Of a DNA stretch of 64,000 bases, positions 1 to 64,000 are shown piece after piece. Where the stretch lies: assembly GCA_023261815.1 (NCBI GenBank), contig JALNKA010000001.1, forward strand, positions 97,347 through 161,346. The letters are read 5' to 3'. A program made the position numbers and the translations under genes. Source of the DNA: Candidatus Wolframiiraptor sinensis (GTDB lineage: Archaea; Thermoproteota; Nitrososphaeria_A; Caldarchaeales; Wolframiiraptoraceae). A model generated the notes under the pieces. It had not been told where the DNA came from, searched no databases, and saw only the letters and a list, made by a program, of their open reading frames with translations. How positions within the stretch are numbered: position 1 is the first letter of the stretch; each line of letters begins with the position of its first letter.

Positions 1-1354
1 GTTTGCGAGAATGTTCTATAGAAGGCCTCTCCCCGCGTTGAACGCAAAGGCCGGGATAGCGCTGATAGATGAGGCGGCGGGCATACCTGTACCAATACTC
101 CTAGGATTCAAGAAGAGGTTCTGGAGGGCAGTATACTCATCGACTATTCACGGCTATGAGGGGGCCGGCAGGGGGTTCATGGTCAGGCTCCTCACGAGGC
201 TCAGGAGCGAGTTCCGCCAAGACTTCATGGAGCTTGAGATGAGGGAGCCGATAAGATACGGCGATGGAGACCCTGTTGAGTCTTGGCTCTATGACGTCCT
301 GCTCCTCGACTCGGAGCCGGCGATCCTAGATCGCGAGGAGCTGAATCTGAAGCCCGGGGACTGCGAATACGCCGAGCTCGACAAGGATAAGTTGTTCGCG
401 GAGGATGAGCACATCCTTAGGCAGCTTATAGGGCTCTACGTCCTAACGCACTACAGGAATAGGCCGAATGACGTCGCCATGCTCGCGAATGCTCCGCACC
501 ACATGATAAGAGCGCTGCTATCGCCCAGCGGAAAGGTCCTCGCCGCGCTGCACCTCTGCCTTGAGGGAGATCTCTCAGACGAGCTGCTACGCGAGATAGA
601 GGAGCTGCCGAAAGGCCACATGATCCCCTCCGTGATAAGCCGCTATTACCCCTACATGAGGAGCTTCGGTAGGCTCAGAGGCCTCAGGGTCGTCAGGATA
701 GCTGTTCATCCATCGCTCTGGGGCAGGGGCTTCGGCTCGCATATTCTCCAAAAGCTGTGCGAGGAGCTTGAAGCGAAGGGCTTTGACTGGGTTGGAGCCG
801 GATTCGGCGCTAGCCCACAGCTTCTCAGATTCTGGTTCAAAAACGAATTCTATCCCGTGGCCATAGGGCCTCTGAGAAACAAGGTCTCCGGCGAGTTCAG
901 CGTGATGGTCGTGAGGCCATTAACCCAGAAGGCCGAGAGGTTCATCGAGGAGCTCGGAAGAGAGTTTAGGCTCAGGCTGATAAGCGGCCTCTCGGACCCA
1001 TACTTCGACATGGATCTCGAGACCGCCTGGCTACTCCTATCAAAGACCCACGGAAGCTATAGGCCCAAGCCGTATTTCAGGGGATCTCAGCGGATGAGGC
1101 TCGAATCCTACCTGAGGGGGTACGTGAACTATGAGGGCGCATCCGACGCGATCAGGTGCTTGGTCGAAGCACATTTCCTATCAACTGGGAATGAGCGGGC
1201 CGGGCTTCCGGAGAAGGCTGAAAAGCTCTTGATAGCTAAGACGCTTCAGGGGAGGAGATGGGATCAGGTGGCCAAGATTCTTAGGGAGAAGCCGGAGGAG
1301 CTCATAGGTGTGATGAAGGAGGCGGTCATAAAGCTATCAGAGCACTACTTATGA
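1..1354 (+). CDS. tmcA: tRNA(Met) cytidine acetyltransferase TmcA, C-terminal ~447 aa; the 5' end lies outside the window
   Basis: The ORF is open to position 1. It has the end of a helicase-like domain (HGYEGAGRGF) followed by a GNAT acetyl-CoA motif (RIAVHPSLWGRGFGSHIL) and a basic C-terminal tRNA-binding tail. Confidence 0.7.
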   Translation, partial: FARMFYRRPLPALNAKAGIALIDEAAGIPVPILLGFKKRFWRAVYSSTIHGYEGAGRGFMVRLLTRLRSEFRQDFMELEMREPIRYGDGDPVESWLYDVLLLDSEPAILDREELNLKPGDCEYAELDKDKLFAEDEHILRQLIGLYVLTHYRNRPNDVAMLANAPHHMIRALLSPSGKVLAALHLCLEGDLSDELLREIEELPKGHMIPSVISRYYPYMRSFGRLRGLRVVRIAVHPSLWGRGFGSHILQKLCEELEAKGFDWVGAGFGASPQLLRFWFKNEFYPVAIGPLRNKVSGEFSVMVVRPLTQKAERFIEELGREFRLRLISGLSDPYFDMDLETAWLLLSKTHGSYRPKPYFRGSQRMRLESYLRGYVNYEGASDAIRCLVEAHFLSTGNERAGLPEKAEKLLIAKTLQGRRWDQVAKILREKPEELIGVMKEAVIKLSEHYL

Positions 1355-1424
1355 GCTAGAGCCGCTCATCCGCTCAAAAATATCAAGACAAGAAAATCAA
1401 GAGCTGAGAAACCCTCAGTGCCCC

Positions 1425-2541
1425 GTGATCTCAATAGTTTATGTATGTGACCATAGATTATGTAGGGATGATATTTATCGTGATTATACCTCTCATTCAT
1501 CGACTTTGGATTTAGCTATAATCGCCATCGGGATCGGCTATTTTCTTACATTCCTGATGGGATTGCTCTCGGCGGGAATGATGCCGCGACTCCATGCGAT
1601 ACATCCGTGGGCGCTAGGGTCATTTCCATAAGGAACGCGCTCATACTCTTCGCGGTTTTCACGAGCCTCGGAGCGCTAACTCAGGGATACATGGTCATGA
1701 AGACCATCGGGAGGGGCGTGGTGCCGGCCATAGACCTGCTCGGAGTCCTGATAACGGTCTCGGTGGCATTCGCCTGGATAATGTTCTGCAATTACTATGG
1801 ACTCGAGATCTCCGTCACGCACTCGATAATAGGCGCCGTCCTGGGCTATGGAATCGCCGCATACAGGCTCGAGCGAGTCAACTGGAGCCTCATGTACAAC
1901 ATAATCGCGAGCTGGATAGCATCCCCCCTTCTAGCGCTGCTCATGGCCTACCTCGTCTACAAGCTTATCGCACGCGCGGTTAAGGGATATAGCTTGATGG
2001 CAACAAGGCTTATGCCAGCTCTACTCATAGCGACTCTCTGCTACTCCGCATACGCCTTCGGCACCAACGACATAGCGAACGCGACGGACGTCTATGTGAC
2101 GGTCAGCCAGATAGTCTTCGGGGGGATGCCGGAGCAGAATGTAATGCTCATCCTCGCTGCGCTGGGAAGCATCGGGGTGGCAGCTGGAGGATTCCTCCTA
2201 GGAGCTAGGGTCATAGGAACCGTGGCCTTCAAGATAACCAGGCTGGACCGATCTCGGGCTTCGCGGCCGAGCTCTCAAACGCTTTCATAGTTCACATGTT
2301 CACGACGATACCATATTTCCTACTCGGATACGGGATACCGATCTCGACGTCGCTCGCGGGGGTTGGCGCGGTGATAGGAGTTGGCCTCGCGATGTACAGG
2401 TCCGCCGGCGTGAACAAGAGAACTGTTCTAAAGCTCTTCATGGCCTGGATAGGAACCGTCACGGTGACAGCGCTCGCGAGCTACATTCTCTACACGCTAA
2501 TCGCTCCAATTACAGGCCCCATACTCAAACCAAAAGTTTAA
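1425..2541 (+). pseudogene. pit: PiT-family inorganic phosphate transporter, split into three ORFs by two apparent 1-nt deletions; may be an assembly artefact
   Basis: The PiT signature GxNDxAxxxxTSVG...AVFxxLGA appears (as GGNDAATPCDTSVGARVISIRNALILFAVFTSLGALTQG) only when reading passes from frame 0 (1425..1631) into frame 2 near 1575-1580. The C-terminal motif GFAAELSNAFIV...GIPISTS is recovered by a second shift near 2245-2250 that joins ORF 1607..2290 to ORF 2296..2541. Confidence 0.6.
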
Positions 2542-2600
2542 TTATAGTCTATGACGGAGGGTTTCAGAGGAGGTGGTTTTGGCGTTTAAAAGGCCATCCG

Positions 2601-3257
2601 ATGATCTGGATTGGCAGAAAAAGGGAGCGGGAGATGCTGAAGCTCTCCAAGCTACACTTCAACAAGGTCATGGAGCTCACGAAAACATTCAAGGAATATA
2701 TCGCCCTATACTCCGATTGCAGGCCCGAGGAATATTCCAGCAAGTATCAGCTGATCTTCAAGCTCGAGAGGGAGGCGGATGAGGAGAAGGAGAAAATACT
2801 CTCGGAGGTCTCGAGGGGGCCGTTCCACCCGATAGACCGCGAAGACATAATAGGCCTAGTCCTAGCGATCGACGATATAGCGGCTGACCTGAAATCGGCT
2901 TCCCGGAAGCTCCTATACACGGACTCGAGGAATGTGCCCGAGCCCGTTAGAAGGAAGCTCAATGGCCTCGCGAATCTCATGATGGAGATCGTCGAGAGGC
3001 TGGAAGATGCTCTCAGCGCGCTGATAGACGGGTCAAAGGACGCGCTGGGTCTCGCAGACCTAGTCGAGCGAAAGGAGGAGATAGATGAGTTCAGACACGA
3101 CCTGATAAGCGATGTGCTGATTTGGGGCGGCTCATCGGGGAAGCTCAGCGACGTCCTGATGGTGAAGGAGGCTGTGGAGAGTATCGAGAACGCGTCGGAT
3201 AGGGCTGAGGATGTCGCCGACCTCATAAGAAGAATAACGATTACTAGGACCTTGTAG
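2601..3257 (+). CDS. PhoU-like DUF47-family protein, the usual accessory protein of Pit transporters
   Basis: Lies immediately downstream of pit and has the typical helical DUF47/PhoU-like composition. Confidence 0.7.
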   Translation: MIWIGRKREREMLKLSKLHFNKVMELTKTFKEYIALYSDCRPEEYSSKYQLIFKLEREADEEKEKILSEVSRGPFHPIDREDIIGLVLAIDDIAADLKSASRKLLYTDSRNVPEPVRRKLNGLANLMMEIVERLEDALSALIDGSKDALGLADLVERKEEIDEFRHDLISDVLIWGGSSGKLSDVLMVKEAVESIENASDRAEDVADLIRRITITRTL

Positions 3258-3648
3258 CCTCGCCCATGGCTTCCTGCTCCTCCCTGAGCTTAAGAGCCTC
3301 CTCCACGGCTTTCTTAACAACGCCCTCCCCTATCTCCCTGAAAGCCCTAACTCTGAGGCTCGAGTAGTCCCAGATTATCCTTCCCTCTGATACGGTATAT
3401 GGGGCCTCTATTCTGACCAGATCGCCCTTAGATAGAGCGAGGTATTTGACGAAGGCCTCGTAGAGCACCGTGTTGAGCTCGCCCGCCGCCCTCGCGACCT
3501 CCTTAACATCAACCTCGCCGGACTTTACTTTCTGGGAGAGCTGGGCGAAGAGAACCCTCCTAACCCTATTCGCGTATGCGCCTGTAAGGACTATCCCCGT
3601 TCTCATAATCTGCTTTTCTTCGGGTTTGCCAGCCCCCTCCATAACCAA
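3244..3648 (-). CDS. hypothetical protein
   Basis: 134-aa ORF with protein-like composition; I do not recognise a family. Confidence 0.4.
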   Translation of the reverse strand: MVMEGAGKPEEKQIMRTGIVLTGAYANRVRRVLFAQLSQKVKSGEVDVKEVARAAGELNTVLYEAFVKYLALSKGDLVRIEAPYTVSEGRIIWDYSSLRVRAFREIGEGVVKKAVEEALKLREEQEAMGEATRS

Positions 3649-3732
3649 GTATATGATAATGTTAGCAGGCTTATAAGCGATCGAGACCCGGTAATCGGAA
3701 GACTTACATTATGCGCGTATACTGCTTATTTC

Positions 3733-4380
3733 ATGGCCATCCTCGGCGAGAGGGAGAGAAGGTACCTCAAATCCAAGTTCGAGAAGGAGCTCTCGGGCAG
3801 GGTTAGGCTCATCGTCTTCACGCAGGAGTTCGAGTGCGAGTACTGCGCTGAAGTCAGGGGTCTCGCAGAGGAGATAGCGGAGCTAGATGATAGGATAAGC
3901 GTCGAGGTCCACGACTTCCAGTCGGACAGGAGCCTAGCCGAGAGGCTTAAAGTGGATAAGATACCTGCCCTGCTGCTCTTCGGCGAGAAAGAATATGGTG
4001 TCAGGTTCTTCGGTATCCCGAGCGGATACGAGTTCACCACGCTCATCGATGACATCATCCAGGTCTCGAGGGGCTCTTCAAGCCTTCCTGCAAGCCTCAG
4101 GGAGAAAATTAGGCAGATAGATCGCCCCATTCACATACAGGTCTTCGTTACGCCGACTTGCCCCTACTGCCCAATAGCCGTTAAAACAGCTCATCAAATG
4201 GCCATAGAGAACGCGAACATCACCTCGGACATGATCGAGATCCTCGAGTTCCCCCACCTCGCCCACAAATACCAGGTCATGGCAGTGCCGAAGATCGTGA
4301 TCAACGATAGGGTCAGCTTCGAGGGAGCATTACCCGAGCCGATATTCGTCGAGTACGTCCTAGCCGCGGTGAAAAGCTAA
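3733..4380 (+). CDS. protein disulfide oxidoreductase with two thioredoxin-fold units
   Basis: Two CxxC motifs (CEYC and CPYC) in tandem Trx-like halves, as in the Pyrococcus PDO family. Confidence 0.75.
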   Translation: MAILGERERRYLKSKFEKELSGRVRLIVFTQEFECEYCAEVRGLAEEIAELDDRISVEVHDFQSDRSLAERLKVDKIPALLLFGEKEYGVRFFGIPSGYEFTTLIDDIIQVSRGSSSLPASLREKIRQIDRPIHIQVFVTPTCPYCPIAVKTAHQMAIENANITSDMIEILEFPHLAHKYQVMAVPKIVINDRVSFEGALPEPIFVEYVLAAVKS

Positions 4381-4416
4381 GCTTAAGCCAGGCCAGCATT
4401 ACGGGTCTAATGAAAG

Positions 4417-4785
4417 ATGTCTCTCGCGAGAATCCCCATAAAGATCGAGATAGAGGGGCTTGGAGAGCTCGATGGAGAGCTGATCAGGTTTCACGCTCCG
4501 CTAACAGTAAACGCCCTCGTCAGGATGCTTCCGATAAGTGGCGCGATCGCCAAATGGGATTACGCGATATACTTTCAGGCTCCGCTTGAGAGGGGGGCTG
4601 AGAAGCCGGTGAGCCGCGTGAGCGCGGGCGACATCCTCTACTGGCCTCCGGGAAGCTGCGTGGCGCTAGCCTTCGCCGAGGCCACTCCACCGGCTCAAAT
4701 GACTAGGATAGGCAGATATCAAGCCGACTATGAGAGGCTCAGGGATATCCGAGTGGGAGCGAGAATAATGATTAGGAAGGCCTAG
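4417..4785 (+). CDS. hypothetical protein
   Basis: 122-aa ORF with coding-like composition; function unknown. Confidence 0.35.
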   Translation: MSLARIPIKIEIEGLGELDGELIRFHAPLTVNALVRMLPISGAIAKWDYAIYFQAPLERGAEKPVSRVSAGDILYWPPGSCVALAFAEATPPAQMTRIGRYQADYERLRDIRVGARIMIRKA

Positions 4786-4788
4786 AGC

Positions 4789-5133
4789 TCACTTCTTTTT
4801 AGGCTTCTTCACCTTGACCTCGGCGAGCGCCTCCTTCACCGGCGCGTAGATCTTAAGCCTCCTATCCCCTACGATCAGCTTAACATAGCCTTTTCCGGCG
4901 AGATCGCGGAGAACCTGCCTGGCGATCGAGATCCTTACCCCAAACTTCTCAGCAAGAAGATTAGGTGTCACGTATGGTTGATCCCTCAGGAATTCTAGAA
5001 CCTCATCGGTCGGCGGTGGGATCACGCTGGCAACAGCCTTCTCCTTAACCTTGGAGCCGGCGGCTGCTCCGCCCTCCCGCGCTCTCGCGGCCTTCTTCTC
5101 AAGCTGGCTCAAGCTCGGCTTCTTCGGCGGCAT
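4789..5133 (-). CDS. rps25e: 30S ribosomal protein S25e
   Basis: The sequence MPPKKPS...VLEFLRDQPYVTPNLLAEKFGVRISIARQVLRDL is the S25e fold. An internal ATG at 5133 is preceded by GGAGGTG. The longer annotated ORF to 5298 is an upstream extension. Confidence 0.85.
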   Translation of the reverse strand: MPPKKPSLSQLEKKAARAREGGAAAGSKVKEKAVASVIPPPTDEVLEFLRDQPYVTPNLLAEKFGVRISIARQVLRDLAGKGYVKLIVGDRRLKIYAPVKEALAEVKVKKPKKK

Positions 5134-5232
5134 GACCGCACCTCCCCGCTGGAAGAAGCCAATACTCTTCATAAATATTTTCCAAGGAGGCGGTAATAGT
5201 CTAATCCAGCCAAATATGTAATAGGCCTTGGC

Positions 5233-6063
5233 GTGAGGCTGAGGGATTACTTGGCAGAGAGCATTCGGGAGGCTCCCATCGAGCACCTCCCATCCCATGC
5301 GAAGTTAATCGATAAGGTGGCCCTCGTCAGGCTGAGGGAGGAGATTGAGGGGCTGAAGCACGAGATAGGCGAGCTCATCCTCAGATTCTATAATGCTCGA
5401 GCCGTGTATCTTGTGCGGGGCGTTGAGGGTGTTGAAAGAAGGCCCCGCCTCGAGCTGATAGCAGGCGACCCCATCCGAGAGATAACGCACCGCGAATATG
5501 GCTGCATCTTCAAGCTAGATCTCACGCAGCTGATGTTCTGCCTCGGCAACAGCTTCGAGAGATTGAGGGTGGCTGGATTGACGGGCGAGGGCGAGGTCGT
5601 TGTGGACATGTTCGCTGGCGTGGGGCAATTCGCGATACCGGTAGCGGTTCTCGGAGAGCCCGAAAAGATCTATGCCATCGAGATAAACCCGCTCGCGCAT
5701 AGATATCTCCTGGAGAACGTGCGCCTGAATGATGTGGGCGATAGGGTTGAGGCGATTCTGGGTGATTGCAGGGAGATCGCGCCGAGAATGCTTAGCGGCG
5801 CCGCCGATAGGGTCATTATGGGGTATTTCGGGGGCACGATCGAGGCGCTCCGCGCGGCGCTATCAGCTCTGAAGCCGGAGGGCGGAATAATTCACTTCCA
5901 CGAGCTCGCTAGAAGAGGCGGCGAAGAGAACCTCGTGAAAGAGTTGCTGGAAACCGCCGCGAGCCACGGGTTTCACGCGCGATTGCTATTGTGGAGGAAG
6001 GTCAAGAGCTACTCGAGGACGAGGAACCACATCGTGATAGACTTTTTCGCGGCCAGAGCTTAG
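5233..6063 (+). CDS. Trm5/Taw2(TYW2)-family SAM-dependent tRNA methyltransferase
   Basis: Has the VVDMFAGVGQFAIP motif (D-x-F-A-G-x-G) and the NP motif EINPLAHRYL of the Met-10+ / Trm5 family. Confidence 0.65.
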   Translation: MRLRDYLAESIREAPIEHLPSHAKLIDKVALVRLREEIEGLKHEIGELILRFYNARAVYLVRGVEGVERRPRLELIAGDPIREITHREYGCIFKLDLTQLMFCLGNSFERLRVAGLTGEGEVVVDMFAGVGQFAIPVAVLGEPEKIYAIEINPLAHRYLLENVRLNDVGDRVEAILGDCREIAPRMLSGAADRVIMGYFGGTIEALRAALSALKPEGGIIHFHELARRGGEENLVKELLETAASHGFHARLLLWRKVKSYSRTRNHIVIDFFAARA

Positions 6064-6223
6064 ACCGCCAAACCGCGCTAGCGGTAGAGCGGAGCCGGGA
6101 ACATCGTCCTTGCGCGGAGGTATTCTCGTGAAACTACCGAGGAGGTAATGGGCTTGAAGATGAAGCATCGCGGCAGCGTGTTCCACAATCTTTATTAATG
6201 GTGGCCATGACTTCGGATTGGTA

Positions 6224-7216
6224 ATGCGGCTTAATCTTTCCAGGAGGATTTTCATCAAGCTAGCGGGAGGATTGGCTTTAGCATCTCTGGGCTTGGGAGC
6301 GCTGGGGTATTCGCTTGGATGGTTTAGTCCTTGGGAGCAAGCAGTCTTCGAGAAAGAGAGTAGAAACACTTTGCGCGCCGATGGCGAGAGGTCTCTAGTA
6401 TCCTTTGTCAGGGGTCGAGATGCTCGTGAGATGGTGAGGGCCGCGGTAGAGATCATAGGTGGCATCGAGGGGGTCGTGAAGCCGGGATCTAGGGTCCTAA
6501 TCAAGCCTAATGTCGGGTTTAACAGGGTGGAGGCGGTAACATCGCCCGAGATATTGGGCGCGGTGATAGAGCTGGTTAAAGAGGCCGACCCGGCGGACAT
6601 AATCGTAGCCGAGAGCGCCGTTCGCGGCTACGATACATCGAGCAACTTTGATAGAGTTGGGGTAAGAGAGGTTGCCAGGGAGCTGGGCGTCCGCCTGATA
6701 GATCTAGATAAGGAGGATAGGGCTGTCAAGACTAAGATTAGGGGGAGGGTTCTTCAGGAGGTTTCAGTCTTCAAGCAAGCGCTCGATGCCGACGTCATAA
6801 TAAGCGTGCCAAAGCTCAAGAGGCATTCGCAAGCAGTAGTCACGATCTCGCTGAAGAACATGATGGGCATAATGCCGGATGATCAGAAGGGAATGTTTCA
6901 CGTTCTCGGATTGGATCAGTGCATAGCCGACCTCAACACAGCGTTCAAGCCGGATCTGGCGATAGTGGACGCGATCGAGGTCATGACGGTCAGCGGCCCC
7001 GGGATGGGCAAGATGGTCCCGGGAAACGCGGTATTGGCGAGCAGGGATCCAGTGGCATTGGATCTCGTGGCCGCGGAGTACCTATTCAAGCTCGAGGGGC
7101 ACGCGGATCCACTCAGAGCCGCGATGAATGTTCCGCACATAAGGCTGGCGGCGGAGCTCGGCGTGGGCACGAACGACATATCGAGAATAGAACTGATTAG
7201 AAGGGAGCCGGGTTGA
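6224..7216 (+). CDS. DUF362-domain protein with a twin-arginine (Tat) signal peptide
   Basis: N-terminal SRRIFIKLAGGLALASLG Tat motif, and a DUF362-like core (VLIKPNVGF...TSPEILGAVIELV...VPKLKRHS). ATG at 6224. Confidence 0.6.
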   Translation: MRLNLSRRIFIKLAGGLALASLGLGALGYSLGWFSPWEQAVFEKESRNTLRADGERSLVSFVRGRDAREMVRAAVEIIGGIEGVVKPGSRVLIKPNVGFNRVEAVTSPEILGAVIELVKEADPADIIVAESAVRGYDTSSNFDRVGVREVARELGVRLIDLDKEDRAVKTKIRGRVLQEVSVFKQALDADVIISVPKLKRHSQAVVTISLKNMMGIMPDDQKGMFHVLGLDQCIADLNTAFKPDLAIVDAIEVMTVSGPGMGKMVPGNAVLASRDPVALDLVAAEYLFKLEGHADPLRAAMNVPHIRLAAELGVGTNDISRIELIRREPG

Positions 7217-7821
7217 TCAGCCGGAGGAGCCTTCTCAGGGCGATGCTGGGAGCTCTCCTCGTGCCCCTCGCAGGGGTATCAATAGCAGCCTTGCCGAGCA
7301 GGAGGGTTGTGCGGCCCCCGGGCGCAATCGAGGAGGAGCGCTTCCTAGAGATCTGCGTTCGATGTGGAGCATGCATCGAGGCCTGCTTCAGGGATGGGCG
7401 AGGGACGCTGGAGCCATGCGGGCTTCCAGATGGCCCGCCGCTAATAGGAACCCCTAAAGTCAATCCGCTTAGAGCTCCATGTGAGGCTCTTTATGGAAAA
7501 TGCGAGAATAAGTTGCCATGTATCAGGTCCTGCCCCACGGGCGCCCTGAAGTGGGTCGAGCCGGATGAGATAAAGCTCGGGTCCGTAAAATGGAGTCCAA
7601 GGCTCTGCATCGCCTTCCTCGGAGGAACATGCCTCGTCTGCGCCGAGGTATGCCCAGTGCCAGGCGCAATAACTCCGGAGGGTAGAATCCCGATCTTCCA
7701 CCTCGATAGATGCGTGGGATGTGGGCGGTGCGTATACGCGTGTCCAGCTGATCCAAAGGCTCTAGTCCTCGTGCCGGATGGGGAGGTGAGGTATCGCTGG
7801 CGAAGAGGCTCATCAAGATAA
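7213..7821 (+). CDS. Tat-exported polyferredoxin, NapG/MauM-like
   Basis: SRRSLLRA Tat motif and four Cys clusters (CVRCGACIEAC, CIRSCP, CLVCAEVCP, CVGCGRCVYACP). The TTG start overlaps the DUF362 stop. Confidence 0.6.
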   Translation: MISRRSLLRAMLGALLVPLAGVSIAALPSRRVVRPPGAIEEERFLEICVRCGACIEACFRDGRGTLEPCGLPDGPPLIGTPKVNPLRAPCEALYGKCENKLPCIRSCPTGALKWVEPDEIKLGSVKWSPRLCIAFLGGTCLVCAEVCPVPGAITPEGRIPIFHLDRCVGCGRCVYACPADPKALVLVPDGEVRYRWRRGSSR

Positions 7822-7994
7822 ACCTGCTCATAATCGCGATTGCAATCGCCATTTATCTAGCGCTGAACCTATCGGGCATAGCGAGAGGAGCATATTGCTC
7901 GCTATCAGCCGGGGGCGTAACTTTCCTGTGCCCGCTCGGCTTTCTCCAGCGCCCCGGGCTCGCTGGGGCATCATCCTGCGCGATAATCATAGGC

Positions 7995-8588
7995 GTGGCC
8001 GCGGTATTGATGGCAATACTGCTCTTAGGGAGATTCTTCTGCGGCTGGATCTGCCCCATGAGCATAGTGCTCCGCCTCCTGGGCAGTAAAGGTGCGGGGG
8101 GTAACGGCCGCCTATACATCCCCGCATTCTCGGTGAGCCTAGCCCTCATCCTACTCGCATCATGGATCATGGGATTCCCCGTATTCTGCATCATATGCCC
8201 CATCGGCATCGTAAGCAGGCTCATAATCTCGGCGCTAAGCGGGATATTGGATATATGGGGCATACTGTGGGGGGCAGCTATCTTCACGGCCACCATTACG
8301 CTGATCAAGGCGCGCGCATGGTGCAATGGCCTATGCCCATTGGGCGCGCTCCAAACGCTTCTAAGCCCTCTCAAATTAACGAGAATAAAGGCATCCCATG
8401 AATGTAAAAAGTGCAATGCTTGTGTCGAAGCCTGCCCGCTGAAGCTCGAGATTCATGAGGATCGCAGAGCTGATCAGATGAGCTGCACCACGTGCTTGGA
8501 ATGTGTTAAAACATGCCCATTTAACGCACTTAAGCTAGTCGTGATCCGCCCCCTCTCATCAGACAAATCTGGCGCGAAGAAGGAGTAA
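7995..8588 (+). CDS. NapH/MauN-like integral-membrane 4Fe-4S protein; the 5' end is uncertain
   Basis: FCGWICP and CNGLCPLGALQ motifs plus two CxxCxxCxxxCP motifs. The reading frame stays open and hydrophobic back to about 7803 without a canonical start codon. Confidence 0.6.
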   Translation: MAAVLMAILLLGRFFCGWICPMSIVLRLLGSKGAGGNGRLYIPAFSVSLALILLASWIMGFPVFCIICPIGIVSRLIISALSGILDIWGILWGAAIFTATITLIKARAWCNGLCPLGALQTLLSPLKLTRIKASHECKKCNACVEACPLKLEIHEDRRADQMSCTTCLECVKTCPFNALKLVVIRPLSSDKSGAKKE

Positions 8589-8604
8589 TCAGCTGTTGCA
8601 AAAG

Positions 8605-8610
8605 TTTTTT
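8605..8610 (+). terminator. oligo-T tract downstream of the NapH-like gene
   Basis: A T6 run 19 nt after the stop codon, in an AT-rich spacer between convergent genes. Confidence 0.35.
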
Positions 8611-8689
8611 GGGGAGCACTTCGCAAAAATTAAAACAGCATCCTGTTGCAATAATACTTCAAATTTTCACGCGAAATTGAGGCGCGTAT

Positions 8690-9124
8690 CTAGATTATTA
8701 TGCTTGCGGCGTTGGCTATTCTGGGCCAGCGCTCCGCAGCCTCCCTCGCCACGGGCCCCTTGATCTCCGTCGCCTTGAGATCGCCCTCGGGCGTGACTAA
8801 AACCGCCGCGGTATCCTCAAACATTATCCAAGTTCCATCGGGTCTCCTGTAGGGCTTCTTCTGCCTTATTATCACGGCATGCATTGGCTTCTTCCTCAGA
8901 TCTATCGGCCCCTTCTTCACGGTAACGGATACCAAGTCTCCAACGGCCGCGCATGGATGCCTTCTCCTCCTAGTCTTGATGCCATGCACCTGTATTATCT
9001 TGAGAAGCTGGGCGCCGGAGTTATCGGCGCATGGGATGAGCGAGCCCACGTTAATGGTTCTAGGTATGTCGGGCCTTCTCTCGAGAATCCCCACGGCTGC
9101 TACGGCCCTGCTCCTCTTTGACAT
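8690..9124 (-). CDS. rpl14: 50S ribosomal protein L14
   Basis: Strong uL14 similarity across the whole protein (for example GSLIPCADNSGA, TPEGDLKATEIKGPVAREAAE). Confidence 0.9.
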   Translation of the reverse strand: MSKRSRAVAAVGILERRPDIPRTINVGSLIPCADNSGAQLLKIIQVHGIKTRRRRHPCAAVGDLVSVTVKKGPIDLRKKPMHAVIIRQKKPYRRPDGTWIMFEDTAAVLVTPEGDLKATEIKGPVAREAAERWPRIANAASIII

Positions 9125-9164
9125 GCCGCACCTCCTCCTCCAAGATCTCGGGGGCTTTTAAGGA

Positions 9165-9497
9165 TCACTTTCCCTCGAGCTTCTCGATTACCACGAAATG
9201 GACGGTCTTGCTGAGCGGCCTGCACTCCGCGATTCTCACCCTATCCCCTTCCTTAACGTCCATGCACGGCGGGAGATGGGCTGGTATATTGCTCCTCCGC
9301 CGCTCATAGCGCTTATACTTCCTAACATAGTGAAGATATTCCCTCCTGACTATCACGGTCTTCGCCATCCTCTTCTTGTGGATGACCCCCGTGAGAATGA
9401 TTCCCCTAATCTTAAGGTGGCCGTGGAATGGGCATTTCGGGTCATCGCACTCCCTCTCCGGGGGCTTAACCGGTATCCCTATGTTCCTCGCGGGCAT
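9165..9497 (-). CDS. rps17: 30S ribosomal protein S17
   Basis: The uS17 pattern ([23 protein letters not shown]...[18 protein letters not shown]). Confidence 0.9.
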
Positions 9498-9575
9498 GCT
9501 CGTATCACCCTATCCTCCATAGCGCCGGTGCTGGGGCTGACTCGGAGCAGCCTCCTAAATAACGTTTCCAGACTC

Positions 9576-9863
9576 CTACCACCTCCTCAGCCTCCTCTTC
9601 AACCTCTCCTCCGGCCTGCCGACCAGAATCCTTCCATCTACCAGAACTTTCTCCCCCGAGGGTAACTCGAATATAAACCTGTAAGCGTTCTTCGGCAGGC
9701 TCACGATCCTGCCATCATCTCTCAGCATTCTCAGCATATTCCTGGTCTCCCCGATGATCTCGCCGGCGTGCGCGAGGCCCACCCTCAGGGGCATAGCTTT
9801 GGCCCTGAGGCCCAGAAGCTCATGCCTCGGCAGATTTCTCGGGGTCAGCGTCCTAATCTTCAT
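9576..9863 (-). CDS. rnp1: RNase P protein component 1 (p29/Rpp29)
   Basis: Rpp29 signature (GEIIGETRNMLRMLRDDGRIVSLPK...VDGRILVGRPEERLK) and the conserved position directly upstream of rps17. Confidence 0.75.
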   Translation of the reverse strand: MKIRTLTPRNLPRHELLGLRAKAMPLRVGLAHAGEIIGETRNMLRMLRDDGRIVSLPKNAYRFIFELPSGEKVLVDGRILVGRPEERLKRRLRRW

Positions 9864-9886
9864 CGCGGAGAGTATGCTCAGGCAGC

Positions 9887-10609
9887 TTAAATCTCGATCG
9901 CGAGATCGGGGTTTAGGAGGATTATCGAGGAGCTCTCAGGCTCATAGGCCATCTGAACTCCTCTGACCTCGAGCCCGGCCGCATGTGCTCTCGCTATTAG
10001 ACTGCATAACGCTGGATCCGCCTCGTAGTTGAGCTTGAAGCCCCTGATATTAGGTATGGCCGCGATGAAGGCGATGATAGCCCGTGCGCCGCGCTCGACC
10101 AGCCCCATCATCTCCCCCACCTGTTTTACCGCTCTCGTGGATGGGCAGTCGGGATAAGAGGCGTAATCGCCAAGCCTGAGAGCCGCGCTCTTGAGCTCCA
10201 GGATCAAGTCCGCGCCCTCGCGTGACATCAAGTAGTCTATTCTCGCCCCAGCGAGTGGGATATTTCTTCTCGAGATCTGATAGCCCTCGAGCCATGGGAT
10301 GAGACCTCGATTAACCGCCTCCTCGAAAGCTCTCGACTGGAGGTACGTATCTACTACAGCGGCGAGCCCGTCCTCGGAGATCGCGAAAAGTCTTCTCCGA
10401 AGTTTCTCCGGCCTCACGGTCGGCGCGCAGAACCCTCTCCTCCCTCGCACGATGTACTCCAGAAGTCTCCCGGTATTCTGCAGGAATACGAGATCCTCCT
10501 GATCATCAATCTTCACCCTGATCGTAAACCTGTTCAATCTCTCGAGTATCAGGCACTCCTCTACGCCCTGTAAAACCAGTAGCCTAGAGTATTCGCGGGC
10601 GGGGCACAA
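9887..10609 (-). CDS. sfsA: SfsA-family (sugar fermentation stimulation protein) nuclease-like protein
   Basis: The SfsA N-terminal pattern (ERLNRFTIRVKI...FLQNTGRLLE) in a protein of the expected ~240 aa. Confidence 0.65.
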   Translation of the reverse strand: MCPAREYSRLLVLQGVEECLILERLNRFTIRVKIDDQEDLVFLQNTGRLLEYIVRGRRGFCAPTVRPEKLRRRLFAISEDGLAAVVDTYLQSRAFEEAVNRGLIPWLEGYQISRRNIPLAGARIDYLMSREGADLILELKSAALRLGDYASYPDCPSTRAVKQVGEMMGLVERGARAIIAFIAAIPNIRGFKLNYEADPALCSLIARAHAAGLEVRGVQMAYEPESSSIILLNPDLAIEI

Positions 10610-10619
10610 AGCCTAGCCC

Positions 10620-11828
10620 TCAAGATAATTCGAGAAGCATTTTCACCCCTTCTCTAATTCTCCGGATATCCTCCTCGCTCGCGGAGCCTTGGAATTCTAT
10701 CTTGTCAATGATCTTAAAGCCGACGCTCGCAAGCTTCTCAGAGATCTTTCTCGCGGCGGCGGGGCCCCAGCCATACGACCCTATCACGAGCACGGGCTTC
10801 TGCGGAATCTTCCTAGAGATTAAATCCACCAGATGCTCAAGCGGCGGATAAACTCCAGCTTCATACGTCGTCGCGGCGATGATTATTGCCCTCGAGTCCA
10901 TAGCATCGCTCAGTATCTCCGAGAACGGCGGCTGGCTCGAGTCGTTGAACCTGTAGAAGATCGCTCTGCCTCCCAGCCTCTCAACCTCATTCGCCGCGAT
11001 GGCCGCGGCCGCCTCAAGCAAGCGATACATGGAGCCGGTGATGATCAGGATCTTATTGCCATCGGGGCGGCCCTCAGCCAAGCTCCTGTAGTAATCGATG
11101 ATCAGCTGCGGATTCCTCCTCCAGATGAGCCCATGAGCTGGCGCGAGCATCCCTATGCTCAGCTTAAGGCTCTGAATTTTCTCTATGTTCCGGGTTATGT
11201 GCTGCCTGTAAAATCCTATTATGTTCGCGACGTATTTCCTGACGCTGGGCAGGTACTCCTTCACGACGCTTTCATCATCATCGAATATTGCTCTAGGTGT
11301 AGAATATCCTCCAAAGACATCACACGTTATCAGCGCCCTCCGGTCCGGGAGGTAGCTCATTATGGTCTCGGGCCAGTGGAGCCATGGCGTATAAATTATC
11401 TTGATCTTCTCGCCCGCCAACGCGAGCTCCTCCCCATCCTTCACGAGCCTAAATCTCGGAGCTATCCTGTAGAATGTCTCGATCATGGGCTTGGCCATGG
11501 GATGGGCTACGACCTCCGCCCTAAACCCGTTTGCCTCGAGAACTTTCGGGAGGGAGCCTGAGTGATCCGGCTCAGCATGATGAACTATCACATGCGTTAT
11601 ATCTTTCAGGTCCACGATCCCCATAATTGCCTCAATCAGGCCGTCGGCGTAGATGCTCTTCCAGCCGTCGAAGAGAACCGCGCCGCTATCCCCCACGAGT
11701 AGATACGCGTTATAAGTCACCTTCTCCGGTATACTCCAGATGCCCTCAAAATACTCGATATCCACATCATCAATTCTCAGCAGGTGAAATCCGGGCTCAA
11801 TCTCCTGAGATAAGACTCTCGAAGCCAT
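10620..11828 (-). CDS. fprA: flavodiiron protein (FprA; metallo-beta-lactamase plus flavodoxin domains)
   Basis: The diiron motif HHAEPDHSG and a C-terminal flavodoxin-like domain. Confidence 0.85.
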   Translation of the reverse strand: MASRVLSQEIEPGFHLLRIDDVDIEYFEGIWSIPEKVTYNAYLLVGDSGAVLFDGWKSIYADGLIEAIMGIVDLKDITHVIVHHAEPDHSGSLPKVLEANGFRAEVVAHPMAKPMIETFYRIAPRFRLVKDGEELALAGEKIKIIYTPWLHWPETIMSYLPDRRALITCDVFGGYSTPRAIFDDDESVVKEYLPSVRKYVANIIGFYRQHITRNIEKIQSLKLSIGMLAPAHGLIWRRNPQLIIDYYRSLAEGRPDGNKILIITGSMYRLLEAAAAIAANEVERLGGRAIFYRFNDSSQPPFSEILSDAMDSRAIIIAATTYEAGVYPPLEHLVDLISRKIPQKPVLVIGSYGWGPAAARKISEKLASVGFKIIDKIEFQGSASEEDIRRIREGVKMLLELS

Positions 11829-11993
11829 TTTTCAAACACTCTCCAATCGCAGAATCTCGCATAAAATGGGGAAGAATTGGTGTGGGGAAAGAATAGGGGG
11901 TTGCCGGCTCCTCAGAGCCCACACAAGCTGCAGTATTCTCCTGCCGGAACCTTTTCAGCCTTAACATCGAGTTCAACCTCTGAGGCGTTGCCA

Positions 11994-12412
11994 TTAGATT
12001 TCCTCGAGGAGGCTTGTGAAGAAATCGTGGTGCTCCTCCTCATCCGCGAGTATCTTCTCGAAGAGCGTTGCAGTTGTCGTGTCGCTAAGTCCCGGGCTTT
12101 CTGGATTATCTGCTTATAGAGCTTTATCGCCTTCTCCTCATCCTTGACATCCTGCTCGATCATCTCCTTGAGGGTCTTCCCGACGTTTATGGGATCGGGC
12201 TGGGTCGTCGGGGTGCCTCCGAGGTAGTTCAGCCTCTCAGCTATCATCTCGGCGTGCTTCATCTCGGTTATCGCGATCTTTTTCAGCTCATCGCTCACCG
12301 CGAATCCCTTGACTCCTTTCCACTGGACGTGCTGCCACATGTATTGTATCGAGACTTGGAGCTCCCTAGCGATGGCCGCATTCAGCAAATCGAGAAGCTC
12401 CTTGGACGACAT
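11994..12412 (-). pseudogene. bacterioferritin/Dps-like ferritin-fold protein with an apparent 1-nt deletion near 12091-12096
   Basis: The N-terminal portion (TEMKHAEMIAERL...) is in frame A. The conserved C-terminal helix (ATLFEKILADEEEHHDFFTSLLEEI, ending at stop 11994) is in the +1 frame after a cccggg run. Confidence 0.6.
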
Positions 12413-12437
12413 AGCCGATCACCGGCTTCAATGAGAT

Positions 12438-13097
12438 TTAAAGCTTCTTGTAGCAGAACCACCAGTCATAGCACTCGATCTCCTTGGCCCTCGCTTTTTC
12501 GAGCCTCTCCTTGGCGGTCTTCTCGTCGCGCGGCGGCGGGATTATCACCTTATCCCCGATCAGCTCGTTATTCGGCCAGTTGGCCGGCATGGCGACCTTC
12601 TTCTCATCCGAGATCTGGAGTGCCTTGACGATCCTCAGTATCTCGTCCATGTTTCGGCCTATCTCCTGCGGATAATATAGTATCGCCCTCACGATGCCCT
12701 CGGGATCGATTACGAATACAGCTCTAACGGTGTTGGTTCCCTTCCCAGGATGTATCATACCCAGCATGCAGGCTATCTTCCCCTGATCGTCGGCGATTAT
12801 CGGGAACTTGATCTCGACGCCGAGCTTCTCCCCGATCCACTCGACCCATTTGATATGAGAGAATACTTGGTCTATGCTGAGGCCTATGAGCTCGCAGTTT
12901 AGCCTCTTGAACTCTTCATATCTCTTCTGGAACGCAACGAATTCCGTCGTGCAAACAGGCGTGAAATCGGCTGGATGCGAGAACAATACTACCCACTTGC
13001 CCTTATAGTCGTCCGGGAATCTTATCACGCCATGAGTCGTCTGAGCTTCGAAGCTCGGAACCTTTTCACCCAATAACGGAATGCTTGGACGCTCCAT
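12438..13097 (-). CDS. peroxiredoxin (Prx6/1-Cys-type archaeal Prx)
   Basis: FTPVCTTE peroxidatic-cysteine motif with a full-length Prx fold. Confidence 0.9.
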
Positions 13098-13121
13098 TTT
13101 TCACCACCTCATTCCACGTTG

Positions 13122-13132
13122 CGTATATATTA
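13122..13132. promoter_or_regulatory. palindromic TATA box (CGTATATATTA) shared by the divergent prx and lrp genes
   Basis: Centred about 26 nt upstream of the lrp ATG at 13153 and about 30 nt upstream of the prx start at 13097 on the opposite strand. Both genes therefore look leaderless. Confidence 0.5.
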
Positions 13133-13152
13133 TGGCCGAAATCATAAATTTT

Positions 13153-13575
13153 ATGGTTCGAATATCGGACCAGGAACTCCTAAAGATGTTGATGGAAAAT
13201 GCAAGGATGTCCTACGTCGAGATCGCGAGGGCGCTGAATGTATCGGAGGCGGCGGTGAGGAAGAGGGTTAAGCGTCTCGAGAATCTTGGAATCATTAGTA
13301 GATACACGATAGAGGTGGATCCTAGGAAGCTGGGCTACGAGGTTGTGGCGATCATAGGCTTGGACGTGGATCCGGAGCACCTACTCTCGGTAATGGATGA
13401 ATTAAAGAAGCGGGAGGAGGCAGTGAGGCTCTATCTGACGAGCGGAGATCACATGCTCGTGGCGGAGTGCTGGTTTAAGAGCTCCCAAGAGCTCTCGAGC
13501 TTCATCAGGAGGCTCGAGTCCAGGGAGGGTGTCAAGAGAGTCTGCCCAGCAATAGTCTTGGAGAGGCTCAAGTAA
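13153..13575 (+). CDS. lrp: Lrp/AsnC-family transcriptional regulator
   Basis: HTH (SYVEIARALNVSEAAVRKRVKRLE) plus a RAM domain. I take the start at ATG 13153 rather than at the longer upstream extension of the annotated ORF. Confidence 0.85.
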   Translation: MVRISDQELLKMLMENARMSYVEIARALNVSEAAVRKRVKRLENLGIISRYTIEVDPRKLGYEVVAIIGLDVDPEHLLSVMDELKKREEAVRLYLTSGDHMLVAECWFKSSQELSSFIRRLESREGVKRVCPAIVLERLK

Positions 13576-13588
13576 AATGATTGGGGTC

Positions 13589-13792
13589 CTAGAGCTTTAT
13601 CCCCCTCTCCCTGAGCATCGTCAATATTCTCGCGATTCTCCTCCTCACGTTTCTTATCTGGGCTGTTTTCTCCAATCCGCCGCCAGCGGTCGTTTTGCTC
13701 CTGATTAGCGCGAGCTCCGCCCGGAGCCTATCGAGCTCGCTTATCAGCTCCTCGCTACTCTTTTCCCTCAGCTCCCTCACCTCTCTCACCAA
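13589..13792 (-). CDS. rpl29: 50S ribosomal protein L29
   Basis: uL29 signature (ELRELREKSSEELISELDRLRAEL...IRNVRRRIARILT). Confidence 0.85.
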   Translation of the reverse strand: MVREVRELREKSSEELISELDRLRAELALIRSKTTAGGGLEKTAQIRNVRRRIARILTMLRERGIKL

Positions 13793-14414
13793 ACTCGACC
13801 ACCTCCATCTCGCCCGGCTCCCGCGCCACCACCCTTATCTCCTCGGGCATCGGCGCATCAGGCGGATAGATCTTCACCTTTATCCCATATATTCCCGGCT
13901 TCAGTAGTATCGTCGCCTTACCAACCTTGATGTACTTGAGCGCTGGGTCGCCGGACTTCGGCATTATCCCGGCCGTGTACTTCTCAGTTCTATGTCTGGC
14001 CGAGGTCAGCTTACCGCTTATCTCGATCTCAACTCCCCGGGCTCCGGCCTCCATGATCCTCCTCAAAGCCCAGAAGGCCACTCTCCTATGCCTTACACCT
14101 CTCTCCATCGCCTGGGCAATCCTGTAGGCCATGACCTGCGGATTCAGCTCCGGAACCTCTATCTCGGCGACCGTGACATTCGGGTTCTCAACGCCGAACC
14201 TCTTCTCGAGCTCCTCGGTTATCTCCCTAATCGTCCTCCCCCTAGGCCCGATAACCCTGCCCGGCCTCATAGCGTAGATCGTGACCCTAGTTCCCATCGG
14301 CGTGAATGTTATATCGACCCCCCCGAAGCCGGCATCTTTCAGCTTCTCAGCCAGATACTCGTGGATCTCGGCCTTCTTTATCTTGCTGGATAAGATATTC
14401 TTGATCGCCGACAT
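13755..14414 (-). CDS. rps3: 30S ribosomal protein S3
   Basis: uS3 KH domain and C-terminal domain, with a Gly/Glu-rich tail. It overlaps rpl29 by 38 nt. Confidence 0.9.
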   Translation of the reverse strand: MSAIKNILSSKIKKAEIHEYLAEKLKDAGFGGVDITFTPMGTRVTIYAMRPGRVIGPRGRTIREITEELEKRFGVENPNVTVAEIEVPELNPQVMAYRIAQAMERGVRHRRVAFWALRRIMEAGARGVEIEISGKLTSARHRTEKYTAGIMPKSGDPALKYIKVGKATILLKPGIYGIKVKIYPPDAPMPEEIRVVAREPGEMEVVEFGERGEGAEGKE

Positions 14415-14415
14415 C

Positions 14416-14883
14416 TCAGCGCCTCACCTCTCCTATCACCTCAATATGAACTAGCTGCTTATCGTAGGGCGTGGCCCTCCCGAAAGCCCTGGGCATGAAC
14501 TTGCTAATCCTCCTAGCCTTATGAGCGGCCGCGTGGACTATGACGACCTCATCCGGGTCAAGGCCCTTGAAGTCGGCATTAGCCTCCAAGCTCTCCAGAA
14601 GTTTGAGCATGTGCTTGGCGACCTTCACGGGGTATCCTCCAGCCCCCCTGGTCTCGCTATGATGAGCTCTATTCTTCTTGTACCTGCGGTAGGGTATCAT
14701 CCTCCTCATAGCTATAACATCCTCCATTAGCTTCCTAGCCTCTGGTATCGTCAATCCTATGATCGCCCTACAAACCTCCCTAGACCACTTAGGAGATACA
14801 TCAATCTCCCTCAAGCTAGCCTTGACCGTTCTCGCCTCATCCAGCTCCTTAACCGAGTAGCCCCAATGAGGCATCCCGAGCAC
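14416..14883 (-). CDS. rpl22: 50S ribosomal protein L22
   Basis: uL22 similarity (for example KASLREIDVSPKWSREVCRAIIG). Confidence 0.9.
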   Translation of the reverse strand: MLGMPHWGYSVKELDEARTVKASLREIDVSPKWSREVCRAIIGLTIPEARKLMEDVIAMRRMIPYRRYKKNRAHHSETRGAGGYPVKVAKHMLKLLESLEANADFKGLDPDEVVIVHAAAHKARRISKFMPRAFGRATPYDKQLVHIEVIGEVRR

Positions 14884-14924
14884 CCTTAGCCTCCCTTCCG
14901 ACCCCTTTTCCGCAAGCCATTCTT

Positions 14925-14932
14925 GAGACCTC
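14925..14932 (-). promoter_or_regulatory. TATA box (TTTAAATA on the minus strand) of the rpl22-rps3-rpl29 operon
   Basis: About 40 nt upstream of the rpl22 start, in a 270-bp non-coding spacer. Confidence 0.4.
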
Positions 14933-15155
14933 TATTTAAAGCGTGACCTAGTTTGGTCATAGCAGAACGAGCAGAATTTTCAATCTAGCTAGTAAGGTTA
15001 TAAGATTGAAGGGGGAAAAGAGGGTGGTGAGGGGCATCTGGACAGTCCTTATTAATCTTTGAATGAGCCCGGCGAGAGGAGATGCTAGTGCTTCCTAATC
15101 TTTTCGGCAGGAATTTTGGGAAAAGAAATTTAGGAAGATCTTTAGGAAAAAAGCC

Positions 15156-16751
15156 TTGGCAAGGCGCGCTATGAAGCTCTCGGAGCTACTCTTTCTCGAG
15201 GGCCCACCTCCATTCTTAGAATCTCGTGGTAAGCTTGAAGAGATTCTTCGGAGGGCTGAGCTTCCTCTCGACCTTGAGCTCCGAGCTCTTACGAGAGAGA
15301 ATCTTGAGGCACTTGCGAGCATCTCGATCGAGGTGCTCAGGCCCGATGAGCGTAAGCAATTCTTTGAGATTCTGGTCAAGCTCTTGAGAGAGGAGGGCAA
15401 TGAGCTTCACGGAGTTTTCGAGCCTAAAATAATCGTTGAAAGAGCGGAGAATCGGAGAGGCTTCCATGAAGTTATCTCGGCGATCGATTTGAGAAGCGCT
15501 GAGCTCGAGGCGGACAGGTGTCTTAGGTGCAGAATCCCCAGATGCGTTAACGCGTGCCCCGTGAAGTTTCCGGTTCCAGCATTTTTGAAGGCTGCGGCAA
15601 GCGGCAAGCATGATGTGGCGTATAAGATATCCCTGACCATATATCCGACTCTCGGAATCTGCGGTAGAATATGTATTGGCTTCTGCGAGACTGCCTGCAC
15701 TCTTAATCAAGTATTCGGGAACCCCGTTAGGATTAGGATGGTTAAGCGCGCAGTCGCAGACGCGGTGTCAATGGGGGATAACCTACCTAAGCCTAGGCCG
15801 CGCTCCGGGTTTAAGGTTGCGATAATAGGCTCCGGCCCCGCGGGGATTACCGCGGCATATCACCTGAGGCTCATGGGCCACGATGTTACGATCTTCGAGG
15901 CCGGGAAGAAGCCTGGGGGCAGGCTCATTGACGCGATACCAGAGTTTAGATTACCCTCACACATCGTTGAGAAAGAGGTTGGGATATTGAGCATGCTTGG
16001 GGTGGAGTTTGGGCTGGAAGTAAAGCTCGGCCGAGACATGACCATTGATGATCTTTTCAAGGAAGGGTATGAGGCGGTTTTTATAGCGGTGGGCGCGGGC
16101 GAGTCCAATGTTCCTCGGATAAAGGGGAGCGAGCTGGATGGTGTTCACGCTGCGTTGGAGTTCCTGAAGCTTGTCAAGGCGGGCGTCATCAATTCCATCT
16201 CGGGCAAAGTCTGGGTTATCGGCGGAGGTAATGTGGCGATGGATGCGGCTCGAACAGCGTTGAGGCTGGGAGCAGACTCGGTCAAGATAATGTATCGGAG
16301 AAGCGCGGAGGAGATGCCCGCTAGGAAGGAGGAGGTCGAGGAGGCAATTAACGAGGGAATAGAGATAATGTTTCTCACGCAGCCCATAGAGCTGATAGGC
16401 GATAGGCGGCTCCGAAAAATAAGATGCATCAGGATGATGCTTGGGGAGCCGGGGCCGGATGGCAGGAGAATGCCCATACCGGTAGAGGGCTCCGAGTTCG
16501 AGGTCGAGGCCGATCACGCGATATTCGCGACAGGTGAAGCTCCCTCAACAAGATGGCTCTTGGAAAAAGATGGAATAGAGGTTATGGAGGATGGAAGGAT
16601 AAAGGTTAATGAGAGATTAGAGACTAGCAGGCGCGGGGTATTCGCGGGCGGAGACGCCGTTAGAGGCCCCTCGCTTTACAGCATAGCATCAGCTGATGGA
16701 ATAAAGGCTGCCAGGGAGATTGACCGGTATCTGAGGAGCCTTTCTTCCTAG
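15156..16751 (+). CDS. GltD/SudA/NfnB-like NAD(P)H oxidoreductase (FAD/NAD(P)-binding plus an N-terminal 2x[4Fe-4S] region), with an extra ~100 aa N-terminal extension
   Basis: Cys motifs CLRCRIPRCVNACP and GICGRICIGFCETAC, followed by GSGPAG and GGGNVAMD dinucleotide-binding motifs. Confidence 0.75.
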   Translation: MARRAMKLSELLFLEGPPPFLESRGKLEEILRRAELPLDLELRALTRENLEALASISIEVLRPDERKQFFEILVKLLREEGNELHGVFEPKIIVERAENRRGFHEVISAIDLRSAELEADRCLRCRIPRCVNACPVKFPVPAFLKAAASGKHDVAYKISLTIYPTLGICGRICIGFCETACTLNQVFGNPVRIRMVKRAVADAVSMGDNLPKPRPRSGFKVAIIGSGPAGITAAYHLRLMGHDVTIFEAGKKPGGRLIDAIPEFRLPSHIVEKEVGILSMLGVEFGLEVKLGRDMTIDDLFKEGYEAVFIAVGAGESNVPRIKGSELDGVHAALEFLKLVKAGVINSISGKVWVIGGGNVAMDAARTALRLGADSVKIMYRRSAEEMPARKEEVEEAINEGIEIMFLTQPIELIGDRRLRKIRCIRMMLGEPGPDGRRMPIPVEGSEFEVEADHAIFATGEAPSTRWLLEKDGIEVMEDGRIKVNERLETSRRGVFAGGDAVRGPSLYSIASADGIKAAREIDRYLRSLSS

Positions 16752-17434
16752 CGGTACTCTAGGACTACCATGACGTGGTCGCGCTCATACGGCTCGAGGG
16801 AGATCACCTCGATGGGCTTGAGCCCGTTTTTCTCGAGCACCTCGACCTCCCTCTTGTAGATCACCTCGGGCTCCTGGACGCTGTCTATGCTTCTCGCCTT
16901 GACGGCTAGGTAGCCGTGGCCGCCGCTCCTGAGCATCAACCTCGCATTGTCTGAGAATAGCTTCGCCTGCTCCGGCTGCGCCACGTCGCAGTAGATGACA
17001 TCCACCTCTCCAACGATCGGCGCGTAGGCCTCCGGTTTTCTAGCATCTCCGAAGATAGGGGTGACGTTCATCCTCTTATCTGAGACGTTTCGCTTAAACT
17101 GTATCATGACCCTGGCGGCGAACTCAACTCCATATAGCACACCTCTCTCGCCTATTATGTCAGAGACGTGGCTCGACGTCGTCCCGGTGGCCGTTCCGAG
17201 GTATAGAACTCTCGAGCCGGGCTTGATGAACATGTTCTCCATGCCCTTCATTATGGCCGCGGCCAGCTTGCTCCGATATGGTATCCAGCTCCGATACTCC
17301 TCGCCCCTTATCCTGTAAAGCTTCTCGCCATAGACCTGAACTCCTGGAACAAGGTTCCTCGTGGCGAGCACTTTCTCCTCATCTTTTATCCAGTAGACCC
17401 CCTCGAACTTCTCATGAGGTATGAGTTCCACCAT
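16748..17434 (-). CDS. flpA: fibrillarin (rRNA/tRNA 2'-O-methyltransferase)
   Basis: Full-length fibrillarin similarity (VLYLGTATGTTSSHVSDI). Confidence 0.9.
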   Translation of the reverse strand: MVELIPHEKFEGVYWIKDEEKVLATRNLVPGVQVYGEKLYRIRGEEYRSWIPYRSKLAAAIMKGMENMFIKPGSRVLYLGTATGTTSSHVSDIIGERGVLYGVEFAARVMIQFKRNVSDKRMNVTPIFGDARKPEAYAPIVGEVDVIYCDVAQPEQAKLFSDNARLMLRSGGHGYLAVKARSIDSVQEPEVIYKREVEVLEKNGLKPIEVISLEPYERDHVMVVLEYR

Positions 17435-17491
17435 GCTTCCTAACCACCTCTACGTAATGGCAAGCATCATAATTATCTTTCGTCTCCGGTG

Positions 17492-19312
17492 TTAGAGCAC
17501 CGTCACGCTTTTAGCGAGGTTTCGGGGCTTGTCGGGATCCAGCCCCCTCTCCAACGCCAAGTAATATGCTAAGAACTGGAATGGGATGACGTATATTATC
17601 GGGCTCAGGATCTCGTGCACCCTCGGGAGGCCGAGCCACCAATCCGAGTTCTCCTTCAGCTCATTATCGCCCTCCGTTCCGACACAGTATATCCTCGCGC
17701 CTCTAGCCTTCATCTCCATGATGTTTCCGAGTATGTGCTTTCGGGTGGAGTCATGTGGGGCGATGAAGAATACCGGGTAGCCATTCTCGATCACGCTTAT
17801 CGGCCCATGCTTGCTCTCCCCGGCGGGATATGCTATGCATGGTATGTAGCTGAGCTCCATGACCTTGAGCCTCGCCTCAAGCGCGGTCGCGTAGCTTATC
17901 CCCCTTCCGAGGAAGAATATGCTCCGCGCGCTCGCGAGCTCCTTTGCCAGTTCCCTCACCGGCTCATCCGAGATCTTTAAGGTCTTCTCGACGAGGTCTG
18001 GAAGCTTTCTAAGCTCATCATTAAGCTCATCTATCTCGTATTGAGCGAGCTTCCCCCTTCTCCTAGCTAGGCGGAGGGCCAGCTGCGCCAGGACTGTTAG
18101 CTGAGCCGTGAAGGTCTTTGTGGCGGCGACCCCGATCTCCGGGCCGGAGTTCTGGAGCACGTATGCTCTCGATATTCTCGTCAGGGTGGAGCCAACGACG
18201 TTCGTGACGGCGAGTATGGTCGCGGCGGTCATCCTCGCGTAATCCACAGCTGTCAAGACGTCCGCGGTCTCCCCAGACTGGCTCACCGCCAATATTATGG
18301 CGTCAATGCTGATTGATTTCCCATAATTCTCGATGAACTCTGATGCTATTACGGGGATCGTGGTGAGCCTGGCAATCTTCGAGAACATGTAAGACGCGGC
18401 CACGCATGCGTTATACGAGGTCCCGGCGGCGAGGAGGAATACATCCTTACCCTTATCTAGGAACTCCGTTAGGAGCTCCAGGTACTTCTCCTGCGCCTTA
18501 AGAGCCTCCCTTATTGTCTGAGGCTGCTCATATATCTCCTTCAAGGTGAAGTGAGGATACCCGGACTTCTCCGCCTCTTCTATCGTCCAGCTCAGCTCAA
18601 TTATCCTCTTCTCGACCTCAACGCCGGAGTCGATCTTGAATACCCTGGCCTCGGAGGGCGTTATGTACCCGGCCTCGCCATTATCTAGGAATATCGCTCT
18701 ACGAGTATGCTCTATAAAGGCCGCGACATCGCTCGCGATGAAGTTCACGCCATCTCCGAGTCCGATTACGAGCGGCGACTCATTTCTTGCGAAAACTATC
18801 TTGTCAGGTTCCTTGGGCGATATAATCGCGAGGGCGTAGCTCCCTTTAAGCCTCCTAACGGCGGCCATAGTCGCCTCAAGCAAGCTCTTGCCGAGCTTCA
18901 AGTTCTCCTCTATGAGGTGCGCGATAACCTCGGTGTCGGTCTTGGATCTGAAAACGTGCCTCCTGTCAATTAGCTCCTCCTTGAGCTCGAGGAAGTTCTC
19001 TATCACGCCATTATGGACGATGGCCACAATGCCGTTGCAGTCGAGATGAGGGTGAGCATTAACCTGGCTCGGCGCTCCATGAGTCGCCCACCTAGTATGA
19101 GCTACCCCGATCGATCCGGGTAGATCATCGAGGTTCAGCCTAGCATGTATTTCATCGATTTTCCCGGAGTCCTTCTTGAGGTGGATCGCCCCTTCATGGA
19201 TTGTTGCGATTCCAGCCGAGTCGTATCCCCTATACTCGAGTCTTTTCAGCCCCCTGTGGAGCATGGGCGCGGCTTTTCCAGCGCTCAGCGCGCACCCTAT
19301 GATCCCGCACAT
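17492..19312 (-). CDS. glmS: glutamine--fructose-6-phosphate aminotransferase
   Basis: N-terminal MCGIIG nucleophile and two SIS domains. Confidence 0.9.
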   Translation of the reverse strand: MCGIIGCALSAGKAAPMLHRGLKRLEYRGYDSAGIATIHEGAIHLKKDSGKIDEIHARLNLDDLPGSIGVAHTRWATHGAPSQVNAHPHLDCNGIVAIVHNGVIENFLELKEELIDRRHVFRSKTDTEVIAHLIEENLKLGKSLLEATMAAVRRLKGSYALAIISPKEPDKIVFARNESPLVIGLGDGVNFIASDVAAFIEHTRRAIFLDNGEAGYITPSEARVFKIDSGVEVEKRIIELSWTIEEAEKSGYPHFTLKEIYEQPQTIREALKAQEKYLELLTEFLDKGKDVFLLAAGTSYNACVAASYMFSKIARLTTIPVIASEFIENYGKSISIDAIILAVSQSGETADVLTAVDYARMTAATILAVTNVVGSTLTRISRAYVLQNSGPEIGVAATKTFTAQLTVLAQLALRLARRRGKLAQYEIDELNDELRKLPDLVEKTLKISDEPVRELAKELASARSIFFLGRGISYATALEARLKVMELSYIPCIAYPAGESKHGPISVIENGYPVFFIAPHDSTRKHILGNIMEMKARGARIYCVGTEGDNELKENSDWWLGLPRVHEILSPIIYVIPFQFLAYYLALERGLDPDKPRNLAKSVTVL

Positions 19313-19397
19313 CGCTCCCGATTTGTTGGAGGCTATCCGCCTTAAGGCTTTAACTATTCTAGAGCTTCAGTGAGTCAGCTCTCTAATGAGTAGAATC

Positions 19398-21704
19398 TTA
19401 GTCAGCCTCCAGATATCCGGCGGCATAAACTTGACCAACGGCGGTTCCACCATCTCCAGGTGGAATCGCCTCATTCGCTCGGATCCTGAGCCCCGAGGCG
19501 CGCTCTATCGCCGATAATATTATGCGGTTGACCGCGGCCCCACCTGAGATGCATATAGTTTTAACACCCAGCTCGCGTGCTTTCTCGGCCGCGGCGAGCC
19601 CGAGGCATTCTCCCAGCACGTATTGCGCCGTGTAGGCTAGATCATGTCTTGAGTTGTTGTCAAGATTCTCCACAAGGGCTCTCATGATCTCGCCGGTCAT
19701 TATGATGAGCGCGCCGCCCTTATCGGAGATGAAGTTATCTAAGCTCTCAATTATCGGCTCTCCGCCATGGGACGCCTCCTCCAGCATTATCGCCGGCTCA
19801 CCCTCATATGTTCTCTCGAAGCAGAGGTTTAGGAGGGCTGAAACGCTGTCCAAGAACCTGCCGGTGCTGGATGTCATGGGCCCCCTTCTCTGCCTGATCT
19901 GGGATAGAACAGCATTGAGCTCCTTGGCCCCATGCTTGAGCCCTCTTAGGAGGCCGCGCTTCCGAATGAACAATTCAACTTCATCTAAATCCATGAACTT
20001 GGAGAGAATTGATGCGAGCATTCTGACGGGTCTGATAGCTGCCAGGTCTCCGCCGGGCATAAGCGAGTATTCTAGGAATCCGGCGCGCTTGAATGCTCCA
20101 TCAGCCCATGTCAAGATCTCGCCTCCCCAGATTGCTCCATCAAGCCCGTAGCCCGCGCCGTCGATCATTATGCCCACAGCAGGCTCCTCTGGGTCGTGGC
20201 CCATCTCAGCCATGACGGAGGCGAAGTGAGCTAAATGATGTTGAACCAGCCTCAGCTCGAGCCCATTGCCGGACGCGTATTTCTCCGCGGCCTTCCTTGA
20301 ATGATAGGCTGGATGAAGATCAGCTGCGATTATGGACTTCCTCTCCTTCAGGCCATAGCACTCCGCGAGGAACTCTAGGTTGCTGATATGCTCCTCGAGC
20401 ACCTTGGGGTTATCCATATCCCCGGAGTATGGGGCTAAAATTATCTTGTCGTCGAATCCAACAGCGCCATTAGTCTCGAGATCTCCTCCAAATGCTATTA
20501 CGGGCTTCCTGAGATTATGCCTGAGCTTGAGAATTCTCGGAGCATAACCTCTCCCATATCGTAGGATCACGAGGCCGCCGTGTGTCGGCCTAACAACAGA
20601 GTCGTCAACTCTGTGAACTATCCTCCTATTATGGGTTAAGATGTAGTCAGCTATGCTCGTGAGCTCCCTTAGCCTCGAGTCATCGCTTATCATCGGGTCG
20701 CCGTGAACATTCCCGCTGGTCATCACGAGGAACTTATCCCTGGTCTCCATGAGGAGCAGGTAATGGAGCGGAGTATATGCGAGCATTATTCCGAGGCTAC
20801 GAAGCGATGGGGCCACGTAGTCGGAGACAGGGCAGCCCTCCCTCCTCGGGAGGATTATTATGGGCTTGATGAATCCGGAGAGCAGCTCGATCAAGTCATC
20901 GGGTATCTCGACTAGCTTACTCGCGACCTCCAGGTTGAGCGCCATTATCGCGAAAGGTCTCCTAGGCCTTCTCTTCCTCCTCCTGAGCTCCGACACGACA
21001 TCATCATCGCTCGCGAGGCAGGCTATATGGTAACCGCCAATTCCCTTAACCGCGACGATCATCCCCTCATCGATGAGCCTCGCCGCCTCACTCAGCGGAT
21101 CTTCGACCTCAACTCTCTCCAGATTCCTATCTAGGAGGAATAGCTTGGGGCCGCATCTAGGGCAGCTTATCCCCTGAGCATGATATCTCCTCTCATTCCA
21201 GAGATCATTATACTCGCTTAAGCACTCGCCGCATAATGGGAAGTCCCTCATCGCGGTATTCTCCCGATCATAGGGCGGCCTGTAGATCATCGAGTACCTG
21301 GGCCCGCACCAGGCGCAGCTGTTGAATGGGTACCTATACCACCTGCTCGCGGGGTTCACTACCTCCTCCAAGCAGTGATTGCATGCCGCAATGTCCTGCG
21401 GAATCTCCGAGGCCATAACTCTCTCACTGCCGCTATCGAGAATCATGAAGTCTTGGAAGCCCGCTGGCTCCAGCTCCTCGATCCTCACGACCTCGAGCTT
21501 GGCCGGCGGAGGATGCTTACTCCGAAGCAGCCTGAGGAACTCATTAACGCGATCATCCTCCGACTCGATGACAATCTCGACCTCGCCGCCGCCGAGATTT
21601 CTCACATATCCCCTCACGCCCGCGATCTTCGCTATTCTCTTGACGAAGGGCCTGAATCCCACGCCCTGAACCATCCCAGTAACGTAGATCCTCAAAGCTC
21701 TCAT
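19398..21704 (-). CDS. hypF: [NiFe] hydrogenase maturation carbamoyltransferase HypF
   Basis: Acylphosphatase domain, two Zn-finger CxxC pairs, and YrdC and Kae1-like domains (768 aa). Confidence 0.9.
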   Translation of the reverse strand: MRALRIYVTGMVQGVGFRPFVKRIAKIAGVRGYVRNLGGGEVEIVIESEDDRVNEFLRLLRSKHPPPAKLEVVRIEELEPAGFQDFMILDSGSERVMASEIPQDIAACNHCLEEVVNPASRWYRYPFNSCAWCGPRYSMIYRPPYDRENTAMRDFPLCGECLSEYNDLWNERRYHAQGISCPRCGPKLFLLDRNLERVEVEDPLSEAARLIDEGMIVAVKGIGGYHIACLASDDDVVSELRRRKRRPRRPFAIMALNLEVASKLVEIPDDLIELLSGFIKPIIILPRREGCPVSDYVAPSLRSLGIMLAYTPLHYLLLMETRDKFLVMTSGNVHGDPMISDDSRLRELTSIADYILTHNRRIVHRVDDSVVRPTHGGLVILRYGRGYAPRILKLRHNLRKPVIAFGGDLETNGAVGFDDKIILAPYSGDMDNPKVLEEHISNLEFLAECYGLKERKSIIAADLHPAYHSRKAAEKYASGNGLELRLVQHHLAHFASVMAEMGHDPEEPAVGIMIDGAGYGLDGAIWGGEILTWADGAFKRAGFLEYSLMPGGDLAAIRPVRMLASILSKFMDLDEVELFIRKRGLLRGLKHGAKELNAVLSQIRQRRGPMTSSTGRFLDSVSALLNLCFERTYEGEPAIMLEEASHGGEPIIESLDNFISDKGGALIIMTGEIMRALVENLDNNSRHDLAYTAQYVLGECLGLAAAEKARELGVKTICISGGAAVNRIILSAIERASGLRIRANEAIPPGDGGTAVGQVYAAGYLEAD

Positions 21705-21759
21705 GAGGTGCCCGGTGGAGAATGGTATCGGGGAGAATAAAAACTAGATCGGAGACCCC

Positions 21760-23058
21760 TCATTCATTGATTATCCTCAGCTTGATAACGTGGACTGAGC
21801 ACGAGATGCATGGATCATAGTTCCTTATCGTCATCTCCACAATCCGCTGCGCAGTCTCCGGCGGCCCTTTCACGATCAGATCCCCAACCTTGAATATGTC
21901 CTCCTCCATCGCCATGTAGTTCTGGGTTGTCGGCGGGATGATGTTCGCGTAAACTATTCTGCCCAGCTCATCTATCCTGTAGCGGCGATAAAGCATCCCC
22001 CTTGGAGCCTCGACTATCGCCGCCGCCTCACCAGCCCTCACCCTCGCATCAACGTATGGCGTCTGCGGCTCGGAGTACTCCTCAACGAGCCTCCCAACCT
22101 CGATTATCGAGTGAAGATTCTCGGCGGCCCTCGCAACGATGCTCTGATAAGTATTCTTGAGCGGAGCCCTATAGCCCGCCGCCTCGAGAACATCTCTAAC
22201 CTCGGGTGCTAGGAGGTCATAGTTTAGGTTGAATCTCGCGATGGGGCCCGTGATGTAGGGCTTGCCGTTCCTCAGCCTGTAATGGAGCCCATTCGAGTAC
22301 ATCTTTTGCTCGACGGTGATGTTCTCCTCGAAGGAGTCCTCGGGAAACTCCCAGCCAAGATTATTCGCGACCAATCCCTCAAGTATCGGATATTCCTTTC
22401 TGCCTTTCAGGGACATTAGTGTCATGTCGTACTGGATGTCAGGCAGATCCATGTTGAGCACGAATTCCAAGAGCTCTTCCCCCTTCCTCCTGATCTCCTC
22501 ATAGTTGCGTGATAATGGCTCAAGCTCCTCCTTTCTGATGATCCTATAGAGCCCTCCAATCCTGAAGCCTATCGGATGGATTGCTCTGCCGCCGATTATC
22601 TCTATTGCTCTATTGCCCCAGTCCCTTACGGCGATCGCGTTCCTGACGAGGTTGGGGTAATCCTTCGCCATCTCGAGCGCCGAGTGATATCCGAGGAAGT
22701 CCGGCGCATGGAGGAAGGCGAAGTGCAGGACATGACTCTCAATCCACTCGCCGTAAAAGGCTATTTTTCTCAGCACCTGTATCTCCTCCGGGACATTTAT
22801 CTCGAGTATCTTCTCCATGGCCCTGCAAGCAGCGAAGATATAGGCCAGCGGGCATATCCCGCAGATCCTCGCCGTTATATCAGGCGCCTCAAGATATGAT
22901 CTTCCACGGAGAAATGCCTCGAAGAATCTGGGAGGCTCGAATATATTGACCTCGACGTAGTCTATCTTGCCGTTCTTCACTCTTACCCAGACTCCTCCTT
23001 CGCCCTCGACCCTCGCCAGCTGGCTGACTTTTATCTCGAAGCTCTTATCCCCGCTCAT
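21760..23058 (-). CDS. hydA: sulfhydrogenase (group 3b [NiFe] hydrogenase) alpha / large subunit
   Basis: RICGICP at the N-terminus and DPCISCSVH at the C-terminus, which are the Ni-Fe ligand motifs. Confidence 0.85.
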   Translation of the reverse strand: MSGDKSFEIKVSQLARVEGEGGVWVRVKNGKIDYVEVNIFEPPRFFEAFLRGRSYLEAPDITARICGICPLAYIFAACRAMEKILEINVPEEIQVLRKIAFYGEWIESHVLHFAFLHAPDFLGYHSALEMAKDYPNLVRNAIAVRDWGNRAIEIIGGRAIHPIGFRIGGLYRIIRKEELEPLSRNYEEIRRKGEELLEFVLNMDLPDIQYDMTLMSLKGRKEYPILEGLVANNLGWEFPEDSFEENITVEQKMYSNGLHYRLRNGKPYITGPIARFNLNYDLLAPEVRDVLEAAGYRAPLKNTYQSIVARAAENLHSIIEVGRLVEEYSEPQTPYVDARVRAGEAAAIVEAPRGMLYRRYRIDELGRIVYANIIPPTTQNYMAMEEDIFKVGDLIVKGPPETAQRIVEMTIRNYDPCISCSVHVIKLRIINE

Positions 23059-23830
23059 ACCTCTCTAGGAACCTCCTTAAGGGCTCAGACCAGCTACTAA
23101 AATTCCTCAACTTGAGGATGACCTCCTCCCTTGGAAGCCCGATCTCCTCGAATCCCCTAGCGAGCGCCTCGGGCTTCGGGTCGATCATCGGGCCAAAGCA
23201 CCCATAGCATCCGCGAGCATAACTTGGGCAGAGGGCGCCGCATCCCTCAACCATTATCGGCCCGAGGCATGGTGTGCCTCGTGACACCATCACGCAGACA
23301 TTTCCCCTGCGCTTGCATTCTTGGCATAGGCTCTCGAGCCTGTGATAGGGCCTCTTCCCGACAAGCACCTGCTTCAAGACGCTCAGGAGCTGGAGCCTAT
23401 TAACTGGGCAGCCGCTGACCTGATAATCCACCTTAATGTGCTCGGATATCGGGGTGGTCTTATCAAGGCTGTTAATCCACTCGGGCCTGGGGTAAACTTG
23501 TCTGACGACATCCCCATGATCCATCCAGTTTCTCAGCGACTGAGGCCCGCCATGGACTGCGCAGGTGCCTATCGGGATCACGATCTTCGAGTTTCTCCTG
23601 ATGCTCTTTACAACCTCCATCTCGTGGGGCGTTGGGATCGATCCCTCGATTAAAGCGACATCATAGGGCCCTGGATCAATCCTGCTGCTGGCCTCGAGGA
23701 AATACGCGATCTCGACCTTCTCAATTATCGAGAGCAGGTCTTCTCCTAGGTTTATCAGCTCATCTTGGCATCCGCTGCATGAAGAGAATTTGAAGACCGC
23801 CAGCCTCAGCTTTCCACCATTCCTGCTCAT
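23045..23830 (-). CDS. hydD: sulfhydrogenase delta / [NiFe] small subunit
   Basis: SCSGCQ, GTCA and GCP cluster-binding motifs. Confidence 0.8.
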   Translation of the reverse strand: MSRNGGKLRLAVFKFSSCSGCQDELINLGEDLLSIIEKVEIAYFLEASSRIDPGPYDVALIEGSIPTPHEMEVVKSIRRNSKIVIPIGTCAVHGGPQSLRNWMDHGDVVRQVYPRPEWINSLDKTTPISEHIKVDYQVSGCPVNRLQLLSVLKQVLVGKRPYHRLESLCQECKRRGNVCVMVSRGTPCLGPIMVEGCGALCPSYARGCYGCFGPMIDPKPEALARGFEEIGLPREEVILKLRNFSSWSEPLRRFLERYERG

Positions 23831-23833
23831 ATC

Positions 23834-24661
23834 TCATCCACCCAGAAGTATTTTTTTAATGAGCCAGTACGGGAACACGGGTCCATTCTTGCGAACGAAG
23901 TAGGGGCCCACCTGGCAGTGGCCGCATAGACCGACTCCGCATTTCATCCTCCTCTCCAGGGAGAGGTAGATTTGATTCTCCTTAAACCCGACTTCCTCGA
24001 GGGCCTTGACCGTGAAACGCATCATTATCTCGGGGCCGCAAACGAGCGCAATAGTCTTTTCAATATTTATCCTAGCCATGGGTATGAGCTCGGTGACGAC
24101 GCCGACGTTATCCCTCCAAGTTTCATCGGGGTGATCAACCGTTAGCAGGAACTCTGTGTTCGGTATCTCCCTATATCGGTCGAACTCATAGCGGTAGAGA
24201 AGGAGGTTAGGCGTCCTCGCACCATAAAGTATGGTGAGCTTACCATATTTTTCTCGGTTTTTCTCGATCTCCAAAATGACCCCCCGGAGTGGAGCTAGCC
24301 CAATCCCGCCGGCCACTATGAGAACATCCTTTCCCACAAGCCTCTCAAGAGGCCAGCCCTTGCCATAAGGCCCCCTTAGGCCCACAATACTTCCCTCGCT
24401 CAGCTTAAACAGGTAATCTGTTAGGGCGCCCACGGACCTCACCGTCTGGACTATGATCCCGCCCTCTTCGCAGCCGCAGATGGAGACCGGTGTCTCGCCT
24501 ACGCCGGGAACATAAATCTCCGTGAATTGTCCGGGTTTAGGCTGCTCCACGAGCCCCCCATGAACTCTGAAGTAAAAGGTCTTGGTATCCGGCGTCTCCG
24601 GCACAACCTTAACTATCTCGGCTCTGCCAGGCGCCATGAGGGTTCTAACTATCTCTTGCAC
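23834..24661 (-). CDS. hydG: sulfhydrogenase gamma subunit (FAD/NAD(P)-binding with 2Fe-2S, PyrK-like)
   Basis: PyrK-like fold ending in a C-terminal CGVGLCGHC motif. GTG start. Confidence 0.8.
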   Translation of the reverse strand: MQEIVRTLMAPGRAEIVKVVPETPDTKTFYFRVHGGLVEQPKPGQFTEIYVPGVGETPVSICGCEEGGIIVQTVRSVGALTDYLFKLSEGSIVGLRGPYGKGWPLERLVGKDVLIVAGGIGLAPLRGVILEIEKNREKYGKLTILYGARTPNLLLYRYEFDRYREIPNTEFLLTVDHPDETWRDNVGVVTELIPMARINIEKTIALVCGPEIMMRFTVKALEEVGFKENQIYLSLERRMKCGVGLCGHCQVGPYFVRKNGPVFPYWLIKKILLGG

Positions 24662-25739
24662 CTCGTCTCCACCTCCTTAACCACATCTCTCACAACCTGC
24701 CTGACATCTATTCCCGCGGGGCACCACGTTATACATCTGCCGCACCCCACGCAGCCGAACGTTCCAAATTGCCTAAGCCAGTACACGAACTTGTGAAGAA
24801 CCCAGTGCCTATACCTAGCATAGAGACTTTTCCTGAAATGTCCTCCCGCAACCTGCGCGTAGCTGTAGCTGTGGCATCCATCTCAGATTCTAATACGTTT
24901 CGCCGATCCATCGAGCTCCGGCTCATCGAGCACGTCGAAGCAGAAGCACGTGGGGCAGACCATGTTGCAGTTCGCGCAGCCGAAGCATTTCTCAGCAGTC
25001 TTCCTGTAAACCTCAGAATTCATCCCTATCTCAAGGGTTTCAGGGAGGTTTTCCAGCGTGAACTCAACTCGAGCTCTCTTGGACGCCTCCAGCATGAGTT
25101 CCTTAAACCGGTCAACCTGCTCATCCTCAGCCGGCCTGAGATTAAGCTCGCTGAGAACATCCACGCCAAGATCGCTTCCCGGCTGAAAGATGACGACGCC
25201 ATCGCCAATTCTGGTGTAGGCTATGTCAAATCCCTTGAACGCGAAGGGGCCGGTGCCCATGGTCGCGCAAAAACAAGTCCCGCCGGGCTCTACGCAGTTC
25301 TCAACTATGAGGAGCAGGTCCTTCCTAACTTTTCTGTAATACTCGTCTCCCAGCTCGCCTTGAACACCATCCATAATGCTTATCGCGGCGAGATCGCAGG
25401 GCTTTATGCCGAAGAAAGCCGTCTTAACAAACTCTAAGCTCGGGTACTCCACGCTCAGATCAGGCTTGATGACGAATAGGAGAAGCTCGGGGGGATATAG
25501 GAATCTCTTCGGCGAGTCCGGGCCGTTCCTGAACCTGCCACCATTATTGGCGACGCGATAATATCCGGGAGCCTGCTCATCCCCATAGCCGTAAGTAATC
25601 TCGTCAATGTCTCGAGCCTAATAGCTGAATCCACGAGCTTAGGCCCTATAACCCGATAACCCCTAGAAGTCACAGCCTTAAATAGCGCCCTAAGCTCATA
25701 CTCTATTCCAGAGTAAATCGGCCCACGAAACAACACTTG
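24649..25739 (-). pseudogene. hydB: sulfhydrogenase beta subunit HydB, with a 1-nt deletion near 25607-25616 and an in-frame TGA (24873-24875) at a conserved Trp position
   Basis: Frame A reads continuously as YRVANNGGRFRNGPDSPKRFLYPPELLLFVIKPDLSVEYPSLEF...CPTCFCFDV...RIRI-TGA-DGCHS...HWVLHKF...GCVGCGRCITWCPAGIDVRQV, ending at stop 24649. The N-terminal 45 aa (MLFRGPIY...SAIRLE) are in a different frame. Confidence 0.65.
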
Positions 25740-25747
25740 TCCCGGAA

Positions 25748-25765
25748 AGGTATAAAAGGTATAAA
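25748..25765 (-). promoter_or_regulatory. tandem direct repeat of AGGTATAAA, giving two TATA boxes upstream of hydB
   Basis: Two adjacent 9-bp copies. The distal copy is centred about 25 nt upstream of the hydB GTG/TTG start, consistent with a leaderless transcript. Confidence 0.45.
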
Positions 25766-25913
25766 GTTGTTATGATTTTAACTTTTCTTTTCTCAACGAT
25801 TCTAGGACTTCAAAATTGTTGCGAATTTGATAAGGTGGTGGCAGGAGGTCGTCCATAAACTGTGGCCACGACCCGCTCGACACTGTGGATGTGATTAAGA
25901 GATCTTTACCATC

Positions 25914-26902
25914 CTATGATTGGGCCATCATCAGCCCCTTCAAGTTCGCACTTTCCACACTCACCATGTCACGGCTCAATTTGACGTTCATGTCTATTAT
26001 TATCTCCGCGATCTCAGCTGAGAGCTCGGCCTGCCTCTTCATGCTCCATATAAACTGCGTGAAGTTCGGGCAAAGCACGTTCACATCACACTTAATCGAC
26101 TTATACCTTAGTTGGTCTACGAGCTCGCTCTCCCCGAATTCCAGGTCCTCGAAATACTTCCTTATGGCCTCATTGGCCAGCTTAACATCCCTCGAGAATA
26201 GGGCTTTCATGACTTTTTCGCGAATATCTCTGCACCGCTCATAATATTTCGTCAATTTTGAAGCGTTTCTTGATCCAGCTCAACCTCGCAAGTTAGTATC
26301 TTTAGGACGCTTCTGGCGCCTAGTTTGGATAAATCTGCCATCCTCTCGAGACAGTATCCCACTATCGCGAGGAAGGATATCTCTGAGGACCGCGTAACCC
26401 CGAGCTTCTCGGCAAAGCCTTTCTTCTTATGAGCTATCGAAAGCGCCCTGGAAAACAGGTAGTAGAGCCTATTGACCTCCTCATCCCTGATCATTACCGT
26501 TTTGGCCAGCTCCCGGTTTCCCTCGATGAACGCCCTGAAATACTCCTCTTGCATAGATGAGGCCAAATTACATATTCTCTCCAGAATCGAGTATATTGGA
26601 GACTTAAGGACATCCAGCATGCATTGTAGAATGACATGCTGCTCATTTTCATCCATTATGGAAACCCCGGTCAATAGTTTCGCCGCCTCGCGAATTTCCT
26701 TAATATGCCTATAATTCAAGCGGGTCTCCGAGGAGACCTCAATCAAATCGACACCGGCAATATAGCTTCCAACAATCAGCCTATGCAGGAGGCCGGGCTG
26801 ATCGCATAAATCCGCGTTTATCCTGCATGCTTCAAGAACGTAATCCGAGCCAGCCTGGGCGGGCCAAAGAATGAGCGAGCCATCATGAGCCTCCTCAACC
26901 AC
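25914..26902 (-). pseudogene. PhoU-domain protein (two PhoU repeats) split by a 1-nt deletion at the A-run 26255-26258
   Basis: PhoU repeat (ELAKTVMIRDEEVNRLYYLFSRAL...YCLERMADLSK) in ORF 26252..26902. The second repeat continues in ORF 25914..26255 in the -1 frame. Confidence 0.55.
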
Positions 26903-27037
26903 GAGGATATCCCCCCGCTGAAGGTTATGCTCCCTAACCCACCAATAAGGTAAAGATATCGCTTAGAGTCCCCTTACCGACACGCTGTATTTTGCGCTGC
27001 TCCATCATATCCATTAGATATATGATATATATCGAGT

Positions 27038-27080
27038 CCTCTTGATACTTATCCGATGTTCTCGGATAAGTATCAAGAGG
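27038..27080. promoter_or_regulatory. perfect 19-bp inverted repeat with a 5-nt spacer (CCTCTTGATACTTATCCGA-TGTTC-TCGGATAAGTATCAAGAGG)
   Basis: Read directly from the sequence. It sits at the 5' end of the nuoE-like gene, just downstream of an AT-rich divergent promoter region (TAGATATATGATATATATCGA). Confidence 0.7.
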
Positions 27081-27485
27081 AACGGGGAAAGGAATTCGGC
27101 GAATCTTATCGAGTCTTTGCAAAAGCTGCAGGAGAGATATGGGTTCTTGCCGAAGGACGCTCTAATGAAGCTTTCCAAGGATGTGGGAGCTCCTTTGAGC
27201 AGGATATTCGGCGTCGCGACTTTCTATCACCAGTTTAAGCTGGAGTCGCCTGGAAAAGTCCTGATCTCGGTTTGCATGGGAACAGCATGCCATCTTAGGG
27301 GCGATGCCAACAACTACGAGTTCCTGAGGAGGTTTTTAAGAATAGCACCAGGCAAATCCGTCAGCGATGATGGCCTATTCTCCTTAGAGAAGGCTAGGTG
27401 CTTCGGCTGCTGTAGCCTGGCCCCAGTAGTGAGAGTTGGCGATAAGCTCATCGGCAAGGCCACGCCCAGGAGCTTCAGAGAATAA
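27042..27485 (+). CDS. NuoE/HoxE/HydC-like thioredoxin-fold [2Fe-2S] protein; the start is uncertain
   Basis: GVATFYHQF...CMGTACHLRG...CFGCCSLAPV motifs. The annotated TTG start lies inside the palindrome. An alternative ATG at 27056 in another frame gives a NuoE-like MFSDKYQEERGKEF start, which would need a frameshift. Confidence 0.7.
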   Translation: MILIRCSRISIKRNGERNSANLIESLQKLQERYGFLPKDALMKLSKDVGAPLSRIFGVATFYHQFKLESPGKVLISVCMGTACHLRGDANNYEFLRRFLRIAPGKSVSDDGLFSLEKARCFGCCSLAPVVRVGDKLIGKATPRSFRE

Positions 27486-27549
27486 TCTCCCAGGTAAGGG
27501 AGTCGATCTTGAGGGAGGAGACTGTTCGCGGAGCTGGAGGCGATAAAAC

Positions 27550-29523
27550 ATGATGAGACAGGAGTATTGGACGCTAATGGATCCATGCTGCGATTACTGC
27601 CTTCATTCGGCGAGCAATCCTTGCGTGAAGTATGTTGTCTGCCGGGTGCGCGGGCCATTCTGTCACAAGAGCGTGATGTGCAGGAATAGGAGGCAGCAGA
27701 GGATCAAGAAGGTGCTCTATGGTCCGCAGGGCGTTAGAATCAATGTCGGCGCGTCGAGTTGCGGCTTGGCCGCTGGGGCTGAGAAGGTTCTCGAAGCGGT
27801 GAAGGATAATCTCAGGTCTATGGGTGTGGAGGCGGAAGCCTCTGCAGTGGGCTACCTGGGATTATGCTTCATGGAGCCCTTCATCGAGATACGCAGCGAG
27901 GATGGCCCCTCCCCGATTTACGGCCATGTATCCCCGGATAATGTTGGTGAAATATTTGCAAAGTATTTTGAGGAGGGTAGCGTGGATGGCGCATTTGAGA
28001 TCAGAAGGCGCACAGGCAGATTCAAGGACGAGGATAAGGTTCCATTACTTGATGAGCTCGATGTATGGAGGAAGCAGGTAAAATGGGTTTCTAGGAACTG
28101 CGGAGTGATTAACCCGGAGTCGATTGAGGAGTACATCGTCTCGGGCGGATATGAGGGGCGCTCGAGAGCGCTAATGATGAAACCCGAGGAGGTTATAGAG
28201 GAGATCAGGTTATCGGGGCTTAGAGGCAGGGGCGGAGCCGGATTCCCAACCTGGCTCAAGTGGAAGGTGTGCCGAGAGCAGCCATCTAAGGAGAAGTACA
28301 TCATCTGTAATGCCGATGAAGGGGATCCGGGAGCTTTCATGAATAGGCTGCTCGCGGAGTCCGATCCACATAGAGTTCTGGAGGGCCTCATAATTGCCGG
28401 CTACGCGATAGGAGCCTCTCATGGCGTGATATTCGTTAGGGCTGAGAAACCCCTCATGGCCGCCAGACTCGAGAAGGCCGTGGAAGATGCTCGCAGATGG
28501 GGCCTCTTGGGTGAGAACATTCTAGGGACTGGATTCAATTTCGACGTGAGGGTGATGAGGAGCGCCGGCGCATTCGTATGTGGAGAGGAGACGGCGATGA
28601 TAGCGGCCATAGAGGGGAGGCGGGCGATGCCTAGGCAGAGGCCTCCCTACCCGGCTTCGAAGGGTCTCTGGGATAAGCCGACGGTAGTCAATAATGTCGA
28701 GACGCTGGCACACGTCGCGACGATAATGGCTCATGGATGGCAGGAGTTCGCGAAGTACGGCACCGAGCGGAGTAGGGGGACGAAGATGTTCTGCGTAACC
28801 GGTGGCGTGAAGAGAACTGGTGCATTCGAGGTCCCCATAGGAACCACCATCAGAACCCTCGTGTGCGATATAGCTGGAGGGCCGCATGAGGGCAGGAAGA
28901 TAAAGGCGGTCCAGATAGGCGGCCCATCAGGCGGCTGCCTCCCGGAGAGGCTATTCGATCTGCCCATCGATTATGAGAGCCTCCAAGAGGCCGGCGCGAT
29001 AATGGGCTCCGGGGGATTGGTCGTGATAGACGACTCCAATTGCATGGTTGATGTCGCCAGATACTTCACGTCATTCACGCTGGCGGAGTCATGCGGCAAA
29101 TGCGTGCCATGTAGAACAGGCACGAAGACCCTGTATGATCGCTTATCAGCCATAGTTGAGGGGCTGGGCGATCCAGATGATCTGCGGCTGCTGGAAGAGG
29201 TTGGAACGATGATGAAGGATGCGGCCCTATGCGCACTGGGCGGAACAGCGCCCAATCCGATACTATCCTCGCTCAAGTACTTCAAAGACGAGTATGAGGA
29301 GCATATAGTGGGGAAGAGGTGCCCGGCGAAGGTTTGCAGCAAGCTCGTGACATACAATATAAACAGAGAGCTTTGCGTCAAGTGCGGGTTATGCGCTAAA
29401 TCATGCCCAGCAAACGCGATAATTAAAACCGACGATGGATTCTTCGCGGTTGATCAGCATAAGTGCATCAAGTGCGGCACATGCTTCATCACATGCCCGA
29501 GGGACGCTGTTGAGAAGAGGTGA
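27550..29523 (+). CDS. NuoF/HoxF/HydB-like NAD(P)H-binding flavoprotein with an N-terminal Trx-like domain and C-terminal 2x[4Fe-4S]
   Basis: GLRGRGGAGFPT (NADH), the FMN and N3 cluster region (ESCGKCVPCR), and C-terminal CVKCGLCAKSCP / CIKCGTCFITCP. The true start may instead be ATG 27676. Confidence 0.85.
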   Translation: MMRQEYWTLMDPCCDYCLHSASNPCVKYVVCRVRGPFCHKSVMCRNRRQQRIKKVLYGPQGVRINVGASSCGLAAGAEKVLEAVKDNLRSMGVEAEASAVGYLGLCFMEPFIEIRSEDGPSPIYGHVSPDNVGEIFAKYFEEGSVDGAFEIRRRTGRFKDEDKVPLLDELDVWRKQVKWVSRNCGVINPESIEEYIVSGGYEGRSRALMMKPEEVIEEIRLSGLRGRGGAGFPTWLKWKVCREQPSKEKYIICNADEGDPGAFMNRLLAESDPHRVLEGLIIAGYAIGASHGVIFVRAEKPLMAARLEKAVEDARRWGLLGENILGTGFNFDVRVMRSAGAFVCGEETAMIAAIEGRRAMPRQRPPYPASKGLWDKPTVVNNVETLAHVATIMAHGWQEFAKYGTERSRGTKMFCVTGGVKRTGAFEVPIGTTIRTLVCDIAGGPHEGRKIKAVQIGGPSGGCLPERLFDLPIDYESLQEAGAIMGSGGLVVIDDSNCMVDVARYFTSFTLAESCGKCVPCRTGTKTLYDRLSAIVEGLGDPDDLRLLEEVGTMMKDAALCALGGTAPNPILSSLKYFKDEYEEHIVGKRCPAKVCSKLVTYNINRELCVKCGLCAKSCPANAIIKTDDGFFAVDQHKCIKCGTCFITCPRDAVEKR

Positions 29524-29529
29524 TGTTGG

Positions 29530-30147
29530 ATGAAGATCAAGATAAACGGATTGGAGGTTGAGGCCAAGGAGGGCGAGAGAATACTCGATGTAGCTGATCG
29601 CCTAGGAATCAGGATACCAACCTTATGTTATCTCAGGGGCATATATGAGGGTGCCTCCTGCAGGATATGCGTCGTCGAGCTGAATAATGGGAAGCTCATA
29701 CCTGCATGCGCATACGAAGTATCCGACGGCCTCGTGCTCAGCACGGATACTCCTAGGATTAGAGAGAGCAGGCGCCTAACCCTGGAGCTGCTGCTCTCCG
29801 CCCATAGAATCTCATGCCAAGATTGCCCCAAGAAGGGAGAATGCGCCCTAGTAGAGTTATGCTCAGAGTACGGCGTCGAGGGGATACCGGTCTGCGCCGA
29901 ATGCTCCCTCCACGAAGAGGACTGCTTCCTCGGGAGAGGCGAGATCTGCTTGGGCCCGATCACAATCAGCGGCTGCAAAGCTGAATGTATTCGTGATGGA
30001 AAGCCGTGCGAGGGATGTAGGGGCCCCGTCACTAGGAGAGACGTGTTAGAGCGGGGTCGAGCAATATACCTCGAGCATGGCATACCGCTTGAAATGTTCT
30101 CGAGAAGCTCAAGATCTACTGCGCCTCCTCACGCGAATTCGATCTAA
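29530..30147 (+). CDS. HydA/NuoG/HoxU N-terminal-type iron-sulfur protein (2Fe-2S ferredoxin plus His-ligated 4Fe-4S) as a stand-alone 205-aa protein
   Basis: C33-x10-C44-x2-C47-x12-C60, then H92-x3-C-x2-C-x5-C, then a non-canonical 8-Cys segment. Confidence 0.7.
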   Translation: MKIKINGLEVEAKEGERILDVADRLGIRIPTLCYLRGIYEGASCRICVVELNNGKLIPACAYEVSDGLVLSTDTPRIRESRRLTLELLLSAHRISCQDCPKKGECALVELCSEYGVEGIPVCAECSLHEEDCFLGRGEICLGPITISGCKAECIRDGKPCEGCRGPVTRRDVLERGRAIYLEHGIPLEMFSRSSRSTAPPHANSI

Positions 30148-30184
30148 TTCGTGAACGCCTCATGGTGAGTGAGGTGATCGAGAA

Positions 30185-31474
30185 ATGATGAGCATCTCGG
30201 GTATTGATAGGATAGTGGGCCACGCCACCCTGGACGTGGATATCGATGGAGGAGCGCTGAATGCGCGTTTCAAGGTACTGAATGATCCGCGTTTCATAGA
30301 GGCCATAGTGATCGGCAAGAAGTACCATGAAATTCCGTCAATCGTTTCGAGGATATGCGGGCCTTGCAGCGTCAGCCACACGATAACCGCCATAATGGCC
30401 GTGGAGAAAGCTCTCGGGATAAGCGTCCCCGAGCCCGTGAAGATCCTCAGGAAGATAGCCGTGCTCGGAGAGGTGGCAGAAAATCACCTACTGCATCTCA
30501 CGCTCGTCGTCATGCCGGAATACTTTGGATACGATGATCTTCTCGAGGTCGCGAAGTACAAGCCCGAATCCCTCAGGAAGATACTGCTCATCAGATCCCA
30601 GCTTTCCAAGGTGATGGAAATGATATCAGGGAGGCTCGTCCACCCAAGCGCGCTATCAATAGGCGGGTTCACGAGAATGCCTGGAGAAGCGAGGCTCGAG
30701 GATGCAAAGAGCATCTTGAAGGAGATCAAAAGCAGGATAAGCGAGATCGTAGAGCTATTCCTCGAGACGGAGTTCCCCGAGTTTGAGGTATTAATGGAGG
30801 CCTGTGCATCCCTCAAGGACGGCTACCTCTACATCGGCGATGAGATCATCACCTCAGATGAGCGCGAGGTTAGAGCCGAGGACTATAAGAGAATATTCAT
30901 AGAGGATGTACAGCCTTACACAACTTCAAAGAGCGTAACGCTCGAGGGAATGCCAGTATACGTTGGGCCTAGGGCCAAGGTAAACTTGAAAGCGGACCTG
31001 CTTTCAGATCAGGCTAAGTCTTATCTCAAAATGAGGAGCTTCCCCCTGAGAAGCCCGTTCGATAATCTCCGGGCGCAAGCCATCGAGCTAATTCACTGCA
31101 TAGATGCCATGCAGATGTTGATCGAGGATGTGGCGAGCATTTCCAGCATAGGATCCGAGCAGAGAGAATCTAGGATCATGGCCAGAGAGGGGGCTGGAGT
31201 TGGCGTGTCCGAAGCTCCACGCGGCCTACTAATACACCATTACGAGTTTAATCGATGGGGGAATGTCATCTACGCAAATGTGATAACGCCGACGACGATA
31301 AACTCCAGGCACGTGGAGGTCGCCGCCCTAGAATTAATCAGGCACTACTTCTACGAGGACATGCCGGTCAAAGAGATAGAGCGCTATCTAAGAAAGCTCG
31401 TGCAAGCGTTTGACCCGTGCCTAGGCTGCGCAACCCACTCCGTCAAGATAAACATCAGGGGGCTCAAGCCATGA
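30185..31474 (+). CDS. [NiFe] hydrogenase large subunit (group 3, HoxH-like)
   Basis: RICGPCSVSH (L1) and DPCLGCATH (L2) ligand motifs; 429 aa. Confidence 0.85.
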   Translation: MMSISGIDRIVGHATLDVDIDGGALNARFKVLNDPRFIEAIVIGKKYHEIPSIVSRICGPCSVSHTITAIMAVEKALGISVPEPVKILRKIAVLGEVAENHLLHLTLVVMPEYFGYDDLLEVAKYKPESLRKILLIRSQLSKVMEMISGRLVHPSALSIGGFTRMPGEARLEDAKSILKEIKSRISEIVELFLETEFPEFEVLMEACASLKDGYLYIGDEIITSDEREVRAEDYKRIFIEDVQPYTTSKSVTLEGMPVYVGPRAKVNLKADLLSDQAKSYLKMRSFPLRSPFDNLRAQAIELIHCIDAMQMLIEDVASISSIGSEQRESRIMAREGAGVGVSEAPRGLLIHHYEFNRWGNVIYANVITPTTINSRHVEVAALELIRHYFYEDMPVKEIERYLRKLVQAFDPCLGCATHSVKINIRGLKP

Positions 31475-32859
31475 GAATCGGGATTTACTCGTTCGGCGGA
31501 TGTGAGGGCTGCAGATACTGGCTAATAGACTCCCTTCTGAGGATATGCGGGGAGCTGGGCGCCGAGATAGCCTACGAGCCGCTCATAGGCCTCTCCAAGG
31601 AAAGCCCGGAATACGATGCGGTGGTAATCGAAGGGGCTGTTTGCACGGAGGAGGATCTCGAGAAGATTCGAGGTCTGAGATCGCGGGCGAAATACGTCAT
31701 AGCCCTGGGGTCATGCGCCCTTCTAGGCGGGGTGCCGGGCAATAAGAGGTTCGCGGACCAGCATGCTGTTGAAAGAGTTTACCTCGGCAAACCTCTGCCG
31801 AAAAAGCCCCTCGACGTGAAGCCCGCAATCGCTCATGTGCGAGTGGACTACTGGATTAGAGGCTGCCCCCCGAACCGGGAAAACTTTGAGAAAGTCTTTC
31901 GAGCGATAATCTCCGGTATAGCCTCCGGAGAGCCGTTCAAGCTCCATGAGAGGCGCATAGAGTTCTGCAGGGATGAGTTCGCCAAGATCGAGGGAAGCGT
32001 GCTCAGGCTCGATGGAGACAAGTGCATAGTCTGCGGGAGATGCGTGGGCGTATGCGAGAAAATGGGAGTCTACGCGATAGACTTCGCCTACAGGAGCGTG
32101 AGCACGATGGTGACAACGCCCTTCGAGCTGCCATTCGATGAGAGCGCGTGCGTGCTATGCGGCCAGTGCGCGCTGGTCTGCCCGGTCGGCGCCATGCGCG
32201 AGAGAAGCGACTTGGAGAAGGTTCAGAGAATGCTGGCCAAGCCCACGGCGTTGAAGGCGTACATCGAGCCGGAGAGCCTGGCGGCCATGTCCAGCTACTT
32301 CAACCGCGAGGTTGAGGTAATAGTCGGAGCATTACTCGCGAGGGGCTTCGAGAGCGTCGCGATGTACGTGCCGGAGCCCCGCGCCGATGCCGATAAGCCG
32401 CTGATCCCCATGAGCGAAGCTGAGCGGAGGTTCGTCAACCTGCTTCATCCCGGGTTGGCTGAGAAGCTCTCGGATCCCCCAGCTCTGCCAATCGGCTCAT
32501 CAGTCCTGATAACACCATGTCTGGCCAAGAAGGCGCAGGCACGCGAGGGGGTGGTCTTAACGACGCGGGAGGCGATCAAGCTCATCTCCAGCGTGGACTT
32601 GGATGAGGTTGATGAGGTCTCGCCGATAACGCCCGCCAAGATGGGCGGAGCCTACGGGGAAGTTCATGGACCGGATGCCGTGATCAGGTTCTTGGATGAA
32701 TGCGCCGAGGGGCTGAGCGTCAGGGAGCCGACAGTGCTGAAAATATGTCCCGGCGGATGCATCAGAGGTGGTGGGCAGCCATATTACAGCGAGGACCTGT
32801 ATCGGAGGATGAGCAAGGCGGCGGCGAAGATATCCTCCGCGCTCATGGCCGTCGGCTAA
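31471..32859 (+). CDS. [NiFe] hydrogenase small subunit (HoxY-like) fused to a 2x[4Fe-4S] ferredoxin and a reduced, Cys-depleted [FeFe]-hydrogenase H-domain-like C-terminus
   Basis: MRIGIYSFGGCEGC...GSCA...GCPP (proximal cluster). Then CIVCGRCVGVCE and CVLCGQCALVCPVG. Then EKVQRMLAKPTALKAYIEP..., ITPCLAKK (L2-like), VVLTTRE and ICPGGCIRGGGQP (L3-like). There is no cysteine where the L1 TSCCPGW motif is expected. Confidence 0.8.
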   Translation: MRIGIYSFGGCEGCRYWLIDSLLRICGELGAEIAYEPLIGLSKESPEYDAVVIEGAVCTEEDLEKIRGLRSRAKYVIALGSCALLGGVPGNKRFADQHAVERVYLGKPLPKKPLDVKPAIAHVRVDYWIRGCPPNRENFEKVFRAIISGIASGEPFKLHERRIEFCRDEFAKIEGSVLRLDGDKCIVCGRCVGVCEKMGVYAIDFAYRSVSTMVTTPFELPFDESACVLCGQCALVCPVGAMRERSDLEKVQRMLAKPTALKAYIEPESLAAMSSYFNREVEVIVGALLARGFESVAMYVPEPRADADKPLIPMSEAERRFVNLLHPGLAEKLSDPPALPIGSSVLITPCLAKKAQAREGVVLTTREAIKLISSVDLDEVDEVSPITPAKMGGAYGEVHGPDAVIRFLDECAEGLSVREPTVLKICPGGCIRGGGQPYYSEDLYRRMSKAAAKISSALMAVG

Positions 32860-33350
32860 GAGGGCCGCGAAAAGTTCGATGGATTGCGCTTGAGGAATCG
32901 GGATACTTCCTCCAAAATTTTTGGGATTGCTTTCTCCACCTCAACGCTCAATTTTATTCCCGGGCTTATGTCCTTGACCCCCACGCCGATCAAGAAGATC
33001 CTTCGGGGCATTTTCTCCCCGAATAGCTCATAGCCCAGCTTTATGGCCGAGACCACATCGATGTCATGCAGCGATTGGATCTCATCCATGGATCCTTGAG
33101 TGAGTTCCCCTAGATCGATCACGACAACCTCTCCGGGGGCTAGTCCCGATTTTATGGAATCTATTATCACCACTTCATCGAACTCCATGATCTCATCGAG
33201 TAGCGCGAAGACGTTTGAGCCGCTCTCGAAGATTCTCACCTCGGCGGGCATCTCGCGCTCGAGCAGGATCTCGCCCACGATTAAGCCGACAGCATCATCG
33301 CCCATCAGCCTGCTGCCAACGCATAGGATTAAAGTCCTTTGAGCCCCCAT
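32856..33350 (-). CDS. hydrogenase maturation endopeptidase (HycI/HoxW family)
   Basis: The ILCVGSRLMGDDAVG motif typical of hydrogenase C-terminal proteases. Confidence 0.8.
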   Translation of the reverse strand: MGAQRTLILCVGSRLMGDDAVGLIVGEILLEREMPAEVRIFESGSNVFALLDEIMEFDEVVIIDSIKSGLAPGEVVVIDLGELTQGSMDEIQSLHDIDVVSAIKLGYELFGEKMPRRIFLIGVGVKDISPGIKLSVEVEKAIPKILEEVSRFLKRNPSNFSRPS

Positions 33351-33409
33351 TCTGAGCAGCTAAATCCAATCGAGCGATATAGCTGTTTAGCGAGCGATCT
33401 CTGCAGAGG

Positions 33410-34474
33410 CTAGCAGATTCTCGGAATCGGGTCTCCAATGGGCATCGGCAGATACCTTAATCCGCCTATCTCGGTCTCGACCACGACGCCCTCATGCTCG
33501 CCCGAGAACCACCCTATGATCTCGGCCTCGCGGCCCATCGGGTGGGATCGAAGAGCTTCCAGAACATCTTCCGCGAACTTCTCGGAGACCGCTAAGACCA
33601 CTCTTCCCTCGCATGCCAGTTCAAGGGGGTCTATGCCGAGTATCTCGCAGCCGGTTCTCACCTCATCGCGGATCGGTATGAGTGCCTCTTTAACCAAGAT
33701 GCCGAAGCCCGTGGCCTCGCTCCACTCGTTTAGAAGCGCCGCCAACCCTCCTCTCGTTGGATCCTTCGCCGCTAGGACTCCTCCAGCCTCGAGAGCCCTC
33801 TCCATTAGGTGGTTTAATGGCGCGGTGTCGGATCTTAGGCCCGGCGCCTCGAAGCCAAGCTCACCCCTCGCGGCTATTATCGTCATTGCGTGATCTCCGA
33901 TGGGCCCTGAAACTATCAGCCTATCTCCCGGTTTTATATTTCGTGGATCAAGCCACCTCGATCTCAGGGACCTGCCATCAGATGCCGCCTTCTCCAAGTT
34001 CTTGTCCAGATGCGGGCTTCTCCTCCCGATGCCGGCCGTATTGATTATCATCTCATCGAGCTTTCCCCTCTCGACGACCTTCGTGTCTCCTGTCACGATC
34101 TCGACTCCCGCCTCCTCGGCAGCCTCCTCCATGCTCGATAATATTCTATCGAGCTTCTCGATCTCGAATCCTTCCTCGATCACGAGGGCGCATGAGATCG
34201 CCAGCGGCTCGCTCCCGATCACGGAGAGGTCGTTCACGGTCCCTGAGATGCTCAGCCTCCCGATATCCCCTCCGGGGAAGAAGAGGGGCTTAACCGTGTA
34301 TGAGTCTGTCGTGAAGGCTATTCCGTTGACCACGGCTGAGTCCGTGAGAAGCGTAAGAGGGATTTCAACGCTTCTCCTCTGCTTGAACCTCGGTAGAATG
34401 TGCTCCTTGATGAGCTTGTGCATGTATAGGCCGCCAGCACCATGCGCTATGCTTATCTTCTCATCCGCCTTCAC
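33410..34474 (-). CDS. hypE: hydrogenase maturation protein HypE
   Basis: AIR-synthase-related fold ending in the conserved C-terminal PRIC. Confidence 0.9.
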   Translation of the reverse strand: MKADEKISIAHGAGGLYMHKLIKEHILPRFKQRRSVEIPLTLLTDSAVVNGIAFTTDSYTVKPLFFPGGDIGRLSISGTVNDLSVIGSEPLAISCALVIEEGFEIEKLDRILSSMEEAAEEAGVEIVTGDTKVVERGKLDEMIINTAGIGRRSPHLDKNLEKAASDGRSLRSRWLDPRNIKPGDRLIVSGPIGDHAMTIIAARGELGFEAPGLRSDTAPLNHLMERALEAGGVLAAKDPTRGGLAALLNEWSEATGFGILVKEALIPIRDEVRTGCEILGIDPLELACEGRVVLAVSEKFAEDVLEALRSHPMGREAEIIGWFSGEHEGVVVETEIGGLRYLPMPIGDPIPRIC

Positions 34475-34496
34475 CAGCGAAGCCCACCCCCAAACC

Positions 34497-35675
34497 TCAT
34501 AACCTCCTTACATATTTTGTTCCATGATTTATCCTGCATGCTTCACTCATACACCTGAAATCCTTGACGAGAATCCTGTTCTGCGCCCAGATCCTGCATG
34601 TTCCCTCAAGCCCCACCATCGGTGGGCCGATCGGGGTTGATGGCGTGCACGCCTTCATGTATAACGGGCAGTCCGGTGGATTTATTATCCCCTTTATTAT
34701 CTCGGCGCATCTGGCCTCTTGCGGGAAGTAGTCTCCCCCACCGCGCTCTAGCCCGTAAACCCGCCTCGCGTCGTCCTGGGAGAACTTCTCCTTGAGATTC
34801 ATCGCGCTCGCGGGTATGATCGCGACCCCCCTCCAGTAGCCATCCTCGAAATCGAAGACCTCTTGTAGCGCTTTCTGCGCCTTCAGGTTTCCTTCCCACG
34901 TCACGGATCTCACGTACTCGTTTTCCATTCTCGGAACATTCTCCCTCAACTGCTTGAGGATCATGTATATGGCTACAAGGACATCTATGGGCTCGAATCC
35001 CGCGAAGACCATGGGCTTCCCGCACTTATCGAAGTACGGCTTATACGCCCTCATGCCGCTCACGGTCGAGGCATGGCCTGGGTTTATGAAAGCATCTATC
35101 TCGAGATCCTCAGATTCGGCTAGAAACCCCACCGCCGGCGGAACATACCTATGAGCCGAGAGAACCTTAAGATTTCTCGGAAGGCCTTTCAGAATATAGT
35201 ACGCTACTGTGGGCGCAGTCGTCTCGAATCCAGCTCCCAAGAAGACGTACTCGCTATCAGGATTGCTGCTGGCGATCCTAACGGCGTCCATGAAGCTGTA
35301 CACGACCCCGACCTTCCCTCCATCGGCCGCGCAGTCCTCGAGCGAGATCATCCTCGAGCCCTTTGCCCTCGACACGTCGCCGTATGTGAGGACGTTGATT
35401 CCATCTAGTGCGAGCTTCACCGCCACGTCTATATCAGATGCGGGGGTTATGCAGACGGGGCACCCGGGTCCACCCCTAACCTCGATATTATCCGGGAGGA
35501 GAGCCCTAATACCCCAGTGAGTTATAGTCCATTCATGAGTTCCGCACACGTGCATTATCCTTATCTTTGGAAGATCCCTCGCGAGATCCCAAATCCTCGC
35601 GACTAACTTTCTAGCTAGAGCCGGGTCCCTATATCTCGAGAGAACGGCTTTCATGGGATCGGCGGAATCCACCAT
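34497..35675 (-). CDS. hypD: hydrogenase maturation protein HypD
   Basis: CGTHE and GPGCPVC motifs. Confidence 0.9.
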   Translation of the reverse strand: MVDSADPMKAVLSRYRDPALARKLVARIWDLARDLPKIRIMHVCGTHEWTITHWGIRALLPDNIEVRGGPGCPVCITPASDIDVAVKLALDGINVLTYGDVSRAKGSRMISLEDCAADGGKVGVVYSFMDAVRIASSNPDSEYVFLGAGFETTAPTVAYYILKGLPRNLKVLSAHRYVPPAVGFLAESEDLEIDAFINPGHASTVSGMRAYKPYFDKCGKPMVFAGFEPIDVLVAIYMILKQLRENVPRMENEYVRSVTWEGNLKAQKALQEVFDFEDGYWRGVAIIPASAMNLKEKFSQDDARRVYGLERGGGDYFPQEARCAEIIKGIINPPDCPLYMKACTPSTPIGPPMVGLEGTCRIWAQNRILVKDFRCMSEACRINHGTKYVRRL

Positions 35676-35760
35676 TCCTAATCACGCAGTCATACTAACT
35701 TGGGCGCAGCGATAATAAAGGTTTAACCCTCAGCTTTCTCATGATTTAGCGGGCTCCTAG

Positions 35761-36252
35761 ATGAGCTGGAGGGAGAGGCTCGAGCAGATCCTCAACAGCG
35801 TATCGGTGAGCGGCGGAGACCTGGTTATCGTCGGGATAGGAAACACGCTTCGCGGAGATGATGGAGTTGGAGTCGAGCTCGCAAGAATCCTGAAAGAGTC
35901 CATGAAGAGCGAGCGCGCAAAAGTATTCATCGTGGAGGATAAAGTTGACCTAATTCCGAAAATGCTGAGGGATGTGAATCCCGGGATCATTCTGCTCTTG
36001 GATGCGGCGGACTTCGGAGGCAGGCCAGGAGAGATCAGAATCATGAAGCTTGAGGAAGCCTCGAGAAAAGCCATCTCGACGCATGAACTGCCCCTAGACC
36101 TTATCATGAAAGCAGCCGGAATAAGCGCACCGGCATACGTCCTAGGAATACAAGTTGAAAACCTAGAATTTGGAAAGGAAGTGAGCCCCCAAGTTAAGGC
36201 AGCGGCGAATGAGGTTGCGAGCCTCCTATTAAAGCTCGTGGTGAGCTTGTGA
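35761..36252 (+). CDS. hydrogenase maturation endopeptidase (HycI family), second copy
   Basis: GIGNTLRGDDGVG motif. Lies immediately upstream of the group-4 hydrogenase cluster. Confidence 0.8.
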   Translation: MSWRERLEQILNSVSVSGGDLVIVGIGNTLRGDDGVGVELARILKESMKSERAKVFIVEDKVDLIPKMLRDVNPGIILLLDAADFGGRPGEIRIMKLEEASRKAISTHELPLDLIMKAAGISAPAYVLGIQVENLEFGKEVSPQVKAAANEVASLLLKLVVSL

Positions 36253-36329
36253 TATTACTGCGTTATAAACTCCGCATGCGCCGAGACTAAACTTAAATTT
36301 GGGTTACCGGACTGTAGTGTTGACCTTTC

Positions 36330-36659
36330 ATGGAGGAGCTCATCATCGCGCTTACCGTAACATTTCTTGTGATCCTCCTCATTTATCTCTTAGGCGGCAG
36401 GTTATCCGTTAAGGCTCCTAAAAGCAGGATGAAGCTCGAGCCCTATGCTTGCGGGGAGAGCCTTCCCCCGGCTAGAAGTCCGATAAGGCTACTCTTTTTC
36501 AACTTTGCCGCGCTATTCCTAGTATTCGATGTCATCGCCCTCTTCCTGGCATTCACGATAAATATTCCGCCAGCATATAAGCCCGGAGTAATCAGCCTTC
36601 TCATGCTTTACATGCTCGTGCTCGGGATCGCGATCCAGCTCCTGGGAAGAAGGAGGTGA
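36330..36659 (+). CDS. NuoA/ND3-like membrane subunit
   Basis: Three TM helices and the LEPYACGE motif. Confidence 0.75.
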   Translation: MEELIIALTVTFLVILLIYLLGGRLSVKAPKSRMKLEPYACGESLPPARSPIRLLFFNFAALFLVFDVIALFLAFTINIPPAYKPGVISLLMLYMLVLGIAIQLLGRRR

Positions 36660-36666
36660 ATGCCAT

Positions 36667-37107
36667 TTGGGCCTTGTCGAGAAGCTCGTGAGAAAATGTA
36701 GGGCGAGAAGCCCTTGGATACTCCTATTCGATACCGGAGCATGCAATGCATGCGATATAGAGATCGCCGCTTGCCTCACACCGCGCTATGATGTCGAGAG
36801 ATTCGGGGTTCTCGCGAAAGGCAGCCCTAGGCACGCGGACATACTCGTCATTACCGGGCCCGTTACCAGGCAGGTCAGGGATAGGCTCATTAGGATCTAT
36901 GAGCAAATGCCGGAGCCGAAGTACGTGGTCGCCGCAGGCACCTGCGCTACAAGCGGCGGGGTATACTGGGGGTGCTACAATACGTATCCGAGCCTTGACT
37001 CCGTCATTCCGGTTCATGCGTATGTCTCGGGTTGCCCAGTGAAGCCTGAGGCGATTCTGAGGGCGATCAGCGTGCTCGTCGAGAAGATCGAGAAGGGGGA
37101 GGCTTAA
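36667..37107 (+). CDS. NuoB/PSST-like (group-4 hydrogenase small subunit type)
   Basis: DTGACNACDIE, GTCATSGG and GCPVKPE cluster N2/proximal-cluster motifs. Confidence 0.85.
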   Translation: MGLVEKLVRKCRARSPWILLFDTGACNACDIEIAACLTPRYDVERFGVLAKGSPRHADILVITGPVTRQVRDRLIRIYEQMPEPKYVVAAGTCATSGGVYWGCYNTYPSLDSVIPVHAYVSGCPVKPEAILRAISVLVEKIEKGEA

Positions 37108-37108
37108 G

Positions 37109-37579
37109 TTGAGCGAGGAGGGTCTTCTCAGAAAGATTACTGAGAGATTTGGAGATAAGATAATTGAAGCTAAGGTTCTCGGGAAGAGAAGGGTCTCCAT
37201 CCTAGTTTCTCCTGATGCTTACAAGGATGTCGTGAGATATGCCGCCCAAGATCTCGGCTTGGAGTTTCTCAGCTGCCTGAGTGGGGTTGATCGGGGAGAT
37301 AGCCTTGAGGTCGTGGTGCACTTGGGATACTCGATGCACGTGCTCATCAAAACCCGCGTCTCTAAGGATGATCCAGCCGTGGACTCGATAACCGATATTC
37401 TCCCAGCCGCGAGCCTCTACGAACGGGAAATACATGATCTGCTGGGCATCGCATTCAAGGGCCACCCGAATCTCAAGAGGATCTTCTTGCCCGAGGATTG
37501 GCCCGAAGGAGTTTACCCGCTTAGGAAGGATTACTCTCCAGAGCATCCAAAGCCATTGAGGGGTGGTGAGGCCGTGTGA
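37109..37579 (+). CDS. NuoC (30 kDa)-like subunit
   Basis: NuoC fold (ERExHDLLGIxFxGHP). Confidence 0.8.
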   Translation: MSEEGLLRKITERFGDKIIEAKVLGKRRVSILVSPDAYKDVVRYAAQDLGLEFLSCLSGVDRGDSLEVVVHLGYSMHVLIKTRVSKDDPAVDSITDILPAASLYEREIHDLLGIAFKGHPNLKRIFLPEDWPEGVYPLRKDYSPEHPKPLRGGEAV

Positions 37580-38769
37580 ACTTCGAGGTTCCGATAGGCC
37601 CCCAGCACCCAATACACGTCGAGCCCCTGATGCTCAGGCTGAAGGTCGAGGGGGAGCTGATAGTAGACGCCGACGTAGATGTCAGCTATATTCATAGGGG
37701 CATCGAGAAGGCTCTCGAGCTCAGGCCATATATTCAGGGACTCTACCTCGTTGAAAGAATATGCGGCATATGCAATGCCGCTCAATCGCTCTGCTACTGC
37801 CTCAATGTCGAGCAGCTTCTCGGCAAGGAGGCTCCCCCTAGGGCGAGGTATCTCAGGATCGTGGTGGAGGAGCTTAGCAGGATTCACAGCCACCTCCTCT
37901 GGCTCGGCCACTACCTCCACACGCTGGGATTTGAGACCCTCTTCATGTACTTCTGGAGGGATAGGGAGAGGGTAATGGACATGCTGGAGCTCATCACGGG
38001 TAATAGAGTCACCACGGCCTATAACACGATAGGCGGAGTGAGGAGGGATCTGCCTCCGGGTGCGGAGCAGAAGCTCAGGAGAACATTGGATTACATCGAG
38101 GAGAGAGTGCGCTACTATGAGAAGGTGATAGACTCGGAGCCGACCATCCTCGCGAGAACTCAGCGGGTTGGGATCCTCAAGCCGGGAGATGCGGTGAGAA
38201 TGGGCGTCACGGGCCCGCACCTAAGAGCCTCAGGAATAAAGCACGATGTCAGGCTCGATGACCCGTATAGCGGGCATGATGAAATCCCGTTCAACGTCAT
38301 CACGTGGGACACGTGCGATTGCTACGCCAGAGTGAAGGTTAGGCTCAGGGAAACCAGCGAATGCGTGAACATGATACGCTATGCTCTCGATCACATGCCA
38401 TCCGGCGACTATAGGCTGAAGATCCCGCCGTTCTTCAAAGCCCCTCCCGGGGAGTCGTTATCGAGGGTTGAGGCGCCGAGGGGCGAGCTCGTCCATTACT
38501 CGATCTCGGATGGCGGTGATAGGCCATACAGGTATAGGGTTAGGACGCCGACGCTCGCGAACCTCCTATCCGTAGTAGAGATGCTCAGGAGCAGGGGCGA
38601 CTACGAGGTCTACATAGCCGATGTCCCGGCGATCCTCGGCGGAATAGATCCATGCATATGCTGCAGCGCGAGGATCTTGATCACCGACGAGGCCAAGAAA
38701 AGGAGGATGATCACGACGCTCGACGACATCATAAGATTCTCGCGCGGAAGGAGGGTTGAGAGAAGATGA
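37576..38769 (+). CDS. NuoD-like / group-4 [NiFe] hydrogenase large subunit with Ni-Fe ligand cysteines retained
   Basis: ERICGIC near residue 61 and DPCICCSAR near 38647-38673. Both Cys pairs that true NuoD has lost are present here. Confidence 0.8.
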   Translation: MNFEVPIGPQHPIHVEPLMLRLKVEGELIVDADVDVSYIHRGIEKALELRPYIQGLYLVERICGICNAAQSLCYCLNVEQLLGKEAPPRARYLRIVVEELSRIHSHLLWLGHYLHTLGFETLFMYFWRDRERVMDMLELITGNRVTTAYNTIGGVRRDLPPGAEQKLRRTLDYIEERVRYYEKVIDSEPTILARTQRVGILKPGDAVRMGVTGPHLRASGIKHDVRLDDPYSGHDEIPFNVITWDTCDCYARVKVRLRETSECVNMIRYALDHMPSGDYRLKIPPFFKAPPGESLSRVEAPRGELVHYSISDGGDRPYRYRVRTPTLANLLSVVEMLRSRGDYEVYIADVPAILGGIDPCICCSARILITDEAKKRRMITTLDDIIRFSRGRRVERR

Positions 38770-39731
38770 TCGAGAAGATCCTTGCCACGGTATTCTTCCC
38801 CGGAGCAATCTTCATACTGGCGGTCTCGCTCTTTTACGAGTGGGTTGATAGAAAGCTGTATGCGAGGTTCCAGAACAGGGTTGGCCCCCATCTGGCGGGC
38901 CCCTTTGGGCTCTTCCAGCCGATCGCGGACCTCATCAAGCTACTCTCGAAGGAAGATATCGTTCCAATGGCCACCGATAGGTTCCTCTTCACGCTGACGC
39001 CGATTCTAGCTCCAGCCCTGATCCTCTTCGCCTGCATGTTCCTGCCAGTGGCCGGGCCATCCGGCATAATCTCGTTTGAGGGAGACCTGATAGCAGTGAT
39101 AGCACTTCTCTCGATCTATACGATAACGGTGTATCTCGCCGGCGAGGGCTCGAATAACAGGTTCGCCTCTGTGGGCGCTGTCAGGGCCGCTGTCCAGCTG
39201 CTGGGCTACGAGATACCGCTGACGCTCAGCCTCCTGAGCGTGGCCTTAGCCGCGGGCTCGCTGAGTATTCGCGGAATAGTTGAGGCTCAGGCAGAGAGAG
39301 GTCTCTGGTTCATCGCCGGAATACAGGCAATAGGTTTCGCAATCTTCATCATTGCATCGCAGGCCGAGATGGAGAGGATACCATTCGATATACCGGAGGC
39401 CGAACAAGAGATAGTCGCCGGGTGGGAGGTCGAGTACTCCGGGAAAAGGCTTGCATTATTCAGGCTCTCAAAGGATCTCGAGCTATTCCTCCTCTCGGGG
39501 CTCGGCGCCGCGGTATTCCTGGGAGGCCCAATAGGCCCGGTGATACCGGGGCTCGAGCCGATGCTCTACACAATCTACTTCATCCTGAAGTCCATAATAG
39601 TCCTCGCGATATTCACTTTGGTCAGGGCCCTTTTCGCGAGGCTCAGGATCGATCAAATGGTCTCCTTCTCATGGAGGTATCTCATGCCCCCGGCCATGAT
39701 TCTCATAATCCTGACGGAGGTGATCATGTAG
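38766..39731 (+). CDS. NuoH/ND1-like membrane subunit
   Basis: Eight-TM NuoH pattern ([14 protein letters not shown]). Confidence 0.85.
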
Positions 39732-39733
39732 GG

Positions 39734-40084
39734 ATGAAGGTTCCCGGGCGCCTAGTGGCGGAGGCCCTGAAAAGCTTGTTCAGGAGAAGGGCCACGATTC
39801 TCTACCCATACAGGGAGCTCGACAAAGTTCATCTACCCGAGGGATTCAGGGGAAGAATAGAGTTCGATCGCTCGAAGTGCATCGGGTGCCAGCTCTGCTT
39901 CAGGGTCTGTCCCGCGAAGGCCATCGAGATCGTAGATGATGAGAAGGGAAAGAGGCCGATCTTCTACATCTACAGGTGCATATACTGCGCTCAGTGCGCC
40001 GAGGTCTGCCCGACCAAGGCGATAAGCATGAGCAAGATCTTCGAGAACATCGCCCTAAGAAAGGAGGACATGGTGGTGAGATGA
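39734..40084 (+). CDS. NuoI (TYKY)-like 2x[4Fe-4S] subunit
   Basis: [12 protein letters not shown] and [12 protein letters not shown] motifs. ATG at 39734 directly after the nuoH stop. Confidence 0.85.
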
Positions 40085-40326
40085 TGGAAGCAGTTCTCCA
40101 CATAGCGATGATAGCGCTCACACTCGTCTTCGCGATAATGGCCGCCGAGCTGAAGGACATGATGAAAGCCGTGCTCGCGTTCATGTGCGCGAACATAACC
40201 ATGGCCGCGATATTCTACCTCCTTGGAGCGCCATACCTCAGTGTTTTCCAGCTGCTAGTGTACGCGGGCGCGGTCACGATACTCCTTCTAGCAACGATAC
40301 ATGCTGGCGAGGAGAGGGGTGACTGA
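40081..40326 (+). CDS. NuoJ/ND6-like N-terminal half (3 TM)
   Basis: Small hydrophobic protein in the NuoJ position. Its ATG overlaps the nuoI stop. Confidence 0.5.
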
Positions 40327-40327
40327 G

Positions 40328-40585
40328 ATGGAGATTACGAGAATAGCCGCCGCGATACTCGCGATACTCCTAGCAGCAACTTTACTGGCCTACTCGCCTA
40401 AAATAATCCAGAACATCCGGGCGCCGAGCCTCGAGCCCACGAGGATCGAGGAGAACCCGCAGTTCCTCTGGGCTAATCGCTGGCTCGACCTCCTAGTCCA
40501 GGCATTCATGCTCTTTGCGGTCATCGCGGCGGTCTCCGCCCAGCTTAGGAGGGATATGGGCTCCCGGAGGGCGGAAGGAGAATGA
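40328..40585 (+). CDS. NuoJ/ND6-like C-terminal half (2 TM)
   Basis: A second small membrane protein, one nucleotide after the previous stop. Together the two are NuoJ-sized. Confidence 0.45.
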   Translation: MEITRIAAAILAILLAATLLAYSPKIIQNIRAPSLEPTRIEENPQFLWANRWLDLLVQAFMLFAVIAAVSAQLRRDMGSRRAEGE

Positions 40586-40902
40586 GCCTCCACGAGATCT
40601 ATTTCGCGGGCTCCCTTCTCCTGATAGTCGCCGGTCTCTACGCGATCGCATCGAAGAGGCATCTGGTCAAGATCGTGATAGGTCTCGAGGTCGTGACTCT
40701 GGGAGTGAACTTGGCGATAGCATCCATGGGTGTGAGGATAGTGGATGGCGCCCTTGTGATGGATGCTCTGGCCCAGAGCATGATCGCGATCTCGATAGCG
40801 GTGGCCGCGGCGATAACCGCATTAGCCCTATCAATAGCCCTAAACATCTACAGGCATTATGGGACATTCGACATCAGGAAGCTTAGGAGGCTGAGATGGT
40901 GA
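40582..40902 (+). CDS. NuoK/ND4L-like subunit
   Basis: Three-TM protein with the conserved Glu-containing helices (GLEVVTLGVNLA). Confidence 0.75.
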   Translation: MSLHEIYFAGSLLLIVAGLYAIASKRHLVKIVIGLEVVTLGVNLAIASMGVRIVDGALVMDALAQSMIAISIAVAAAITALALSIALNIYRHYGTFDIRKLRRLRW

Positions 40903-42455
40903 TAATCGTGAATCCTCTTAACATAATCTTGATCCTGATCGGAGCCGCGTTCCTCATCGTAATCCTCGACCCGATCTTCAGGAGGGCGAGGTTAATAGAG
41001 TTCGGGGGCGTGATCGCGAGCCTCGCGTTCACCGCGACGCTGATAATCTTGGCGATTGAGGCGGCAGCCGGGGCCACAGCTAGAACGGTGATATTCGGTC
41101 CGGATTCCCCTTTAACAGCCTCGCTCAAACTCGACGCACTAAGCATCTACCTCTCGATGATCTTCTCCGGCCTCGGCCTCATGGCCTCAATATACTCGAT
41201 CAGATACATGCTCTTCGATGTCGAGCATCTGCCCCTCGATGACCTCCTCTGGACCAGGAGAAGAGAGCTGGGCTTTGACAGATACTATGCCCTCCTCCTG
41301 ACACTGGTCGCGGGGATGATCGGCGTCACCATGGCAAACGATTTCTTCACGCTCTACGTATTCTGGGAGCTCATGGCGATCTCATCATATTCGCTCGTCG
41401 CTTTCAGGAAGTGGTCTTGGGAGGCGGTCGAGGCGGGCTTCAAGTATCTCGTAATGAGCACCCTCGGATCGCTCGCAGCGCTCCTCGGGATAGCCCTGCT
41501 CTATGGGCTCGCTGGCTCGCTCCGATTCGACGCCGTAAGGGCCGCGGTCTTCGGCGGAAACATTGCGGCCACATTCTCCCTCGCGATGATCGTGATAGGC
41601 TTCGGCGTAACGGCCGCGATCGTCCCATTCCACTCCTGGCTCCCCGACGCGCACTCCGCAGCGCCAACCCCCATCGTAGTCCTATCCGGGGTCGTGATCA
41701 AAACCGGCGTCTACGCGATACTCTGGTCCATGTTCAGGGTATTTGGCCCGGCAACATACGGCTTCGGCCCAATCCTGATAGGCCTCGGCATCCTTACGAT
41801 GAGCTTCGCCAACATCGCCGCCCTGATGCAGACGGATATCAAGAGATTTCTAGCATACTCGAGCATAGCCAACATAGGTTACATAGTCATGGGGCTGGGG
41901 CTCGCAGCCCACATCCTGAAAGCACATCCATCCGAGATCGGGCCAGCGGCTCTCGCGCTAGCCGGAGTACTCCTCCACGTGCTCAACCACGCGCTCGGAA
42001 AGGGCCTCTCATTCCTCTCAGCAGGATGTTACATAATCAGGACGGGATCCAGAGAGATAGGAAGCCTCGAGGGAGTCGGGCCCAGAATGCCCATAACAAC
42101 GGCATCGCTCGGAGTTGGGCTACTGAACCTCGCCGGAGTCCCGCCGCTGAGCGGATTCTGGAGCAAGCTCCTCATAATCTCGGCCGGCCTCGGTGTTCCC
42201 TCGGACAACCTGATGCTCGCGGCGACGATAATCTTCATACTGAACAGCATCTTAGCGGCCGGCGGCTACCTCTGGCTCCTCCAAAGGCTGGCCTTCAAGA
42301 GACCGGGATCGAGCGGGGCTTACGGGGAGATTAAGGAGGCGCCCCCGCTCATGCTAGCGCCCCTAATAATCCTCGCGGCCGCCTGCATAATGGTCACGCT
42401 CATGCTGAACCCGATCCTCCAGTTCATACAAAATATCCTGGAGGTGATCATGTGA
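40896..42455 (+). CDS. NuoM/ND4-like (Mrp antiporter-like) subunit
   Basis: FHSWLPDAHSAAPTPIVVLSGVVIKTG motif. Confidence 0.75.
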   Translation: MVIIVNPLNIILILIGAAFLIVILDPIFRRARLIEFGGVIASLAFTATLIILAIEAAAGATARTVIFGPDSPLTASLKLDALSIYLSMIFSGLGLMASIYSIRYMLFDVEHLPLDDLLWTRRRELGFDRYYALLLTLVAGMIGVTMANDFFTLYVFWELMAISSYSLVAFRKWSWEAVEAGFKYLVMSTLGSLAALLGIALLYGLAGSLRFDAVRAAVFGGNIAATFSLAMIVIGFGVTAAIVPFHSWLPDAHSAAPTPIVVLSGVVIKTGVYAILWSMFRVFGPATYGFGPILIGLGILTMSFANIAALMQTDIKRFLAYSSIANIGYIVMGLGLAAHILKAHPSEIGPAALALAGVLLHVLNHALGKGLSFLSAGCYIIRTGSREIGSLEGVGPRMPITTASLGVGLLNLAGVPPLSGFWSKLLIISAGLGVPSDNLMLAATIIFILNSILAAGGYLWLLQRLAFKRPGSSGAYGEIKEAPPLMLAPLIILAAACIMVTLMLNPILQFIQNILEVIM

Positions 42456-44452
42456 TGAGCCTCGAGCTCTGGGCTATGCAGGCCTGGGCTAGCTGGATTA
42501 TACCGCTGGTCGGCGCACTGCTGACGCCACTTCTCGCCAGGATCGGCGGCAGGGCGAGGGATTATGGAGCCGTGGCATTCTCATTCCTCGCGATGCTGAT
42601 GACCTTGAGCCTGATACCGCTATTGTTCGAGGATGTTAGCTGGCCTTTGAGGAGCCAGGTTTCATGGGTGCTTCTGCCGGAAGCGCCGGCGCTCTCGGAG
42701 ATAAAGGCCGGGATTATGCTCGACCCGCTCAGCATAATAATGGCTAACATCGTCTCGGCGGTCAGCTTCCTGATAATGGTCTACTCTCTCGGATACATGC
42801 ACGGGGACCCGGGCCTCACGAGATACTGGTTCTTCATGAACTTCTTCATCGCGAACATGCTCCTCCTAGTGCTCGCCGACAACCTCATTCTCATGCTGGT
42901 CGGCTGGGAGGGCGTGGGCCTCTGCAGCTACGCGCTCATAGGCTACTGGTATCAGGACTCGAGGGGGGGCTGGCTGCACTACTGGGTCGGCGAGCCGCCA
43001 GAAACTTACCCGCCATCACACTGCGGCATGAAGGCCTTCATGGTAACTAGGCTCGGAGATCTCTTCATGATCGCGGGGATACTGATCCTAGCGGCCGCCG
43101 TCAAGACCGTGAGCTTCCCAGAGCTCATACACGCCGACTCGCTAGCCCCAGCGGACCTTAGATGGCTCCTCCCGATCTCCCTCATACTGATCCTCGGCGG
43201 GGCCGTGGGCAAGTCGGCTCAGCTGCCGCTAATGGAGTGGCTCCCGGACGCGATGGCCGGCCCATCATCCGTCAGCGCGCTGATCCACGCTGCCACGATG
43301 GTTAAGGCCGGGGTATACCTCGTCGCGAGGCTCTTCCCCATAGCTGTCAGCTGGAGCGCGAGCCTGCCGGCGACGATGAGCTTCTTCTATACGGTCATGT
43401 GGATCGGGGCTTTAACGGCATTCATCGCCGCTAGCCAGGCAATAGTCTCCACCGAGCTCAAGAAGGTTCTAGCATACTCGACCGTCAGTCAGATAGGATA
43501 CATGATGATGGCCCTCGGCGCCGCCGGCCTCTCGGCCGAGATAATAAGCGGATATATGGCCTCGATATTCCACATGATGAATCACGCTGTCTTTAAGGCT
43601 GCACTCTTCCTCGCGGCCGGCTCGATAATTCACGCATCAGGATCGAGGTTCCTGAGGGATATGGGCGGCCTCCGGAAAAGCATGCCGATAACGTTCTACA
43701 GCACGCTTCTCGCGACCCTAGCTCTCATGGGCCTACCCCCCTTCGGCGGATTCTGGAGCAAAGACCTAGTCCTCTCAGCAGCATTATCCTCCGGAGAATA
43801 TGCGGTCTTCATTCTCGGCTTAGCCACGGCGATCCTAACAGCATTCTACAGCATCAGGATGATAGGGCTGGCCTTCTACGGCGGGAAGCGCGAGAAGGCA
43901 CATGAGGCGCCGAGGATCATGTGGGCGCCATACTTGATTCTAGCGGCTCTCAGCCTCGCGCTGGGCCTGATCGCCCCTATGCTCGAGGGATTCCTCGAGG
44001 AATCCCTATCACGCATCCTACCCATCCACGCGCATAAGGTGGGCGAGACTCATGGAGCGCAGTTCATCATCCCGCTGGCATCGATTATCGCCATCATCGT
44101 TGGAGCGGCTCCAGCCTACCTGATCTACGTGAGGAGGGTTAAGAGCTCGGAGGAGATAGTCGAGAGGCGCGGCTACATGAGGGTGCTCAGGACACTACTG
44201 GTTAGAAGATACTACATCAATGCCTTCTACTACAGGGCCATCGCCTATCCCTCAATAAGGCTCGGTTGCGCGATCCAGAGAGCATTCGAGTCCAGGGTGA
44301 TAGAGGGAATGAATGAAGCGCTATCCATCGGAGCGAGAAGATTCTCTGACATCATTAGGAGGGTGCACACGGGCTTATTGAACCACTATGTTATTGGGCT
44401 CATCCTCGGTGCCCTAATACTCATAATCCTAATCCTGGCTGGAGGTGCCTGA
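42452..44452 (+). CDS. NuoL/ND5-like antiporter subunit with a long C-terminal extension
   Basis: 666 aa with the WLPDAMAGPSSVSALIHAATMV motif and a C-terminal amphipathic arm. Confidence 0.8.
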   Translation: MMSLELWAMQAWASWIIPLVGALLTPLLARIGGRARDYGAVAFSFLAMLMTLSLIPLLFEDVSWPLRSQVSWVLLPEAPALSEIKAGIMLDPLSIIMANIVSAVSFLIMVYSLGYMHGDPGLTRYWFFMNFFIANMLLLVLADNLILMLVGWEGVGLCSYALIGYWYQDSRGGWLHYWVGEPPETYPPSHCGMKAFMVTRLGDLFMIAGILILAAAVKTVSFPELIHADSLAPADLRWLLPISLILILGGAVGKSAQLPLMEWLPDAMAGPSSVSALIHAATMVKAGVYLVARLFPIAVSWSASLPATMSFFYTVMWIGALTAFIAASQAIVSTELKKVLAYSTVSQIGYMMMALGAAGLSAEIISGYMASIFHMMNHAVFKAALFLAAGSIIHASGSRFLRDMGGLRKSMPITFYSTLLATLALMGLPPFGGFWSKDLVLSAALSSGEYAVFILGLATAILTAFYSIRMIGLAFYGGKREKAHEAPRIMWAPYLILAALSLALGLIAPMLEGFLEESLSRILPIHAHKVGETHGAQFIIPLASIIAIIVGAAPAYLIYVRRVKSSEEIVERRGYMRVLRTLLVRRYYINAFYYRAIAYPSIRLGCAIQRAFESRVIEGMNEALSIGARRFSDIIRRVHTGLLNHYVIGLILGALILIILILAGGA

Positions 44453-44455
44453 AAA

Positions 44456-45940
44456 ATGATGGACGCGCATCACCTGCTCCTCCAATCCATAATCGCCCCT
44501 CTCATAGCCTCGCCGATAATCCTGGCACTCGGCGGCAGGTTCGGGAGAAAGGTTGGCTGGGTCGCGCTGATCCCGCTAGTCTATTCCGTGTTATGCCTAA
44601 TCACCGCGGGATACGTGGTCCATGAATCCGGCTCGCCACTCCAGGCATCCTATCCATGGGTTCAGCTCCTCGGAGACTTCATACTCCTCTTCGACGGCTT
44701 GAGCGGCCCAATCGCCATGACGATCGCTGTGGTCGGGCTCCTAGCATGCATCTACTCGATCGCCTACATGGATCTCCGCGATGGATGGGGAGGCTACTTC
44801 TCCTTATACCTCCTCTTCGACGCTGGCATGCTAGGTGCAGCTCTCTCCGCGAACCTTGCAGCCTTCTTCATCTTCATCGAGCTCATGCTGATAGCATCAT
44901 GGCTCCTGATAGCATTATGGGGCGGTGAGGATAGATGGCGCGCGGCCCTCAAATACTTCCTCTACACTAAGGCGGGAGCCTTGATCCTCTTGGCAGGCAT
45001 AGGGCTAACATACTCCATCGTGGGAACGCTGAACATCCTCGAGCTCGCCTCGAAGGCCGCCGGCCTGAGCTCTTCCATGATCTCCCTAATAGCCTCGCTG
45101 ATGATAGTAGGCTTCCTCGTTAAGATGGCGATCTTCCCGCTCCACTCCTGGCTTCCCGACGCCTACGTCCAGTCTCCAGCCCCCGTTACGGCGATATTCT
45201 CGGCTGGGACCGGCATAGGGGGCTACGCTGCTCTTAGGATAATCTACACCGCCTTCCCGCAAATGATCTCGCAGAGGGGCTTCATGCTCGCGCTGCTCGC
45301 CCTCGCCCTGATAACGATGATCTACGGCGGATACCTGGCCCTCGCGCAGAACAATCTGAAGAGGCTTCTAGCGTATTCCAGCATAAGCCAGATGGGCTAC
45401 ATGCTTCTCGGCGTAGCCTCGGCTTCAATCATAGGGCTGGCCGGAGCCGCGCTGATATACGTGGCCCACAGCCTCTCGAAGGCTATACTTTTCATGATCT
45501 CGGGAATGCTCTCTAGGACCATTGGCACAGATAACTTGGACGAGCTCGGCGGCCTAGCCGGAAGAATGCGAGCCATGAGCATAGCCTTCATGGTGGGATT
45601 CCTGAGCCTGATGGGCTATCCGCCGCTCCTCGGATTCTGGGGGGAGCTCCTCATCTTCGCCGGATCGATATACTCAGCGCTCCACCCCCCATTCGATGCG
45701 CTGAGGCTCGTGCTAACGATGATCGCGATAATCTTCTCGCTGATCACCGCGGGATACGGGCTCTGGGCAATAAGAAGAAGCTTATTTGGGGAGGAGTCCG
45801 AGGCCGTGAGAAGAAGCGGGCCCGAGCCGCGGCTCATGCTAGCGCCCATAATCGCCTCCGCAATACTCTTGGCGGCTCTGGGAATCTACCCGACCATGTT
45901 GACGAAGCTCCTTGAAACCTTGGCCTTAATCCTCGGCTAG
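44456..45940 (+). CDS. NuoN/ND2-like antiporter subunit
   Basis: LHSWLPDAYVQSPAPVTAIFSAG motif. Confidence 0.75.
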   Translation: MMDAHHLLLQSIIAPLIASPIILALGGRFGRKVGWVALIPLVYSVLCLITAGYVVHESGSPLQASYPWVQLLGDFILLFDGLSGPIAMTIAVVGLLACIYSIAYMDLRDGWGGYFSLYLLFDAGMLGAALSANLAAFFIFIELMLIASWLLIALWGGEDRWRAALKYFLYTKAGALILLAGIGLTYSIVGTLNILELASKAAGLSSSMISLIASLMIVGFLVKMAIFPLHSWLPDAYVQSPAPVTAIFSAGTGIGGYAALRIIYTAFPQMISQRGFMLALLALALITMIYGGYLALAQNNLKRLLAYSSISQMGYMLLGVASASIIGLAGAALIYVAHSLSKAILFMISGMLSRTIGTDNLDELGGLAGRMRAMSIAFMVGFLSLMGYPPLLGFWGELLIFAGSIYSALHPPFDALRLVLTMIAIIFSLITAGYGLWAIRRSLFGEESEAVRRSGPEPRLMLAPIIASAILLAALGIYPTMLTKLLETLALILG

Positions 45941-46150
45941 GCTCATGGCCTCCTCGATCGCTCTCAGCATCTCGAGAGCGCTCTTCTCATCTAGGACCCT
46001 TATCGCATATCCCGCGTGGACTAGGACGTAGTCGCCCACTCCGGCGTCAACCATCGCCAAGATAACCTCCCTCCTAACACCATTGCCGAAGTCCACGACC
46101 CCGATATCCCCCTTTACCTCGACGACCTTGCCGGGAACTGCGTAGCACAT
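45926..46150 (-). CDS. hypC: hydrogenase maturation chaperone HypC
   Basis: MCYAVPGKVVEV N-terminus in a 74-aa protein. Confidence 0.85.
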   Translation of the reverse strand: MCYAVPGKVVEVKGDIGVVDFGNGVRREVILAMVDAGVGDYVLVHAGYAIRVLDEKSALEMLRAIEEAMSLAED

Positions 46151-46187
46151 CCAGGATAATGGGGATCCAGCCGCCTATTAAGGAACT

Positions 46188-46595
46188 CTAATGGATGGGC
46201 ATAATCATGTAGGTCAGCTGCTTTATCCTCCCAATACCCCTCAGCCTTCTAACAAGCTCCTTGATCTCGGAGGCCCTACCCCGGACGGCCACGACGAGCA
46301 GGCAATCCTCTTCCGAGAGATGAATGTGGAGGCTCGATGGTATGAGCTTCAGGAACTCGTGCTGGGCATCGGTCAGCTTCTCCTCGATGCCATGCTCCTC
46401 GTGAGAGTAGTGGATGAGAATCGCGCCGGCAACCTCCTCATCAGCAATCCTCCAGGAGTTCATCGCGATGAAGCCCCTCACAGCTTCTTGAATCGCCTGA
46501 GATCTAGACGCTATCCCAAGATCCCCGATAATCCTATCGAATGTCTTCAGGAGGTCCTCGGGAAAGGAGACGCCCGTCCTAATAATCCTCCCCAT
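46188..46595 (-). CDS. nikR: nickel-responsive regulator NikR
   Basis: Ribbon-helix-helix N-terminus and a Ni-binding C-domain (HYSHEEH...HIHLSEEDC). Confidence 0.8.
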   Translation of the reverse strand: MGRIIRTGVSFPEDLLKTFDRIIGDLGIASRSQAIQEAVRGFIAMNSWRIADEEVAGAILIHYSHEEHGIEEKLTDAQHEFLKLIPSSLHIHLSEEDCLLVVAVRGRASEIKELVRRLRGIGRIKQLTYMIMPIH

Positions 46596-46645
46596 AATGC
46601 TGGGTTATGGTGCTCGGCTCTTATAACGATATTCCAGCCGCCCCC

Positions 46646-47071
46646 TCAGGGACCCTCGACGAGCTCCTCCTCGAAGAGCTCCGCCAAGCTCATTCTCATG
46701 ATCCTCCTCGCGTCCTCTTCTGCCGAGTTCAGCGATCTCTCAAGCTCGGATAAAATGCTCCTCCTAGCTCTGAGCTCAAGCCTTCTAAGGCCCAGCGCGA
46801 ACACCGCTTTCAGATCTGGCCCCTCAACGATCTCTATATTCAGCTTTCCGAGCGTGCACCCGGTGATGTACTGGATGCCGTCCGCGAAGCACGTGTACGG
46901 CGTGGAGATCTTTGGGACGATTATCCTCGCCCTCATCTTGAAGGGATCGTATCCCAGCGCCTCGATCGCCCTGAGCCCAGCCCTGACGCCTAGAGCTAGG
47001 AATGGGCCGATGTGGCAGTGGAGCATTGACGCTTCCTCCAGAATCCTATCGAGAATGTTCGATGGCTTCAT
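46646..47071 (-). CDS. FmdE/FwdE-domain protein
   Basis: MLHCHIGPFLALGVRAG and CFADGIQYITGCTLGK motifs. Confidence 0.65.
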   Translation of the reverse strand: MKPSNILDRILEEASMLHCHIGPFLALGVRAGLRAIEALGYDPFKMRARIIVPKISTPYTCFADGIQYITGCTLGKLNIEIVEGPDLKAVFALGLRRLELRARRSILSELERSLNSAEEDARRIMRMSLAELFEEELVEGP

Positions 47072-47889
47072 GCACGCCTCCCCGCTGCCAAGCTCGCCCT
47101 CAGCCTAGAGTAGGCTGACGCGGCCAGCAAAATAATCAGGGCAGCGATCGTTATACATGAACCCGCCGGCAGATCATATAGGAAACTCATTAAGAGGCCC
47201 ATGGAGGCCGATGCGGATCCAAAGATCCATGAGGCGGCGATAATGCCCTTCATGTTAGCCTGTAGCTGGAGCGAGGCCGCGGCCGGCACGTAGAGAAGCG
47301 AGAAGACGAGAAATCCCCCCGTCATCCTGAGGGCCAGGGTCACCGTCATCCCCGCTATCACGAGCATCGCGTACTTGTATGCCTTGACGTTAACTCCCTC
47401 AGCCTCGGCCAGCCTGATGTCGAATAATATCGAGCTTATCTTCCCCCAGAAGATGATTAGGAGGGACAGGACGATCATCGATGCGAGGAGGAGGTAAGCT
47501 ATGTACGTCGGCCTGATCGCGAGGATGCTGCCCCAGAGGAGCTGGCCCACGCTCTCGATCATCAGCGCGGGCCCCGGCGCCGAGATTATGAATATGAAGG
47601 CCAGGGCATTATACAGGGAGAAGAGGGTCATCGAGGCAAGGTCGATGGGTATTCTGAGGTGGTCTGCCAGCGGCCCAAGTATCATCGCGGTCACTATTGC
47701 GAGGAGCATCGCAAGAGAGATTATGTCGGCGCCGAGGGCGAGGGCTAGAGCTGATCCGGCTAGAGCCGCGTGAGCCATCGAAAAAGCCATGGTTGTGAGC
47801 TTGAGCCTGTTGCATATGGCCCCCACCACGCCGCATAATCCTCCGGCCAGCACGCCGCCGATTATCGAGCTAATGAGTAGCATGAGCAT
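47068..47889 (-). CDS. metal ABC transporter permease (ZnuB/TroC-like)
   Basis: ABC-3 family topology and sequence. Confidence 0.8.
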   Translation of the reverse strand: MLMLLISSIIGGVLAGGLCGVVGAICNRLKLTTMAFSMAHAALAGSALALALGADIISLAMLLAIVTAMILGPLADHLRIPIDLASMTLFSLYNALAFIFIISAPGPALMIESVGQLLWGSILAIRPTYIAYLLLASMIVLSLLIIFWGKISSILFDIRLAEAEGVNVKAYKYAMLVIAGMTVTLALRMTGGFLVFSLLYVPAAASLQLQANMKGIIAASWIFGSASASMGLLMSFLYDLPAGSCITIAALIILLAASAYSRLRASLAAGRRA

Positions 47890-48586
47890 CCCTCATGATC
47901 ACCTGACTCACTCGCCCATCCACCACCCGGATAACCAAGTCGGCGTCCATAGAGGAGTAGTCCAAGTCATGGCTGACGAGCAGTATAGTGCAGCCGCCTC
48001 TCAGGAGGCCCGGGAAGATCTCGCCGACTATGTATGAGCGTGTTTCTAGGTCTATCGCGCTGAAAGGCTCATCCAGCAATAGCAGCTTGGGCTCCCGGAC
48101 GATGGCCCTCGCGAGCAACACCTTCTGCTGCTGGCCGCCGCTGAGCTTACCAAATGGCTTATCAGCGTGATCCATCATCCCGAGCAGCTCAAGTGCTCGA
48201 TCGACCTTCTTCCAGCCGCTCTCCAAGAGCCTGCCAGAGAAGCTGCTTGACGCCAGCCCCATCGCGACAACTTCCCTGGCCGTGAAGGGCTCTATTGGGG
48301 GCTTCATGAAGTCCTGGGGGAGATATGATGATAGGGCCCTAGCCTTCGAGGCCTCTGCGGGGATATTGTACCCGAGGACCTTTATCCTCCCGCTACGCGG
48401 CTTCAATAATCCGAGAATAGTCTCGAGGAGCGTGGTCTTGCCGGCGCCATTCGGCCCGACGATCAGCGCCAGAGACCCGACGGGTATCCTCAGCGTGACA
48501 TCCCTTAGAGCGGGCCTCTTCTCGCCATAATAGTATGTTGAGACCGAGTCCAATTCCACGGCATTTTGTTCTAAGCCTTTCTCCAT
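47870..48586 (-). CDS. metal ABC transporter ATP-binding protein (ZnuC/TroB-like)
   Basis: Walker A (GPNGAGKTT), signature (LSGGQQQ) and Walker B (LLLLDEP) motifs. Confidence 0.85.
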   Translation of the reverse strand: MEKGLEQNAVELDSVSTYYYGEKRPALRDVTLRIPVGSLALIVGPNGAGKTTLLETILGLLKPRSGRIKVLGYNIPAEASKARALSSYLPQDFMKPPIEPFTAREVVAMGLASSSFSGRLLESGWKKVDRALELLGMMDHADKPFGKLSGGQQQKVLLARAIVREPKLLLLDEPFSAIDLETRSYIVGEIFPGLLRGGCTILLVSHDLDYSSMDADLVIRVVDGRVSQVIMRDAHATH

Positions 48587-49536
48587 CTCCTCACCACCAG
48601 GACATATGCCAGGATTATGGATTCGGCCGCAGCCACGGCCGCGAGGCAGTAGCTCAGAGCACGGTAGAACTCGGCCTCCGCCCTAGCCCTCGATAAATCC
48701 CTCCTAACCTCGAGCACGTCAAGCGAGCTGAGGAGCTTTTCCGCATTCCTCCTCATCAAGTCTATCAGGGTCTTGGTCTCAGGCTCGACTCCCGGGAAAT
48801 TGGATAGGACCACGTGGACCGCGCCGATCATTCCCGCGAGGTTTTCTCCGAGCTCGATGCCGCTCTGTAGATTGCTTACCACCACGGCGACATCATTCTC
48901 TCTCCCGATTTTTACTAGTTTCTCGACGTCTGCGGATGATACCTTCTCGGGCGGGCCGAAGGATCCCGCGATCTTGAAGCCGAGCCACTCGACGAAATCC
49001 CTTTGCCACTCCATCACGATGACGTTAATCGAGGAGGCGCCCCTATTCCCAGCCTCATTCATTATCCTCCGCGCCGCCTCATCGAGCTCCATAAGCCTCT
49101 GCTCGAGCCTAGCGGACACATCTAGCCCCAGCCTAGAGCTAAGCGCGCCCGCAACCTCCTCATAGTATCTTCTCACTCCATTGGGCGTGGACCAGCCGCC
49201 CGAGATCTTGATTAGCTCCGCGCTCGATCCGGAGGCCTCGTAGAGCTGGCTAAGCCATCCTTCCATGCCGTGATAAAAGATCAGCTTGGCCCTCGAGATC
49301 GCGTAGACGTCACTCGGCTTCACGTCATAATGTGCCGGGCAGATCGTCGGGCTGACCAGGATGATGACCTCGACATCATCCCCGGCCAGGTCCTCGATTA
49401 CGCTGCCGAGAACGCTGGTTGTCGCAACCACTAAGGGCTTTTCGCCGGCAACCGGCTGGATAGCGGGGAGCCAGCTGGCGAGCACCAGCAGGATCAGGAT
49501 TATGATCGGGGGAGCCGCCCCTCTTAGTAACACCAT
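48571..49536 (-). CDS. metal ABC transporter substrate-binding protein (TroA/ZnuA-like) with an N-terminal TM anchor and a C-terminal hydrophobic tail
   Basis: Cluster-A-1 SBP-like fold in operon context. Start taken at the internal Met after the poorly coding 5' extension. Confidence 0.65.
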   Translation of the reverse strand: MVLLRGAAPPIIILILLVLASWLPAIQPVAGEKPLVVATTSVLGSVIEDLAGDDVEVIILVSPTICPAHYDVKPSDVYAISRAKLIFYHGMEGWLSQLYEASGSSAELIKISGGWSTPNGVRRYYEEVAGALSSRLGLDVSARLEQRLMELDEAARRIMNEAGNRGASSINVIVMEWQRDFVEWLGFKIAGSFGPPEKVSSADVEKLVKIGRENDVAVVVSNLQSGIELGENLAGMIGAVHVVLSNFPGVEPETKTLIDLMRRNAEKLLSSLDVLEVRRDLSRARAEAEFYRALSYCLAAVAAAESIILAYVLVVRRWRKA

Positions 49537-49583
49537 GATGGGATAATGGTAACATGCTGTATTTAACCATCGACGCGCGAGGA

Positions 49584-50063
49584 TCACGTAATCTCATAGA
49601 GGTATATTTTGTGGGGTCTCCCGTTAATGCTCGATCTCATGATCGTGATCTCGGAGGGTTTTAGGGATGGAATGGGGAAGTCGTGGCAGATTATTCTCGA
49701 GCCCCTTCTGAGCGAGAGGAGCTTCGGCTTGAGGTCTTTCAGCGTCTCCGGGAGCAGGTAAAGCGTGATGACATCGGCGGCGGAGAAATCGAATTCGTAG
49801 AGGTTTCCATGGATTATTCTCGCCTTATCGTGGAGAAGCCTATCGCGTATGATGCTCATGGATTTCCTGAAGAGATTCTCATCAAGCTCGACGCCGATTG
49901 CCCTGCAGCGATAATCCTCGGCCGCGGACACCACTATCCTGCCATCGCCGGATCCAAGATCGATGAGAAGCTCGTCGGGCCTCGGGTCCGCGATCGCCAG
50001 CATCCTCCTAACCACGTCAAGAGGTGAAGGGACGAAGGGGATTCTTCCCCCACCCCTTCTCAT
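49584..50063 (-). CDS. small class I SAM-dependent methyltransferase
   Basis: LIDLGSGDGRIV motif I. Confidence 0.6.
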   Translation of the reverse strand: MRRGGGRIPFVPSPLDVVRRMLAIADPRPDELLIDLGSGDGRIVVSAAEDYRCRAIGVELDENLFRKSMSIIRDRLLHDKARIIHGNLYEFDFSAADVITLYLLPETLKDLKPKLLSLRRGSRIICHDFPIPSLKPSEITIMRSSINGRPHKIYLYEIT

Positions 50064-50124
50064 GCCAGCAAATCCTGAGGCCCGCCCTCACTATAAACCT
50101 TGTTCAACGCAAGCTTTTCATAGC

Positions 50125-51018
50125 TTATTCATGTGGCGAGAGAAGAGCGGCGCCGACTGTTATCAATATTATCCCGAGTATGGTCTCGAGTCCAGGCCTC
50201 TCCCTCAGCCTGACCGCGGCGATGATCCCGGCGAAGACGGGCGTGGTGGCCGACAGCGGGCCAACGATATTCGCTCTCGAGAGGTCTAGGCCTATCAGGT
50301 AGAGCATGTCTCCGAGGCCGACCCCGAGAATGCCGCCGATCGACGCGAAGATCATCTCCCTTCCCCTCATGCCGAGTATCGAGGCCCTGGTGTTGCTCGA
50401 GAGCATGCTGTAAAGGCCGAGGAATGGGAGGAGGACCAGCATCCTGAAGAAGGCCAGGAAGATCGGGTCCACCATCGGTATTACGCGCTTGAAAAGAGCG
50501 ATTCCAATTGCCCAGAAGAGGGAGGTTAGGAGTGAGGCGGCGAGGCCTATTCTCTCATCTCCGCTAGCGCCCCCAGGCTCTAGAGATCTCGAGATCAGCC
50601 ATATCGCCGCGACGATCATCAGGGTTCCGAGGATGACTTCGAGGCTGAATGGCTCTCCAAGAAACCATGCGCTCATCGGTAGGAGGAAGATTGGATAGGA
50701 GTAGGCTATGGGCACAGCTCGCGAGACCCCTATATTCCTCAATCCGAGGAAGTAAAGCGTGTCGCCGATAAGCCATGAAATTATCGAGGCCACGATGATC
50801 TGGCCCGCGATCACGGTGTCGAGCATTAAGAGCGAGTTCGGGCTTCCAAGGAGAAGCACCATCAGAAATAGGAATATCGTGGCCGGGATGCTGCGGATGA
50901 AGTTTAGGCCTATGGGATTCACACTCTTCATGCTGCTCTTGTAGAAGCCGGCTCCAGCCGCCCAGCAGAAGGCTGCTAAAAGCGCGAGCGCCTCTCCGAG
51001 CATCCTCGAAAATTTCAT
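50125..51018 (-). CDS. EamA/DMT-family transporter
   Basis: Ten predicted TM helices in two EamA repeats. Confidence 0.7.
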   Translation of the reverse strand: MKFSRMLGEALALLAAFCWAAGAGFYKSSMKSVNPIGLNFIRSIPATIFLFLMVLLLGSPNSLLMLDTVIAGQIIVASIISWLIGDTLYFLGLRNIGVSRAVPIAYSYPIFLLPMSAWFLGEPFSLEVILGTLMIVAAIWLISRSLEPGGASGDERIGLAASLLTSLFWAIGIALFKRVIPMVDPIFLAFFRMLVLLPFLGLYSMLSSNTRASILGMRGREMIFASIGGILGVGLGDMLYLIGLDLSRANIVGPLSATTPVFAGIIAAVRLRERPGLETILGIILITVGAALLSPHE

Positions 51019-51122
51019 GAAGCCATAATATTGACTGGCCAGCCTGCACGCGCGTAGATTCACTTAAGAGCTCGAAAGACGTCATGTGGCCCGTGGTGCG
51101 GGTCGGCGCGGGGTGAATTCGC

Positions 51123-51824
51123 GTGGAGGTTTATGTTGGGACCTCGGGCTGGATGTATGACTGGAACTCCGGCGGGACGCTGGACTGGTATCTCGAGAAC
51201 TCGGGGCTCAACGCGGTGGAGCTCAACGCATCCTTTTACAGGTTTCCATTCCCATCCCAGGTTTTGGGATGGGCTAGGAGGAGGGCCGGAGTCAGGTGGG
51301 CGGTCAAGGTCCACAGATCCATAACGCATCTGAGGAAGCTCTCGGATAATGCTCTCGAGACGTGGAGAAAGTTTCACAGGATTTTCCAGCCGCTGGATGA
51401 TCGCGTGGACTTCTACCTCTTCCAGATGCCGCCCAACTTCTCGGCTTCGGAGGCGAGCATCGCTAGGGTGAGGAGGTTTATCGCGGAGTCCGGGCTTGGA
51501 GGAAGATTCGCGATAGAGTTCAGGCATGAGAGCTGGTTCAGCCGCGAGCTCGCGGAGATGATATCCGGCATGGGAGCCACTTACGTCTCCGTGGACTCGC
51601 CCATGGGATCCTTCATACACTCGAGCGGCAGCGTGATCTACCTGAGGATGCATGGGAGGTCGAGCTGGTATGCTCACGATTACTCGGTCGAGGAGCTCTC
51701 CGAGATCGCGGAGACGATACTCTCGCTCAAGCCCAGCAAGGTTTACATATTCTTCAACAACGATCACTGGATGCTCGAGAACGCGAGGCTAATGCTGGGG
51801 CTCCTGAGGCATGGCCTCGGCTAA
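51123..51824 (+). CDS. DUF72 (YecE-like) family protein
   Basis: VGTSGWMYDW...NASFYRFP motifs of DUF72. Confidence 0.8.
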   Translation: MEVYVGTSGWMYDWNSGGTLDWYLENSGLNAVELNASFYRFPFPSQVLGWARRRAGVRWAVKVHRSITHLRKLSDNALETWRKFHRIFQPLDDRVDFYLFQMPPNFSASEASIARVRRFIAESGLGGRFAIEFRHESWFSRELAEMISGMGATYVSVDSPMGSFIHSSGSVIYLRMHGRSSWYAHDYSVEELSEIAETILSLKPSKVYIFFNNDHWMLENARLMLGLLRHGLG

Positions 51825-51857
51825 ACGAATATTACCCCCATCCGCCGATTACTCAGC

Positions 51858-52142
51858 GTGGTCAAGGTAGTTAAGAGGGATGGGAGCGAGGAGGAGTTCG
51901 TCCCGGAGAAGATAGTCGTGAGCTGCCTAAAGTCCGGAGCAACCCCCGAGGCCGCGAGAAAAATCGCTAAGATAATCGAGGGCAGGATTCTCGAGAGGGG
52001 ACTGGAAAAGGTAAACGCTTTCGATCTGACCAAGTGGATACTGGAGCTCCTCAGGAAGGAGAATGAGGAGTGGTATAGGAACTGGATAATATTCGATAAG
52101 GCGGTTAAGAGGCGGGACACCGAGAAGGAGCTGAAGAAGTAG
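51858..52142 (+). CDS. ATP-cone domain protein
   Basis: VVKRDGSEEEFVPEKIVVSCLKSGATPEAARKIAKIIE resembles the ATP-cone of NrdR/RNR. Confidence 0.55.
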   Translation: MVKVVKRDGSEEEFVPEKIVVSCLKSGATPEAARKIAKIIEGRILERGLEKVNAFDLTKWILELLRKENEEWYRNWIIFDKAVKRRDTEKELKK

Positions 52143-52232
52143 AGCATCGCTAAGAATACTCCAAGGGCCGGAGCCCCAGCCGCGCGATTAGTTACACTTA
52201 TATCTCGGGCTCCATAACAATATTATACGAAT

Positions 52233-52727
52233 ATGGGAAGGAAGGCTCGAGAAATAGTTGAGAAGGCTGGAGTAAAGGTCGATGAGCTCATCGAGATGCT
52301 GAAAAAGGCTTATGCCGATGAGTGGATAGCCTTCTACTATTACAATCTCTTGGCTAAGCTGGCCAAGGGCATCGGCTCCACGGAGATCGCGGATCAGATA
52401 AAGAAGATAGCGGATGAGGAGCTCGAGCACCAGTCGGAGCTTGCCGATAGGATCATCCAGCTCGGCGGAGAGCCTCCGAGAAGATTCGAGGATTTAGTTA
52501 AGATCGCGAACTGCCCATACGTCGAGGTTCCGAAGAACACTGGCGACTTAAAAGCAGTGGTCAGGGCGATAATCGAGGCGGAGGGATGCGCGATCGAGGC
52601 CTACGATAAGATACTGAAATGGCTGAAGGATGTTGGCCCCGACCCTGTAACCTTCCACGTCATCAGGCACATACTGCAGGAAGAGGTCGAGCACGAGGAC
52701 TTATTCGAGACAATCCTGGGAGAGTAG
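52233..52727 (+). CDS. ferritin-like / Dps-like diiron protein
   Basis: Four-helix ferritin-like pattern with E-x-x-H pairs (EELEHQ, EEVEHE). Confidence 0.65.
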   Translation: MGRKAREIVEKAGVKVDELIEMLKKAYADEWIAFYYYNLLAKLAKGIGSTEIADQIKKIADEELEHQSELADRIIQLGGEPPRRFEDLVKIANCPYVEVPKNTGDLKAVVRAIIEAEGCAIEAYDKILKWLKDVGPDPVTFHVIRHILQEEVEHEDLFETILGE

Positions 52728-52763
52728 GCGCATTCTCCAAAACCCCAATTCTTTTTCATATTC

Positions 52764-54026
52764 CTATCCTCTCAGTATCTTTAGCCTCGAGAGCTCATCG
52801 GCGAGTATCGGTAGAAATGCTCCCACATCTGATATGACGCCGATTGATTGGGCCGTCCCCCTATCCACGAGCTTGAGGACGACCGAGGGGTTGATGTCCA
52901 CGCACACGACCTTGGCGGTTGATGGGAGCATGTTCCCGACGGCGATTGAGTGGAGCATCGAGGCCAGCATGAGCACCATGCTAGCGTCCTTCAAGTGCCT
53001 CCTATACTCCCTCTGCGACTCGACCACGTCTGTTATCACGTCTGGTATCGGGCCATCATCGCGAATCGAACCAGCGAGCACATAAGGAATGCCATGGACG
53101 ATGCACTCATAGAATATCCCCTTCTTTAAGACGCCCTTCTCTACGGCGCCCCTAAGACCGCCGCATTTCATGATCTCGTTTATGGCGGCCAGGTGATTCC
53201 TGCTCCCGCCGGGCATCCTCACGCCCTCATCGACCTTGAATCCCAGAGATGTTCCGAAGAGAGCGTACTCCACGTCATGGACCGCGAGCGCGTTACCGGA
53301 GAGCAACGCATCAACGAAGCCCATTCTTATTATCCTCGCGAGGTGCTCCGCGGCTCCTGTGTGGACGATGGCCGGCCCAGCGACCACGACTATCTTCCCG
53401 CCCAACTCCTTAACCCTAACCATCTCAAGAGCTATCTTCTTGACTATCGTGGGCGTCGGCTTCTCGGAAGAAGCCCTGCTACTCATGAACTCGAAGATGC
53501 CCGCGCCGGCCCTAGGGTACTCGGGGGGCTTGACGCGAACCCCCTCCTCTCCGACCACTATCAAATCTCCCTTCTTGACCTCCCTGATCGACTTGCAGTA
53601 AGCCCTCTCTTCCAGCGGATCCACGACTATCACCTTATCCATGCAGATGTTCTCGACCTCGATCCACCTGCCCTTATAGCGTATCCAAGTCGGGTGATTT
53701 GTCGTCGCGTAGAACCCGTCTGGGAGGACCATGTCGCGGGGCGCGGGCTCCAGCTTGACGTCAGAGATCTTTTCCGTCACCGCTCCGAGGGATCTCAGCT
53801 CTCTAAGGATTAGCTCGAGGTGCGCCGCGCTCTTCCCGATAATCAGCATCCTCGCGTAGCTAGGTTCATCCTTCCTTTTTCCAATCCTGAAGTCGAGGAC
53901 CTCGAATTCCCCGCCGAGATCCATGATCCTGTCAAAGATCTTCGGGAGTATGTGGGAGTCTATTAGATGACCTTCAAGCTCTATGATCTCCGAATACTTT
54001 TCTTCCGAGTCGTGGAAGGTGGTCAC
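52764..54026 (-). CDS. TIGR00300 / LOR-SDH conserved-region family protein (possibly ornithine cyclodeaminase-like)
   Basis: Overall resemblance to the archaeal ~420-aa family with a Rossmann-like C-terminal half. Weakly supported. Confidence 0.45.
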   Translation of the reverse strand: MTTFHDSEEKYSEIIELEGHLIDSHILPKIFDRIMDLGGEFEVLDFRIGKRKDEPSYARMLIIGKSAAHLELILRELRSLGAVTEKISDVKLEPAPRDMVLPDGFYATTNHPTWIRYKGRWIEVENICMDKVIVVDPLEERAYCKSIREVKKGDLIVVGEEGVRVKPPEYPRAGAGIFEFMSSRASSEKPTPTIVKKIALEMVRVKELGGKIVVVAGPAIVHTGAAEHLARIIRMGFVDALLSGNALAVHDVEYALFGTSLGFKVDEGVRMPGGSRNHLAAINEIMKCGGLRGAVEKGVLKKGIFYECIVHGIPYVLAGSIRDDGPIPDVITDVVESQREYRRHLKDASMVLMLASMLHSIAVGNMLPSTAKVVCVDINPSVVLKLVDRGTAQSIGVISDVGAFLPILADELSRLKILRG

Positions 54027-54104
54027 CTCTCACGCGCACCAGCCTCCCTCGCGGGACGATAAACAATTTCACACGATATTTTAATCCTTCTCTCGTCATC
54101 GCCT

Positions 54105-54770
54105 TTAACGCCTGATGCGCCCCTCCTCCAGCACTATCACCTCATCCGGCTCCAACTCATCCGGCAGCTCTCCGCCCCCATGAGATGCTATCACGATTCC
54201 AGCGCCGTTTCTCCTCCTCTCTTGAAGGGCTGCGGCCACAAGCCTGGATCTCTCACTATCTAGGTGGGCGAACGGCTCATCGAGGAGTATTAGCTCGGGC
54301 TCAACCGCTAGGGCGCGGGCGATCGCGACTAGCTGTGACTGGCCCGTCGAAAGCTCCTTAGCATTCTTATCCGCCAGCTCCATGAGCTCGAGCTCCTTCA
54401 TGATTATCTCCGCTCTCTCGGCAACATTTCTCGAGTCGAGCCCTCTGATCCTGAGAGGATAAGCGATGTTCTCGAGAACGCTTCCGCGGATCAAGATGGG
54501 CTTCTCATGAACGTACGTGATCTTCCTCCTAGCCGCGATCTTCTCGGCCTCACTCATTTCCCAGAAGCTTTGACCATCCACGATGACATCGCCGCGCAGG
54601 GGTCTATAAAGCAGGGCCGCTATCTTAAGGAGCGTAGTCTTGCCGCTGCCATTATGGCCCGAGACGAGAATAACTCTTCCCGATGTGAGCTCAGCCGAGA
54701 TGTTTTCCAGCGCCCACGCCGCCATGCCGGGGTACTTGTGCCAAATGCCCCTCAGCTCGATGACCATCAC
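54105..54770 (-). CDS. ABC transporter ATP-binding protein (tungstate/molybdate WtpC/TupC-like)
   Basis: GHNGSGKTT, LSTGQSQ and LILLDEP motifs in a short (~220 aa) form. Operon context. Confidence 0.75.
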   Translation of the reverse strand: MMVIELRGIWHKYPGMAAWALENISAELTSGRVILVSGHNGSGKTTLLKIAALLYRPLRGDVIVDGQSFWEMSEAEKIAARRKITYVHEKPILIRGSVLENIAYPLRIRGLDSRNVAERAEIIMKELELMELADKNAKELSTGQSQLVAIARALAVEPELILLDEPFAHLDSERSRLVAAALQERRRNGAGIVIASHGGGELPDELEPDEVIVLEEGRIRR

Positions 54771-55453
54771 TGCGCTCTCACCCCCATCAAGATCTTAACG
54801 GATATCGCGGTCATGATCATGAGCACTAGGAGTATGATGCCGAGTATTATGGCGCTTTCGAATTCGCCTCGAGCCACGTCGAGCGCTATCGCCGTCGTCA
54901 TAACCCTCGTGAAGCCCCTGATGTTCCCGCCCACCATCATGGCGATGCCGAGCTCTCCAACAGCCCTCGAGAACCCCATTATCGTCGAGGCCGCGACTCC
55001 GGGCGCCGACTCCCGGAGAACGAGCATCATGGCTTGAGACCTGCCCGCTCCAAGGCTTAGCGCGAGCTCGAGATAAGATGTTGCGATGCCCCTAAGAGCC
55101 CTATAACACGTCGAGATTATAAGGGGTGTTATGAGAATTGCTTGGCCGATTATGATCGCCTGGGGCGTATAGAGGAGCTTGAGGAAGCCGAGGGGACCCG
55201 AGCTACTGAGAAGAAGGAAGAGCAGCAGGCCGAGGAGAACAGTCGGCATCCCTACCAGCGACTCGATGAGCGCCTCGAGAACAACAACTCTCCTCCTAAG
55301 TGAGAGGAGGTATGCGGCTGGAATGCTCCAAGAGGCGGATAAAAGAGTCGCGAAGCCGGAAACGTAAATCGACCTAAGGGACACATCTAGGATCTCGGAG
55401 AATACTTGGCTCATGGGAAGCCCACCTCCATGCCAGATGCAAACTCGCTCCAC
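54767..55453 (-). CDS. ABC transporter permease (WtpB/TupB/ModB-like)
   Basis: Six TM helices and the EAA-like loop (ALSLGAGRSQAMMLVLRESAP). Confidence 0.75.
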   Translation of the reverse strand: MERVCIWHGGGLPMSQVFSEILDVSLRSIYVSGFATLLSASWSIPAAYLLSLRRRVVVLEALIESLVGMPTVLLGLLLFLLLSSSGPLGFLKLLYTPQAIIIGQAILITPLIISTCYRALRGIATSYLELALSLGAGRSQAMMLVLRESAPGVAASTIMGFSRAVGELGIAMMVGGNIRGFTRVMTTAIALDVARGEFESAIILGIILLVLMIMTAISVKILMGVRAQ

Positions 55454-56322
55454 AAATCCCCGAGTTTCTCAATATTCTCATCGGCCGGGCGGAATAGCGG
55501 CTGCCCATACTCTCTCTCGCCGAACACTCTTATCTGATCCTGATTCTCTTGAAGAAACTTTAGGAAGAGCAGGGCATACCTCTTCTCGTCTCCGGAGCAG
55601 GCTTTAGCAACATAGGCCGAGTATATGTTGATCATATCCGGATCATCCGGGCTCGCGTAGAGGATGACGAGGCTTGGGAGCTTCCCCTCGCTTTTCAGCC
55701 TAAGATATGAGCCGATATCTGCCAGAGAGTAGGCTGAGAGCTCATTCGCGATTATCAGGGTCTGCTCCATCCCTGCAGCGGCCTCCCTGTACCATCCTCC
55801 GCCGGCGGGATTTAGTCCAGCCCTACCCCAAATCCCCAGCTCCCTGAGATGCGTTCCCGATAAATCGCCTCTACTGATGAAGATTATTTTGCCCGATTCG
55901 CCGGCCGAGTAGATCCTCCTGAAGGCCTCGATGACGCTTCTCGATCCCCTGACCTCCGCCGGATCCCCTTCGGGCCCCACTATGATAAAGTAATTATATG
56001 CGAATATCACGCCCGCCTCGAGCACGCCCCTCTCCACGTACTGCTTTTCGAGACTCGGCGCATGGGCGAGCACGGCGCAGGCATCGCCGCGCTCAGCGTA
56101 TTTAAGTGCGGCACCAGTTCCAGCCGCTATGAACTCGATCCTAACCCCGGGATACTTTTCCTCGAATTTTCTTTTGAGCTCGTCGAGGAGCCCAGTGGCG
56201 TATAGCGATGTGGTGGTCGCTATCCTGATCCTCACCTCGCTGGATAGGAGCACGTGAGCGGATCCCGCCACGATCGCCGCAGCCAAGATCATGGCAAGCG
56301 CGATGAGCCTCCGGGAGATCAT
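55411..56322 (-). CDS. tungstate/molybdate-binding periplasmic protein (WtpA/TupA/ModA family) with a signal anchor
   Basis: TTTSLYATGLLDEL and the surrounding PBP type II fold. Confidence 0.65.
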   Translation of the reverse strand: MISRRLIALAMILAAAIVAGSAHVLLSSEVRIRIATTTSLYATGLLDELKRKFEEKYPGVRIEFIAAGTGAALKYAERGDACAVLAHAPSLEKQYVERGVLEAGVIFAYNYFIIVGPEGDPAEVRGSRSVIEAFRRIYSAGESGKIIFISRGDLSGTHLRELGIWGRAGLNPAGGGWYREAAAGMEQTLIIANELSAYSLADIGSYLRLKSEGKLPSLVILYASPDDPDMINIYSAYVAKACSGDEKRYALLFLKFLQENQDQIRVFGEREYGQPLFRPADENIEKLGDLWSEFASGMEVGFP

Positions 56323-56372
56323 GCAAGTTTGCCGCGACACCTCGCCACCGAAGGCTTATTGAGCATTTTGAC

Positions 56373-56394
56373 CGTTATCCGAAAACCAATAACG
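56373..56394. promoter_or_regulatory. inverted repeat CGTTAT-N10-ATAACG between the divergent wtpA and modE-like genes
   Basis: Seen directly in the sequence. It is followed by the TATA-like CTTATAGC (56395-56402), and the half-sites resemble E. coli ModE operator half-sites. Confidence 0.5.
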
Positions 56395-56416
56395 CTTATA
56401 GCGCCCATCGCGCCCG

Positions 56417-57457
56417 ATGTGGTTGATGGCGAGGATCACGATTAGATTCGAGTGCATGGTTGAGCTTGGTGGAAGGCCTGTTCTCGACCGGCTCTCCGCG
56501 CAGGTTCTCAGGGCCATAGATGAGCGGCTCTCGATAATCGCGGCATCCAGGGCTCTCGGAATACCATACACGAGCATATGGGAGATAATCTCGAGGATCG
56601 AGAGGCTTGCCGGCGGCCGTATAGTTATCGCTAGAAGAGGTGGGCTGGGCGGTGGAGGCGCCAGATTAACCGCCCTCGGGAGAAGGCTTCTCAACGCATA
56701 TGAGGAGGGGGTTAGGATGCTCGCGACCGCCGGACTCCACGCGCCGCTGCACCCTTCATCGAGCCCGCAGCTTCTCATGGCCCATAGCAGCGACCCGCTT
56801 CTTGACATGATTCTAGAGAGGCTTTCGCATGAGGGCTGCTCGGCGAGATGCTTCTGCGTGGGCTCCGGCTTATCGCTCGCCATGCTCTCCCTCGAGGAGG
56901 CCGATGTCGCGGGAATACACCTCTACGACCCCCAAACTGGGTCATATAATGAGCCGTATCTCGAGAGATTCTGGCTCCGGGATAAGGTTGCGAGGCTCGG
57001 CGGATATGAGAGGCAGCTCGTCATGGCGTATGGCGAGCGGGTGAGAGCGAGAAGCCTAGACGAGATCTTGAAGGCCCTTCTCTCGGGGGAGCTGAGACTC
57101 GCGAACCGGAATCGGGGCTCCGGGACGAGGATCCTTATCGACCACCTCCTCGAGCAGGCTGGAAAAAATGTCGGCGCTGACCCGAGGCGCGTTAGGGGAT
57201 ATGAGAAGGAGCATTACACGCATGAGGAGGTTGCGAGGAGTATTGCGTCCGGAGACGCTGACGCCGGGTTGCTGCTGAGATGCGTGGCGGACGAGCATGA
57301 TCTCCCATGGATGCACGTCGCGTGGGAGCGCTACGAGTACTATGCCCTGAGGTCCCGAGCTGGAGGAGAGGGGGTTCAGAGGCTGAAGCAGATCCTTGAG
57401 TCGAGCTGGCTCGACGACGCGCTTTCATCAAAACCCGGATACAGAAAAATTGATTGA
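56417..57457 (+). CDS. ModE-like regulator: N-terminal ModE/LysR-type HTH plus a C-terminal periplasmic-binding-protein-like domain
   Basis: LSAQVLRAIDERLSIIAASRALGIPYTSIWEIISRIE (ModE N-domain), then a PBP-like domain. Confidence 0.6.
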   Translation: MWLMARITIRFECMVELGGRPVLDRLSAQVLRAIDERLSIIAASRALGIPYTSIWEIISRIERLAGGRIVIARRGGLGGGGARLTALGRRLLNAYEEGVRMLATAGLHAPLHPSSSPQLLMAHSSDPLLDMILERLSHEGCSARCFCVGSGLSLAMLSLEEADVAGIHLYDPQTGSYNEPYLERFWLRDKVARLGGYERQLVMAYGERVRARSLDEILKALLSGELRLANRNRGSGTRILIDHLLEQAGKNVGADPRRVRGYEKEHYTHEEVARSIASGDADAGLLLRCVADEHDLPWMHVAWERYEYYALRSRAGGEGVQRLKQILESSWLDDALSSKPGYRKID

Positions 57458-57471
57458 AGGTGGAGAGGGCC

Positions 57472-58515
57472 CTAGTAGAGTCTCGGCTTAGGTATTCTCA
57501 GGAATCTCCTGATTCCAGCGAGCACCTCGCTCTTCCCGCCGATGAGTGCTATCAGGTCGTATGCGGCTTTAGCGATGATCTTGCCGGAAATGCTTATGCT
57601 CGGCGCCAGCTGGAGCTCTATCTCGCCGAACCTTATGTCGGGGAAAGCCTCAGGCCCTGAGTTATATGATTGAATTGCGGCTCTAGGCAGGTTTGGATCC
57701 CGCTTCGGCACATCAAGGCAATCATCCTGGCTTGAGGGGATATCGCGGCTTCTGAGAATGAGCGCTGACCACTCCCTTTTCCCGATCCTCGCAACGTAGG
57801 CTATGGCGCCCAGCTCGGGATCCCTGAGATCCTCCGGCTTAACCCCGAGCTTCGAGACATACTGCCCATCTATCTTGAATGAGATGTGATCGCTCGAAAC
57901 CCTCAGCCTATCTCTGGGGATCTCGACGAAGTAGTGTATCGGCTCAGCCCTCCTCTTCACGGGAACTAGAGCTGTTCCTGTGCCCACCCCGCTCACCGGA
58001 ACCTGGGCCAAAACCCATGGATTCACCCTAACAGGATACTCGCCGACCAAGGCATCAATGATTCTAAGCCTCATGAATCCCTTCCTCGACTCGAGGAGCC
58101 TGATCTCTCGGCGGACCTGAGCCTCAAGCCGCGCTCCGAGAAGATTATCATCGGCGCGAATCCGCCCCTCTAGCACAGCCCTCCCAGAATCCACCTCGAT
58201 AATCCTGTGCTCTCCGGGATCTATTCCCTCGGGGCAGAACCATTCCTCAAAGGTCTCAGGCTTCTTGTAGAAGAAGTTCCTCTCAGGGGAGATCCAGAGT
58301 CTGAGCCCGCCAGTGTTCCACTCATTCCTCGATAGCACGCTCTCCAACTTGGGATTAACCCATAGTAGATTGGGCGATGAATCGAGGAAGATGCCCAGCA
58401 CCCTAGCTCCCCTCTCGCATACGACGATCCTACAATTCTTATCATGGAGAACAGCGCTCTTGGAGAACCGATCGATTACCCCGACGAGCTCCTCCAAGCT
58501 AATCGACTCGCTCAT
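57472..58515 (-). CDS. hypothetical protein (347 aa)
   Basis: Long ORF with coding-like composition; no family recognised. Confidence 0.4.
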   Translation of the reverse strand: MSESISLEELVGVIDRFSKSAVLHDKNCRIVVCERGARVLGIFLDSSPNLLWVNPKLESVLSRNEWNTGGLRLWISPERNFFYKKPETFEEWFCPEGIDPGEHRIIEVDSGRAVLEGRIRADDNLLGARLEAQVRREIRLLESRKGFMRLRIIDALVGEYPVRVNPWVLAQVPVSGVGTGTALVPVKRRAEPIHYFVEIPRDRLRVSSDHISFKIDGQYVSKLGVKPEDLRDPELGAIAYVARIGKREWSALILRSRDIPSSQDDCLDVPKRDPNLPRAAIQSYNSGPEAFPDIRFGEIELQLAPSISISGKIIAKAAYDLIALIGGKSEVLAGIRRFLRIPKPRLY

Positions 58516-58665
58516 ACCTACACTGGCTGGAGCTATAGCTCATAAATTAATTTTAATTTCATCATGAGCGTCATCCACAGCGCTAATTGATGCTGCCTAA
58601 TACCCCGAAATCCATTAAACGCATAAGTTTTTAAACAATCACCTCAAAGGTCTTGATGAGAGGGC

Positions 58666-59103
58666 GTGAGCATCTTCCAGAAATTTGCGAAAAAGTATTT
58701 CGATGAATCTTTGAGGGATCTCGAGAGAGCTAAAAGAGCGTTCATGATCGAAGACTACCCTCAAGCAGTCTTCTACGCTCAGCAATCGCTGGAGAAGGGC
58801 GTCAAGGCGATGCTGGAGGTGAGGAGGCGCATCGTATACAATCATGGCCCCGAGCTGATAGGGGTATTCGCTGAGGTATTCGAGAGCGAGTGGCGACGGG
58901 AATTCGATCACATTATGGAGGCTCTCGAGTATCTCATGGAGTATTATACTAGGGCTAGATATCCATTCTTGATGAGGGGTGAGGTGCTGGGGCCGGATGA
59001 TATCGTGACGAGGAGTGTGGCCGAGAGGGGAATCGCGCTGGCGGAGAGGGCGCTGGAGGTGGTGCGAGATTATCTCGCGAGAAGAGGCATTATCGGCGGT
59101 TGA
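58666..59103 (+). CDS. HEPN-domain protein (toxin-antitoxin-type)
   Basis: HEPN fold with a C-terminal R-x4-H-like region (YYTRARY). Paired with the MNT gene. Confidence 0.7.
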   Translation: MSIFQKFAKKYFDESLRDLERAKRAFMIEDYPQAVFYAQQSLEKGVKAMLEVRRRIVYNHGPELIGVFAEVFESEWRREFDHIMEALEYLMEYYTRARYPFLMRGEVLGPDDIVTRSVAERGIALAERALEVVRDYLARRGIIGG

Positions 59104-59107
59104 GAGG

Positions 59108-59569
59108 GTGCTGGAGGCGAGAGGCAAGCGCTTAAAATCTCTCGTGATATTTGGAAGTAGCATCTACAGTCCATTGAAAGCGAGAGACGTGGATTTGCTC
59201 GTGGTCACCGATAGAATAGCTGATGCCGACGAGAAATGTGCTCTCGAGTTTGAGATTGCTAGAGCGCTGAGAGCGGTACATCCTAAAATGCCGATTGACA
59301 TAATAGTATTTGATGAGTGCTCCTTCAGGGAAAATTTGGAGCCAGGCACCTTGCTATCAGGCCTAATAGCCGGCTATGAGATCATTTATGACGAGCTGGG
59401 ATTGAATGACTTAATCGTCGAGCTCGCGAAGAGCATTGCCAGCAGCGAGTACATAGTGCAGAAGAGCGGGAAAAGAATAAACTTATCAGCTCTTGCTAGA
59501 GCGAGACTCAGAGCGTTGGGCGCGGGATTCGCAGAAAAGCGCGAGCAGGATGAGATTCATCAAGACTGA
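59108..59569 (+). CDS. minimal nucleotidyltransferase (MNT); the start is uncertain (GTG 59108, or an upstream overlap from 59015)
   Basis: GSSIYSPLKARDVDLLVV nucleotidyltransferase motif. Confidence 0.65.
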   Translation: MLEARGKRLKSLVIFGSSIYSPLKARDVDLLVVTDRIADADEKCALEFEIARALRAVHPKMPIDIIVFDECSFRENLEPGTLLSGLIAGYEIIYDELGLNDLIVELAKSIASSEYIVQKSGKRINLSALARARLRALGAGFAEKREQDEIHQD

Positions 59570-59574
59570 TTTCG

Positions 59575-60333
59575 CTAAATCTGGTCGGGGGGAACCTTGT
59601 CCGGCGCGTGAGCGACCCTATACTTCAGGCCGTACTTCTTTAGTCTCTCGACGACATGCGGGTAGAGTATGAGCTCCTCTATCTCCGCCTCCTCCGCCAG
59701 CTTCTCATCTATCTCGGCGAGCCTGATCATAAGCTCCTTTAAGCTCTCCTCTGTCGAGAATGATGTCATTATTGATGGGTGGCAGCTCACTCCAGCCTTA
59801 AGCAGGTTTTTCAGAGAATTCAGCTGAAGATCGAATCCTCTCGGATCCGCTCCCGTGAGCATGTGGAACTCGTTCTCATTGCATCCCTTTAGGGATACCC
59901 TGACATGGAGAAAGTCATAGCCGGATAACCGGGACGCATAGCCCTCGTCATGGCCTATCAGGATGCCGTTGGTTTCGAGTATGAATAACAACCCTTTTCC
60001 GGAAAGCTGGTCTAGAACTCTCAGCAGGTGCTCCCTGCCTATCGTCGGCTCGCCGCCGCTGATCCTGGCCTGGCTGACACCCCTGCTCCTAGAGAGGCTG
60101 AGAAGCCTAGTAGCAACATCCTCGGGCTCATGGAATGCTCCAACCTTGAGCGGCCTCAATCTAACATTATCTGATACCCAGCAGAATTTGCAGAAGAGTC
60201 CGCATCCGACGCAGTCCGCGGTCACTATGCCGCCATACCATCTATCGACGCGAAACCTGTAGTATTTTCTCTCATAGCCCCTCGCGACGTGCTTCTCGAG
60301 CATTAGATGGGTTTTCACGGGATCATAGCCCAC
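59575..60333 (-). CDS. radical SAM protein
   Basis: CGLFCKFC (C-x3-C-x2-C) motif plus the glycine-rich SAM region. Confidence 0.7.
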   Translation of the reverse strand: MGYDPVKTHLMLEKHVARGYERKYYRFRVDRWYGGIVTADCVGCGLFCKFCWVSDNVRLRPLKVGAFHEPEDVATRLLSLSRSRGVSQARISGGEPTIGREHLLRVLDQLSGKGLLFILETNGILIGHDEGYASRLSGYDFLHVRVSLKGCNENEFHMLTGADPRGFDLQLNSLKNLLKAGVSCHPSIMTSFSTEESLKELMIRLAEIDEKLAEEAEIEELILYPHVVERLKKYGLKYRVAHAPDKVPPDQI

Positions 60334-60448
60334 GGGGAAACTTGATAAGCATGCATGCTATTTATCTTTCTCCAACGCGGGATCAATAATGAGCAGCGCA
60401 TGAAACTCTCAAAAGCTCCCTAACGAGCTCATCATTAATGGAGCGGCG

Positions 60449-61477
60449 TTGGAGCTGATCATCGATTGCGGCGATTACAGCCTGAAGAACTCGCTCACAC
60501 CATCATTCATCTCGAGCCTATATGAGAGCATCAGACCCGATGCGTGGATTAAGGTTGCTGGCAGGCTCGGCGGCAAGCTGAAGATTGAGCAGAGAGGGAG
60601 AAGGCTCATAATAACATCAACGGCCGAGATCTCCAGGGATGAGCTGGAAAGATTGGCTCTATTCGAGTCCGGATTATGGCGCGAGGAGTTCGAGAGCGGC
60701 ATCAGCAAGTTTCCCCCGAGCTTCAGGGATGCTGTGGAGGCTCTGGCGAAGACTTACCCCGGCGTAAGAATACCGATAGCTCCATGGGATTTCGACTACA
60801 TCCTAGTGGCGGTCCTACTCTCCAAGAGGGCGAACTACGAGATGGTCAGGAGATGGTGCAGAAAGCTCTGGAAAGCATTTGGAGATAATTTGCACAACTT
60901 ATCCTCAGCAGGATCATCAATCTTGAGGAGGATTACTCGTAGCTATCAGCTCGAGGATGCGGCGAGGTCCCTGAGGGACTTGATGAGATTGATGAAGGAG
61001 CCCAGGAGAATTCACAGCGAGATCATCCGGAGATTCGGCGCTCCGCGGGAGCCCCTTTCCGAATACCTGCTGAGCCTGCCACCCGAGATCGCGAGGATTA
61101 TTCTGCTCTCGGCCTGGGGCATCGGGCCGAAGGTTGCTGACTCGACGATACTCTCGACATTCAAAGCCCCACACTTCATACCATGTGATGTTCATCTGAG
61201 AATTTTCGTCGAGAGGTTGTCGCTGGTAGAGGATTTCAAGATGCCCGAGAAGGCTCTTTGCAGGAGATTCCTGTGCGGCGATGAGGGCGCTTGGGGTCTC
61301 GCTCCATGCTCCAGCCGGAGATGCCTACGAGCAATTCTCAGGCCTCTTGGCGACCTCGGAGGATGGATTCAAACACTTATTTACCTCCATGGGAAGGAGT
61401 ATTGTAGATCTGTGAAGCCGCGGTGCGGCGAGTGCCCCTTGAGAAGATTGTGCTCGAGTTCTAGTAGGGCCCCCTAG
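60449..61477 (+). CDS. HhH-GPD DNA glycosylase (endonuclease III-like) with a 4Fe-4S cluster loop and a ~100 aa N-terminal extension
   Basis: HhH region with a GIGPKVAD-type motif, and C-x6-C-x2-C-x5-C (CRSVKPRCGECPLRRLC). Confidence 0.65.
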   Translation: MELIIDCGDYSLKNSLTPSFISSLYESIRPDAWIKVAGRLGGKLKIEQRGRRLIITSTAEISRDELERLALFESGLWREEFESGISKFPPSFRDAVEALAKTYPGVRIPIAPWDFDYILVAVLLSKRANYEMVRRWCRKLWKAFGDNLHNLSSAGSSILRRITRSYQLEDAARSLRDLMRLMKEPRRIHSEIIRRFGAPREPLSEYLLSLPPEIARIILLSAWGIGPKVADSTILSTFKAPHFIPCDVHLRIFVERLSLVEDFKMPEKALCRRFLCGDEGAWGLAPCSSRRCLRAILRPLGDLGGWIQTLIYLHGKEYCRSVKPRCGECPLRRLCSSSSRAP

Positions 61478-61478
61478 T

Positions 61479-61871
61479 TCATGGCAGGGATACTTGGAGG
61501 AACTCATCCTTCGCGGAATGCTTTCTCAGGATCTCGGCCATTTTCACAGCCGCTGCTAGGAGCATCTCATATAGTTCTCCGGCGCTTATCCCAGCATCCT
61601 CGCACCTCTCCTCATCCAATGAGTATGGAGCTCTAACCCATATCGTTAAGATCTCACCAATGATTGCCACTCTGAGATGCGGGAGGCCCATGACGGCCAT
61701 CTCGCGCGATGGCATTAGAGCATAGCCCTCAGCCCTCTTCTCGGGATTCAGGCCGGCGGATCTTCCCGCCTCCAGAATTTCCTCGGTGATTTCCTCGACG
61801 CGCTCCGGCGAGGCTTTCAGCGTTATGTGAATCCTCGCCAGCCCATCCCTCATCTCCTCAATTCCGCTCAT
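61479..61871 (-). CDS. hypothetical protein
   Basis: 130-aa ORF; no family recognised. Confidence 0.4.
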   Translation of the reverse strand: MSGIEEMRDGLARIHITLKASPERVEEITEEILEAGRSAGLNPEKRAEGYALMPSREMAVMGLPHLRVAIIGEILTIWVRAPYSLDEERCEDAGISAGELYEMLLAAAVKMAEILRKHSAKDEFLQVSLP

Positions 61872-61895
61872 CTCGCAGACGTCCTCCAGAGCATT

Positions 61896-62159
61896 TTAGC
61901 CCTGCTGCATCTGAAATCTGAGCTTATTGAGGTCGGGGTCTCCGCTAAACACCCTCATCAAAGCATACAGGTGATCTGTTGAGATGAATTTCTCCAGGCT
62001 TGCCTCGCTTTTTCCGAGATCCGCCTTGTATCTCGTCTCCACCCTTATCAATCCTCTTTCGGCGAGCAGCTTCTCAGCGGCGGGCAAGGCTGATGCGGCC
62101 TTGCCCATCTCCTCCAAGCTCATACCTCTAATGCCCCATAAGCAGGTTAGAGTATCCAT
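61896..62159 (-). CDS. hypothetical protein
   Basis: 87-aa ORF in the same frame as 61479..61871, separated by a single TAA. Confidence 0.35.
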   Translation of the reverse strand: MDTLTCLWGIRGMSLEEMGKAASALPAAEKLLAERGLIRVETRYKADLGKSEASLEKFISTDHLYALMRVFSGDPDLNKLRFQMQQG

Positions 62160-62351
62160 TAGATCGCTCTCCCACGCGGATCCATAGAGCAGTAAAAGGG
62201 CTCTTAGATATCCGCGGCCGTGCGCTCAACAACACCTCTGCCCTCAGATCCCAGAACCTCTCTTATAGCACGCTCCATCTCTCCGCTCATGCCTCTTCTC
62301 CCAGATTACCGGGATCTAAGCCCTTTTAAGTGTTTGGATGTCTCTAAGTCG

Positions 62352-63539
62352 TTAGGATGCATCGGTGTAATCCGTGAAGGTCCATGAGGCTCGATCCAGC
62401 AGTATCTCTCTGAGTATCCTTTTCGAGTATTCTGGCTCGAGCTGGAGCATTAGCGCAGCGAGGTGCTTGCAGAAGCTCAGCGCGTCCTTCATCCTCGCCC
62501 AGTCGGCGCAATCATGGATAATCATCTTCCTCTCCAGGTCTATGAAGACCTTGTATTCCTTGACTCTCGCTGATAAGATGTTCGCGGTCTTCTCCAGAAC
62601 CTCTATCTCCCCTCCGCCCATCTCTCTAGCCCTCCTGAGCCTAGCCTCATTCGTCAGGAGCTTCAGCATCTCCTCGACGCTGTCCGGGATCCTCTCAGGC
62701 GGGAGCATTTGAGAGAGCTTGGGATGCTCCGCGGCGCCGCGCCTCAGATTCTCCTCCACTTTCTCGAGAACCCTCCTCTGAGCCGGAGTTATTATCCCGA
62801 GTATCTCGAGCACCTGCAGGGCATCATGAACAGCATATCCCTTGAAATGATTATTGAAGTAGCCGTAGACGCTCTTCACCCTCACAGATACCTCGATTAT
62901 CCTGGGCTTCCAGGCCTCAAGCTCCTCCCTGCTATAATGGTAATAGTACCACGGTCTCTTCCCCCTGCCATGCCATCTCATGTAGGCGAAGTCGGCGGTG
63001 ATGTGTATCTCCGGCGGGAGAAGCGGCTCATCAACAATCGTGTAAGCGACATTATACCTAGACAGGATGCTCATCACATCGCTCCTCAACCACGACTCAT
63101 CCCTGAATTCTATGGCGAACTGGTATTCTCCTGGCAGCTCCGCGAGAAACTTCTCGAGAACATCAGCGCCCTCCTCGTACTCGAATTTCGGGGGCAGCTG
63201 GATGAGCAGGGGGCCGAGCTTCCCCGAATCCCTCAGGGGCCTCAGCAGATCAAGAAACCTGGCCAAGTCCTTCAGAGCGCCCTTCCCCGGATCAAGCTTC
63301 TTCTCATGCGTTATGATGGAAGGTATCTTCGCCGCAAATATGAATCCTCTTGGGGTGTGCCGCGCGAGCCCCTCAACGACCTTGAGATCCGGATAGGAGT
63401 AGAAGGTCGAATCCATCTCAGCGGTATCGAAGACGCTGCAGTATTTCTGGAGCTTACTCTCCTCCCGCTCGTAGAATACTCCCTCCCAGTCCCTGTAGCT
63501 CCAGCCGCTCGTCCCTATTCTGATCAAGCCTGGTATCAC
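62352..63539 (-). CDS. DUF72 family protein with a ~140-aa C-terminal extension
   Basis: IGTSGWSYRDW...FYSYP DUF72 motifs, then an extra helical C-terminal domain. Confidence 0.75.
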   Translation of the reverse strand: MIPGLIRIGTSGWSYRDWEGVFYEREESKLQKYCSVFDTAEMDSTFYSYPDLKVVEGLARHTPRGFIFAAKIPSIITHEKKLDPGKGALKDLARFLDLLRPLRDSGKLGPLLIQLPPKFEYEEGADVLEKFLAELPGEYQFAIEFRDESWLRSDVMSILSRYNVAYTIVDEPLLPPEIHITADFAYMRWHGRGKRPWYYYHYSREELEAWKPRIIEVSVRVKSVYGYFNNHFKGYAVHDALQVLEILGIITPAQRRVLEKVEENLRRGAAEHPKLSQMLPPERIPDSVEEMLKLLTNEARLRRAREMGGGEIEVLEKTANILSARVKEYKVFIDLERKMIIHDCADWARMKDALSFCKHLAALMLQLEPEYSKRILREILLDRASWTFTDYTDAS

Positions 63540-63616
63540 GGGTTGGAATCCGAATCCACGAGATATAAATTTCCGGGATGACCCTTGAGATGTTAGAGCC
63601 TGCGGGATGCGCGAGG

Positions 63617-64000
63617 CATGGCAGAGATAATAATCGGATGTGGGGGATGGAGCTACTTCCAGGCGTTGGGCGTGGATCCGCTGAAGCTCTATTCGCTGGC
63701 ATTCAGGTTCGTCGAGGTGAACTCCACGTTCTACAATCTACCGGACGTGGGGACAGTGGCCGCTTGGAGGAGAAGGGTTCCAAGCAGCTTCGAGTTCTCG
63801 GTGAAGGCCAATAGACTCATCACGCACAAGTGGAGGCTGACTCCATCGAGCCAGCTCATAGAGCTGCTGCAAAGGCATCTCGAGCTGTGCGGAATCCTGA
63901 GATCTAGGATAATAGTGCTGGAGGTTCCGAGAAGAGTGCACTTGAAGGAGATAGCGGTCAATCTCTCGAAGATACTTGATCAGGTGGATCTGGGGAATGT
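63617..64000 (+). CDS. DUF72 family protein, 5' portion only; runs off the window end
   Basis: Not in the supplied ORF list because no stop falls in the window. ATG at 63617 gives MAEIIIGCGGWSYFQALG...VEVNSTFYNLP, which has the DUF72 motifs. Confidence 0.6.

Follow-up and report, generated by a model that had tools for sequence, protein, structure and literature searches.

Archaeal hybrid hydrogenases of the group F [FeFe] and group 3f [NiFe] type are HyhS–HydA fusions that were published in 2024 (Greening et al., Cell; PMC11216029), and the fusion architecture of the locus described here was thus already on record. The surprise in these enzymes was the occurrence of two seemingly redundant H2 sites per complex, and the authors raise the possibility that one of the modules has a different substrate (PMC11216029). 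One group F fusion protein made H2 after artificial maturation with [2Fe]adt, and a full hydEFG set was found in only 5 of the 130 archaeal genomes with [FeFe] hydrogenases (PMC11216029). A preprint suggests H2 sensing as a possible role of the Asgard hybrid hydrogenases (10.1101/2024.07.04.601786). Two further enzymes bear on the locus: Acetomicrobium mobile NiFe-HydA, in which an Fe–S cluster takes the place of the H-cluster and terminates a branch (Feng et al. 2022; PMC8880783), and Acetobacterium woodii HydA1, which is active and gives the infrared signatures of a normal H-cluster, with Ser301 as a ligand of the cluster (PMC10021017).

We analysed a 64-kb window (the whole stretch of 64,000 nucleotides under study) from Candidatus Wolframiiraptor sinensis. 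The fusion gene occupies positions 31471–32859 of the forward strand, with an ATG that overlaps the hyhL stop codon (ATGA), and the motifs and coordinates given in an earlier reading of the locus from its letters alone (the sequence-only reading) were all verified in its reading frame. The encoded protein begins with the proximal-cluster domain of a [NiFe] small subunit (HyhS part; residues 1–155, 31471–31935, forward strand; Pfam Oxidored_q6 at residues 11–145, 1.2e-22), in which Cys11, Cys14, Cys82 and Cys132 are invariant in an alignment of homologues. A 2×[4Fe–4S] ferredoxin-like domain follows (residues 174–244, 31990–32202, forward strand; Pfam Fer4_7 and Fer4_21), equivalent to clusters FS4A and FS4B of clostridial HydA in the alignment with residues 135–254 of 8a6t_A. 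The remainder is a short H-domain homologue (residues 245–462, 32203–32856, forward strand), supported by profile searches against the PDB, a structural model, a fold search and dN/dS. The domain had previously been drawn from 32203 to 32791; its start stands (residue 245 is encoded at 32203), but its end does not, as the domain reaches the stop codon at 32859.

Four genes precede the fusion gene on the forward strand. The hydC gene (27042–27485), found at the same position in at least 20 related loci, encodes a NuoE-like thioredoxin-fold [2Fe–2S] subunit (Pfam 2Fe-2S_thioredx, E 6.9e-37). The product of hydB (27550–29523) is a NuoF-like FMN/NAD(H) subunit of the bifurcating (Bfu) type (Pfam Complex1_51K, NADH_4Fe-4S and Fer4) with an N-terminal CCxxC prefix (NCBIfam NuoF_pre_CCxxC) and a C-terminal 2×[4Fe–4S] ferredoxin domain; in the PDB it comes closest to Bfu B subunits (NfnB 9n5u_B, 6e-206; A. 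mobile NiFe-HydB 7t2r_B, 7.5e-194; residues 64–656). HydD (29530–30147; Pfam Fer2_4 and NADH-G_4Fe-4S_3) is a conduit subunit: residues 1–125, with a [2Fe–2S] and a His-ligated [4Fe–4S] cluster, correspond to residues 6–129 of bifurcating HydA (7q4v_A, E 1.1e-25), and the Cys-rich rear part resembles the C terminus of group 3 small subunits (ShyD positions 157–209, E 6e-12). HyhL (30185–31474) is a group 3 [NiFe]-hydrogenase large subunit (Pfam NiFeSe_Hases; NCBIfam ShyA, 2.6e-79) whose translation has both motifs intact (RICGPC...H and DPCLGCATH) and ends in an extension that serves processing by the protease. The gene order hydC–hydB–hydD–hyhL–fusion is common to loci L001–L025 and the Brockarchaeota locus L081, and the operon is kept in more than 20 loci.

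Downstream, on the reverse strand and convergent with the operon, lies a gene for a HycI-type [NiFe] maturation endopeptidase (32856–33350; Pfam HycI, 5.8e-18), present at the same place in L001–L003 and L084. It is followed on that strand by two [NiFe] maturation genes that we take to be hypE (33410–34474) and hypD (34497–35675), from sequence (the C-terminal PRIC in HypE); both are syntenic in L001 and L002, with 85–91% identity to the genes there. A neighbourhood scan within the window revealed nothing pointing to another substrate, and hydE, hydF and hydG were absent from the 64 kb, as had been reported—an absence that is little informative, because only 5 of 130 such archaeal genomes have the full set. 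In domain content, the cluster holds the Bfu-type subunit set (HydB with FMN/NAD and ferredoxin domains, HydC, a [NiFe] large subunit and a proximal-cluster-only small subunit). The fusion protein is probably the HyhS–HydA-type subunit of a five-subunit HydC–HydB–HydD–HyhL–HyhS/H* complex, probably electron-bifurcating, hosted by what would be a thermophilic archaeon of the order Caldarchaeales, with H2 chemistry predicted at the intact [NiFe] site of HyhL.

Residues 245–462 are homologous to the [FeFe]-hydrogenase H-domain, with a similarity far above chance. In single-sequence phmmer, three segments aligned in the same order with T. kivui HydA1 (8a6t_A; query residues 174–290 on 135–254, 346–383 on 350–396 and 421–446 on 491–516). 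A profile of the C-terminal domain built from 25 homologues matched only [FeFe]-hydrogenases in the PDB below E = 0.5 (best E 2.2e-20), and a second profile, into which three related proteins with short H-domains were taken as a bridge, likewise hit only [FeFe]-hydrogenases (E 1.7e-31). AlphaFold2 modelled the domain with confidence and as a compact fold (pLDDT 91.4, pTM 0.88), and the top 50 Foldseek matches of this model were all [FeFe]-hydrogenases, the best being 8a6t_A (E 3.9e-10, TM 0.71, query-normalised). Thus, phmmer, domain profiles and AlphaFold2/Foldseek all agree with the proposal of the sequence-only reading that the C terminus is a shortened H-domain homologue. Similarity to Pfam Fe_hyd_lg_C (PF02906), which that reading also expected, was detected, but below the cut-off of 22.1 bits: the whole protein scored 14.3 and the isolated domain 17.2. 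A 487-amino-acid Brockarchaeota fusion protein that retains the Cys–Cys pair (CC type; P0138) scored above the cut-off, at 57.5 bits. The domain is indeed about 150 residues shorter than group A H-domains, but it is not alone in this: P0138 has the same deletions in the alignment.

Recovery of homologues varied with the search. A word-indexed search with the C-terminal domain alone returned just two partial proteins, and one with the domain profile returned few family members and did not find the CC-type fusion proteins. An exhaustive search with the single domain yielded 26 proteins, with several of 2,000–5,000 amino acids left out; these very long matches, made up of many short stretches, were rejected as family members because they are repeat proteins. 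One HydA-like protein with a short H-domain (P0145) lacks HyhS and adjoins a NuoEF-like fusion and an FAD protein, and belongs to a different system.

Reduced length and a sub-threshold Pfam score would suit a decaying relic or a cofactor-free scaffold, the latter being the 'purely structural' option of the sequence-only reading, but selection and conservation make this very unlikely. The dN/dS of the domain is 0.12–0.14 (versus 0.04–0.17 for the rest of the protein), which shows purifying selection, and its key residues do not vary among about 50 homologues, the most distant at 28% identity; the domain is not the vestige that it had been called. Three Cys, one Ser and one Glu are invariant across homologues at 28–96% identity, the domain occurs in every homologue recovered, and the compactness and confidence of the model (pLDDT 91) likewise speak against decay. 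In 33–50 homologues there is little or no variation at Ser315, Cys350, Cys426 and Cys430, which map onto the four [4Fe–4S]H ligands.

The motifs of the [FeFe]-hydrogenase catalytic domain are TSCCPxW (L1), MPCxxKxxE (L2) and ExMxCxxGCxxGGGQP (L3). The L1 Cys–Cys pair is absent, as had been stated, and the Cys-free stretch of about 110 residues before the L2 Cys proved to be a run of 112 residues between Cys237 and Cys350. The motif itself, however, is not missing: L1 is present as [IV]P-x-S-x-A-E with an invariant Ser315, and here reads IPMSEAE, with Met at the relay and Ser at the ligand position. HMM alignment to 8a6t_A and 7q4v_A identified the L1 equivalent as P313-M-S315-E-A-E318 (32407–32424, forward strand; Ser315 codon, 32413–32415) within PMSEAERRF (32407–32433), and placed Ser315 on T. 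kivui HydA1 Cys299 and A. woodii HydA1 Ser301. This is the position of a [4Fe–4S]H ligand (Cys300 in CpI), and Met314 takes that of the proton-relay Cys (CpI Cys299). P313, S315 and E318 are invariant in homologues; the relay position is unconstrained (M/A/V/F/G/Y/L/E/R/K). The L2 and L3 cysteines are kept, in keeping with the sequence-only reading. Cys350 (32518–32520, forward strand; CpI Cys355) is an invariant column within ITPC, Lys353 aligns with CpI Lys358 and VVLTTREAIKLI was confirmed in the translation; the L2 Glu (CpI Glu361) is replaced by Gln. The L3 motif ICPGGCIRGGGQP (32743–32781, forward strand), invariant in the alignment and matched in phmmer and profile alignments, includes Cys426 (32746–32748; CpI Cys499) and Cys430 (32758–32760; the bridging CpI Cys503). 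Between them, TPCLAKK and CPGGCIRGGGQP carry the cysteines, the Lys358 equivalent and GGGQP.

Three of the four H-cluster ligand cysteines (Cys350, Cys426 and Cys430) are therefore kept and the fourth is Ser315, a deficit that is formal, in Cys identity only, because Ser is a functional substitute in A. woodii HydA1, where L1 reads TSCSPGW with a Cys-to-Ser change at the same ligand position. Given that Ser at this position in an active enzyme, the cubane [4Fe–4S] site is most likely intact and the proton-relay Cys alone lost. The notion that Ser at the Cys300 position rules out a cubane was dropped in view of TSCSPGW and the published Ser301 ligation. Cys407 ('DECAEG') was rejected as a replacement fourth ligand, being found in the closest relatives alone and not conserved. 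Glu318 could serve as fourth ligand instead of Ser315.

We consider it probable, though not strongly so, that the domain is a Cys3Ser [4Fe–4S] accessory arm, devoid of a [2Fe] subsite, in an electron-bifurcating [NiFe] hybrid hydrogenase. This reading draws on the unconstrained relay position and on [2Fe]-pocket positions of group A that have been altered or lost here. E-P-E (residues 266–268, 32266–32274, forward strand; MAFFT alignment with group A enzymes) replaces A-P-S of the APSVR motif, which in CpI holds a cyanide ligand of the [2Fe] subsite; the KSPQQ and TGGVMEAA segments are absent, and the E279/E282 region is shortened. It also draws on the intact Ni–Fe motifs of HyhL, the adjacent HycI gene and the Bfu-type HydB, on the precedent of A. 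mobile NiFe-HydA together with the lack of hydE/F/G in the window, and on the low dN/dS, the retention of the operon in more than 20 loci and the nesting of the Ser-type clade above CC and CS forms (see below). From these features we infer the bound cofactor and the electron path: the H-like domain would be a functional, selected module that most likely holds one [4Fe–4S] cluster through Ser315, Cys350, Cys426 and Cys430, with the catalytic [2Fe] subsite most likely absent, and that would act with the two preceding ferredoxin-type clusters as an arm for electron transfer and docking, either accessory or terminal. The A4/A5 arm of A. mobile NiFe-HydABCSL, with a plain cluster replacing the H-cluster, would be its counterpart.

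Against an Fe–S-only arm, the conserved Cys430, the GGGQP loop and the Lys/Arg at the Lys358 position, which most members keep (the L3 loop as CPGGCxxGGGQP), would also fit a [2Fe] subsite. A complete H-cluster, comprising a Cys3Ser cubane and a [2Fe] subsite delivered by an unknown archaeal route and serving as a slow second H2 site or an H2/redox sensor, is a possible but rather doubtful alternative; without a proton-relay Cys, it could be likened to the putative sensory group C/D [FeFe]-hydrogenases. All four cubane-ligand positions are kept, the bridging Cys included, the normal H-cluster of A. woodii HydA1 tolerates a Ser ligand, and two CS-type members (P0129 and P0037) have exactly the A. 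woodii L1 pattern. P0138 shares all of the deletions and a group F fusion protein is active once [2Fe]adt is added, so the short fold may still hold an H-cluster; sensing of H2 by Asgard hybrid hydrogenases (preprint 10.1101/2024.07.04.601786) would point the same way. The free variation of the relay residue, the change of APS to EPE with deletion of group A pocket-forming segments, the lack of maturase genes within the window and a Fe_hyd_lg_C score that is sub-threshold against 57.5 bits in the CC-type relative argue against it. So do the most divergent members (P0038 and L024), which retain the Ser, Glu318 and the three Cys and have lost GGGQP and the Lys358 equivalent, so that the conserved core is one of cluster binding rather than of the [2Fe] pocket.

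In a neighbour-joining tree, all HyhS fusions form one clade (99.5% of 200 bootstraps) with the CC-type Brockarchaeota protein basal, and the Ser-type proteins are monophyletic (93.5%) and nested above CC and CS forms; group F is represented here by this Brockarchaeota proxy, recovered in the exhaustive search, from a class named in Greening 2024 and with the same gene cluster, rather than by the paper's own sequences. The Ser-type clade comprises about 50 proteins of Thermoproteota and Asgard archaea in a derived position. Conserved acidic residues stand where group A has small or hydrophobic ones, and Glu266 is nearly invariant among homologues, which would suit a repurposed metal site, for example a cubane linked by Cys430 to a site with Glu266, Glu268 and Glu318 as its lining, as would the speculation about another substrate for one module (PMC11216029). 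We regard this as quite improbable: Glu266 is common to the CC-type relative and the neighbourhood contains no hint of another substrate. Only slightly less unlikely is the broader idea that the Ser-type clade is a non-hydrogenase descendant of the H-domain in which the cubane was kept and the former [2Fe] cavity, lined by these Glu residues, was reused for something new; the cavity may house another type of metal site or a redox centre, gated or terminal, that tunes bifurcation. Were that so, most Thermoproteota 'hybrid [FeFe]/[NiFe] hydrogenases' would be [NiFe]-only enzymes, and CC, CS and xS forms would make up a graded natural series of H-cluster-site loss or repurposing.

The fusion and its gene context were already known; what may be new is a Ser-type variant of the hybrid hydrogenase family without the relay Cys. 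In this branch, an '[FeFe]' module has no relay Cys and a Ser at one cubane ligand, and yet shows strong conservation. Should this module hold an Fe–S cluster alone, the redundancy of H2 sites would disappear for the Ser-type branch, and its members would be [NiFe] bifurcating hydrogenases with an H-domain recycled as wiring, in parallel to the bacterial A. mobile enzyme. Annotations now in use for the homologues are '4Fe-4S dicluster-binding protein' and 'F420-reducing hydrogenase gamma subunit'; where Ser-type proteins are tallied as [FeFe]-hydrogenases in metagenome surveys, archaeal [FeFe] capacity could be overstated.

The fusion protein shares with the hybrid hydrogenases the combination of an N-terminal group 3 small-subunit domain, a 2×[4Fe–4S] domain and an H-domain in one protein, the contiguous hydC, hydB, hydD, hyhL and fusion genes, and TACK/Asgard archaeal hosts. 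It aligns with P0138 from end to end (32% identity, E 5e-76), and the two have the same gene cluster and the same short H-domain; unlike P0138, the proxy used here for the 21 group F genomes of the 2024 paper, which keeps Cys–Cys, the Ser-type clade has Ser at the ligand Cys and lacks the relay Cys. A. woodii HydA1 (7q4v) has the natural Cys-to-Ser change at the same [4Fe–4S]H ligand position and belongs to bifurcating HydA, the type that the fusion protein matches best in sequence, but it is a catalytic subunit with a relay Cys, a full-size H-domain (about 370 amino acids) and a Fe_hyd_SSU tail. Other H-domain homologues include the putative sensory [FeFe]-hydrogenases of groups C and D (for example, T. 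maritima HydS), in which the proton-relay Cys is replaced, and eukaryotic Nar1/NARF, which have Fe–S clusters only and no [2Fe] subsite. These differ in having full-length H-domains in PAS/C-terminal-cluster or cytosolic Fe–S assembly contexts, and are not known to be fused to a [NiFe] small subunit. A. mobile NiFe-HydABCSL (7t2r/7t30) resembles the enzyme in its [NiFe] module on a HydABC-type bifurcating core, its small subunit consisting of the proximal-cluster domain only and its HydA-derived part, which lacks an H-cluster motif and ends a branch in a plain Fe–S cluster. The C-terminal domain of A. mobile HydA has no detectable similarity to the short H-domain (7t2r_A matches the ferredoxin part only and does not appear among the profile hits). 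The A. mobile enzyme has HydA as a single protein of 692 amino acids (clusters A1–A5) and a separate HydS, whereas in the Wolframiiraptor enzyme HydA is split, with its N-terminal part in HydD and its C-terminal part behind HyhS.

The fusion gene comprises 462 codons (31471–32859, + strand), the last 218 of which form the feature under study. Its ATG at 31471 overlaps the stop codon of the upstream gene (hyhL) and is the start shared by all homologues (MRIGIYSF...); the ORF list gives GTG at 31417 as an alternative. The product consists of a [NiFe] small-subunit domain (residues 11–145; Pfam Oxidored_q6), a 2x[4Fe-4S] ferredoxin domain (residues 180–242) and a C-terminal H-domain-like region. 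Every motif and coordinate named in the sequence-only reading is correct in this frame, including PMSEAERRF (32407–32433, + strand), Cys350 (32518–32520, + strand) and ICPGGCIRGGGQP (32743–32781, + strand), and the translation contains no cysteines between Cys237 and Cys350.

The C-terminal region genuinely resembles the [FeFe]-hydrogenase H-domain despite a sub-threshold Pfam score. The window protein scored only 14–17 bits against Fe_hyd_lg_C (cut-off, 22.1 bits), so the profile comparison proposed earlier failed with the Pfam model, whereas custom profiles matched [FeFe]-hydrogenases: a profile of the domain from 25 homologues reached a best E of 2.2e-20 against the PDB, with only [FeFe]-hydrogenases below E = 0.5, and one with three bridging relatives added reached 1.7e-31, aligned from the domain start through L1, L2 and L3. 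Both the L3 region and the ferredoxin part were matched by NCBIfam models for [FeFe]-hydrogenases of groups A6 and A, and in the PDB phmmer aligned three colinear segments to the bifurcating HydA proteins of T. kivui and T. maritima. The resemblance also held in structure prediction: AlphaFold2 modelled the domain with confidence, both within the full-length protein (pLDDT ~90) and alone (pLDDT 91.4, pTM 0.88), and Foldseek returned [FeFe]-hydrogenases as 49 of the 50 top PDB matches for the former and all 50 for the latter (T. kivui HydA1, 8a6t_A: E 3.9e-10, TM 0.71 on the query).

Approximately 50 proteins (413–501 aa) found in homologue searches share this three-part architecture. Among them, Brockarchaeota P0138 (MBO3803110.1, 487 aa) is encoded in the same five-gene cluster, exceeds the Fe_hyd_lg_C threshold (57.5 bits), aligns collinearly with the window protein from end to end (32% identity, E 5e-76) and has Cys-Cys in L1 (IIPCCYSAKKF; CC-type). 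All deletions relative to group A enzymes are common to both proteins, so that the short H-domain belongs to the family as a whole; the shortening reported previously is thus real, but not peculiar to the window protein. The HydB of the CC-type cluster (L081 4412–6088; 558 aa) has no C-terminal ferredoxin-domain match, whereas those of the window (657 aa) and of a CS-type (Cys-Ser) locus (608 aa) carry this domain, and the complexes may differ in bifurcation to ferredoxin. P0145 (L083 5586–8362), a 453-aa HydA-like protein without small-subunit fusion, has an equally short H-domain with the ligand Cys only (LSRCP), together with [2Fe-2S], His-ligated and 2x[4Fe-4S] clusters; encoded beside a NuoE/F fusion, a small ferredoxin and a 657-aa FAD protein, it may be another Bfu-type enzyme reusing a cut-down H-domain.

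The Cys-Cys pair of L1 is absent, as claimed; the motif itself is present as [IV]P-x-S-x-A-E, with Pro313, Ser315 and Glu318 invariant in homologue alignments. In HMM alignments, Ser315 falls on Cys299 of T. kivui HydA1 and Ser301 of A. woodii HydA1, and the preceding residue on the proton-relay Cys position (CpI Cys299), which has lost its Cys and varies freely across homologues. A. woodii HydA1, with a natural L1 of TSCSPGW, thus has Ser at the same cubane-ligand position; there, replacement of the ligand Cys leaves the H-cluster infrared signature and activity unaffected (Katsyv et al., PMC10021017). Given this alignment and the active A. woodii enzyme, Ser315, Cys350, Cys426 and Cys430 appear to match a cubane site that is known to function. 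A neighbour-joining tree of the ferredoxin and H-domain region (a rough method; rooted with group A enzymes, 200 bootstraps) united all HyhS fusions (99.5%), with CC-type P0138 and CS-type P0129, the latter encoded in the same operon type, branching first, and the x-Ser proteins (any residue followed by Ser), including that of the window, as a monophyletic clade (93.5%). This supports loss of the relay Cys as a derived trait within the group F-type lineage.

A decaying, vestigial relic, as the sequence-only reading had it, is rejected: dN/dS of the domain is 0.12–0.14 in three pairwise comparisons (one with unsaturated dS, 0.69), showing purifying selection, and the invariant core of the x-Ser clade consists of the four cubane-ligand positions and Glu318. 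At the residues that contact the [2Fe] subsite in CpI, the alignment shows replacement (APS by EPE, Met353 by Thr, Met497 variable) or absence (the KSPQQ helix, the TGGVMEAA segment and part of the E279/E282 region). Conserved cubane ligands combined with altered [2Fe] contacts favour a plain Cys3Ser [4Fe-4S] cluster. In the arrangement towards which we therefore lean, the domain with this cluster is a docking module and a redox centre, accessory or terminal; the [NiFe] site of HyhL would activate H2, and HydB would carry out the bifurcation. The main rival, a full H-cluster that lacks the relay and works as a sensor or a slow site, is less likely but a serious candidate: these replacements and deletions speak against it, as do the most divergent x-Ser members, which keep the ligands and lose GGGQP and the Lys358 equivalent, but the bridging Cys, GGGQP and Lys/Arg at the Lys358 position are usually kept and one group F protein can take up [2Fe]adt. 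As previously noted, hydE/F/G are not in the window (no radical-SAM or HydF-like gene among 32 scanned ORFs, including all of at least 250 aa outside the hyp genes); archaea generally lack HydEFG anyway, leaving room for such an H-cluster.

The fusion gene closes a run of five genes on one strand, after hydC (27042–27485, + strand; NuoE-like), hydB (27550–29523, + strand; NuoF-like with a C-terminal ferredoxin domain), hydD (29530–30147, + strand) and hyhL (30185–31474, + strand; large subunit of a group 3 [NiFe] hydrogenase, its metal-binding motifs intact). Among known structures, HydB is closest by sequence to B subunits of the Bfu family, among them A. mobile NiFe-HydB; its residues 1–57 (27550–27720) form a CCxxC motif-containing NuoF prefix domain (NCBIfam NF040902, 63 bits) outside these matches, which start at about residue 63–98. 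The first 125 residues of HydD correspond to residues 6–129 of bifurcating HydA, and the Cys-rich end of the protein is similar to the C-terminal half of group 3 small subunits (ShyD positions 157–209, E 6e-12). The [NiFe] small subunit thus appears split, with the proximal-cluster N-terminal domain (31471–31935) ahead of the HydA-derived part of the fusion protein; in HydD, a medial/distal-cluster-like stretch follows the HydA-N-terminal-like part. The resulting order, [HydA-N + HyhS-C]–HyhL–[HyhS-N + HydA-C], resembles a reciprocal exchange of domains. Candidatus Wolframiiraptor allenii and W. gerlachensis have the closest genomes (77% identity), and the five-gene order is kept in >20 loci of Caldarchaeales, Desulfurococcales, Thermofilaceae, Ignisphaera, Pyrobaculum and Bathyarchaeia. 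Upstream of hydC lies a divergent PhoU-domain gene (26252–26902, − strand); a GAF-domain protein gene takes this place in the CC-type (L081 3021–3873) and CS-type (L084 1224–2387) loci.

A HycI protease gene and what are, from their sequences, presumably hypE and hypD lie 3′ of the fusion gene on the − strand. A second group 3 [NiFe] hydrogenase (21760–24661 and 19398–21704, both − strand), adjoining hypF, has a large subunit with CGIC...DPCISC, a separate small subunit and an NAD-binding/DHODB Fe-S subunit, and looks like a sulfhydrogenase. A group 4 Mbh/complex-I-like membrane-bound cluster (35761–45940, + strand) encodes a HycI-like protease, NuoB-like, NuoD-like large (37576–38769; CGIC and DPCICC motifs) and NuoH-like proteins and three antiporter-like subunits. 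With three [NiFe] hydrogenases and hypD/E/F, the window constitutes a hydrogenase island. It also encodes a GltD/SudA/NfnB-like protein (Fer4_20 + Pyr_redox_2; 15156–16751, + strand), and a comparable pair of genes is found close to the CS-type operon (L084 11223–13474).

The HyhS-HydA fusion architecture is already published, and the locus holds no new system. Greening et al. (Cell 2024, PMC11216029) defined group F [FeFe] hydrogenases, with the fusion gene contiguous with hyhL, hydB, hydC and a NuoG-like hydD, modelled a five-subunit bifurcating complex and obtained H2 production from one fusion protein after artificial maturation. The window locus shares the fusion and the hydC-hydB-hydD-hyhL gene set and is a member of, or sister to, this hybrid-hydrogenase family, although its protein formally falls outside the family's description of conserved cysteine ligands. 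The x-Ser clade is large and apparently unremarked, and bears directly on the question of why two hydrogenase modules seem to occur in hybrid complexes. In the bacterial NiFe-HydABCSL, solved earlier by Feng et al. (2022, PMC8880783), HydA has no H-cluster motif and carries an Fe-S cluster instead, at the end of a branch.

What the first reader, a model, noticed from the sequence alone, without database searches (positions are those of the whole stretch)
35761..45940. Complex-I-like 12-gene cluster whose NuoD homologue keeps all four Ni-Fe cysteine ligands
The cluster nuoA-B-C-D-H-I-J1-J2-K-M-L-N is in near-canonical complex-I order and includes all three large antiporter-like subunits (519, 666 and 494 aa) with a long NuoL C-terminal arm.

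The NuoD-like protein has RICGIC and DPCICCSAR, so it is a [NiFe] hydrogenase large subunit. The NuoB-like protein keeps its cluster cysteines.

The cluster is flanked by a HycI-type protease, hypC, nikR and hypD/hypE. It is therefore an energy-converting group-4 hydrogenase with a full complex-I-type membrane arm rather than a respiratory Nuo complex. It has no NuoEFG.
Basis: partly seen in the sequence, partly recalled or inferred. Interest (0 to 1): 0.65.

Follow-up and report, generated by a model that had tools for sequence, protein, structure and literature searches.

The report
Complex-I-shaped membrane [NiFe] hydrogenase operon
This is a real 12-gene operon for a membrane-bound hydrogen-making/consuming enzyme built like respiratory complex I, but this kind of enzyme ("Hfo", group 4g) was already described in related archaea, so here it is a new member rather than a new thing.

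Summary
Window 36330-45940 (+) is a tightly packed operon: NuoA, B, C, D, H, I, a split J, K and three antiporter-like subunits. A HycI-type protease precedes it, and hypD/hypE, hypC and nikR flank it. The NuoD homologue is a genuine [NiFe] hydrogenase large subunit. C63/C66/C360/C363 align to the published Ni-Fe ligands of MbhL, the catalytic Glu and Arg are kept, and a 31-residue cleavable tail is present.

The 666-aa subunit is a true NuoL with the long lateral helix. NuoH is closer to complex I than to Mbh or Hyc. The small subunit is Mbh-like. There is no Na+ module and no NuoEFG in the operon.

The same gene order occurs in Wolframiiraptor (identical flanks), Thermofilaceae, other Thermoprotei, Bathyarchaeia and Methanomethylicus. 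Loh et al. 2021 described this architecture as "Hfo", an Fpo-like 11-subunit hydrogenase of HydDB subgroup 4g. Buessecker et al. 2022 noted the enzyme in W. gerlachensis as "Mbh-Mrp".

Minor points:
- The antiporter order is MbhH-like, then L, then M.
- Two clade-conserved Lys substitutions occur in the proton relay.
- The L1 motif has a window-specific His-to-Gln change.

The parts
35761..36252 (+). HycI-type hydrogenase maturation endopeptidase. It presumably removes the C-terminal tail of the large subunit.
   Evidence: Pfam HycI 2e-11. NCBIfam TIGR00072 scores 101 bits against a cutoff of 47. A protease sits in the same position in relatives.
36330..36659 (+). NuoA/FpoA-like membrane subunit
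   Evidence: Pfam Oxidored_q4 1.6e-8. The PYACGE and FDV motifs are conserved across the clade.
36667..37107 (+). NuoB-like hydrogenase small subunit carrying one [4Fe-4S] cluster
   Evidence: Pfam Oxidored_q6 2e-30. The best solved match is MbhJ at 2e-46. C26/C29/C93/C123 align to the MbhJ ligands, and the motif is GACNAC (CxxC type).
37109..37579 (+). NuoC-like subunit
   Evidence: Pfam Complex1_30kDa 1e-34.
37576..38769 (+). NuoD-like [NiFe] hydrogenase large subunit. L1 is RICGICNAAQS, L2 is DPCICCSAR, followed by a 31-aa tail.
   Evidence: HycE 1.8e-78 and MbhL 4.7e-69, with all four Cys in register. The Cys are invariant in 25 relatives. The predicted fold matches 7z0s_E with TM 0.77.
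38766..39731 (+). [quoted passage not shown]
   Evidence: Pfam NADHdh 4e-93. It scores 185 bits against Nqo8, 110 against MbhM and 69 against HycD.
39734..40084 (+). NuoI-like 2x[4Fe-4S] subunit, the probable ferredoxin entry point
   Evidence: Fer4 domains. NCBIfam NuoI/HyfH-type hits. The start is taken at the internal ATG, giving 116 aa as in L003.
40081..40326 (+). N-terminal half of NuoJ (MbhD-like, three TM helices)
   Evidence: Pfam Oxidored_q3 7e-10 and MbhD 5e-7. MbhD 8e-4. The FQLxVYAGA motif is conserved.
40301..40585 (+). Small membrane protein, probably the C-terminal half of NuoJ
   Evidence: No Pfam or NCBIfam hit. J1+J2 concatenated aligns across Nqo10 residues 9-164 (E 0.018). 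It is present at the same position in all relatives.
40582..40902 (+). NuoK/MrpC-like subunit
   Evidence: Pfam Oxidored_q2 3e-20. The TM2 Glu is conserved; the TM3 Glu is absent.
40896..42455 (+). Antiporter-like subunit 1 (MbhH/HyfB-like), probably in the proximal NuoN position
   Evidence: NCBIfam best hits are HyfB and PRK08376. The best solved match is MbhH at 6e-62. The TM7 Lys is Thr, conserved in the clade.
42452..44452 (+). NuoL, with the C-terminal lateral helix and final TM helix
   Evidence: It aligns to Nqo12 residues 60-601 of 606 and to E. coli NuoL residues 58-610 of 613, E 1e-88. TIGR01974 scores 513 bits against a cutoff of 407. All relay residues are kept.
44456..45940 (+). 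NuoM-family antiporter-like subunit
   Evidence: TIGR01972 scores 304 bits against a cutoff of 264. The TM8 Lys is Gly, conserved in the clade, and the TM12 residue is Lys.
45926..46150 (-). HypC chaperone
   Evidence: tblastn with L001 HypC gives 60% identity, 1e-26. TIGR00074 scores 67 bits against a cutoff of 48.
46188..46595 (-). NikR nickel-responsive regulator
   Evidence: Pfam NikR_C 6e-22 and RHH_1.
34497..35675 (-). HypD
   Evidence: Pfam HypD 4e-123.
33410..34474 (-). HypE
   Evidence: Pfam AIRS and AIRS_C. It is syntenic with L001 and L002.

Best explanation
The operon encodes an energy-converting, ferredoxin-dependent group-4 [NiFe] hydrogenase of the 'Hfo' (Fpo/Nuo-like, HydDB 4g) type.

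Proposed mechanism:
1. Reduced ferredoxin docks on the NuoI-like subunit.
2. Electrons pass through its two [4Fe-4S] clusters to the single cluster of the NuoB-like small subunit.
3. They then reach the Ni-Fe site in the NuoD-like subunit, where protons are reduced to H2.
4. The energy released at the D/B/H interface is transmitted through a complex-I-type membrane arm: NuoH, A, split J, K, an MbhH-like subunit, NuoM-like and NuoL with its lateral helix. This arm moves ions, most likely protons, out of the cell.

The enzyme should be reversible, giving H2-driven, gradient-consuming ferredoxin reduction. In this fermentative, tungsten- and ferredoxin-oxidoreductase-rich lineage, H2 evolution is the more likely physiological direction.

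The large subunit is matured by HypC/D/E/F and trimmed after Arg366 by the adjacent HycI-type protease. NikR probably ties expression to nickel.

What is shown: subunit identities, ligand conservation, operon structure and conservation of the architecture. What is inferred: the electron donor, the direction, the ion and the stoichiometry.
For: - **Subunit identities:**
- **Active site:** the Ni-Fe ligands, catalytic Glu and Arg, and cleavable tail are in register with HycE and MbhL.
- **Small subunit:** hydrogenase-type CxxC motif, closest to MbhJ.
- **NuoL:** full-length match including the lateral helix, above the curated family cutoff.
- **NuoH:** complex-I-like, keeping the PFDxPEAEQE acidic cluster.
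- **Electron donor:** no NuoEFG, FpoFO, formate dehydrogenase, CODH or MbhABC genes lie in the operon, which leaves ferredoxin as the donor.
- **Operon structure:** tight gene packing.
- **Conservation:** the same 12-gene order occurs in Wolframiiraptor sp. with identical flanks, and in Thermoprotei, Thermofilaceae, Nitrososphaeria, Bathyarchaeia and Methanomethylicus. All relatives down to 44% identity keep the four Cys.
- **Phylogeny:** an NJ tree nests the protein among hydrogenases, apart from Cys-less NuoD.
- **Literature:** PMC7886697 defines Hfo with these features and assigns it to HydDB 4g. PMC9246946 proposes ferredoxin-driven H2 evolution and proton-motive-force generation for the W. 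gerlachensis enzyme.
Against: - No member of subgroup 4g has been characterised biochemically (PMC7886697). Donor, direction, ion and stoichiometry therefore all rest on homology.
- The L1 His is Gln in this genome only. From my own knowledge, Gln occupies this position naturally in H2-sensing group 2b hydrogenases, so it is probably tolerated, but its effect is unknown.
- Two of the three antiporter-like subunits each lack one canonical Lys: TM7 Lys to Thr in subunit 1, and TM8 Lys to Gly in the NuoM-like subunit. The NuoK TM3 Glu is also absent. Full complex-I-like pumping is therefore not assured.
- Loh et al. argued for the opposite direction (H2 to ferredoxin) in acetogenic Bathyarchaeia.
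- The HydDB classifier itself was not run.
Confidence: 0.8

Rival explanations
1. The enzyme is the same, but its physiological role is reversed. It oxidises H2 and uses the membrane potential to reduce ferredoxin for biosynthesis or CO2 fixation, as proposed for Hfo in acetogenic Bathyarchaeia and as known for Eha/Ehb/Ech in methanogens.
For: PMC7886697 proposes this direction for Hfo and notes co-occurrence with a Hox-type hydrogenase. The window likewise carries a NuoF-linked soluble hydrogenase next to the operon. Group 4 enzymes are reversible in general.
Against: The closest named relatives (Wolframiiraptor, 79% identity, identical flanks) are described as sugar- and peptide-fermenting anaerobes. 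In them, tungsten-dependent ferredoxin oxidoreductases make reduced ferredoxin that must be reoxidised, and no Rnf was found (PMC9246946). No Wood-Ljungdahl or CO2-fixation genes were seen next to the operon, although most of the 64-kb window outside roughly 17.5-51.8 kb was not family-scanned.
Confidence: 0.25
2. It is an Mbh-Mrp-type Na+/H+-exchanging hydrogenase (group 4d-like), as annotated for W. gerlachensis. It would have a single proton-pumping antiporter subunit and a sodium module.
For: PMC9246946 calls the homologous enzyme 'Mbh-Mrp'. The small subunit and antiporter-like subunit 1 are closest to MbhJ and MbhH. J1 matches MbhD.
Against: The operon has no MbhA/B/C/F (MrpE/F/G/B) homologues. 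It has three antiporter-like subunits rather than one, and a true NuoL with the lateral helix. NuoH is far closer to complex I than to MbhM. The gene order is Nuo-like. PMC7886697 explicitly separates Hfo-like clusters from Mbh by the missing Na+ module.
Confidence: 0.07
3. It is a respiratory Nuo/Fpo-like ferredoxin:quinone (or other acceptor) oxidoreductase whose NuoD merely retains ancestral cysteines without binding Ni-Fe.
For: The gene order and the membrane subunits are complex-I-like. NCBIfam FpoD/NuoD models give the highest scores for the D subunit, although below their cutoffs (354 against 600, and 349 against 360). The fold search cannot separate HycE from NuoD.
Against: - All four Cys, the catalytic Glu and Arg and the protease-cleavable tail are invariant across a large clade.
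- A dedicated HycI-type protease, hypCDE and nikR are physically linked to the operon.
- The quinone ligands His38 and Tyr87 of Nqo4 are replaced by V15 and G64.
- NuoB has CxxC, not the complex-I CC motif.
- In the tree the protein lies among hydrogenases, not with Cys-less NuoD.
Confidence: 0.03
4. In this particular genome the enzyme is crippled or decaying, because the otherwise almost invariant L1 histidine is replaced by glutamine.
For: His is present in 118 of 120 homologues, including the 89%-identical nearest relative. A neighbouring group 3b hydrogenase beta-subunit gene looks fragmented, so some decay or sequence error exists nearby.
Against: All 12 genes are intact, with no frameshifts, and the overlapping start and stop codons are preserved. 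The change is a single third-position substitution (CAY to CAA). Another homologue (P0102) also has Gln. From my own knowledge, Gln is the natural residue at this site in active H2-sensing hydrogenases.
Confidence: 0.03

Closest known systems
Hfo, the Fpo-like 11-subunit [NiFe] hydrogenase of Bathyarchaeia, and the Hfo-like clusters of Ca. Methanomethylicus and Pyrodictium (HydDB subgroup 4g; Loh et al. 2021, PMC7886697)
   Same: - The same eleven Nuo/Fpo-homologous subunits in Nuo/Fpo gene order.
- L1/L2 Ni-Fe motifs retained.
- No FpoFO or NuoEFG, and no Mbh Na+ module.
- A Methanomethylicus sp. locus shows the same A-B-C-D-H-I-J1-J2-K-antiporter order up to the end of its contig, which cuts into the first antiporter gene, and has a 57%-identical large subunit.
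- Bathyarchaeia loci share the order.
- A NuoF-linked (Hox-like) soluble hydrogenase co-occurs.
   Different: - The host lineage is different: Caldarchaeales/Wolframiiraptoraceae-like, with a large subunit only about 50-57% identical to those of Bathyarchaeia and Methanomethylicus.
- NuoJ is encoded as two ORFs, so there are 12 genes.
- The probable physiological direction is H2 evolution in a fermenter, rather than the H2 uptake proposed for acetogens.
- The L1 His-to-Gln change is specific to this window.
The type-4 membrane-bound hydrogenase reported in Ca. Wolframiiraptor gerlachensis as 'Mbh-Mrp, 10 subunits' (Buessecker et al. 2022, PMC9246946)
   Same: It is the closest named relative. 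The Wolframiiraptor sp. large subunit is 79% identical. Its locus L001 has the same operon and the same neighbours in a near-identical arrangement: hypE, hypD, protease, nikR, fmdE-like and ABC transporter. The one difference is hypC, which sits between hypD and the protease in L001 but downstream of the operon here. Both have conserved Cys pairs, and the same ferredoxin-to-H2 energy-conserving role is proposed.
   Different: The published label (Mbh-Mrp, 10 subunits) does not fit the anatomy found here: 12 genes, three antiporter-like subunits including a true NuoL, and no Mrp Na+ module. The window comes from a different species or genus (79% identity, against 89% to the best unnamed metagenomic hit).
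Pyrococcus furiosus Mbh (group 4d, PDB 6CFW)
   Same: It is a ferredoxin-dependent H2-evolving enzyme. Its Ni-Fe ligands, catalytic Glu and small-subunit cluster ligands align residue for residue. The MbhJ, MbhH and MbhD relatives are the best solved matches for the B subunit, antiporter-like subunit 1 and J1.
   Different: Mbh has 14 subunits, with one antiporter-like subunit and the MbhA-C/F sodium module. It has no NuoL lateral helix, its NuoH homologue is much more distant (110 against 185 bits), and its gene order is different.
Respiratory complex I / NDH-1 / Fpo in the 11-subunit core form
   Same: The gene order is A-B-C-D-H-I-J-K-(L,M,N). NuoL has the lateral helix. NuoH, NuoM, NuoK and NuoA are family members. 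In the 11-subunit forms the NADH module is absent and electrons enter from ferredoxin.
   Different: The D subunit keeps the Ni-Fe site and lacks the quinone-binding His and Tyr. The B subunit has CxxC rather than CC. The proximal antiporter subunit is MbhH/HyfB-like rather than NuoN-like. The order is (N-like)-L-M. Dedicated Ni-Fe maturation genes are linked to the operon.
Complex-I-like group 4 hydrogenases of Heimdallarchaeia (groups 4j, 4m, 4p, 4q; Appler et al. 2024 preprint, 10.1101/2024.07.04.601786)
   Same: The concept is the same: a NuoBCDI peripheral arm with an apparently active [NiFe] NuoD on a complex-I-like membrane arm, with no NuoEFG and ferredoxin as the presumed donor.
   Different: [quoted passage not shown] The archaeal phylum also differs.

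Membership tests
Hfo / Fpo-like 11-subunit [NiFe] hydrogenase (HydDB 4g; PMC7886697) | Homologues of all eleven Nuo/Fpo core subunits (A, B, C, D, H, I, J, K, L, M, N) in one cluster, in Nuo/Fpo-like order | tested here: met
   Pfam, NCBIfam and PDB assignments. J is split into two ORFs. The distal order is (MbhH-like)-L-M.
Hfo / Fpo-like 11-subunit [NiFe] hydrogenase (HydDB 4g; PMC7886697) | The D subunit retains the L1 and L2 Ni-Fe binding motifs | tested here: met
   C63/C66/C360/C363 align to MbhL C68/C71/C374/C377. The L1 His is Gln in this genome.
Hfo / Fpo-like 11-subunit [NiFe] hydrogenase (HydDB 4g; PMC7886697) | No FpoFO or NuoEFG input module in the cluster | tested here: met
   No such ORFs lie between 35761 and 46150. 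The NuoF-like gene at 27550 belongs to a separate soluble hydrogenase operon.
Hfo / Fpo-like 11-subunit [NiFe] hydrogenase (HydDB 4g; PMC7886697) | No Mbh/Mrp Na+ module (MbhA, B, C, F) | tested here: met
   All ORFs of the operon are accounted for and none matches MrpE/F/G families. The rest of the genome cannot be seen.
Hfo / Fpo-like 11-subunit [NiFe] hydrogenase (HydDB 4g; PMC7886697) | The large subunit falls in HydDB subgroup 4g, in lineage 4g-6 or its sister groups | tested here: inconclusive
   HydDB could not be run. In an NJ tree it clusters with Methanomethylicus, Thermoprotei and Bathyarchaeia sequences that have the same gene order. The tree is a rough distance tree without reference 4g labels.
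Group 4 energy-converting [NiFe] hydrogenases in general | Large subunit with four Cys ligands, a proton-transfer Glu and a C-terminal extension cleaved by a HycI-type protease; small subunit with one [4Fe-4S]; NuoH-type membrane anchor | tested here: met
Mbh (group 4d, P. furiosus type) | 14 subunits MbhA-N, with a single antiporter-like MbhH and the MbhA-C/F sodium module | tested here: not met
   There are three antiporter-like subunits including NuoL, and no MbhA-C/F homologues.
Respiratory complex I / Fpo | NuoD without Ni-Fe cysteines and with the quinone-binding His and Tyr; NuoB with the tandem CC motif | tested here: not met
   The Cys are present. Nqo4 H38 and Y87 align to V15 and G64. 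NuoB has GACNAC. FpoD and NuoD models score below their cutoffs.
Respiratory complex I / Fpo | NuoL with a C-terminal lateral helix spanning the membrane arm | tested here: met
   End-to-end alignment to Nqo12 and E. coli NuoL. TIGR01974 scores above its cutoff.
Formate hydrogenlyase FHL-1/FHL-2 (group 4a, Hyc/Hyf) | Association with formate dehydrogenase H and a HycB/HyfA ferredoxin-like subunit; NuoC fused to the large subunit | tested here: not met
   No FdhF or HycB-like genes are in or beside the operon, and C and D are separate genes. In the tree HycE lies in a different clade.

The most novel reading that the evidence does not exclude
The TACK-archaeal clade to which this operon belongs might be a mechanistically distinct variant, not just another 4g hydrogenase.

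It would be the only catalytically competent hydrogenase lineage with a complete complex-I P-module: a complex-I-type NuoH, three antiporter-like subunits and the NuoL lateral helix. Its proton relay is systematically non-canonical:
- TM7 Lys to Thr/Ser in the proximal subunit.
- TM8 Lys to Gly in the NuoM-like subunit.
- An MrpA-like extra Lys in NuoL.
- No TM3 Glu in NuoK.

This could mean a different pumping stoichiometry. It could also mean the complex is a chimera, with an Mbh-like hydrogenase module sitting on a complex-I-like arm. Either reading would bear directly on how complex I arose from hydrogenases.
Probability: 0.2. Interest if true: 0.55.

Novelty: new member of a known kind. 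Interest (0 to 1): 0.3.

Why it matters
Hydrogenases with a full complex-I architecture are the best living models for how respiratory complex I evolved from proton-reducing enzymes. They probably set the energy yield of fermentation in many uncultured hot-spring and sediment archaea.

None has been purified, assayed or solved. This window offers a complete, intact operon with its maturation genes in one place: protease, hypC/D/E/F and nikR. It comes from a lineage whose close relative (Wolframiiraptor gerlachensis) grows in enrichment culture. That makes it a practical target for expression, activity and cryo-EM work.

As a discovery it adds little. The architecture, its 4g assignment and its evolutionary reading are already published. 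The residue-level notes are new details, not a new system: the Lys substitutions, the Mbh-like B subunit against the complex-I-like H and L subunits, and the His-to-Gln change.

Tried and rejected
- **HydDB classification.** I substituted a distance (NJ) tree of 175 sequences anchored with HycE, MbhL and Nqo4 fragments taken from the PDB alignments. It places the protein among hydrogenases but cannot resolve deep branching or name subgroups.
- **Fold search.** AlphaFold gave pLDDT 73.6, with low confidence around the metal-site loops. The search returned HycE first but NuoD homologues at essentially equal scores, so it does not discriminate.
- **Genome-contig scan.** It therefore missed Wolframiiraptor genomes, and the taxonomic distribution is a lower bound.
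- **HypC motif search.** A regex for the canonical MCLAIP-type N-terminus found nothing. tblastn with the L001 HypC found the gene at 45926-46150.
- **Longer NuoI reading.** The 220-aa ORF at 39422-40084 was rejected as the NuoI gene, because it overlaps NuoH by 310 nt. The internal ATG at 39734 gives the 116-aa size seen in relatives.
- **Opposite-strand ORFs.** Those inside the operon (for example 37531-38220 and 41411-42334) have no support and were ignored.
- **Sister-to-NuoD idea.** I considered whether the large subunit is a sister of NuoD. In the library of cluster representatives, Cys-less sequences first appear at about 40% identity, no closer than many other hydrogenase clusters, and they form a separate clade.

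Full report
**Observation**

The ORF map and translations, together with Pfam and NCBIfam scans, confirm the region. Between 35761 and 45940 on the + strand there is first a HycI-type maturation protease (35761-36252). After a 77-nt gap come twelve genes separated by -26 to +7 nt:

| Coordinates | Product |
|---|---|
| 36330-36659 | NuoA-like |
| 36667-37107 | NuoB-like |
| 37109-37579 | NuoC-like |
| 37576-38769 | NuoD-like |
| 38766-39731 | NuoH |
| 39734-40084 | NuoI-like |
| 40081-40326 | NuoJ/MbhD-like, 81 aa |
| 40301-40585 | Membrane protein, 94 aa, no family hit |
| 40582-40902 | NuoK/MrpC-like |
| 40896-42455 | Antiporter-like, 519 aa |
| 42452-44452 | Antiporter-like, 666 aa |
| 44456-45940 | Antiporter-like, 494 aa |

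- hypD (34497-35675, -) and hypE (33410-34474, -) lie upstream.
- hypC (45926-46150, -) lies downstream. A motif search missed it. tblastn and the curated HypC model found it.
- nikR is at 46188-46595 (-).

**The catalytic module is a hydrogenase, not a Nuo Q-module**

phmmer against all solved structures puts E. coli HycE (1.8e-78) and P. furiosus MbhL (4.7e-69) ahead of Nqo4. The printed alignments place window C63, C66, C360 and C363 on MbhL C68, C71, C374 and C377. These are the residues cited as the Ni-Fe ligands, along with E21, in PMC9585477. E21 aligns to window E16.

In an alignment of 25 relatives these residues, and the Arg of EAPRGE, are invariant. DPCICCSAR aligns exactly with HycE DPCYSCTDR and is followed by a 31-residue tail. 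This fits C-terminal processing by the adjacent protease. That HycE is cleaved after this Arg is established knowledge, not something tested here.

The complex-I quinone ligands Nqo4 His38 and Tyr87 correspond to V15 and G64. The NuoB-like protein is closest to MbhJ (2e-46). Its four cluster cysteines are in register, in a hydrogenase-type CxxC motif rather than the complex-I CC motif.

One oddity is that the His of the L1 motif CGxCxxxH is Gln here (CAA at 37783-37785). It is His in 118 of 120 homologues, including the 89%-identical nearest one.

A predicted structure (pLDDT 73.6, pTM 0.78) matches HycE best. NuoD chains score about equally, so fold alone does not discriminate.

**The membrane arm is complex-I-like**

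- **NuoL.** The 666-aa protein aligns from residue 81 to 658 with Nqo12 residues 60-601 of 606, and with E. coli NuoL residues 58-610 of 613. This includes the C-terminal lateral helix and the last TM helix. It exceeds the curated NuoL family cutoff (513 against 407 bits). MrpA matches only the N-terminal two thirds.
- **NuoH.** It scores 185 bits against Nqo8, but 110 against MbhM and 69 against HycD. It keeps the acidic PFDxPEAEQE segment.
- **NuoM-like.** The 494-aa protein passes the NuoM family cutoff.
- **Proximal antiporter-like subunit.** The 519-aa protein is best matched by HyfB-type models and by MbhH.
- **Subunit order.** The order is therefore K, then an MbhH-like subunit (presumably in the proximal NuoN position), then L, then M. 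It is not M-L-N.
- **Split NuoJ.** The 81-aa and 94-aa proteins together align across Nqo10, weakly (E 0.018). The first matches MbhD. This supports a split NuoJ.
- **No sodium module.** No MrpE/F/G-type (MbhA-C) gene is in the operon.

**Proton-relay residues**

| Subunit | State |
|---|---|
| NuoL | Keeps TM5 Glu, TM7 Lys, TM8 His and TM12 Lys, plus an MrpA-like Lys in MVKAG |
| Proximal antiporter-like subunit | Keeps TM5 Glu, TM8 Lys and TM12 Lys, but has Thr at the TM7 Lys position |
| NuoM-like subunit | Keeps TM5 Glu, TM7 Lys and a TM12 Lys, but has Gly at the TM8 Lys position |
| NuoK | Keeps the TM2 Glu but not the TM3 Glu |

These substitutions are conserved in the archaeal relatives that share the gene order. 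Most bacterial relatives keep the Lys. The substitutions do not refute ion pumping, but they mean that complex-I stoichiometry cannot be assumed.

**Relatives**

The large subunit has thousands of homologues:
- The best is 89% identical.
- Wolframiiraptor, 'Aigarchaeota' and 'Thaumarchaeota' MAGs are about 79% identical.
- Thermoprotei are 60-66% identical.
- Bathyarchaeia and Methanomethylicus are about 55% identical.

A Wolframiiraptor sp. contig (GCA_003660635.1) has the same operon. Its neighbours are also the same (hypE, hypD, hypC, protease, nikR, an FmdE-like gene and a ZnuABC-like transporter), with only hypC differently placed: between hypD and the protease there, downstream of the operon here. 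The window therefore very probably comes from a member of the Wolframiiraptoraceae/Caldarchaeales. This is an inference from similarity and synteny.

The same 12-gene order is found in Thermoprotei, Thermofilaceae, Nitrososphaeria and Bathyarchaeia. It is also found in one further locus preceded by HdrBC-like genes. A Methanomethylicus contig shows the same order as far as it reaches, ending inside the first antiporter gene.

Bacterial relatives at 45-50% identity carry the same subunit types in the order antiporters-J-K-A-B-C-D-H-I-protease. They include Aminicenantes, Elusimicrobiota, Omnitrophota, Chloroflexota and Bacillota. All relatives keep the four cysteines.

In the exhaustive library of cluster representatives, Cys-less NuoD-type sequences first appear at about 40% identity. 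In a rough NJ tree the window clade sits inside the hydrogenases, next to Bathyarchaeia and Thermoprotei, then the bacterial group, then Mbh. The Cys-less NuoD clade is separate.

**What is already known**

- Loh et al. 2021 (PMC7886697) described 'Hfo' in Bathyarchaeia. It is an 11-subunit [NiFe] hydrogenase with the gene organisation of Fpo/Nuo. HydDB classifies it in subgroup 4g. It retains L1/L2 and lacks FpoFO/NuoEFG and the Mbh Na+ module. They reported Hfo-like clusters in Ca. Methanomethylicus and Pyrodictium, and argued that it closes the gap between hydrogenases and complex I.
- Buessecker et al. 2022 (PMC9246946) reported the Wolframiiraptor gerlachensis enzyme as a ferredoxin-dependent type-4 'Mbh-Mrp' hydrogenase with conserved Cys pairs. 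They proposed that it generates the proton-motive force.
- Appler et al. 2024 described complex-I-like group 4 hydrogenases in Heimdallarchaeia that lack one or more antiporter subunits.
- Subgroup 4g is a loose, polyphyletic class with no characterised member.

The finding is therefore correct, but it is a new member of a published kind. The 'Mbh-Mrp, 10 subunits' label in the Wolframiiraptor paper does not match the anatomy seen here.

**Mechanism**

Shown by sequence:
- A Ni-Fe large subunit with maturation machinery.
- A one-cluster small subunit.
- A two-cluster NuoI-like subunit.
- A complex-I-type membrane arm.
- No other substrate module.

Inferred from homology to Mbh, Ech, NDH-1 and the Fpo-like complexes:
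- Reduced ferredoxin donates electrons at NuoI.
- Electrons tunnel through three clusters to Ni-Fe.
- Protons are reduced to H2.
- The redox energy drives ion export through the H/A/J/K channel and up to three antiporter-like subunits held together by the NuoL lateral helix.

The ion is probably H+, because there is no Mrp Na+ module.

Direction is the main open point. The relatives are fermenters that make much reduced ferredoxin and have no Rnf, which favours H2 evolution. Loh et al. favoured H2-driven ferredoxin reduction in acetogens.

**Context**

The window is a hydrogenase island. It contains:
- hypF (19398-21704, -).
- A group 3b sulfhydrogenase-like gene set (21760-25736, -).
- A NuoF-linked soluble hydrogenase operon (27550-32859, +) with its own protease (32856-33350, -).

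**Verdict**

Novelty is low, since this is a new member of a known kind. Interest is modest: the enzyme class matters for complex-I evolution and is still uncharacterised, but nothing here would surprise a specialist who knows the 2021-2024 literature.

Noticed in passing
window 27550-32859 (+): A second hydrogenase operon lies here. It encodes a NuoF/HydB-like diaphorase (657 aa), a NuoG-N-terminal/HoxU-like FeS protein (205 aa), a group 3 [NiFe] large subunit (429 aa) and a 462-aa fusion protein. The fusion joins a [NiFe] small subunit to an [FeFe]-hydrogenase-like FeS domain and a short C-terminal region carrying H-cluster-like motifs (TPCLAKK, CPGGCIRGGGQP). It resembles the hybrid [FeFe]-[NiFe] hydrogenases of Greening et al. 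2024 (PMC11216029). However, the H-domain looks truncated and no TSCCP-type motif was seen.
   Followed up: partly
window 21760-25736 (-): A third [NiFe] hydrogenase, of group 3b sulfhydrogenase type (alpha, delta and gamma subunits), lies next to hypF (19398-21704). Its beta-subunit gene appears broken into at least three ORFs in different frames (25455-25736, 24883-25452, 24649-24786). This could be frameshifts, a pseudogene or assembly errors.
   Followed up: partly
window 37783-37785: The almost invariant His of the L1 motif CGxCxxxH is Gln (codon CAA) in this genome. Among the 120 closest homologues only one other (P0102) has Gln.
   Followed up: partly
window 40896-42455 and 44456-45940; loci L001, L003, L006-L008, L010, L011, L013: There are clade-conserved departures from the canonical antiporter Lys/Glu relay. 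TM7 Lys is Thr/Ser in the MbhH-like subunit, and TM8 Lys is Gly in the NuoM-like subunit. NuoL has an MrpA-like extra Lys (MVKAG), and NuoK lacks the TM3 Glu. Most bacterial relatives keep the Lys residues.
   Followed up: partly
window 41640-41680 (antiporter-like subunit 1, TM8 region): The window protein has a one-residue deletion in the TM8 segment (APTPI-VVLSG) compared with all four aligned relatives (APTPISAVLSG).
   Followed up: no
L005 10001-11538 (P0085 clade, L2 motif DPCMCCMDR): A sister clade of the large subunit is encoded with only NuoB-like and NuoI-like partners and no membrane subunits, next to an FrhB-like gene. It is apparently a soluble three-subunit derivative of a group 4 hydrogenase.
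   Followed up: no
L006 7119-18509: An otherwise identical 12-gene cluster is immediately preceded by HdrC/HdrB-like genes (Fer4_8 and a CCG domain). This recalls the Hdr-linked Ehd/Ehe hydrogenases described for Methanomethylicia and Culexarchaeia.
   Followed up: no
window 46646-49587 (-); L001 12731-15152: An FmdE-domain protein and a ZnuABC-like ABC transporter (ABC-3 permease, ATPase, ZnuA-like binding protein) follow nikR. They are syntenic with the Wolframiiraptor locus. This may be a nickel or other metal uptake system under NikR control.
   Followed up: no
loci L024-L087 (bacterial MAGs: Aminicenantes, Elusimicrobiota, Omnitrophota, Chloroflexota, Bacillota): Bacterial relatives at 45-50% identity carry the same subunit set, including two or three antiporter-like genes, NuoJ-, K- and A-like genes and a HycI-type protease. 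In them the membrane genes come first (L-L-a1-J-K-A-B-C-D-H-I-protease). Multi-antiporter group 4 hydrogenases are therefore widespread outside archaea.
   Followed up: partly

Follow-up and report, generated by a model that had tools for sequence, protein, structure and literature searches.

The window analysed here, a 64-kb stretch of DNA from Candidatus Wolframiiraptor sinensis, contains the genes of an ABC importer on its minus strand and, divergent from them, the gene of a regulator, with a short palindrome and candidate promoter elements in the spacer between them:

54105..54770, minus strand: ABC transporter ATPase, TupC-like, 221 aa (PF00005, E = 4e-29)
54767..55453, minus strand: ABC permease, TupB-like (PF00528; NF038017 at 5e-54, above cut-off)
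55411..56340, minus strand: substrate-binding protein, TupA-type (NF041772 TupA, 6e-38; PF12849, 5e-27)
~56354-56360, minus strand: second candidate tup A/T box, CAATAAG
56360..56368, minus strand: candidate TATA-like A/T box of the tup promoter, minus strand TCAAAATG, just after the left half-site
56373..56394, no strand assigned: 22-bp candidate operator CGTTATCCGAAAACCAATAACG, recognised by conservation upstream of regulator homologues
56395..56402, plus strand: TATA-like box CTTATAGC, putatively of the regulator's own promoter, abutting the right half-site
56426..57457, plus strand: regulator, 343 aa (346 aa from the ATG at 56417), TIGR00637 and PF12727
56489-56716, plus strand: ModE-type winged HTH of the regulator (residues ~22-97), followed by a linker helix
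56762-57454, plus strand: PF12727 PBP-like sensor domain of the regulator (residues ~113-343)

The layout and the domain matches agree with an earlier note on this DNA, which had described a minus-strand ABC importer of oxoanion type beside a divergent regulator. That note had called the binding protein wtpA/tupA-like; it is TupA-type by its TTTS motif and its NF041772 match, and the WtpA half of the description falls away, the match to WtpA being 1e-4 only. The translation contains IATTTS and SRGDLSGT, the counterparts of the TTTS motif and of Arg118/Thr124 as defined in characterised TupA (PMC5517513). Since the binding protein scores 130.7 bits against NF041772, below the 400-bit equivalog cut-off, and the permease 104.5 bits (7e-30) against the TupB model NF041773, below the 320-bit equivalog cut-off, we assign the importer on its sequence to a divergent archaeal Tup clade, of the tungstate importer type. 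The ATPase lacks a TOBE domain and its NCBIfam matches are to generic ABC ATPases only; 15 related loci show this gene in collinear arrangement with TupB and TupA homologues. TupABC homologues have been reported in the Caldarchaeales, and growth of Wolframiiraptor depends on tungsten (PMC9246946). The start of the binding protein is ambiguous (GTG 56340 or ATG 56322), and the spacer between importer and regulator measures 76 bp between the longest ORFs, for which the earlier figure was correct, and 103 bp with the ATGs at 56322 and 56426. The equivalent of ATG 56426 is the start of most aligned regulator homologues.

The regulator had been described as a ModE-type N-terminal HTH fused to a PBP-like sensor, and this was borne out by its matches to the ModE repressor domain model TIGR00637 (E = 1e-16; 60.7 bits, below the 98.5-bit subfamily cut-off) and to PF12727 PBP_like (E = 6e-40, covering residues 137-327). 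Among solved structures, ModE 1B9M/1O7L (4e-6) and 2IJL (3e-7) match residues 25-93, and the ModE-homologous stretch includes the GGxGGGGAxLT wing. HTH_1 scored 23.7 bits on the regulator, under its 26.6-bit cut-off, and neither PF12728 (HTH_17) nor PF03466 (LysR_substrate) was detected in it; there was likewise no TOBE/Mop match at E <= 0.01, and PF03459 is listed for 0/101 regulator homologues. HTH_17 + PF12727 proteins are found among these homologues at 1e-18 to 1e-11. Database names carried by regulator homologues refer to molybdate.

In NCBIfam the sensor domain matches PRK14498 best (7e-49; residues 115-343 of the regulator on positions 415-636 of the model), and no match to this domain by sequence was found in the PDB at E <= 1. 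With an AF2 model of the regulator (pLDDT 90.5), Foldseek returned full-length LysR-type regulators as best matches to the full-length protein (OxyR 6g4r, 2.7e-14, TM ~0.45), and TupA 3lr1, ModA 2h5y and WtpA 3cfx at ~1e-9 for the C-terminal domain; the link of the sensor to these three proteins comes from fold comparison only, as against the PDB sequence search. In an hhalign alignment with TupA that is itself weak (E = 0.004, probability 8%), the family-invariant R228 falls on R118, the near-invariant T234 on T124 and HSSD on TTTS.

The inverted repeat CGTTAT-N10-ATAACG, to which the earlier note drew attention, is present in the sequence as CGTTAT at 56373-56378, ccgaaaacca, and ATAACG at 56389-56394. 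It occurs exactly once in the window, where the 2-mismatch matches (21769, 41591 and 54884) are all within coding ORFs. Shuffling nevertheless yields a perfect 6-bp inverted repeat (gap 0-20) in 17% of cases for the 76-bp spacer and 29% for the 103-bp spacer, and by itself the repeat is no more than chance gives. We therefore count the palindrome as real because it is conserved at orthologous loci, not because of repeat statistics.

Related loci were sought with a 15-sequence alignment of regulator homologues, and ~876 kb around these homologues, together with the window, were searched for the site with at most one mismatch. This gave 24 sites, 23 of them directly upstream of a regulator gene (27-80 nt before the regulator match), where about 1.9 sites are expected by chance on our own base-frequency estimate and a single stray site was seen. 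The conservation at orthologous loci on which the earlier note had staked its claim was thus found (23/24 sites; 19 non-redundant loci). Lineages with the site are Nitrososphaeria, Bathyarchaeia, Archaeoglobales, Pyrodictiaceae, Desulfurococcales, Acidilobaceae and Zestosphaera; three more orthologous loci have 2-mismatch versions, and about 26 loci in two archaeal phyla have the same sequence with exact N10 spacing. GTTAT/ATAAC is invariant in 19/19 non-redundant loci (1.6-1.9 bits), and information drops to ~0 bits beyond ~10 nt outside the site. The family consensus, CGTTATc.GAwAaCcGATAACG, is a near-palindrome of two 9-bp arms (~CGTTATCSG) with a 4-bp A/T-rich centre. We considered a third GAWAAC repeat within the N10 spacer and rejected it; since most spacer columns are symmetric (7/16, 9/14, 11/12), with symmetry broken only at columns 10/13, the element is an extended palindrome rather than three half-sites.

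No second site was found within 6 kb of any regulator. The sole new candidate from a weight-matrix scan of the window and 80 genome loci (L066:9308, 22 bits) lies within a coding ORF and was taken as chance. Some loci with the usual recognition helix have no upstream site (L028-31, L033, L035, L037-38), and in L016 and L020 the helix is divergent and the site absent; the sequence of the recognition helix is no predictor of the presence of the site. A metagenome scan with CGTTATC-N8-GATAACG matched at least 120 contigs, and among the matches listed there was no relative of the regulator, TupA/B, WtpA/B or AOR. We rejected these as regulon members and regard them as chance matches, some in terminator-like hairpins, which makes the scan uninformative on the regulon. 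The ten large window ORFs checked are hydrogenases, HypF, Mrp/Nuo-type subunits and GlmS, with no tungstoenzyme or cofactor gene among them, and hence they include no regulon candidates.

The earlier note had placed the repeat beside a TATA-like box at the expected promoter of the transporter. The box is there, but CTTATAGC would belong to the plus-strand promoter of the regulator, not to that of the transporter, whose candidate A/T box is on the opposite flank, so that the candidate operator lies, as judged from the sequence, between two back-to-back putative promoters. The centre of CTTATAGC is ~27 nt before ATG 56426; the equivalent position in other loci reads CTTTTAAA, CTTTTATT or CTTATAAC, and the 19 non-redundant loci show A/T enrichment at +24 to +28. 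Because the regulator ATG is 26-31 nt past the site in the window and in L001-3, L006, L008, L010-13, L017, L018, L025 and L034, the regulator mRNA is probably leaderless. To the left of the site, the same 19 loci show A/T enrichment at -4 to -11 (up to 1.1 bits), the divergent binding-protein start lies 32-50 nt away, and boxes are clear in Archaeoglobales loci (TTTTTAAA). In the window this box is weak, and we infer its assignment to the tup promoter.

We regard the 22-bp palindrome as very probably the binding site of the adjacent regulator, through which both genes would be controlled. It might instead be a chance repeat, a generic pair of TFB-recognition elements (BREs) of divergent promoters, or an RNA hairpin, as could be argued from the 17-29% of shuffled spacers with a 6-bp inverted repeat, from GATAAC being purine-/A-rich like the BRE (our own comparison with a Sulfolobus-type consensus) and from the widespread chance occurrence of the 14-base pattern in metagenomes, including terminator-like hairpins. 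However, about 26 loci share the sequence and its exact N10 spacing between randomised flanks; in the window, ATAACG is found 16 times on one strand and 15 on the other, where ~12-13 are expected, with an A/T box rarely after it; and the arms are invariant rather than covarying, with a start-codon geometry that puts the element upstream of both transcripts. The site counts and the footprint largely refute any such reading, and we give it next to no weight. Somewhat less improbable, but still quite unlikely, is that a real site is recognised by some other, unlinked transcription factor and that the adjacent regulator acts elsewhere. The regulator homologues that have no site at their own gene would fit such a factor, but the site travels with the regulator gene whichever transporter family adjoins, and homologous ModE heads read the same half-sites (PMC12327845, PMC545781).

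The resemblance to bacterial ModE half-sites that had been suggested earlier is supported by comparison with the E. coli consensus ATCGNTATATA-N6-TATATANCGAT, of the form CGnTATATA-N6-TATATAnCG (PMC545781), and extends to the EMSA-validated M. acetivorans ModE motif RTTATGT-N8-RCATAAY (PMC12327845). E. coli ModE has a homologous N-terminal DNA-binding domain and likewise a palindromic operator at the promoter of an oxoanion importer, and the core of its half-site, CGnTAT/ATAnCG, is matched by CGTTAT/ATAACG; its spacing, however, is CGnTAT-N12-ATAnCG against CGTTAT-N10-ATAACG here, 2 bp closer in all 26 loci. Its sensor consists of two Mop/TOBE domains, whereas that of the present regulator is PF12727 PBP-like with no Mop/TOBE, and, unlike E. 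coli, the host here uses archaeal TATA/BRE promoters and the ligand is probably tungstate. The oxoanion-loaded ModE dimer represses uptake (PMC545781, PMC11672702), molybdate-bound ModE acting on modABC (PMC4284476, PMC11672702). M. acetivorans ModE is an archaeal regulator with a ModE head, whose palindrome, found upstream of genes for Mo/W transporters, has the same GTTAT/ATAAC core (PMC12327845), but its cores are 12 bp apart instead of 10, its sensor is one Mop domain instead of a PBP-like domain, and its sites are numerous within a genome (nitrogenase and other genes), where we saw only one site per locus. Since neither M. acetivorans ModE nor TaoR responded in vitro to its oxoanion (PMC12327845), allostery may not be simple.

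The same PF12727 sensor domain is reported in the TaoR/TupR/TunR proteins of sulfate-reducing bacteria (PMC11980592), which regulate tungstate transport and tungstoenzymes, as stated in PMC10102598, citing Rajeev 2019. These are bacterial and use an HTH_17 (PF12728) DNA-binding domain, in contrast to the ModE/HTH_1 type found here. Archaeal MoeA1 (PRK14498) carries the PBP-like domain that our sensor matches best in NCBIfam; this domain is cytoplasmic and proposed to bind tungsten and to capture tungstate (PMC11733289), but its fusion partner is an enzyme, MoeA, where the regulator has a DNA-binding domain, and its proposed role is in channelling, not sensing. LysR-type regulators have the same architecture of winged HTH, linker helix and type-II PBP-fold effector domain, but differ in their PF03466 domain, absent here, and in HTH_1, which is sub-cut-off here. 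They also typically use an RBS/ABS pair, as opposed to the single short palindrome of this locus. ModE has been classed with the LysR regulators, and as a molybdate sensor is the only metallosensor so far in that group according to a review (PMC11672702).

The context of the locus favours tungstate over molybdate, since the same operator and regulator pair is found with TupABC, the divergent operon in 15 loci, or with WtpABC, as in Archaeoglobales and Bathyarchaeia loci where WtpA and WtpC score above the NCBIfam equivalog cut-offs. In L007, L009 and L014 an AOR-like gene comes after that of the regulator. The "tungstate/molybdate" importer of the earlier note can accordingly be narrowed, with tungstate favoured by the Tup/Wtp pairing and molybdate less so.

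Our reading of the whole locus, to which we assign a probability of about 0.68, is that of a tungstate-sensing repressor occluding both promoters from the candidate operator. The regulator would read DNA by its ModE-type winged helix, and its cytoplasmic TupA-like PBP domain would sense an oxoanion, most probably tungstate. Each half-site appears to sit just upstream of a TATA-like box, at the BRE position; one promoter would drive tupABC leftwards and the other the regulator gene rightwards. A tungstate-loaded dimer would bind the palindrome and block TBP/TFB assembly at both promoters, such that sufficient intracellular tungstate would shut off both uptake and regulator synthesis. Binding of the regulator to the site, tungstate as the ligand and repression rather than activation are what we infer here; the element, its conservation, its exclusive link with the regulator family, the positions of A/T boxes and start codons, and the domain homologies are shown by the analysis.

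The same regulator and operator could also work in the opposite sense, as an activator that recruits TFB/TBP when tungstate is scarce and is released or remodelled by tungstate. The site is upstream of both TATA-like boxes, not downstream, and archaeal activators commonly sit upstream of the TATA box; an archaeal site beside the BRE can also recruit TFB. The overall fold is LysR-like, many LysR-type regulators activate, and ModE can activate some targets (PMC12327845). We nevertheless hold activation to be rather unlikely, in view of half-sites that abut the A/T boxes at the BRE position rather than upstream of the BRE, of the precedent for transporter operons, which is repression (ModE on modABC), and of one symmetric site serving two promoters, which is simplest as an occluding site. 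Comparable doubt attaches to an effector other than tungstate, namely molybdate, phosphate or another tetrahedral oxoanion, or to a PBP-like domain that only dimerises. The two solved PF12727 proteins are listed with a phosphate ligand (PMC10443332), which leaves room for another oxoanion as effector; TupA and WtpA bind molybdate too, more weakly (PMC5517513), and the molybdate names of the homologues point the same way. Against this, the importer beside the regulator is Tup in some loci and Wtp in others, two different systems that are both tungstate-selective, and the regulator has AOR-like neighbours; TupA accompanies PF12727-MoeA in 86% of bacterial cases (PMC11733289); and little or no variation is seen at the residues that align with Arg118 and Thr124 of TupA.

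The circuit logic of the preferred reading, a repressor of an uptake operon encoded beside that operon, is conventional. In the literature searched, outside which lie Studholme & Pau 2003 and Rajeev 2019, we found no description of an archaeal tungsten-responsive transcription factor or operator; earlier listing of the motif in those two works, in related regulator work or in a regulon database is possible. At somewhat less than even odds, the locus would jointly represent the first defined cis-element and sensor of archaeal tungsten homeostasis: a LysR-like family of several archaeal lineages with a ModE head and a cytoplasmic TupA-like tungstate pocket, whose dimer reads half-sites 2 bp closer than any characterised ModE, and a single palindrome that also serves a bidirectional promoter as its BRE pair and persisted as the controlled importer changed between two unrelated systems, Tup and Wtp.

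Many thermophilic archaea have an essential requirement for tungsten, and the locus offers a concrete pair of a 343-aa protein and a 22-bp site, with a consensus drawn from 26 loci (19 non-redundant) in two phyla. If the reading is true, tungstate regulons would become predictable from sequence in uncultured archaea, the ligand of PF12727, a domain also of MoeA1 and TaoR, would be clarified, and a thermostable tungstate-sensing module would be available.

The inverted repeat CGTTAT-N10-ATAACG was confirmed at 56373-56394, where the earlier note had placed it, between minus-strand importer genes and a divergent plus-strand regulator gene. The features of this region are as follows.

54105-54770, minus strand: ABC ATPase, ORF
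54767-55453, minus strand: permease, ORF
55411-56340, minus strand: substrate-binding protein (TupA-type), start at GTG 56340 or alternatively ATG 56322
56373-56378: left half-site CGTTAT, followed by the ten bases ccgaaaacca
56389-56394: right half-site ATAACG, followed by CTTATAGC at 56395-56402
From 56417 (346-aa ORF) or ATG 56426 (343 aa), plus strand: regulator, start from homologue alignment

The exact repeat occurs once in the window, and the three matches with two mismatches all lie within coding ORFs. Perfect 6-bp inverted repeats with a gap of 0-20 appeared in 17% of shuffled 76-bp spacers and 29% of shuffled 103-bp spacers; the repeat alone, without its conservation, is not beyond chance. 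Conservation was examined across 80 genomic loci around regulator relatives together with the window, about 876 kb, in which the repeat was found 24 times with at most one mismatch, 23 of these immediately upstream of a regulator homologue. Base frequencies predict about two such sites by chance and one stray site was observed, while three more orthologous loci have versions with two mismatches. The repeat is thus conserved at orthologous loci, the point on which the proposal of an operator had been made to depend. GTTAT and ATAAC do not vary among 19 non-redundant loci (from Nitrososphaeria, Bathyarchaeia, Archaeoglobales, Pyrodictiaceae, Desulfurococcales, Acidilobaceae and Zestosphaera), each of their positions carrying 1.6-1.9 bits, and information drops to about zero roughly ten bases beyond the site. 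Since the regulators at these loci share only 37-83% identity with the window protein, this footprint is not the residual similarity of close relatives. The spacer is partly constrained, and the family consensus, CGTTATc.GAwAaCcGATAACG, is a near-palindrome of two 9-bp arms with an A/T-rich centre.

No second site was seen within 6 kb of any regulator in the loci or the window, and some regulator homologues lack an upstream operator at their own genes. The Ignisphaera orthologues (43-44% identity; L016:5780-6000 and L020:5780-6000) have neither an upstream operator nor an adjacent transporter, and their recognition helix reads PFSYVYD in place of PYSRAWE. Extra GATAAC(N)G direct repeats overlap or abut the operator in Pyrodictiaceae and Desulfurococcales (L013:5928-5956, L017:5928-5956, L015:5906-5927, L019:5910-5940 and L022:4835-4863), with a second register of the site, offset by 7 bp, scoring 24 bits in L013 and L017; these repeats may reflect cooperativity, or binding in more than one register. 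A Nitrososphaeria MAG (L039:3440-3500), in which tupABC is collinear with a more remote homologue of the regulator (32% identity), has CGTTAT-N11-ATAGCG upstream of tupA, preceded by the A/T box aaaaatatata; this inverted repeat is related to the operator and differs in spacing and position. Matches from a metagenome scan were rejected as further sites, only chance matches being present among those listed. Five contigs, at least one of them from a human-gut metagenome, share the identical hairpin aaaaaaaaCGTTATCGTCTTCCTGATAACGtttttt (L097, L107, L124, L175 and L190; e.g. L097:2459-2480), which matches the pattern by chance, looks like an intrinsic terminator and is unrelated to the operator.

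The half-sites had been likened to those of bacterial ModE operators, which holds for the core but not for the spacing. The E. coli consensus ATCGNTATATA-N6-TATATANCGAT can be written CGnTAT-N12-ATAnCG (PMC545781), and the EMSA-validated M. acetivorans box, RTTATGT-N8-RCATAAY, corresponds to GTTAT-N12-ATAAC (PMC12327845), the TTAT/ATAA core gap being 12 bp in both. In contrast, every locus of the operator family described here has GTTAT-N10-ATAAC, with the same core, a core gap of 10 bp and the arms therefore 2 bp closer. This narrower gap may stem from a dimer geometry that a different C-terminal domain imposes. We found no description of this motif in the literature searched, and an earlier listing in work on archaeal ModE or TaoR is possible.

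The regulator was described as a ModE-type HTH fused to a periplasmic-binding-protein-like sensor, and domain searches bear this out. Its winged helix, which carries a GGxGGGGAxLT wing, matches TIGR00637 (1e-16) and the ModE structures 1B9M/1O7L (4e-6, residues 25-93), the other half matches PF12727 (6e-40), and no Mop/TOBE domain was found. In NCBIfam the sensor half is matched best by the C-terminal region of PRK14498, an archaeal MoeA fusion (7e-49); according to a recent proposal, this domain captures tungstate for use in making the cofactor (PMC11733289). In the predicted structure (pLDDT 90.5) the sensor domain matches solved TupA (3lr1), ModA (2h5y) and WtpA (3cfx) at about 1e-9, and the best matches of the full-length model are full-length LysR-type regulators. 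A weak profile alignment with the window's own TupA (E = 0.004) pairs the family-invariant R228 with Arg118, the near-invariant T234 with Thr124 and the HSSD loop with TTTS. The model and alignment support a predicted oxoanion pocket in the sensor domain, the identity of whose ligand we infer.

The importer, previously called wtpA/tupA-like, is an oxoanion importer that can be assigned more narrowly to the TupA type, its binding protein matching NF041772 (6e-38) and PF12849 (5e-27) and WtpA at only 1e-4. The protein contains IATTTS and SRGDLSGT, that is, the TTTS motif and the Arg118/Thr124 positions diagnostic of characterised TupA (PMC5517513), and it scores below the NCBIfam equivalog cut-offs, which places it in a divergent archaeal clade. 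TupABC homologues have been reported from Caldarchaeales (PMC9246946). Just past the transporter are a ferritin/rubrerythrin-like gene (52233-52727, plus strand) and an ArgZ-like/LOR-SDH-type gene (52764-54026, minus strand), neither with an operator-like site. Convergent to the regulator is a gene for a DUF6786 protein (57472-58515, minus strand; E = 9e-17), whose place is conserved in L001 and L002 (76-82% identity) and which is not obviously connected with tungsten. No tungsten or molybdenum enzyme gene was among the ten large ORFs checked in the window; 15156-45940 holds two NiFe-hydrogenase large-subunit-like genes, HypF, a NuoF-like flavoprotein and three Mrp/Nuo antiporter-type subunits.

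Alignment on the site revealed an A/T-rich box directly beside each half-site, at -4 to -11 and +24 to +28. These boxes are clear in Archaeoglobales (ATAACGCTTTTAAAT on the right side and its counterpart on the opposite strand on the left); the left-hand box of the window is weak (TCAAAATG or CAATAAG, minus strand). The regulator ATG follows the site by 26-31 nt, both in the window and in L001-3, L006, L008, L010-13, L017, L018, L025 and L034. On the left, 32-50 nt separate the site from the start of the divergent binding-protein gene. In leaderless archaeal mRNAs initiation occurs about 26 nt from the TATA box, and the site-to-ATG spacing would be as expected for a leaderless regulator mRNA. 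The flanking boxes and start spacings therefore put the site between two back-to-back core promoters, where each half-site would occupy the position of the TFB-recognition element of a candidate promoter. The TATA-like CTTATAGC box pointed out in the earlier note adjoins the site and by this geometry belongs to the regulator's own promoter. The geometry also favours ATG 56426 over 56417, and most homologues begin at the equivalent of ATG 56426.

Comparative evidence thus supports, with these corrections, the overall reading of an oxoanion importer, a divergent ModE-like regulator and a candidate operator, and supports the 22-bp palindrome as the predicted operator of an oxoanion regulator between two promoters. 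By analogy with repression of modABC by molybdate-ModE (PMC4284476, PMC11672702), a tungstate-loaded regulator dimer would bind the palindrome and keep TBP/TFB off both promoters, which would repress tungstate uptake and the regulator's own gene. The main rival is that the regulator activates from the same site. M. acetivorans ModE and TaoR showed no in vitro response to their oxoanions (PMC12327845), which cautions against simple allostery. Another oxoanion could also serve as effector, phosphate being listed with the two solved PF12727 proteins (PMC10443332); tungstate is the likely ligand in view of the importers and AOR-like genes beside the regulator. In three Bathyarchaeia loci the regulator is directly followed by a convergent AOR-like gene, of the aldehyde ferredoxin oxidoreductase family (L014:7005-8918, L009:1086-2996 and L007:2367-3245); upstream of this gene the loci showed no operator-like site.

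TupABC is divergent from the regulator-operator pair at 15 loci. At Archaeoglobales and Bathyarchaeia loci (L004, L005, L007, L008, L010-L012, L014 and L025; e.g. L008:3181-5934) the same regulator and 22-bp operator instead face WtpABC, with WtpA at 397-399 bits in L004 and L008 (cut-off 355) and WtpC at 506 bits in L008 (cut-off 440). Tup and Wtp are sequence-unrelated tungstate importers, and the cis-element has therefore been kept across an importer swap. What emerges from these sequence comparisons is a well supported, if predicted, combination: an oxoanion regulator with a ModE head and a PBP-like sensor, paired with a shortened ModE box.
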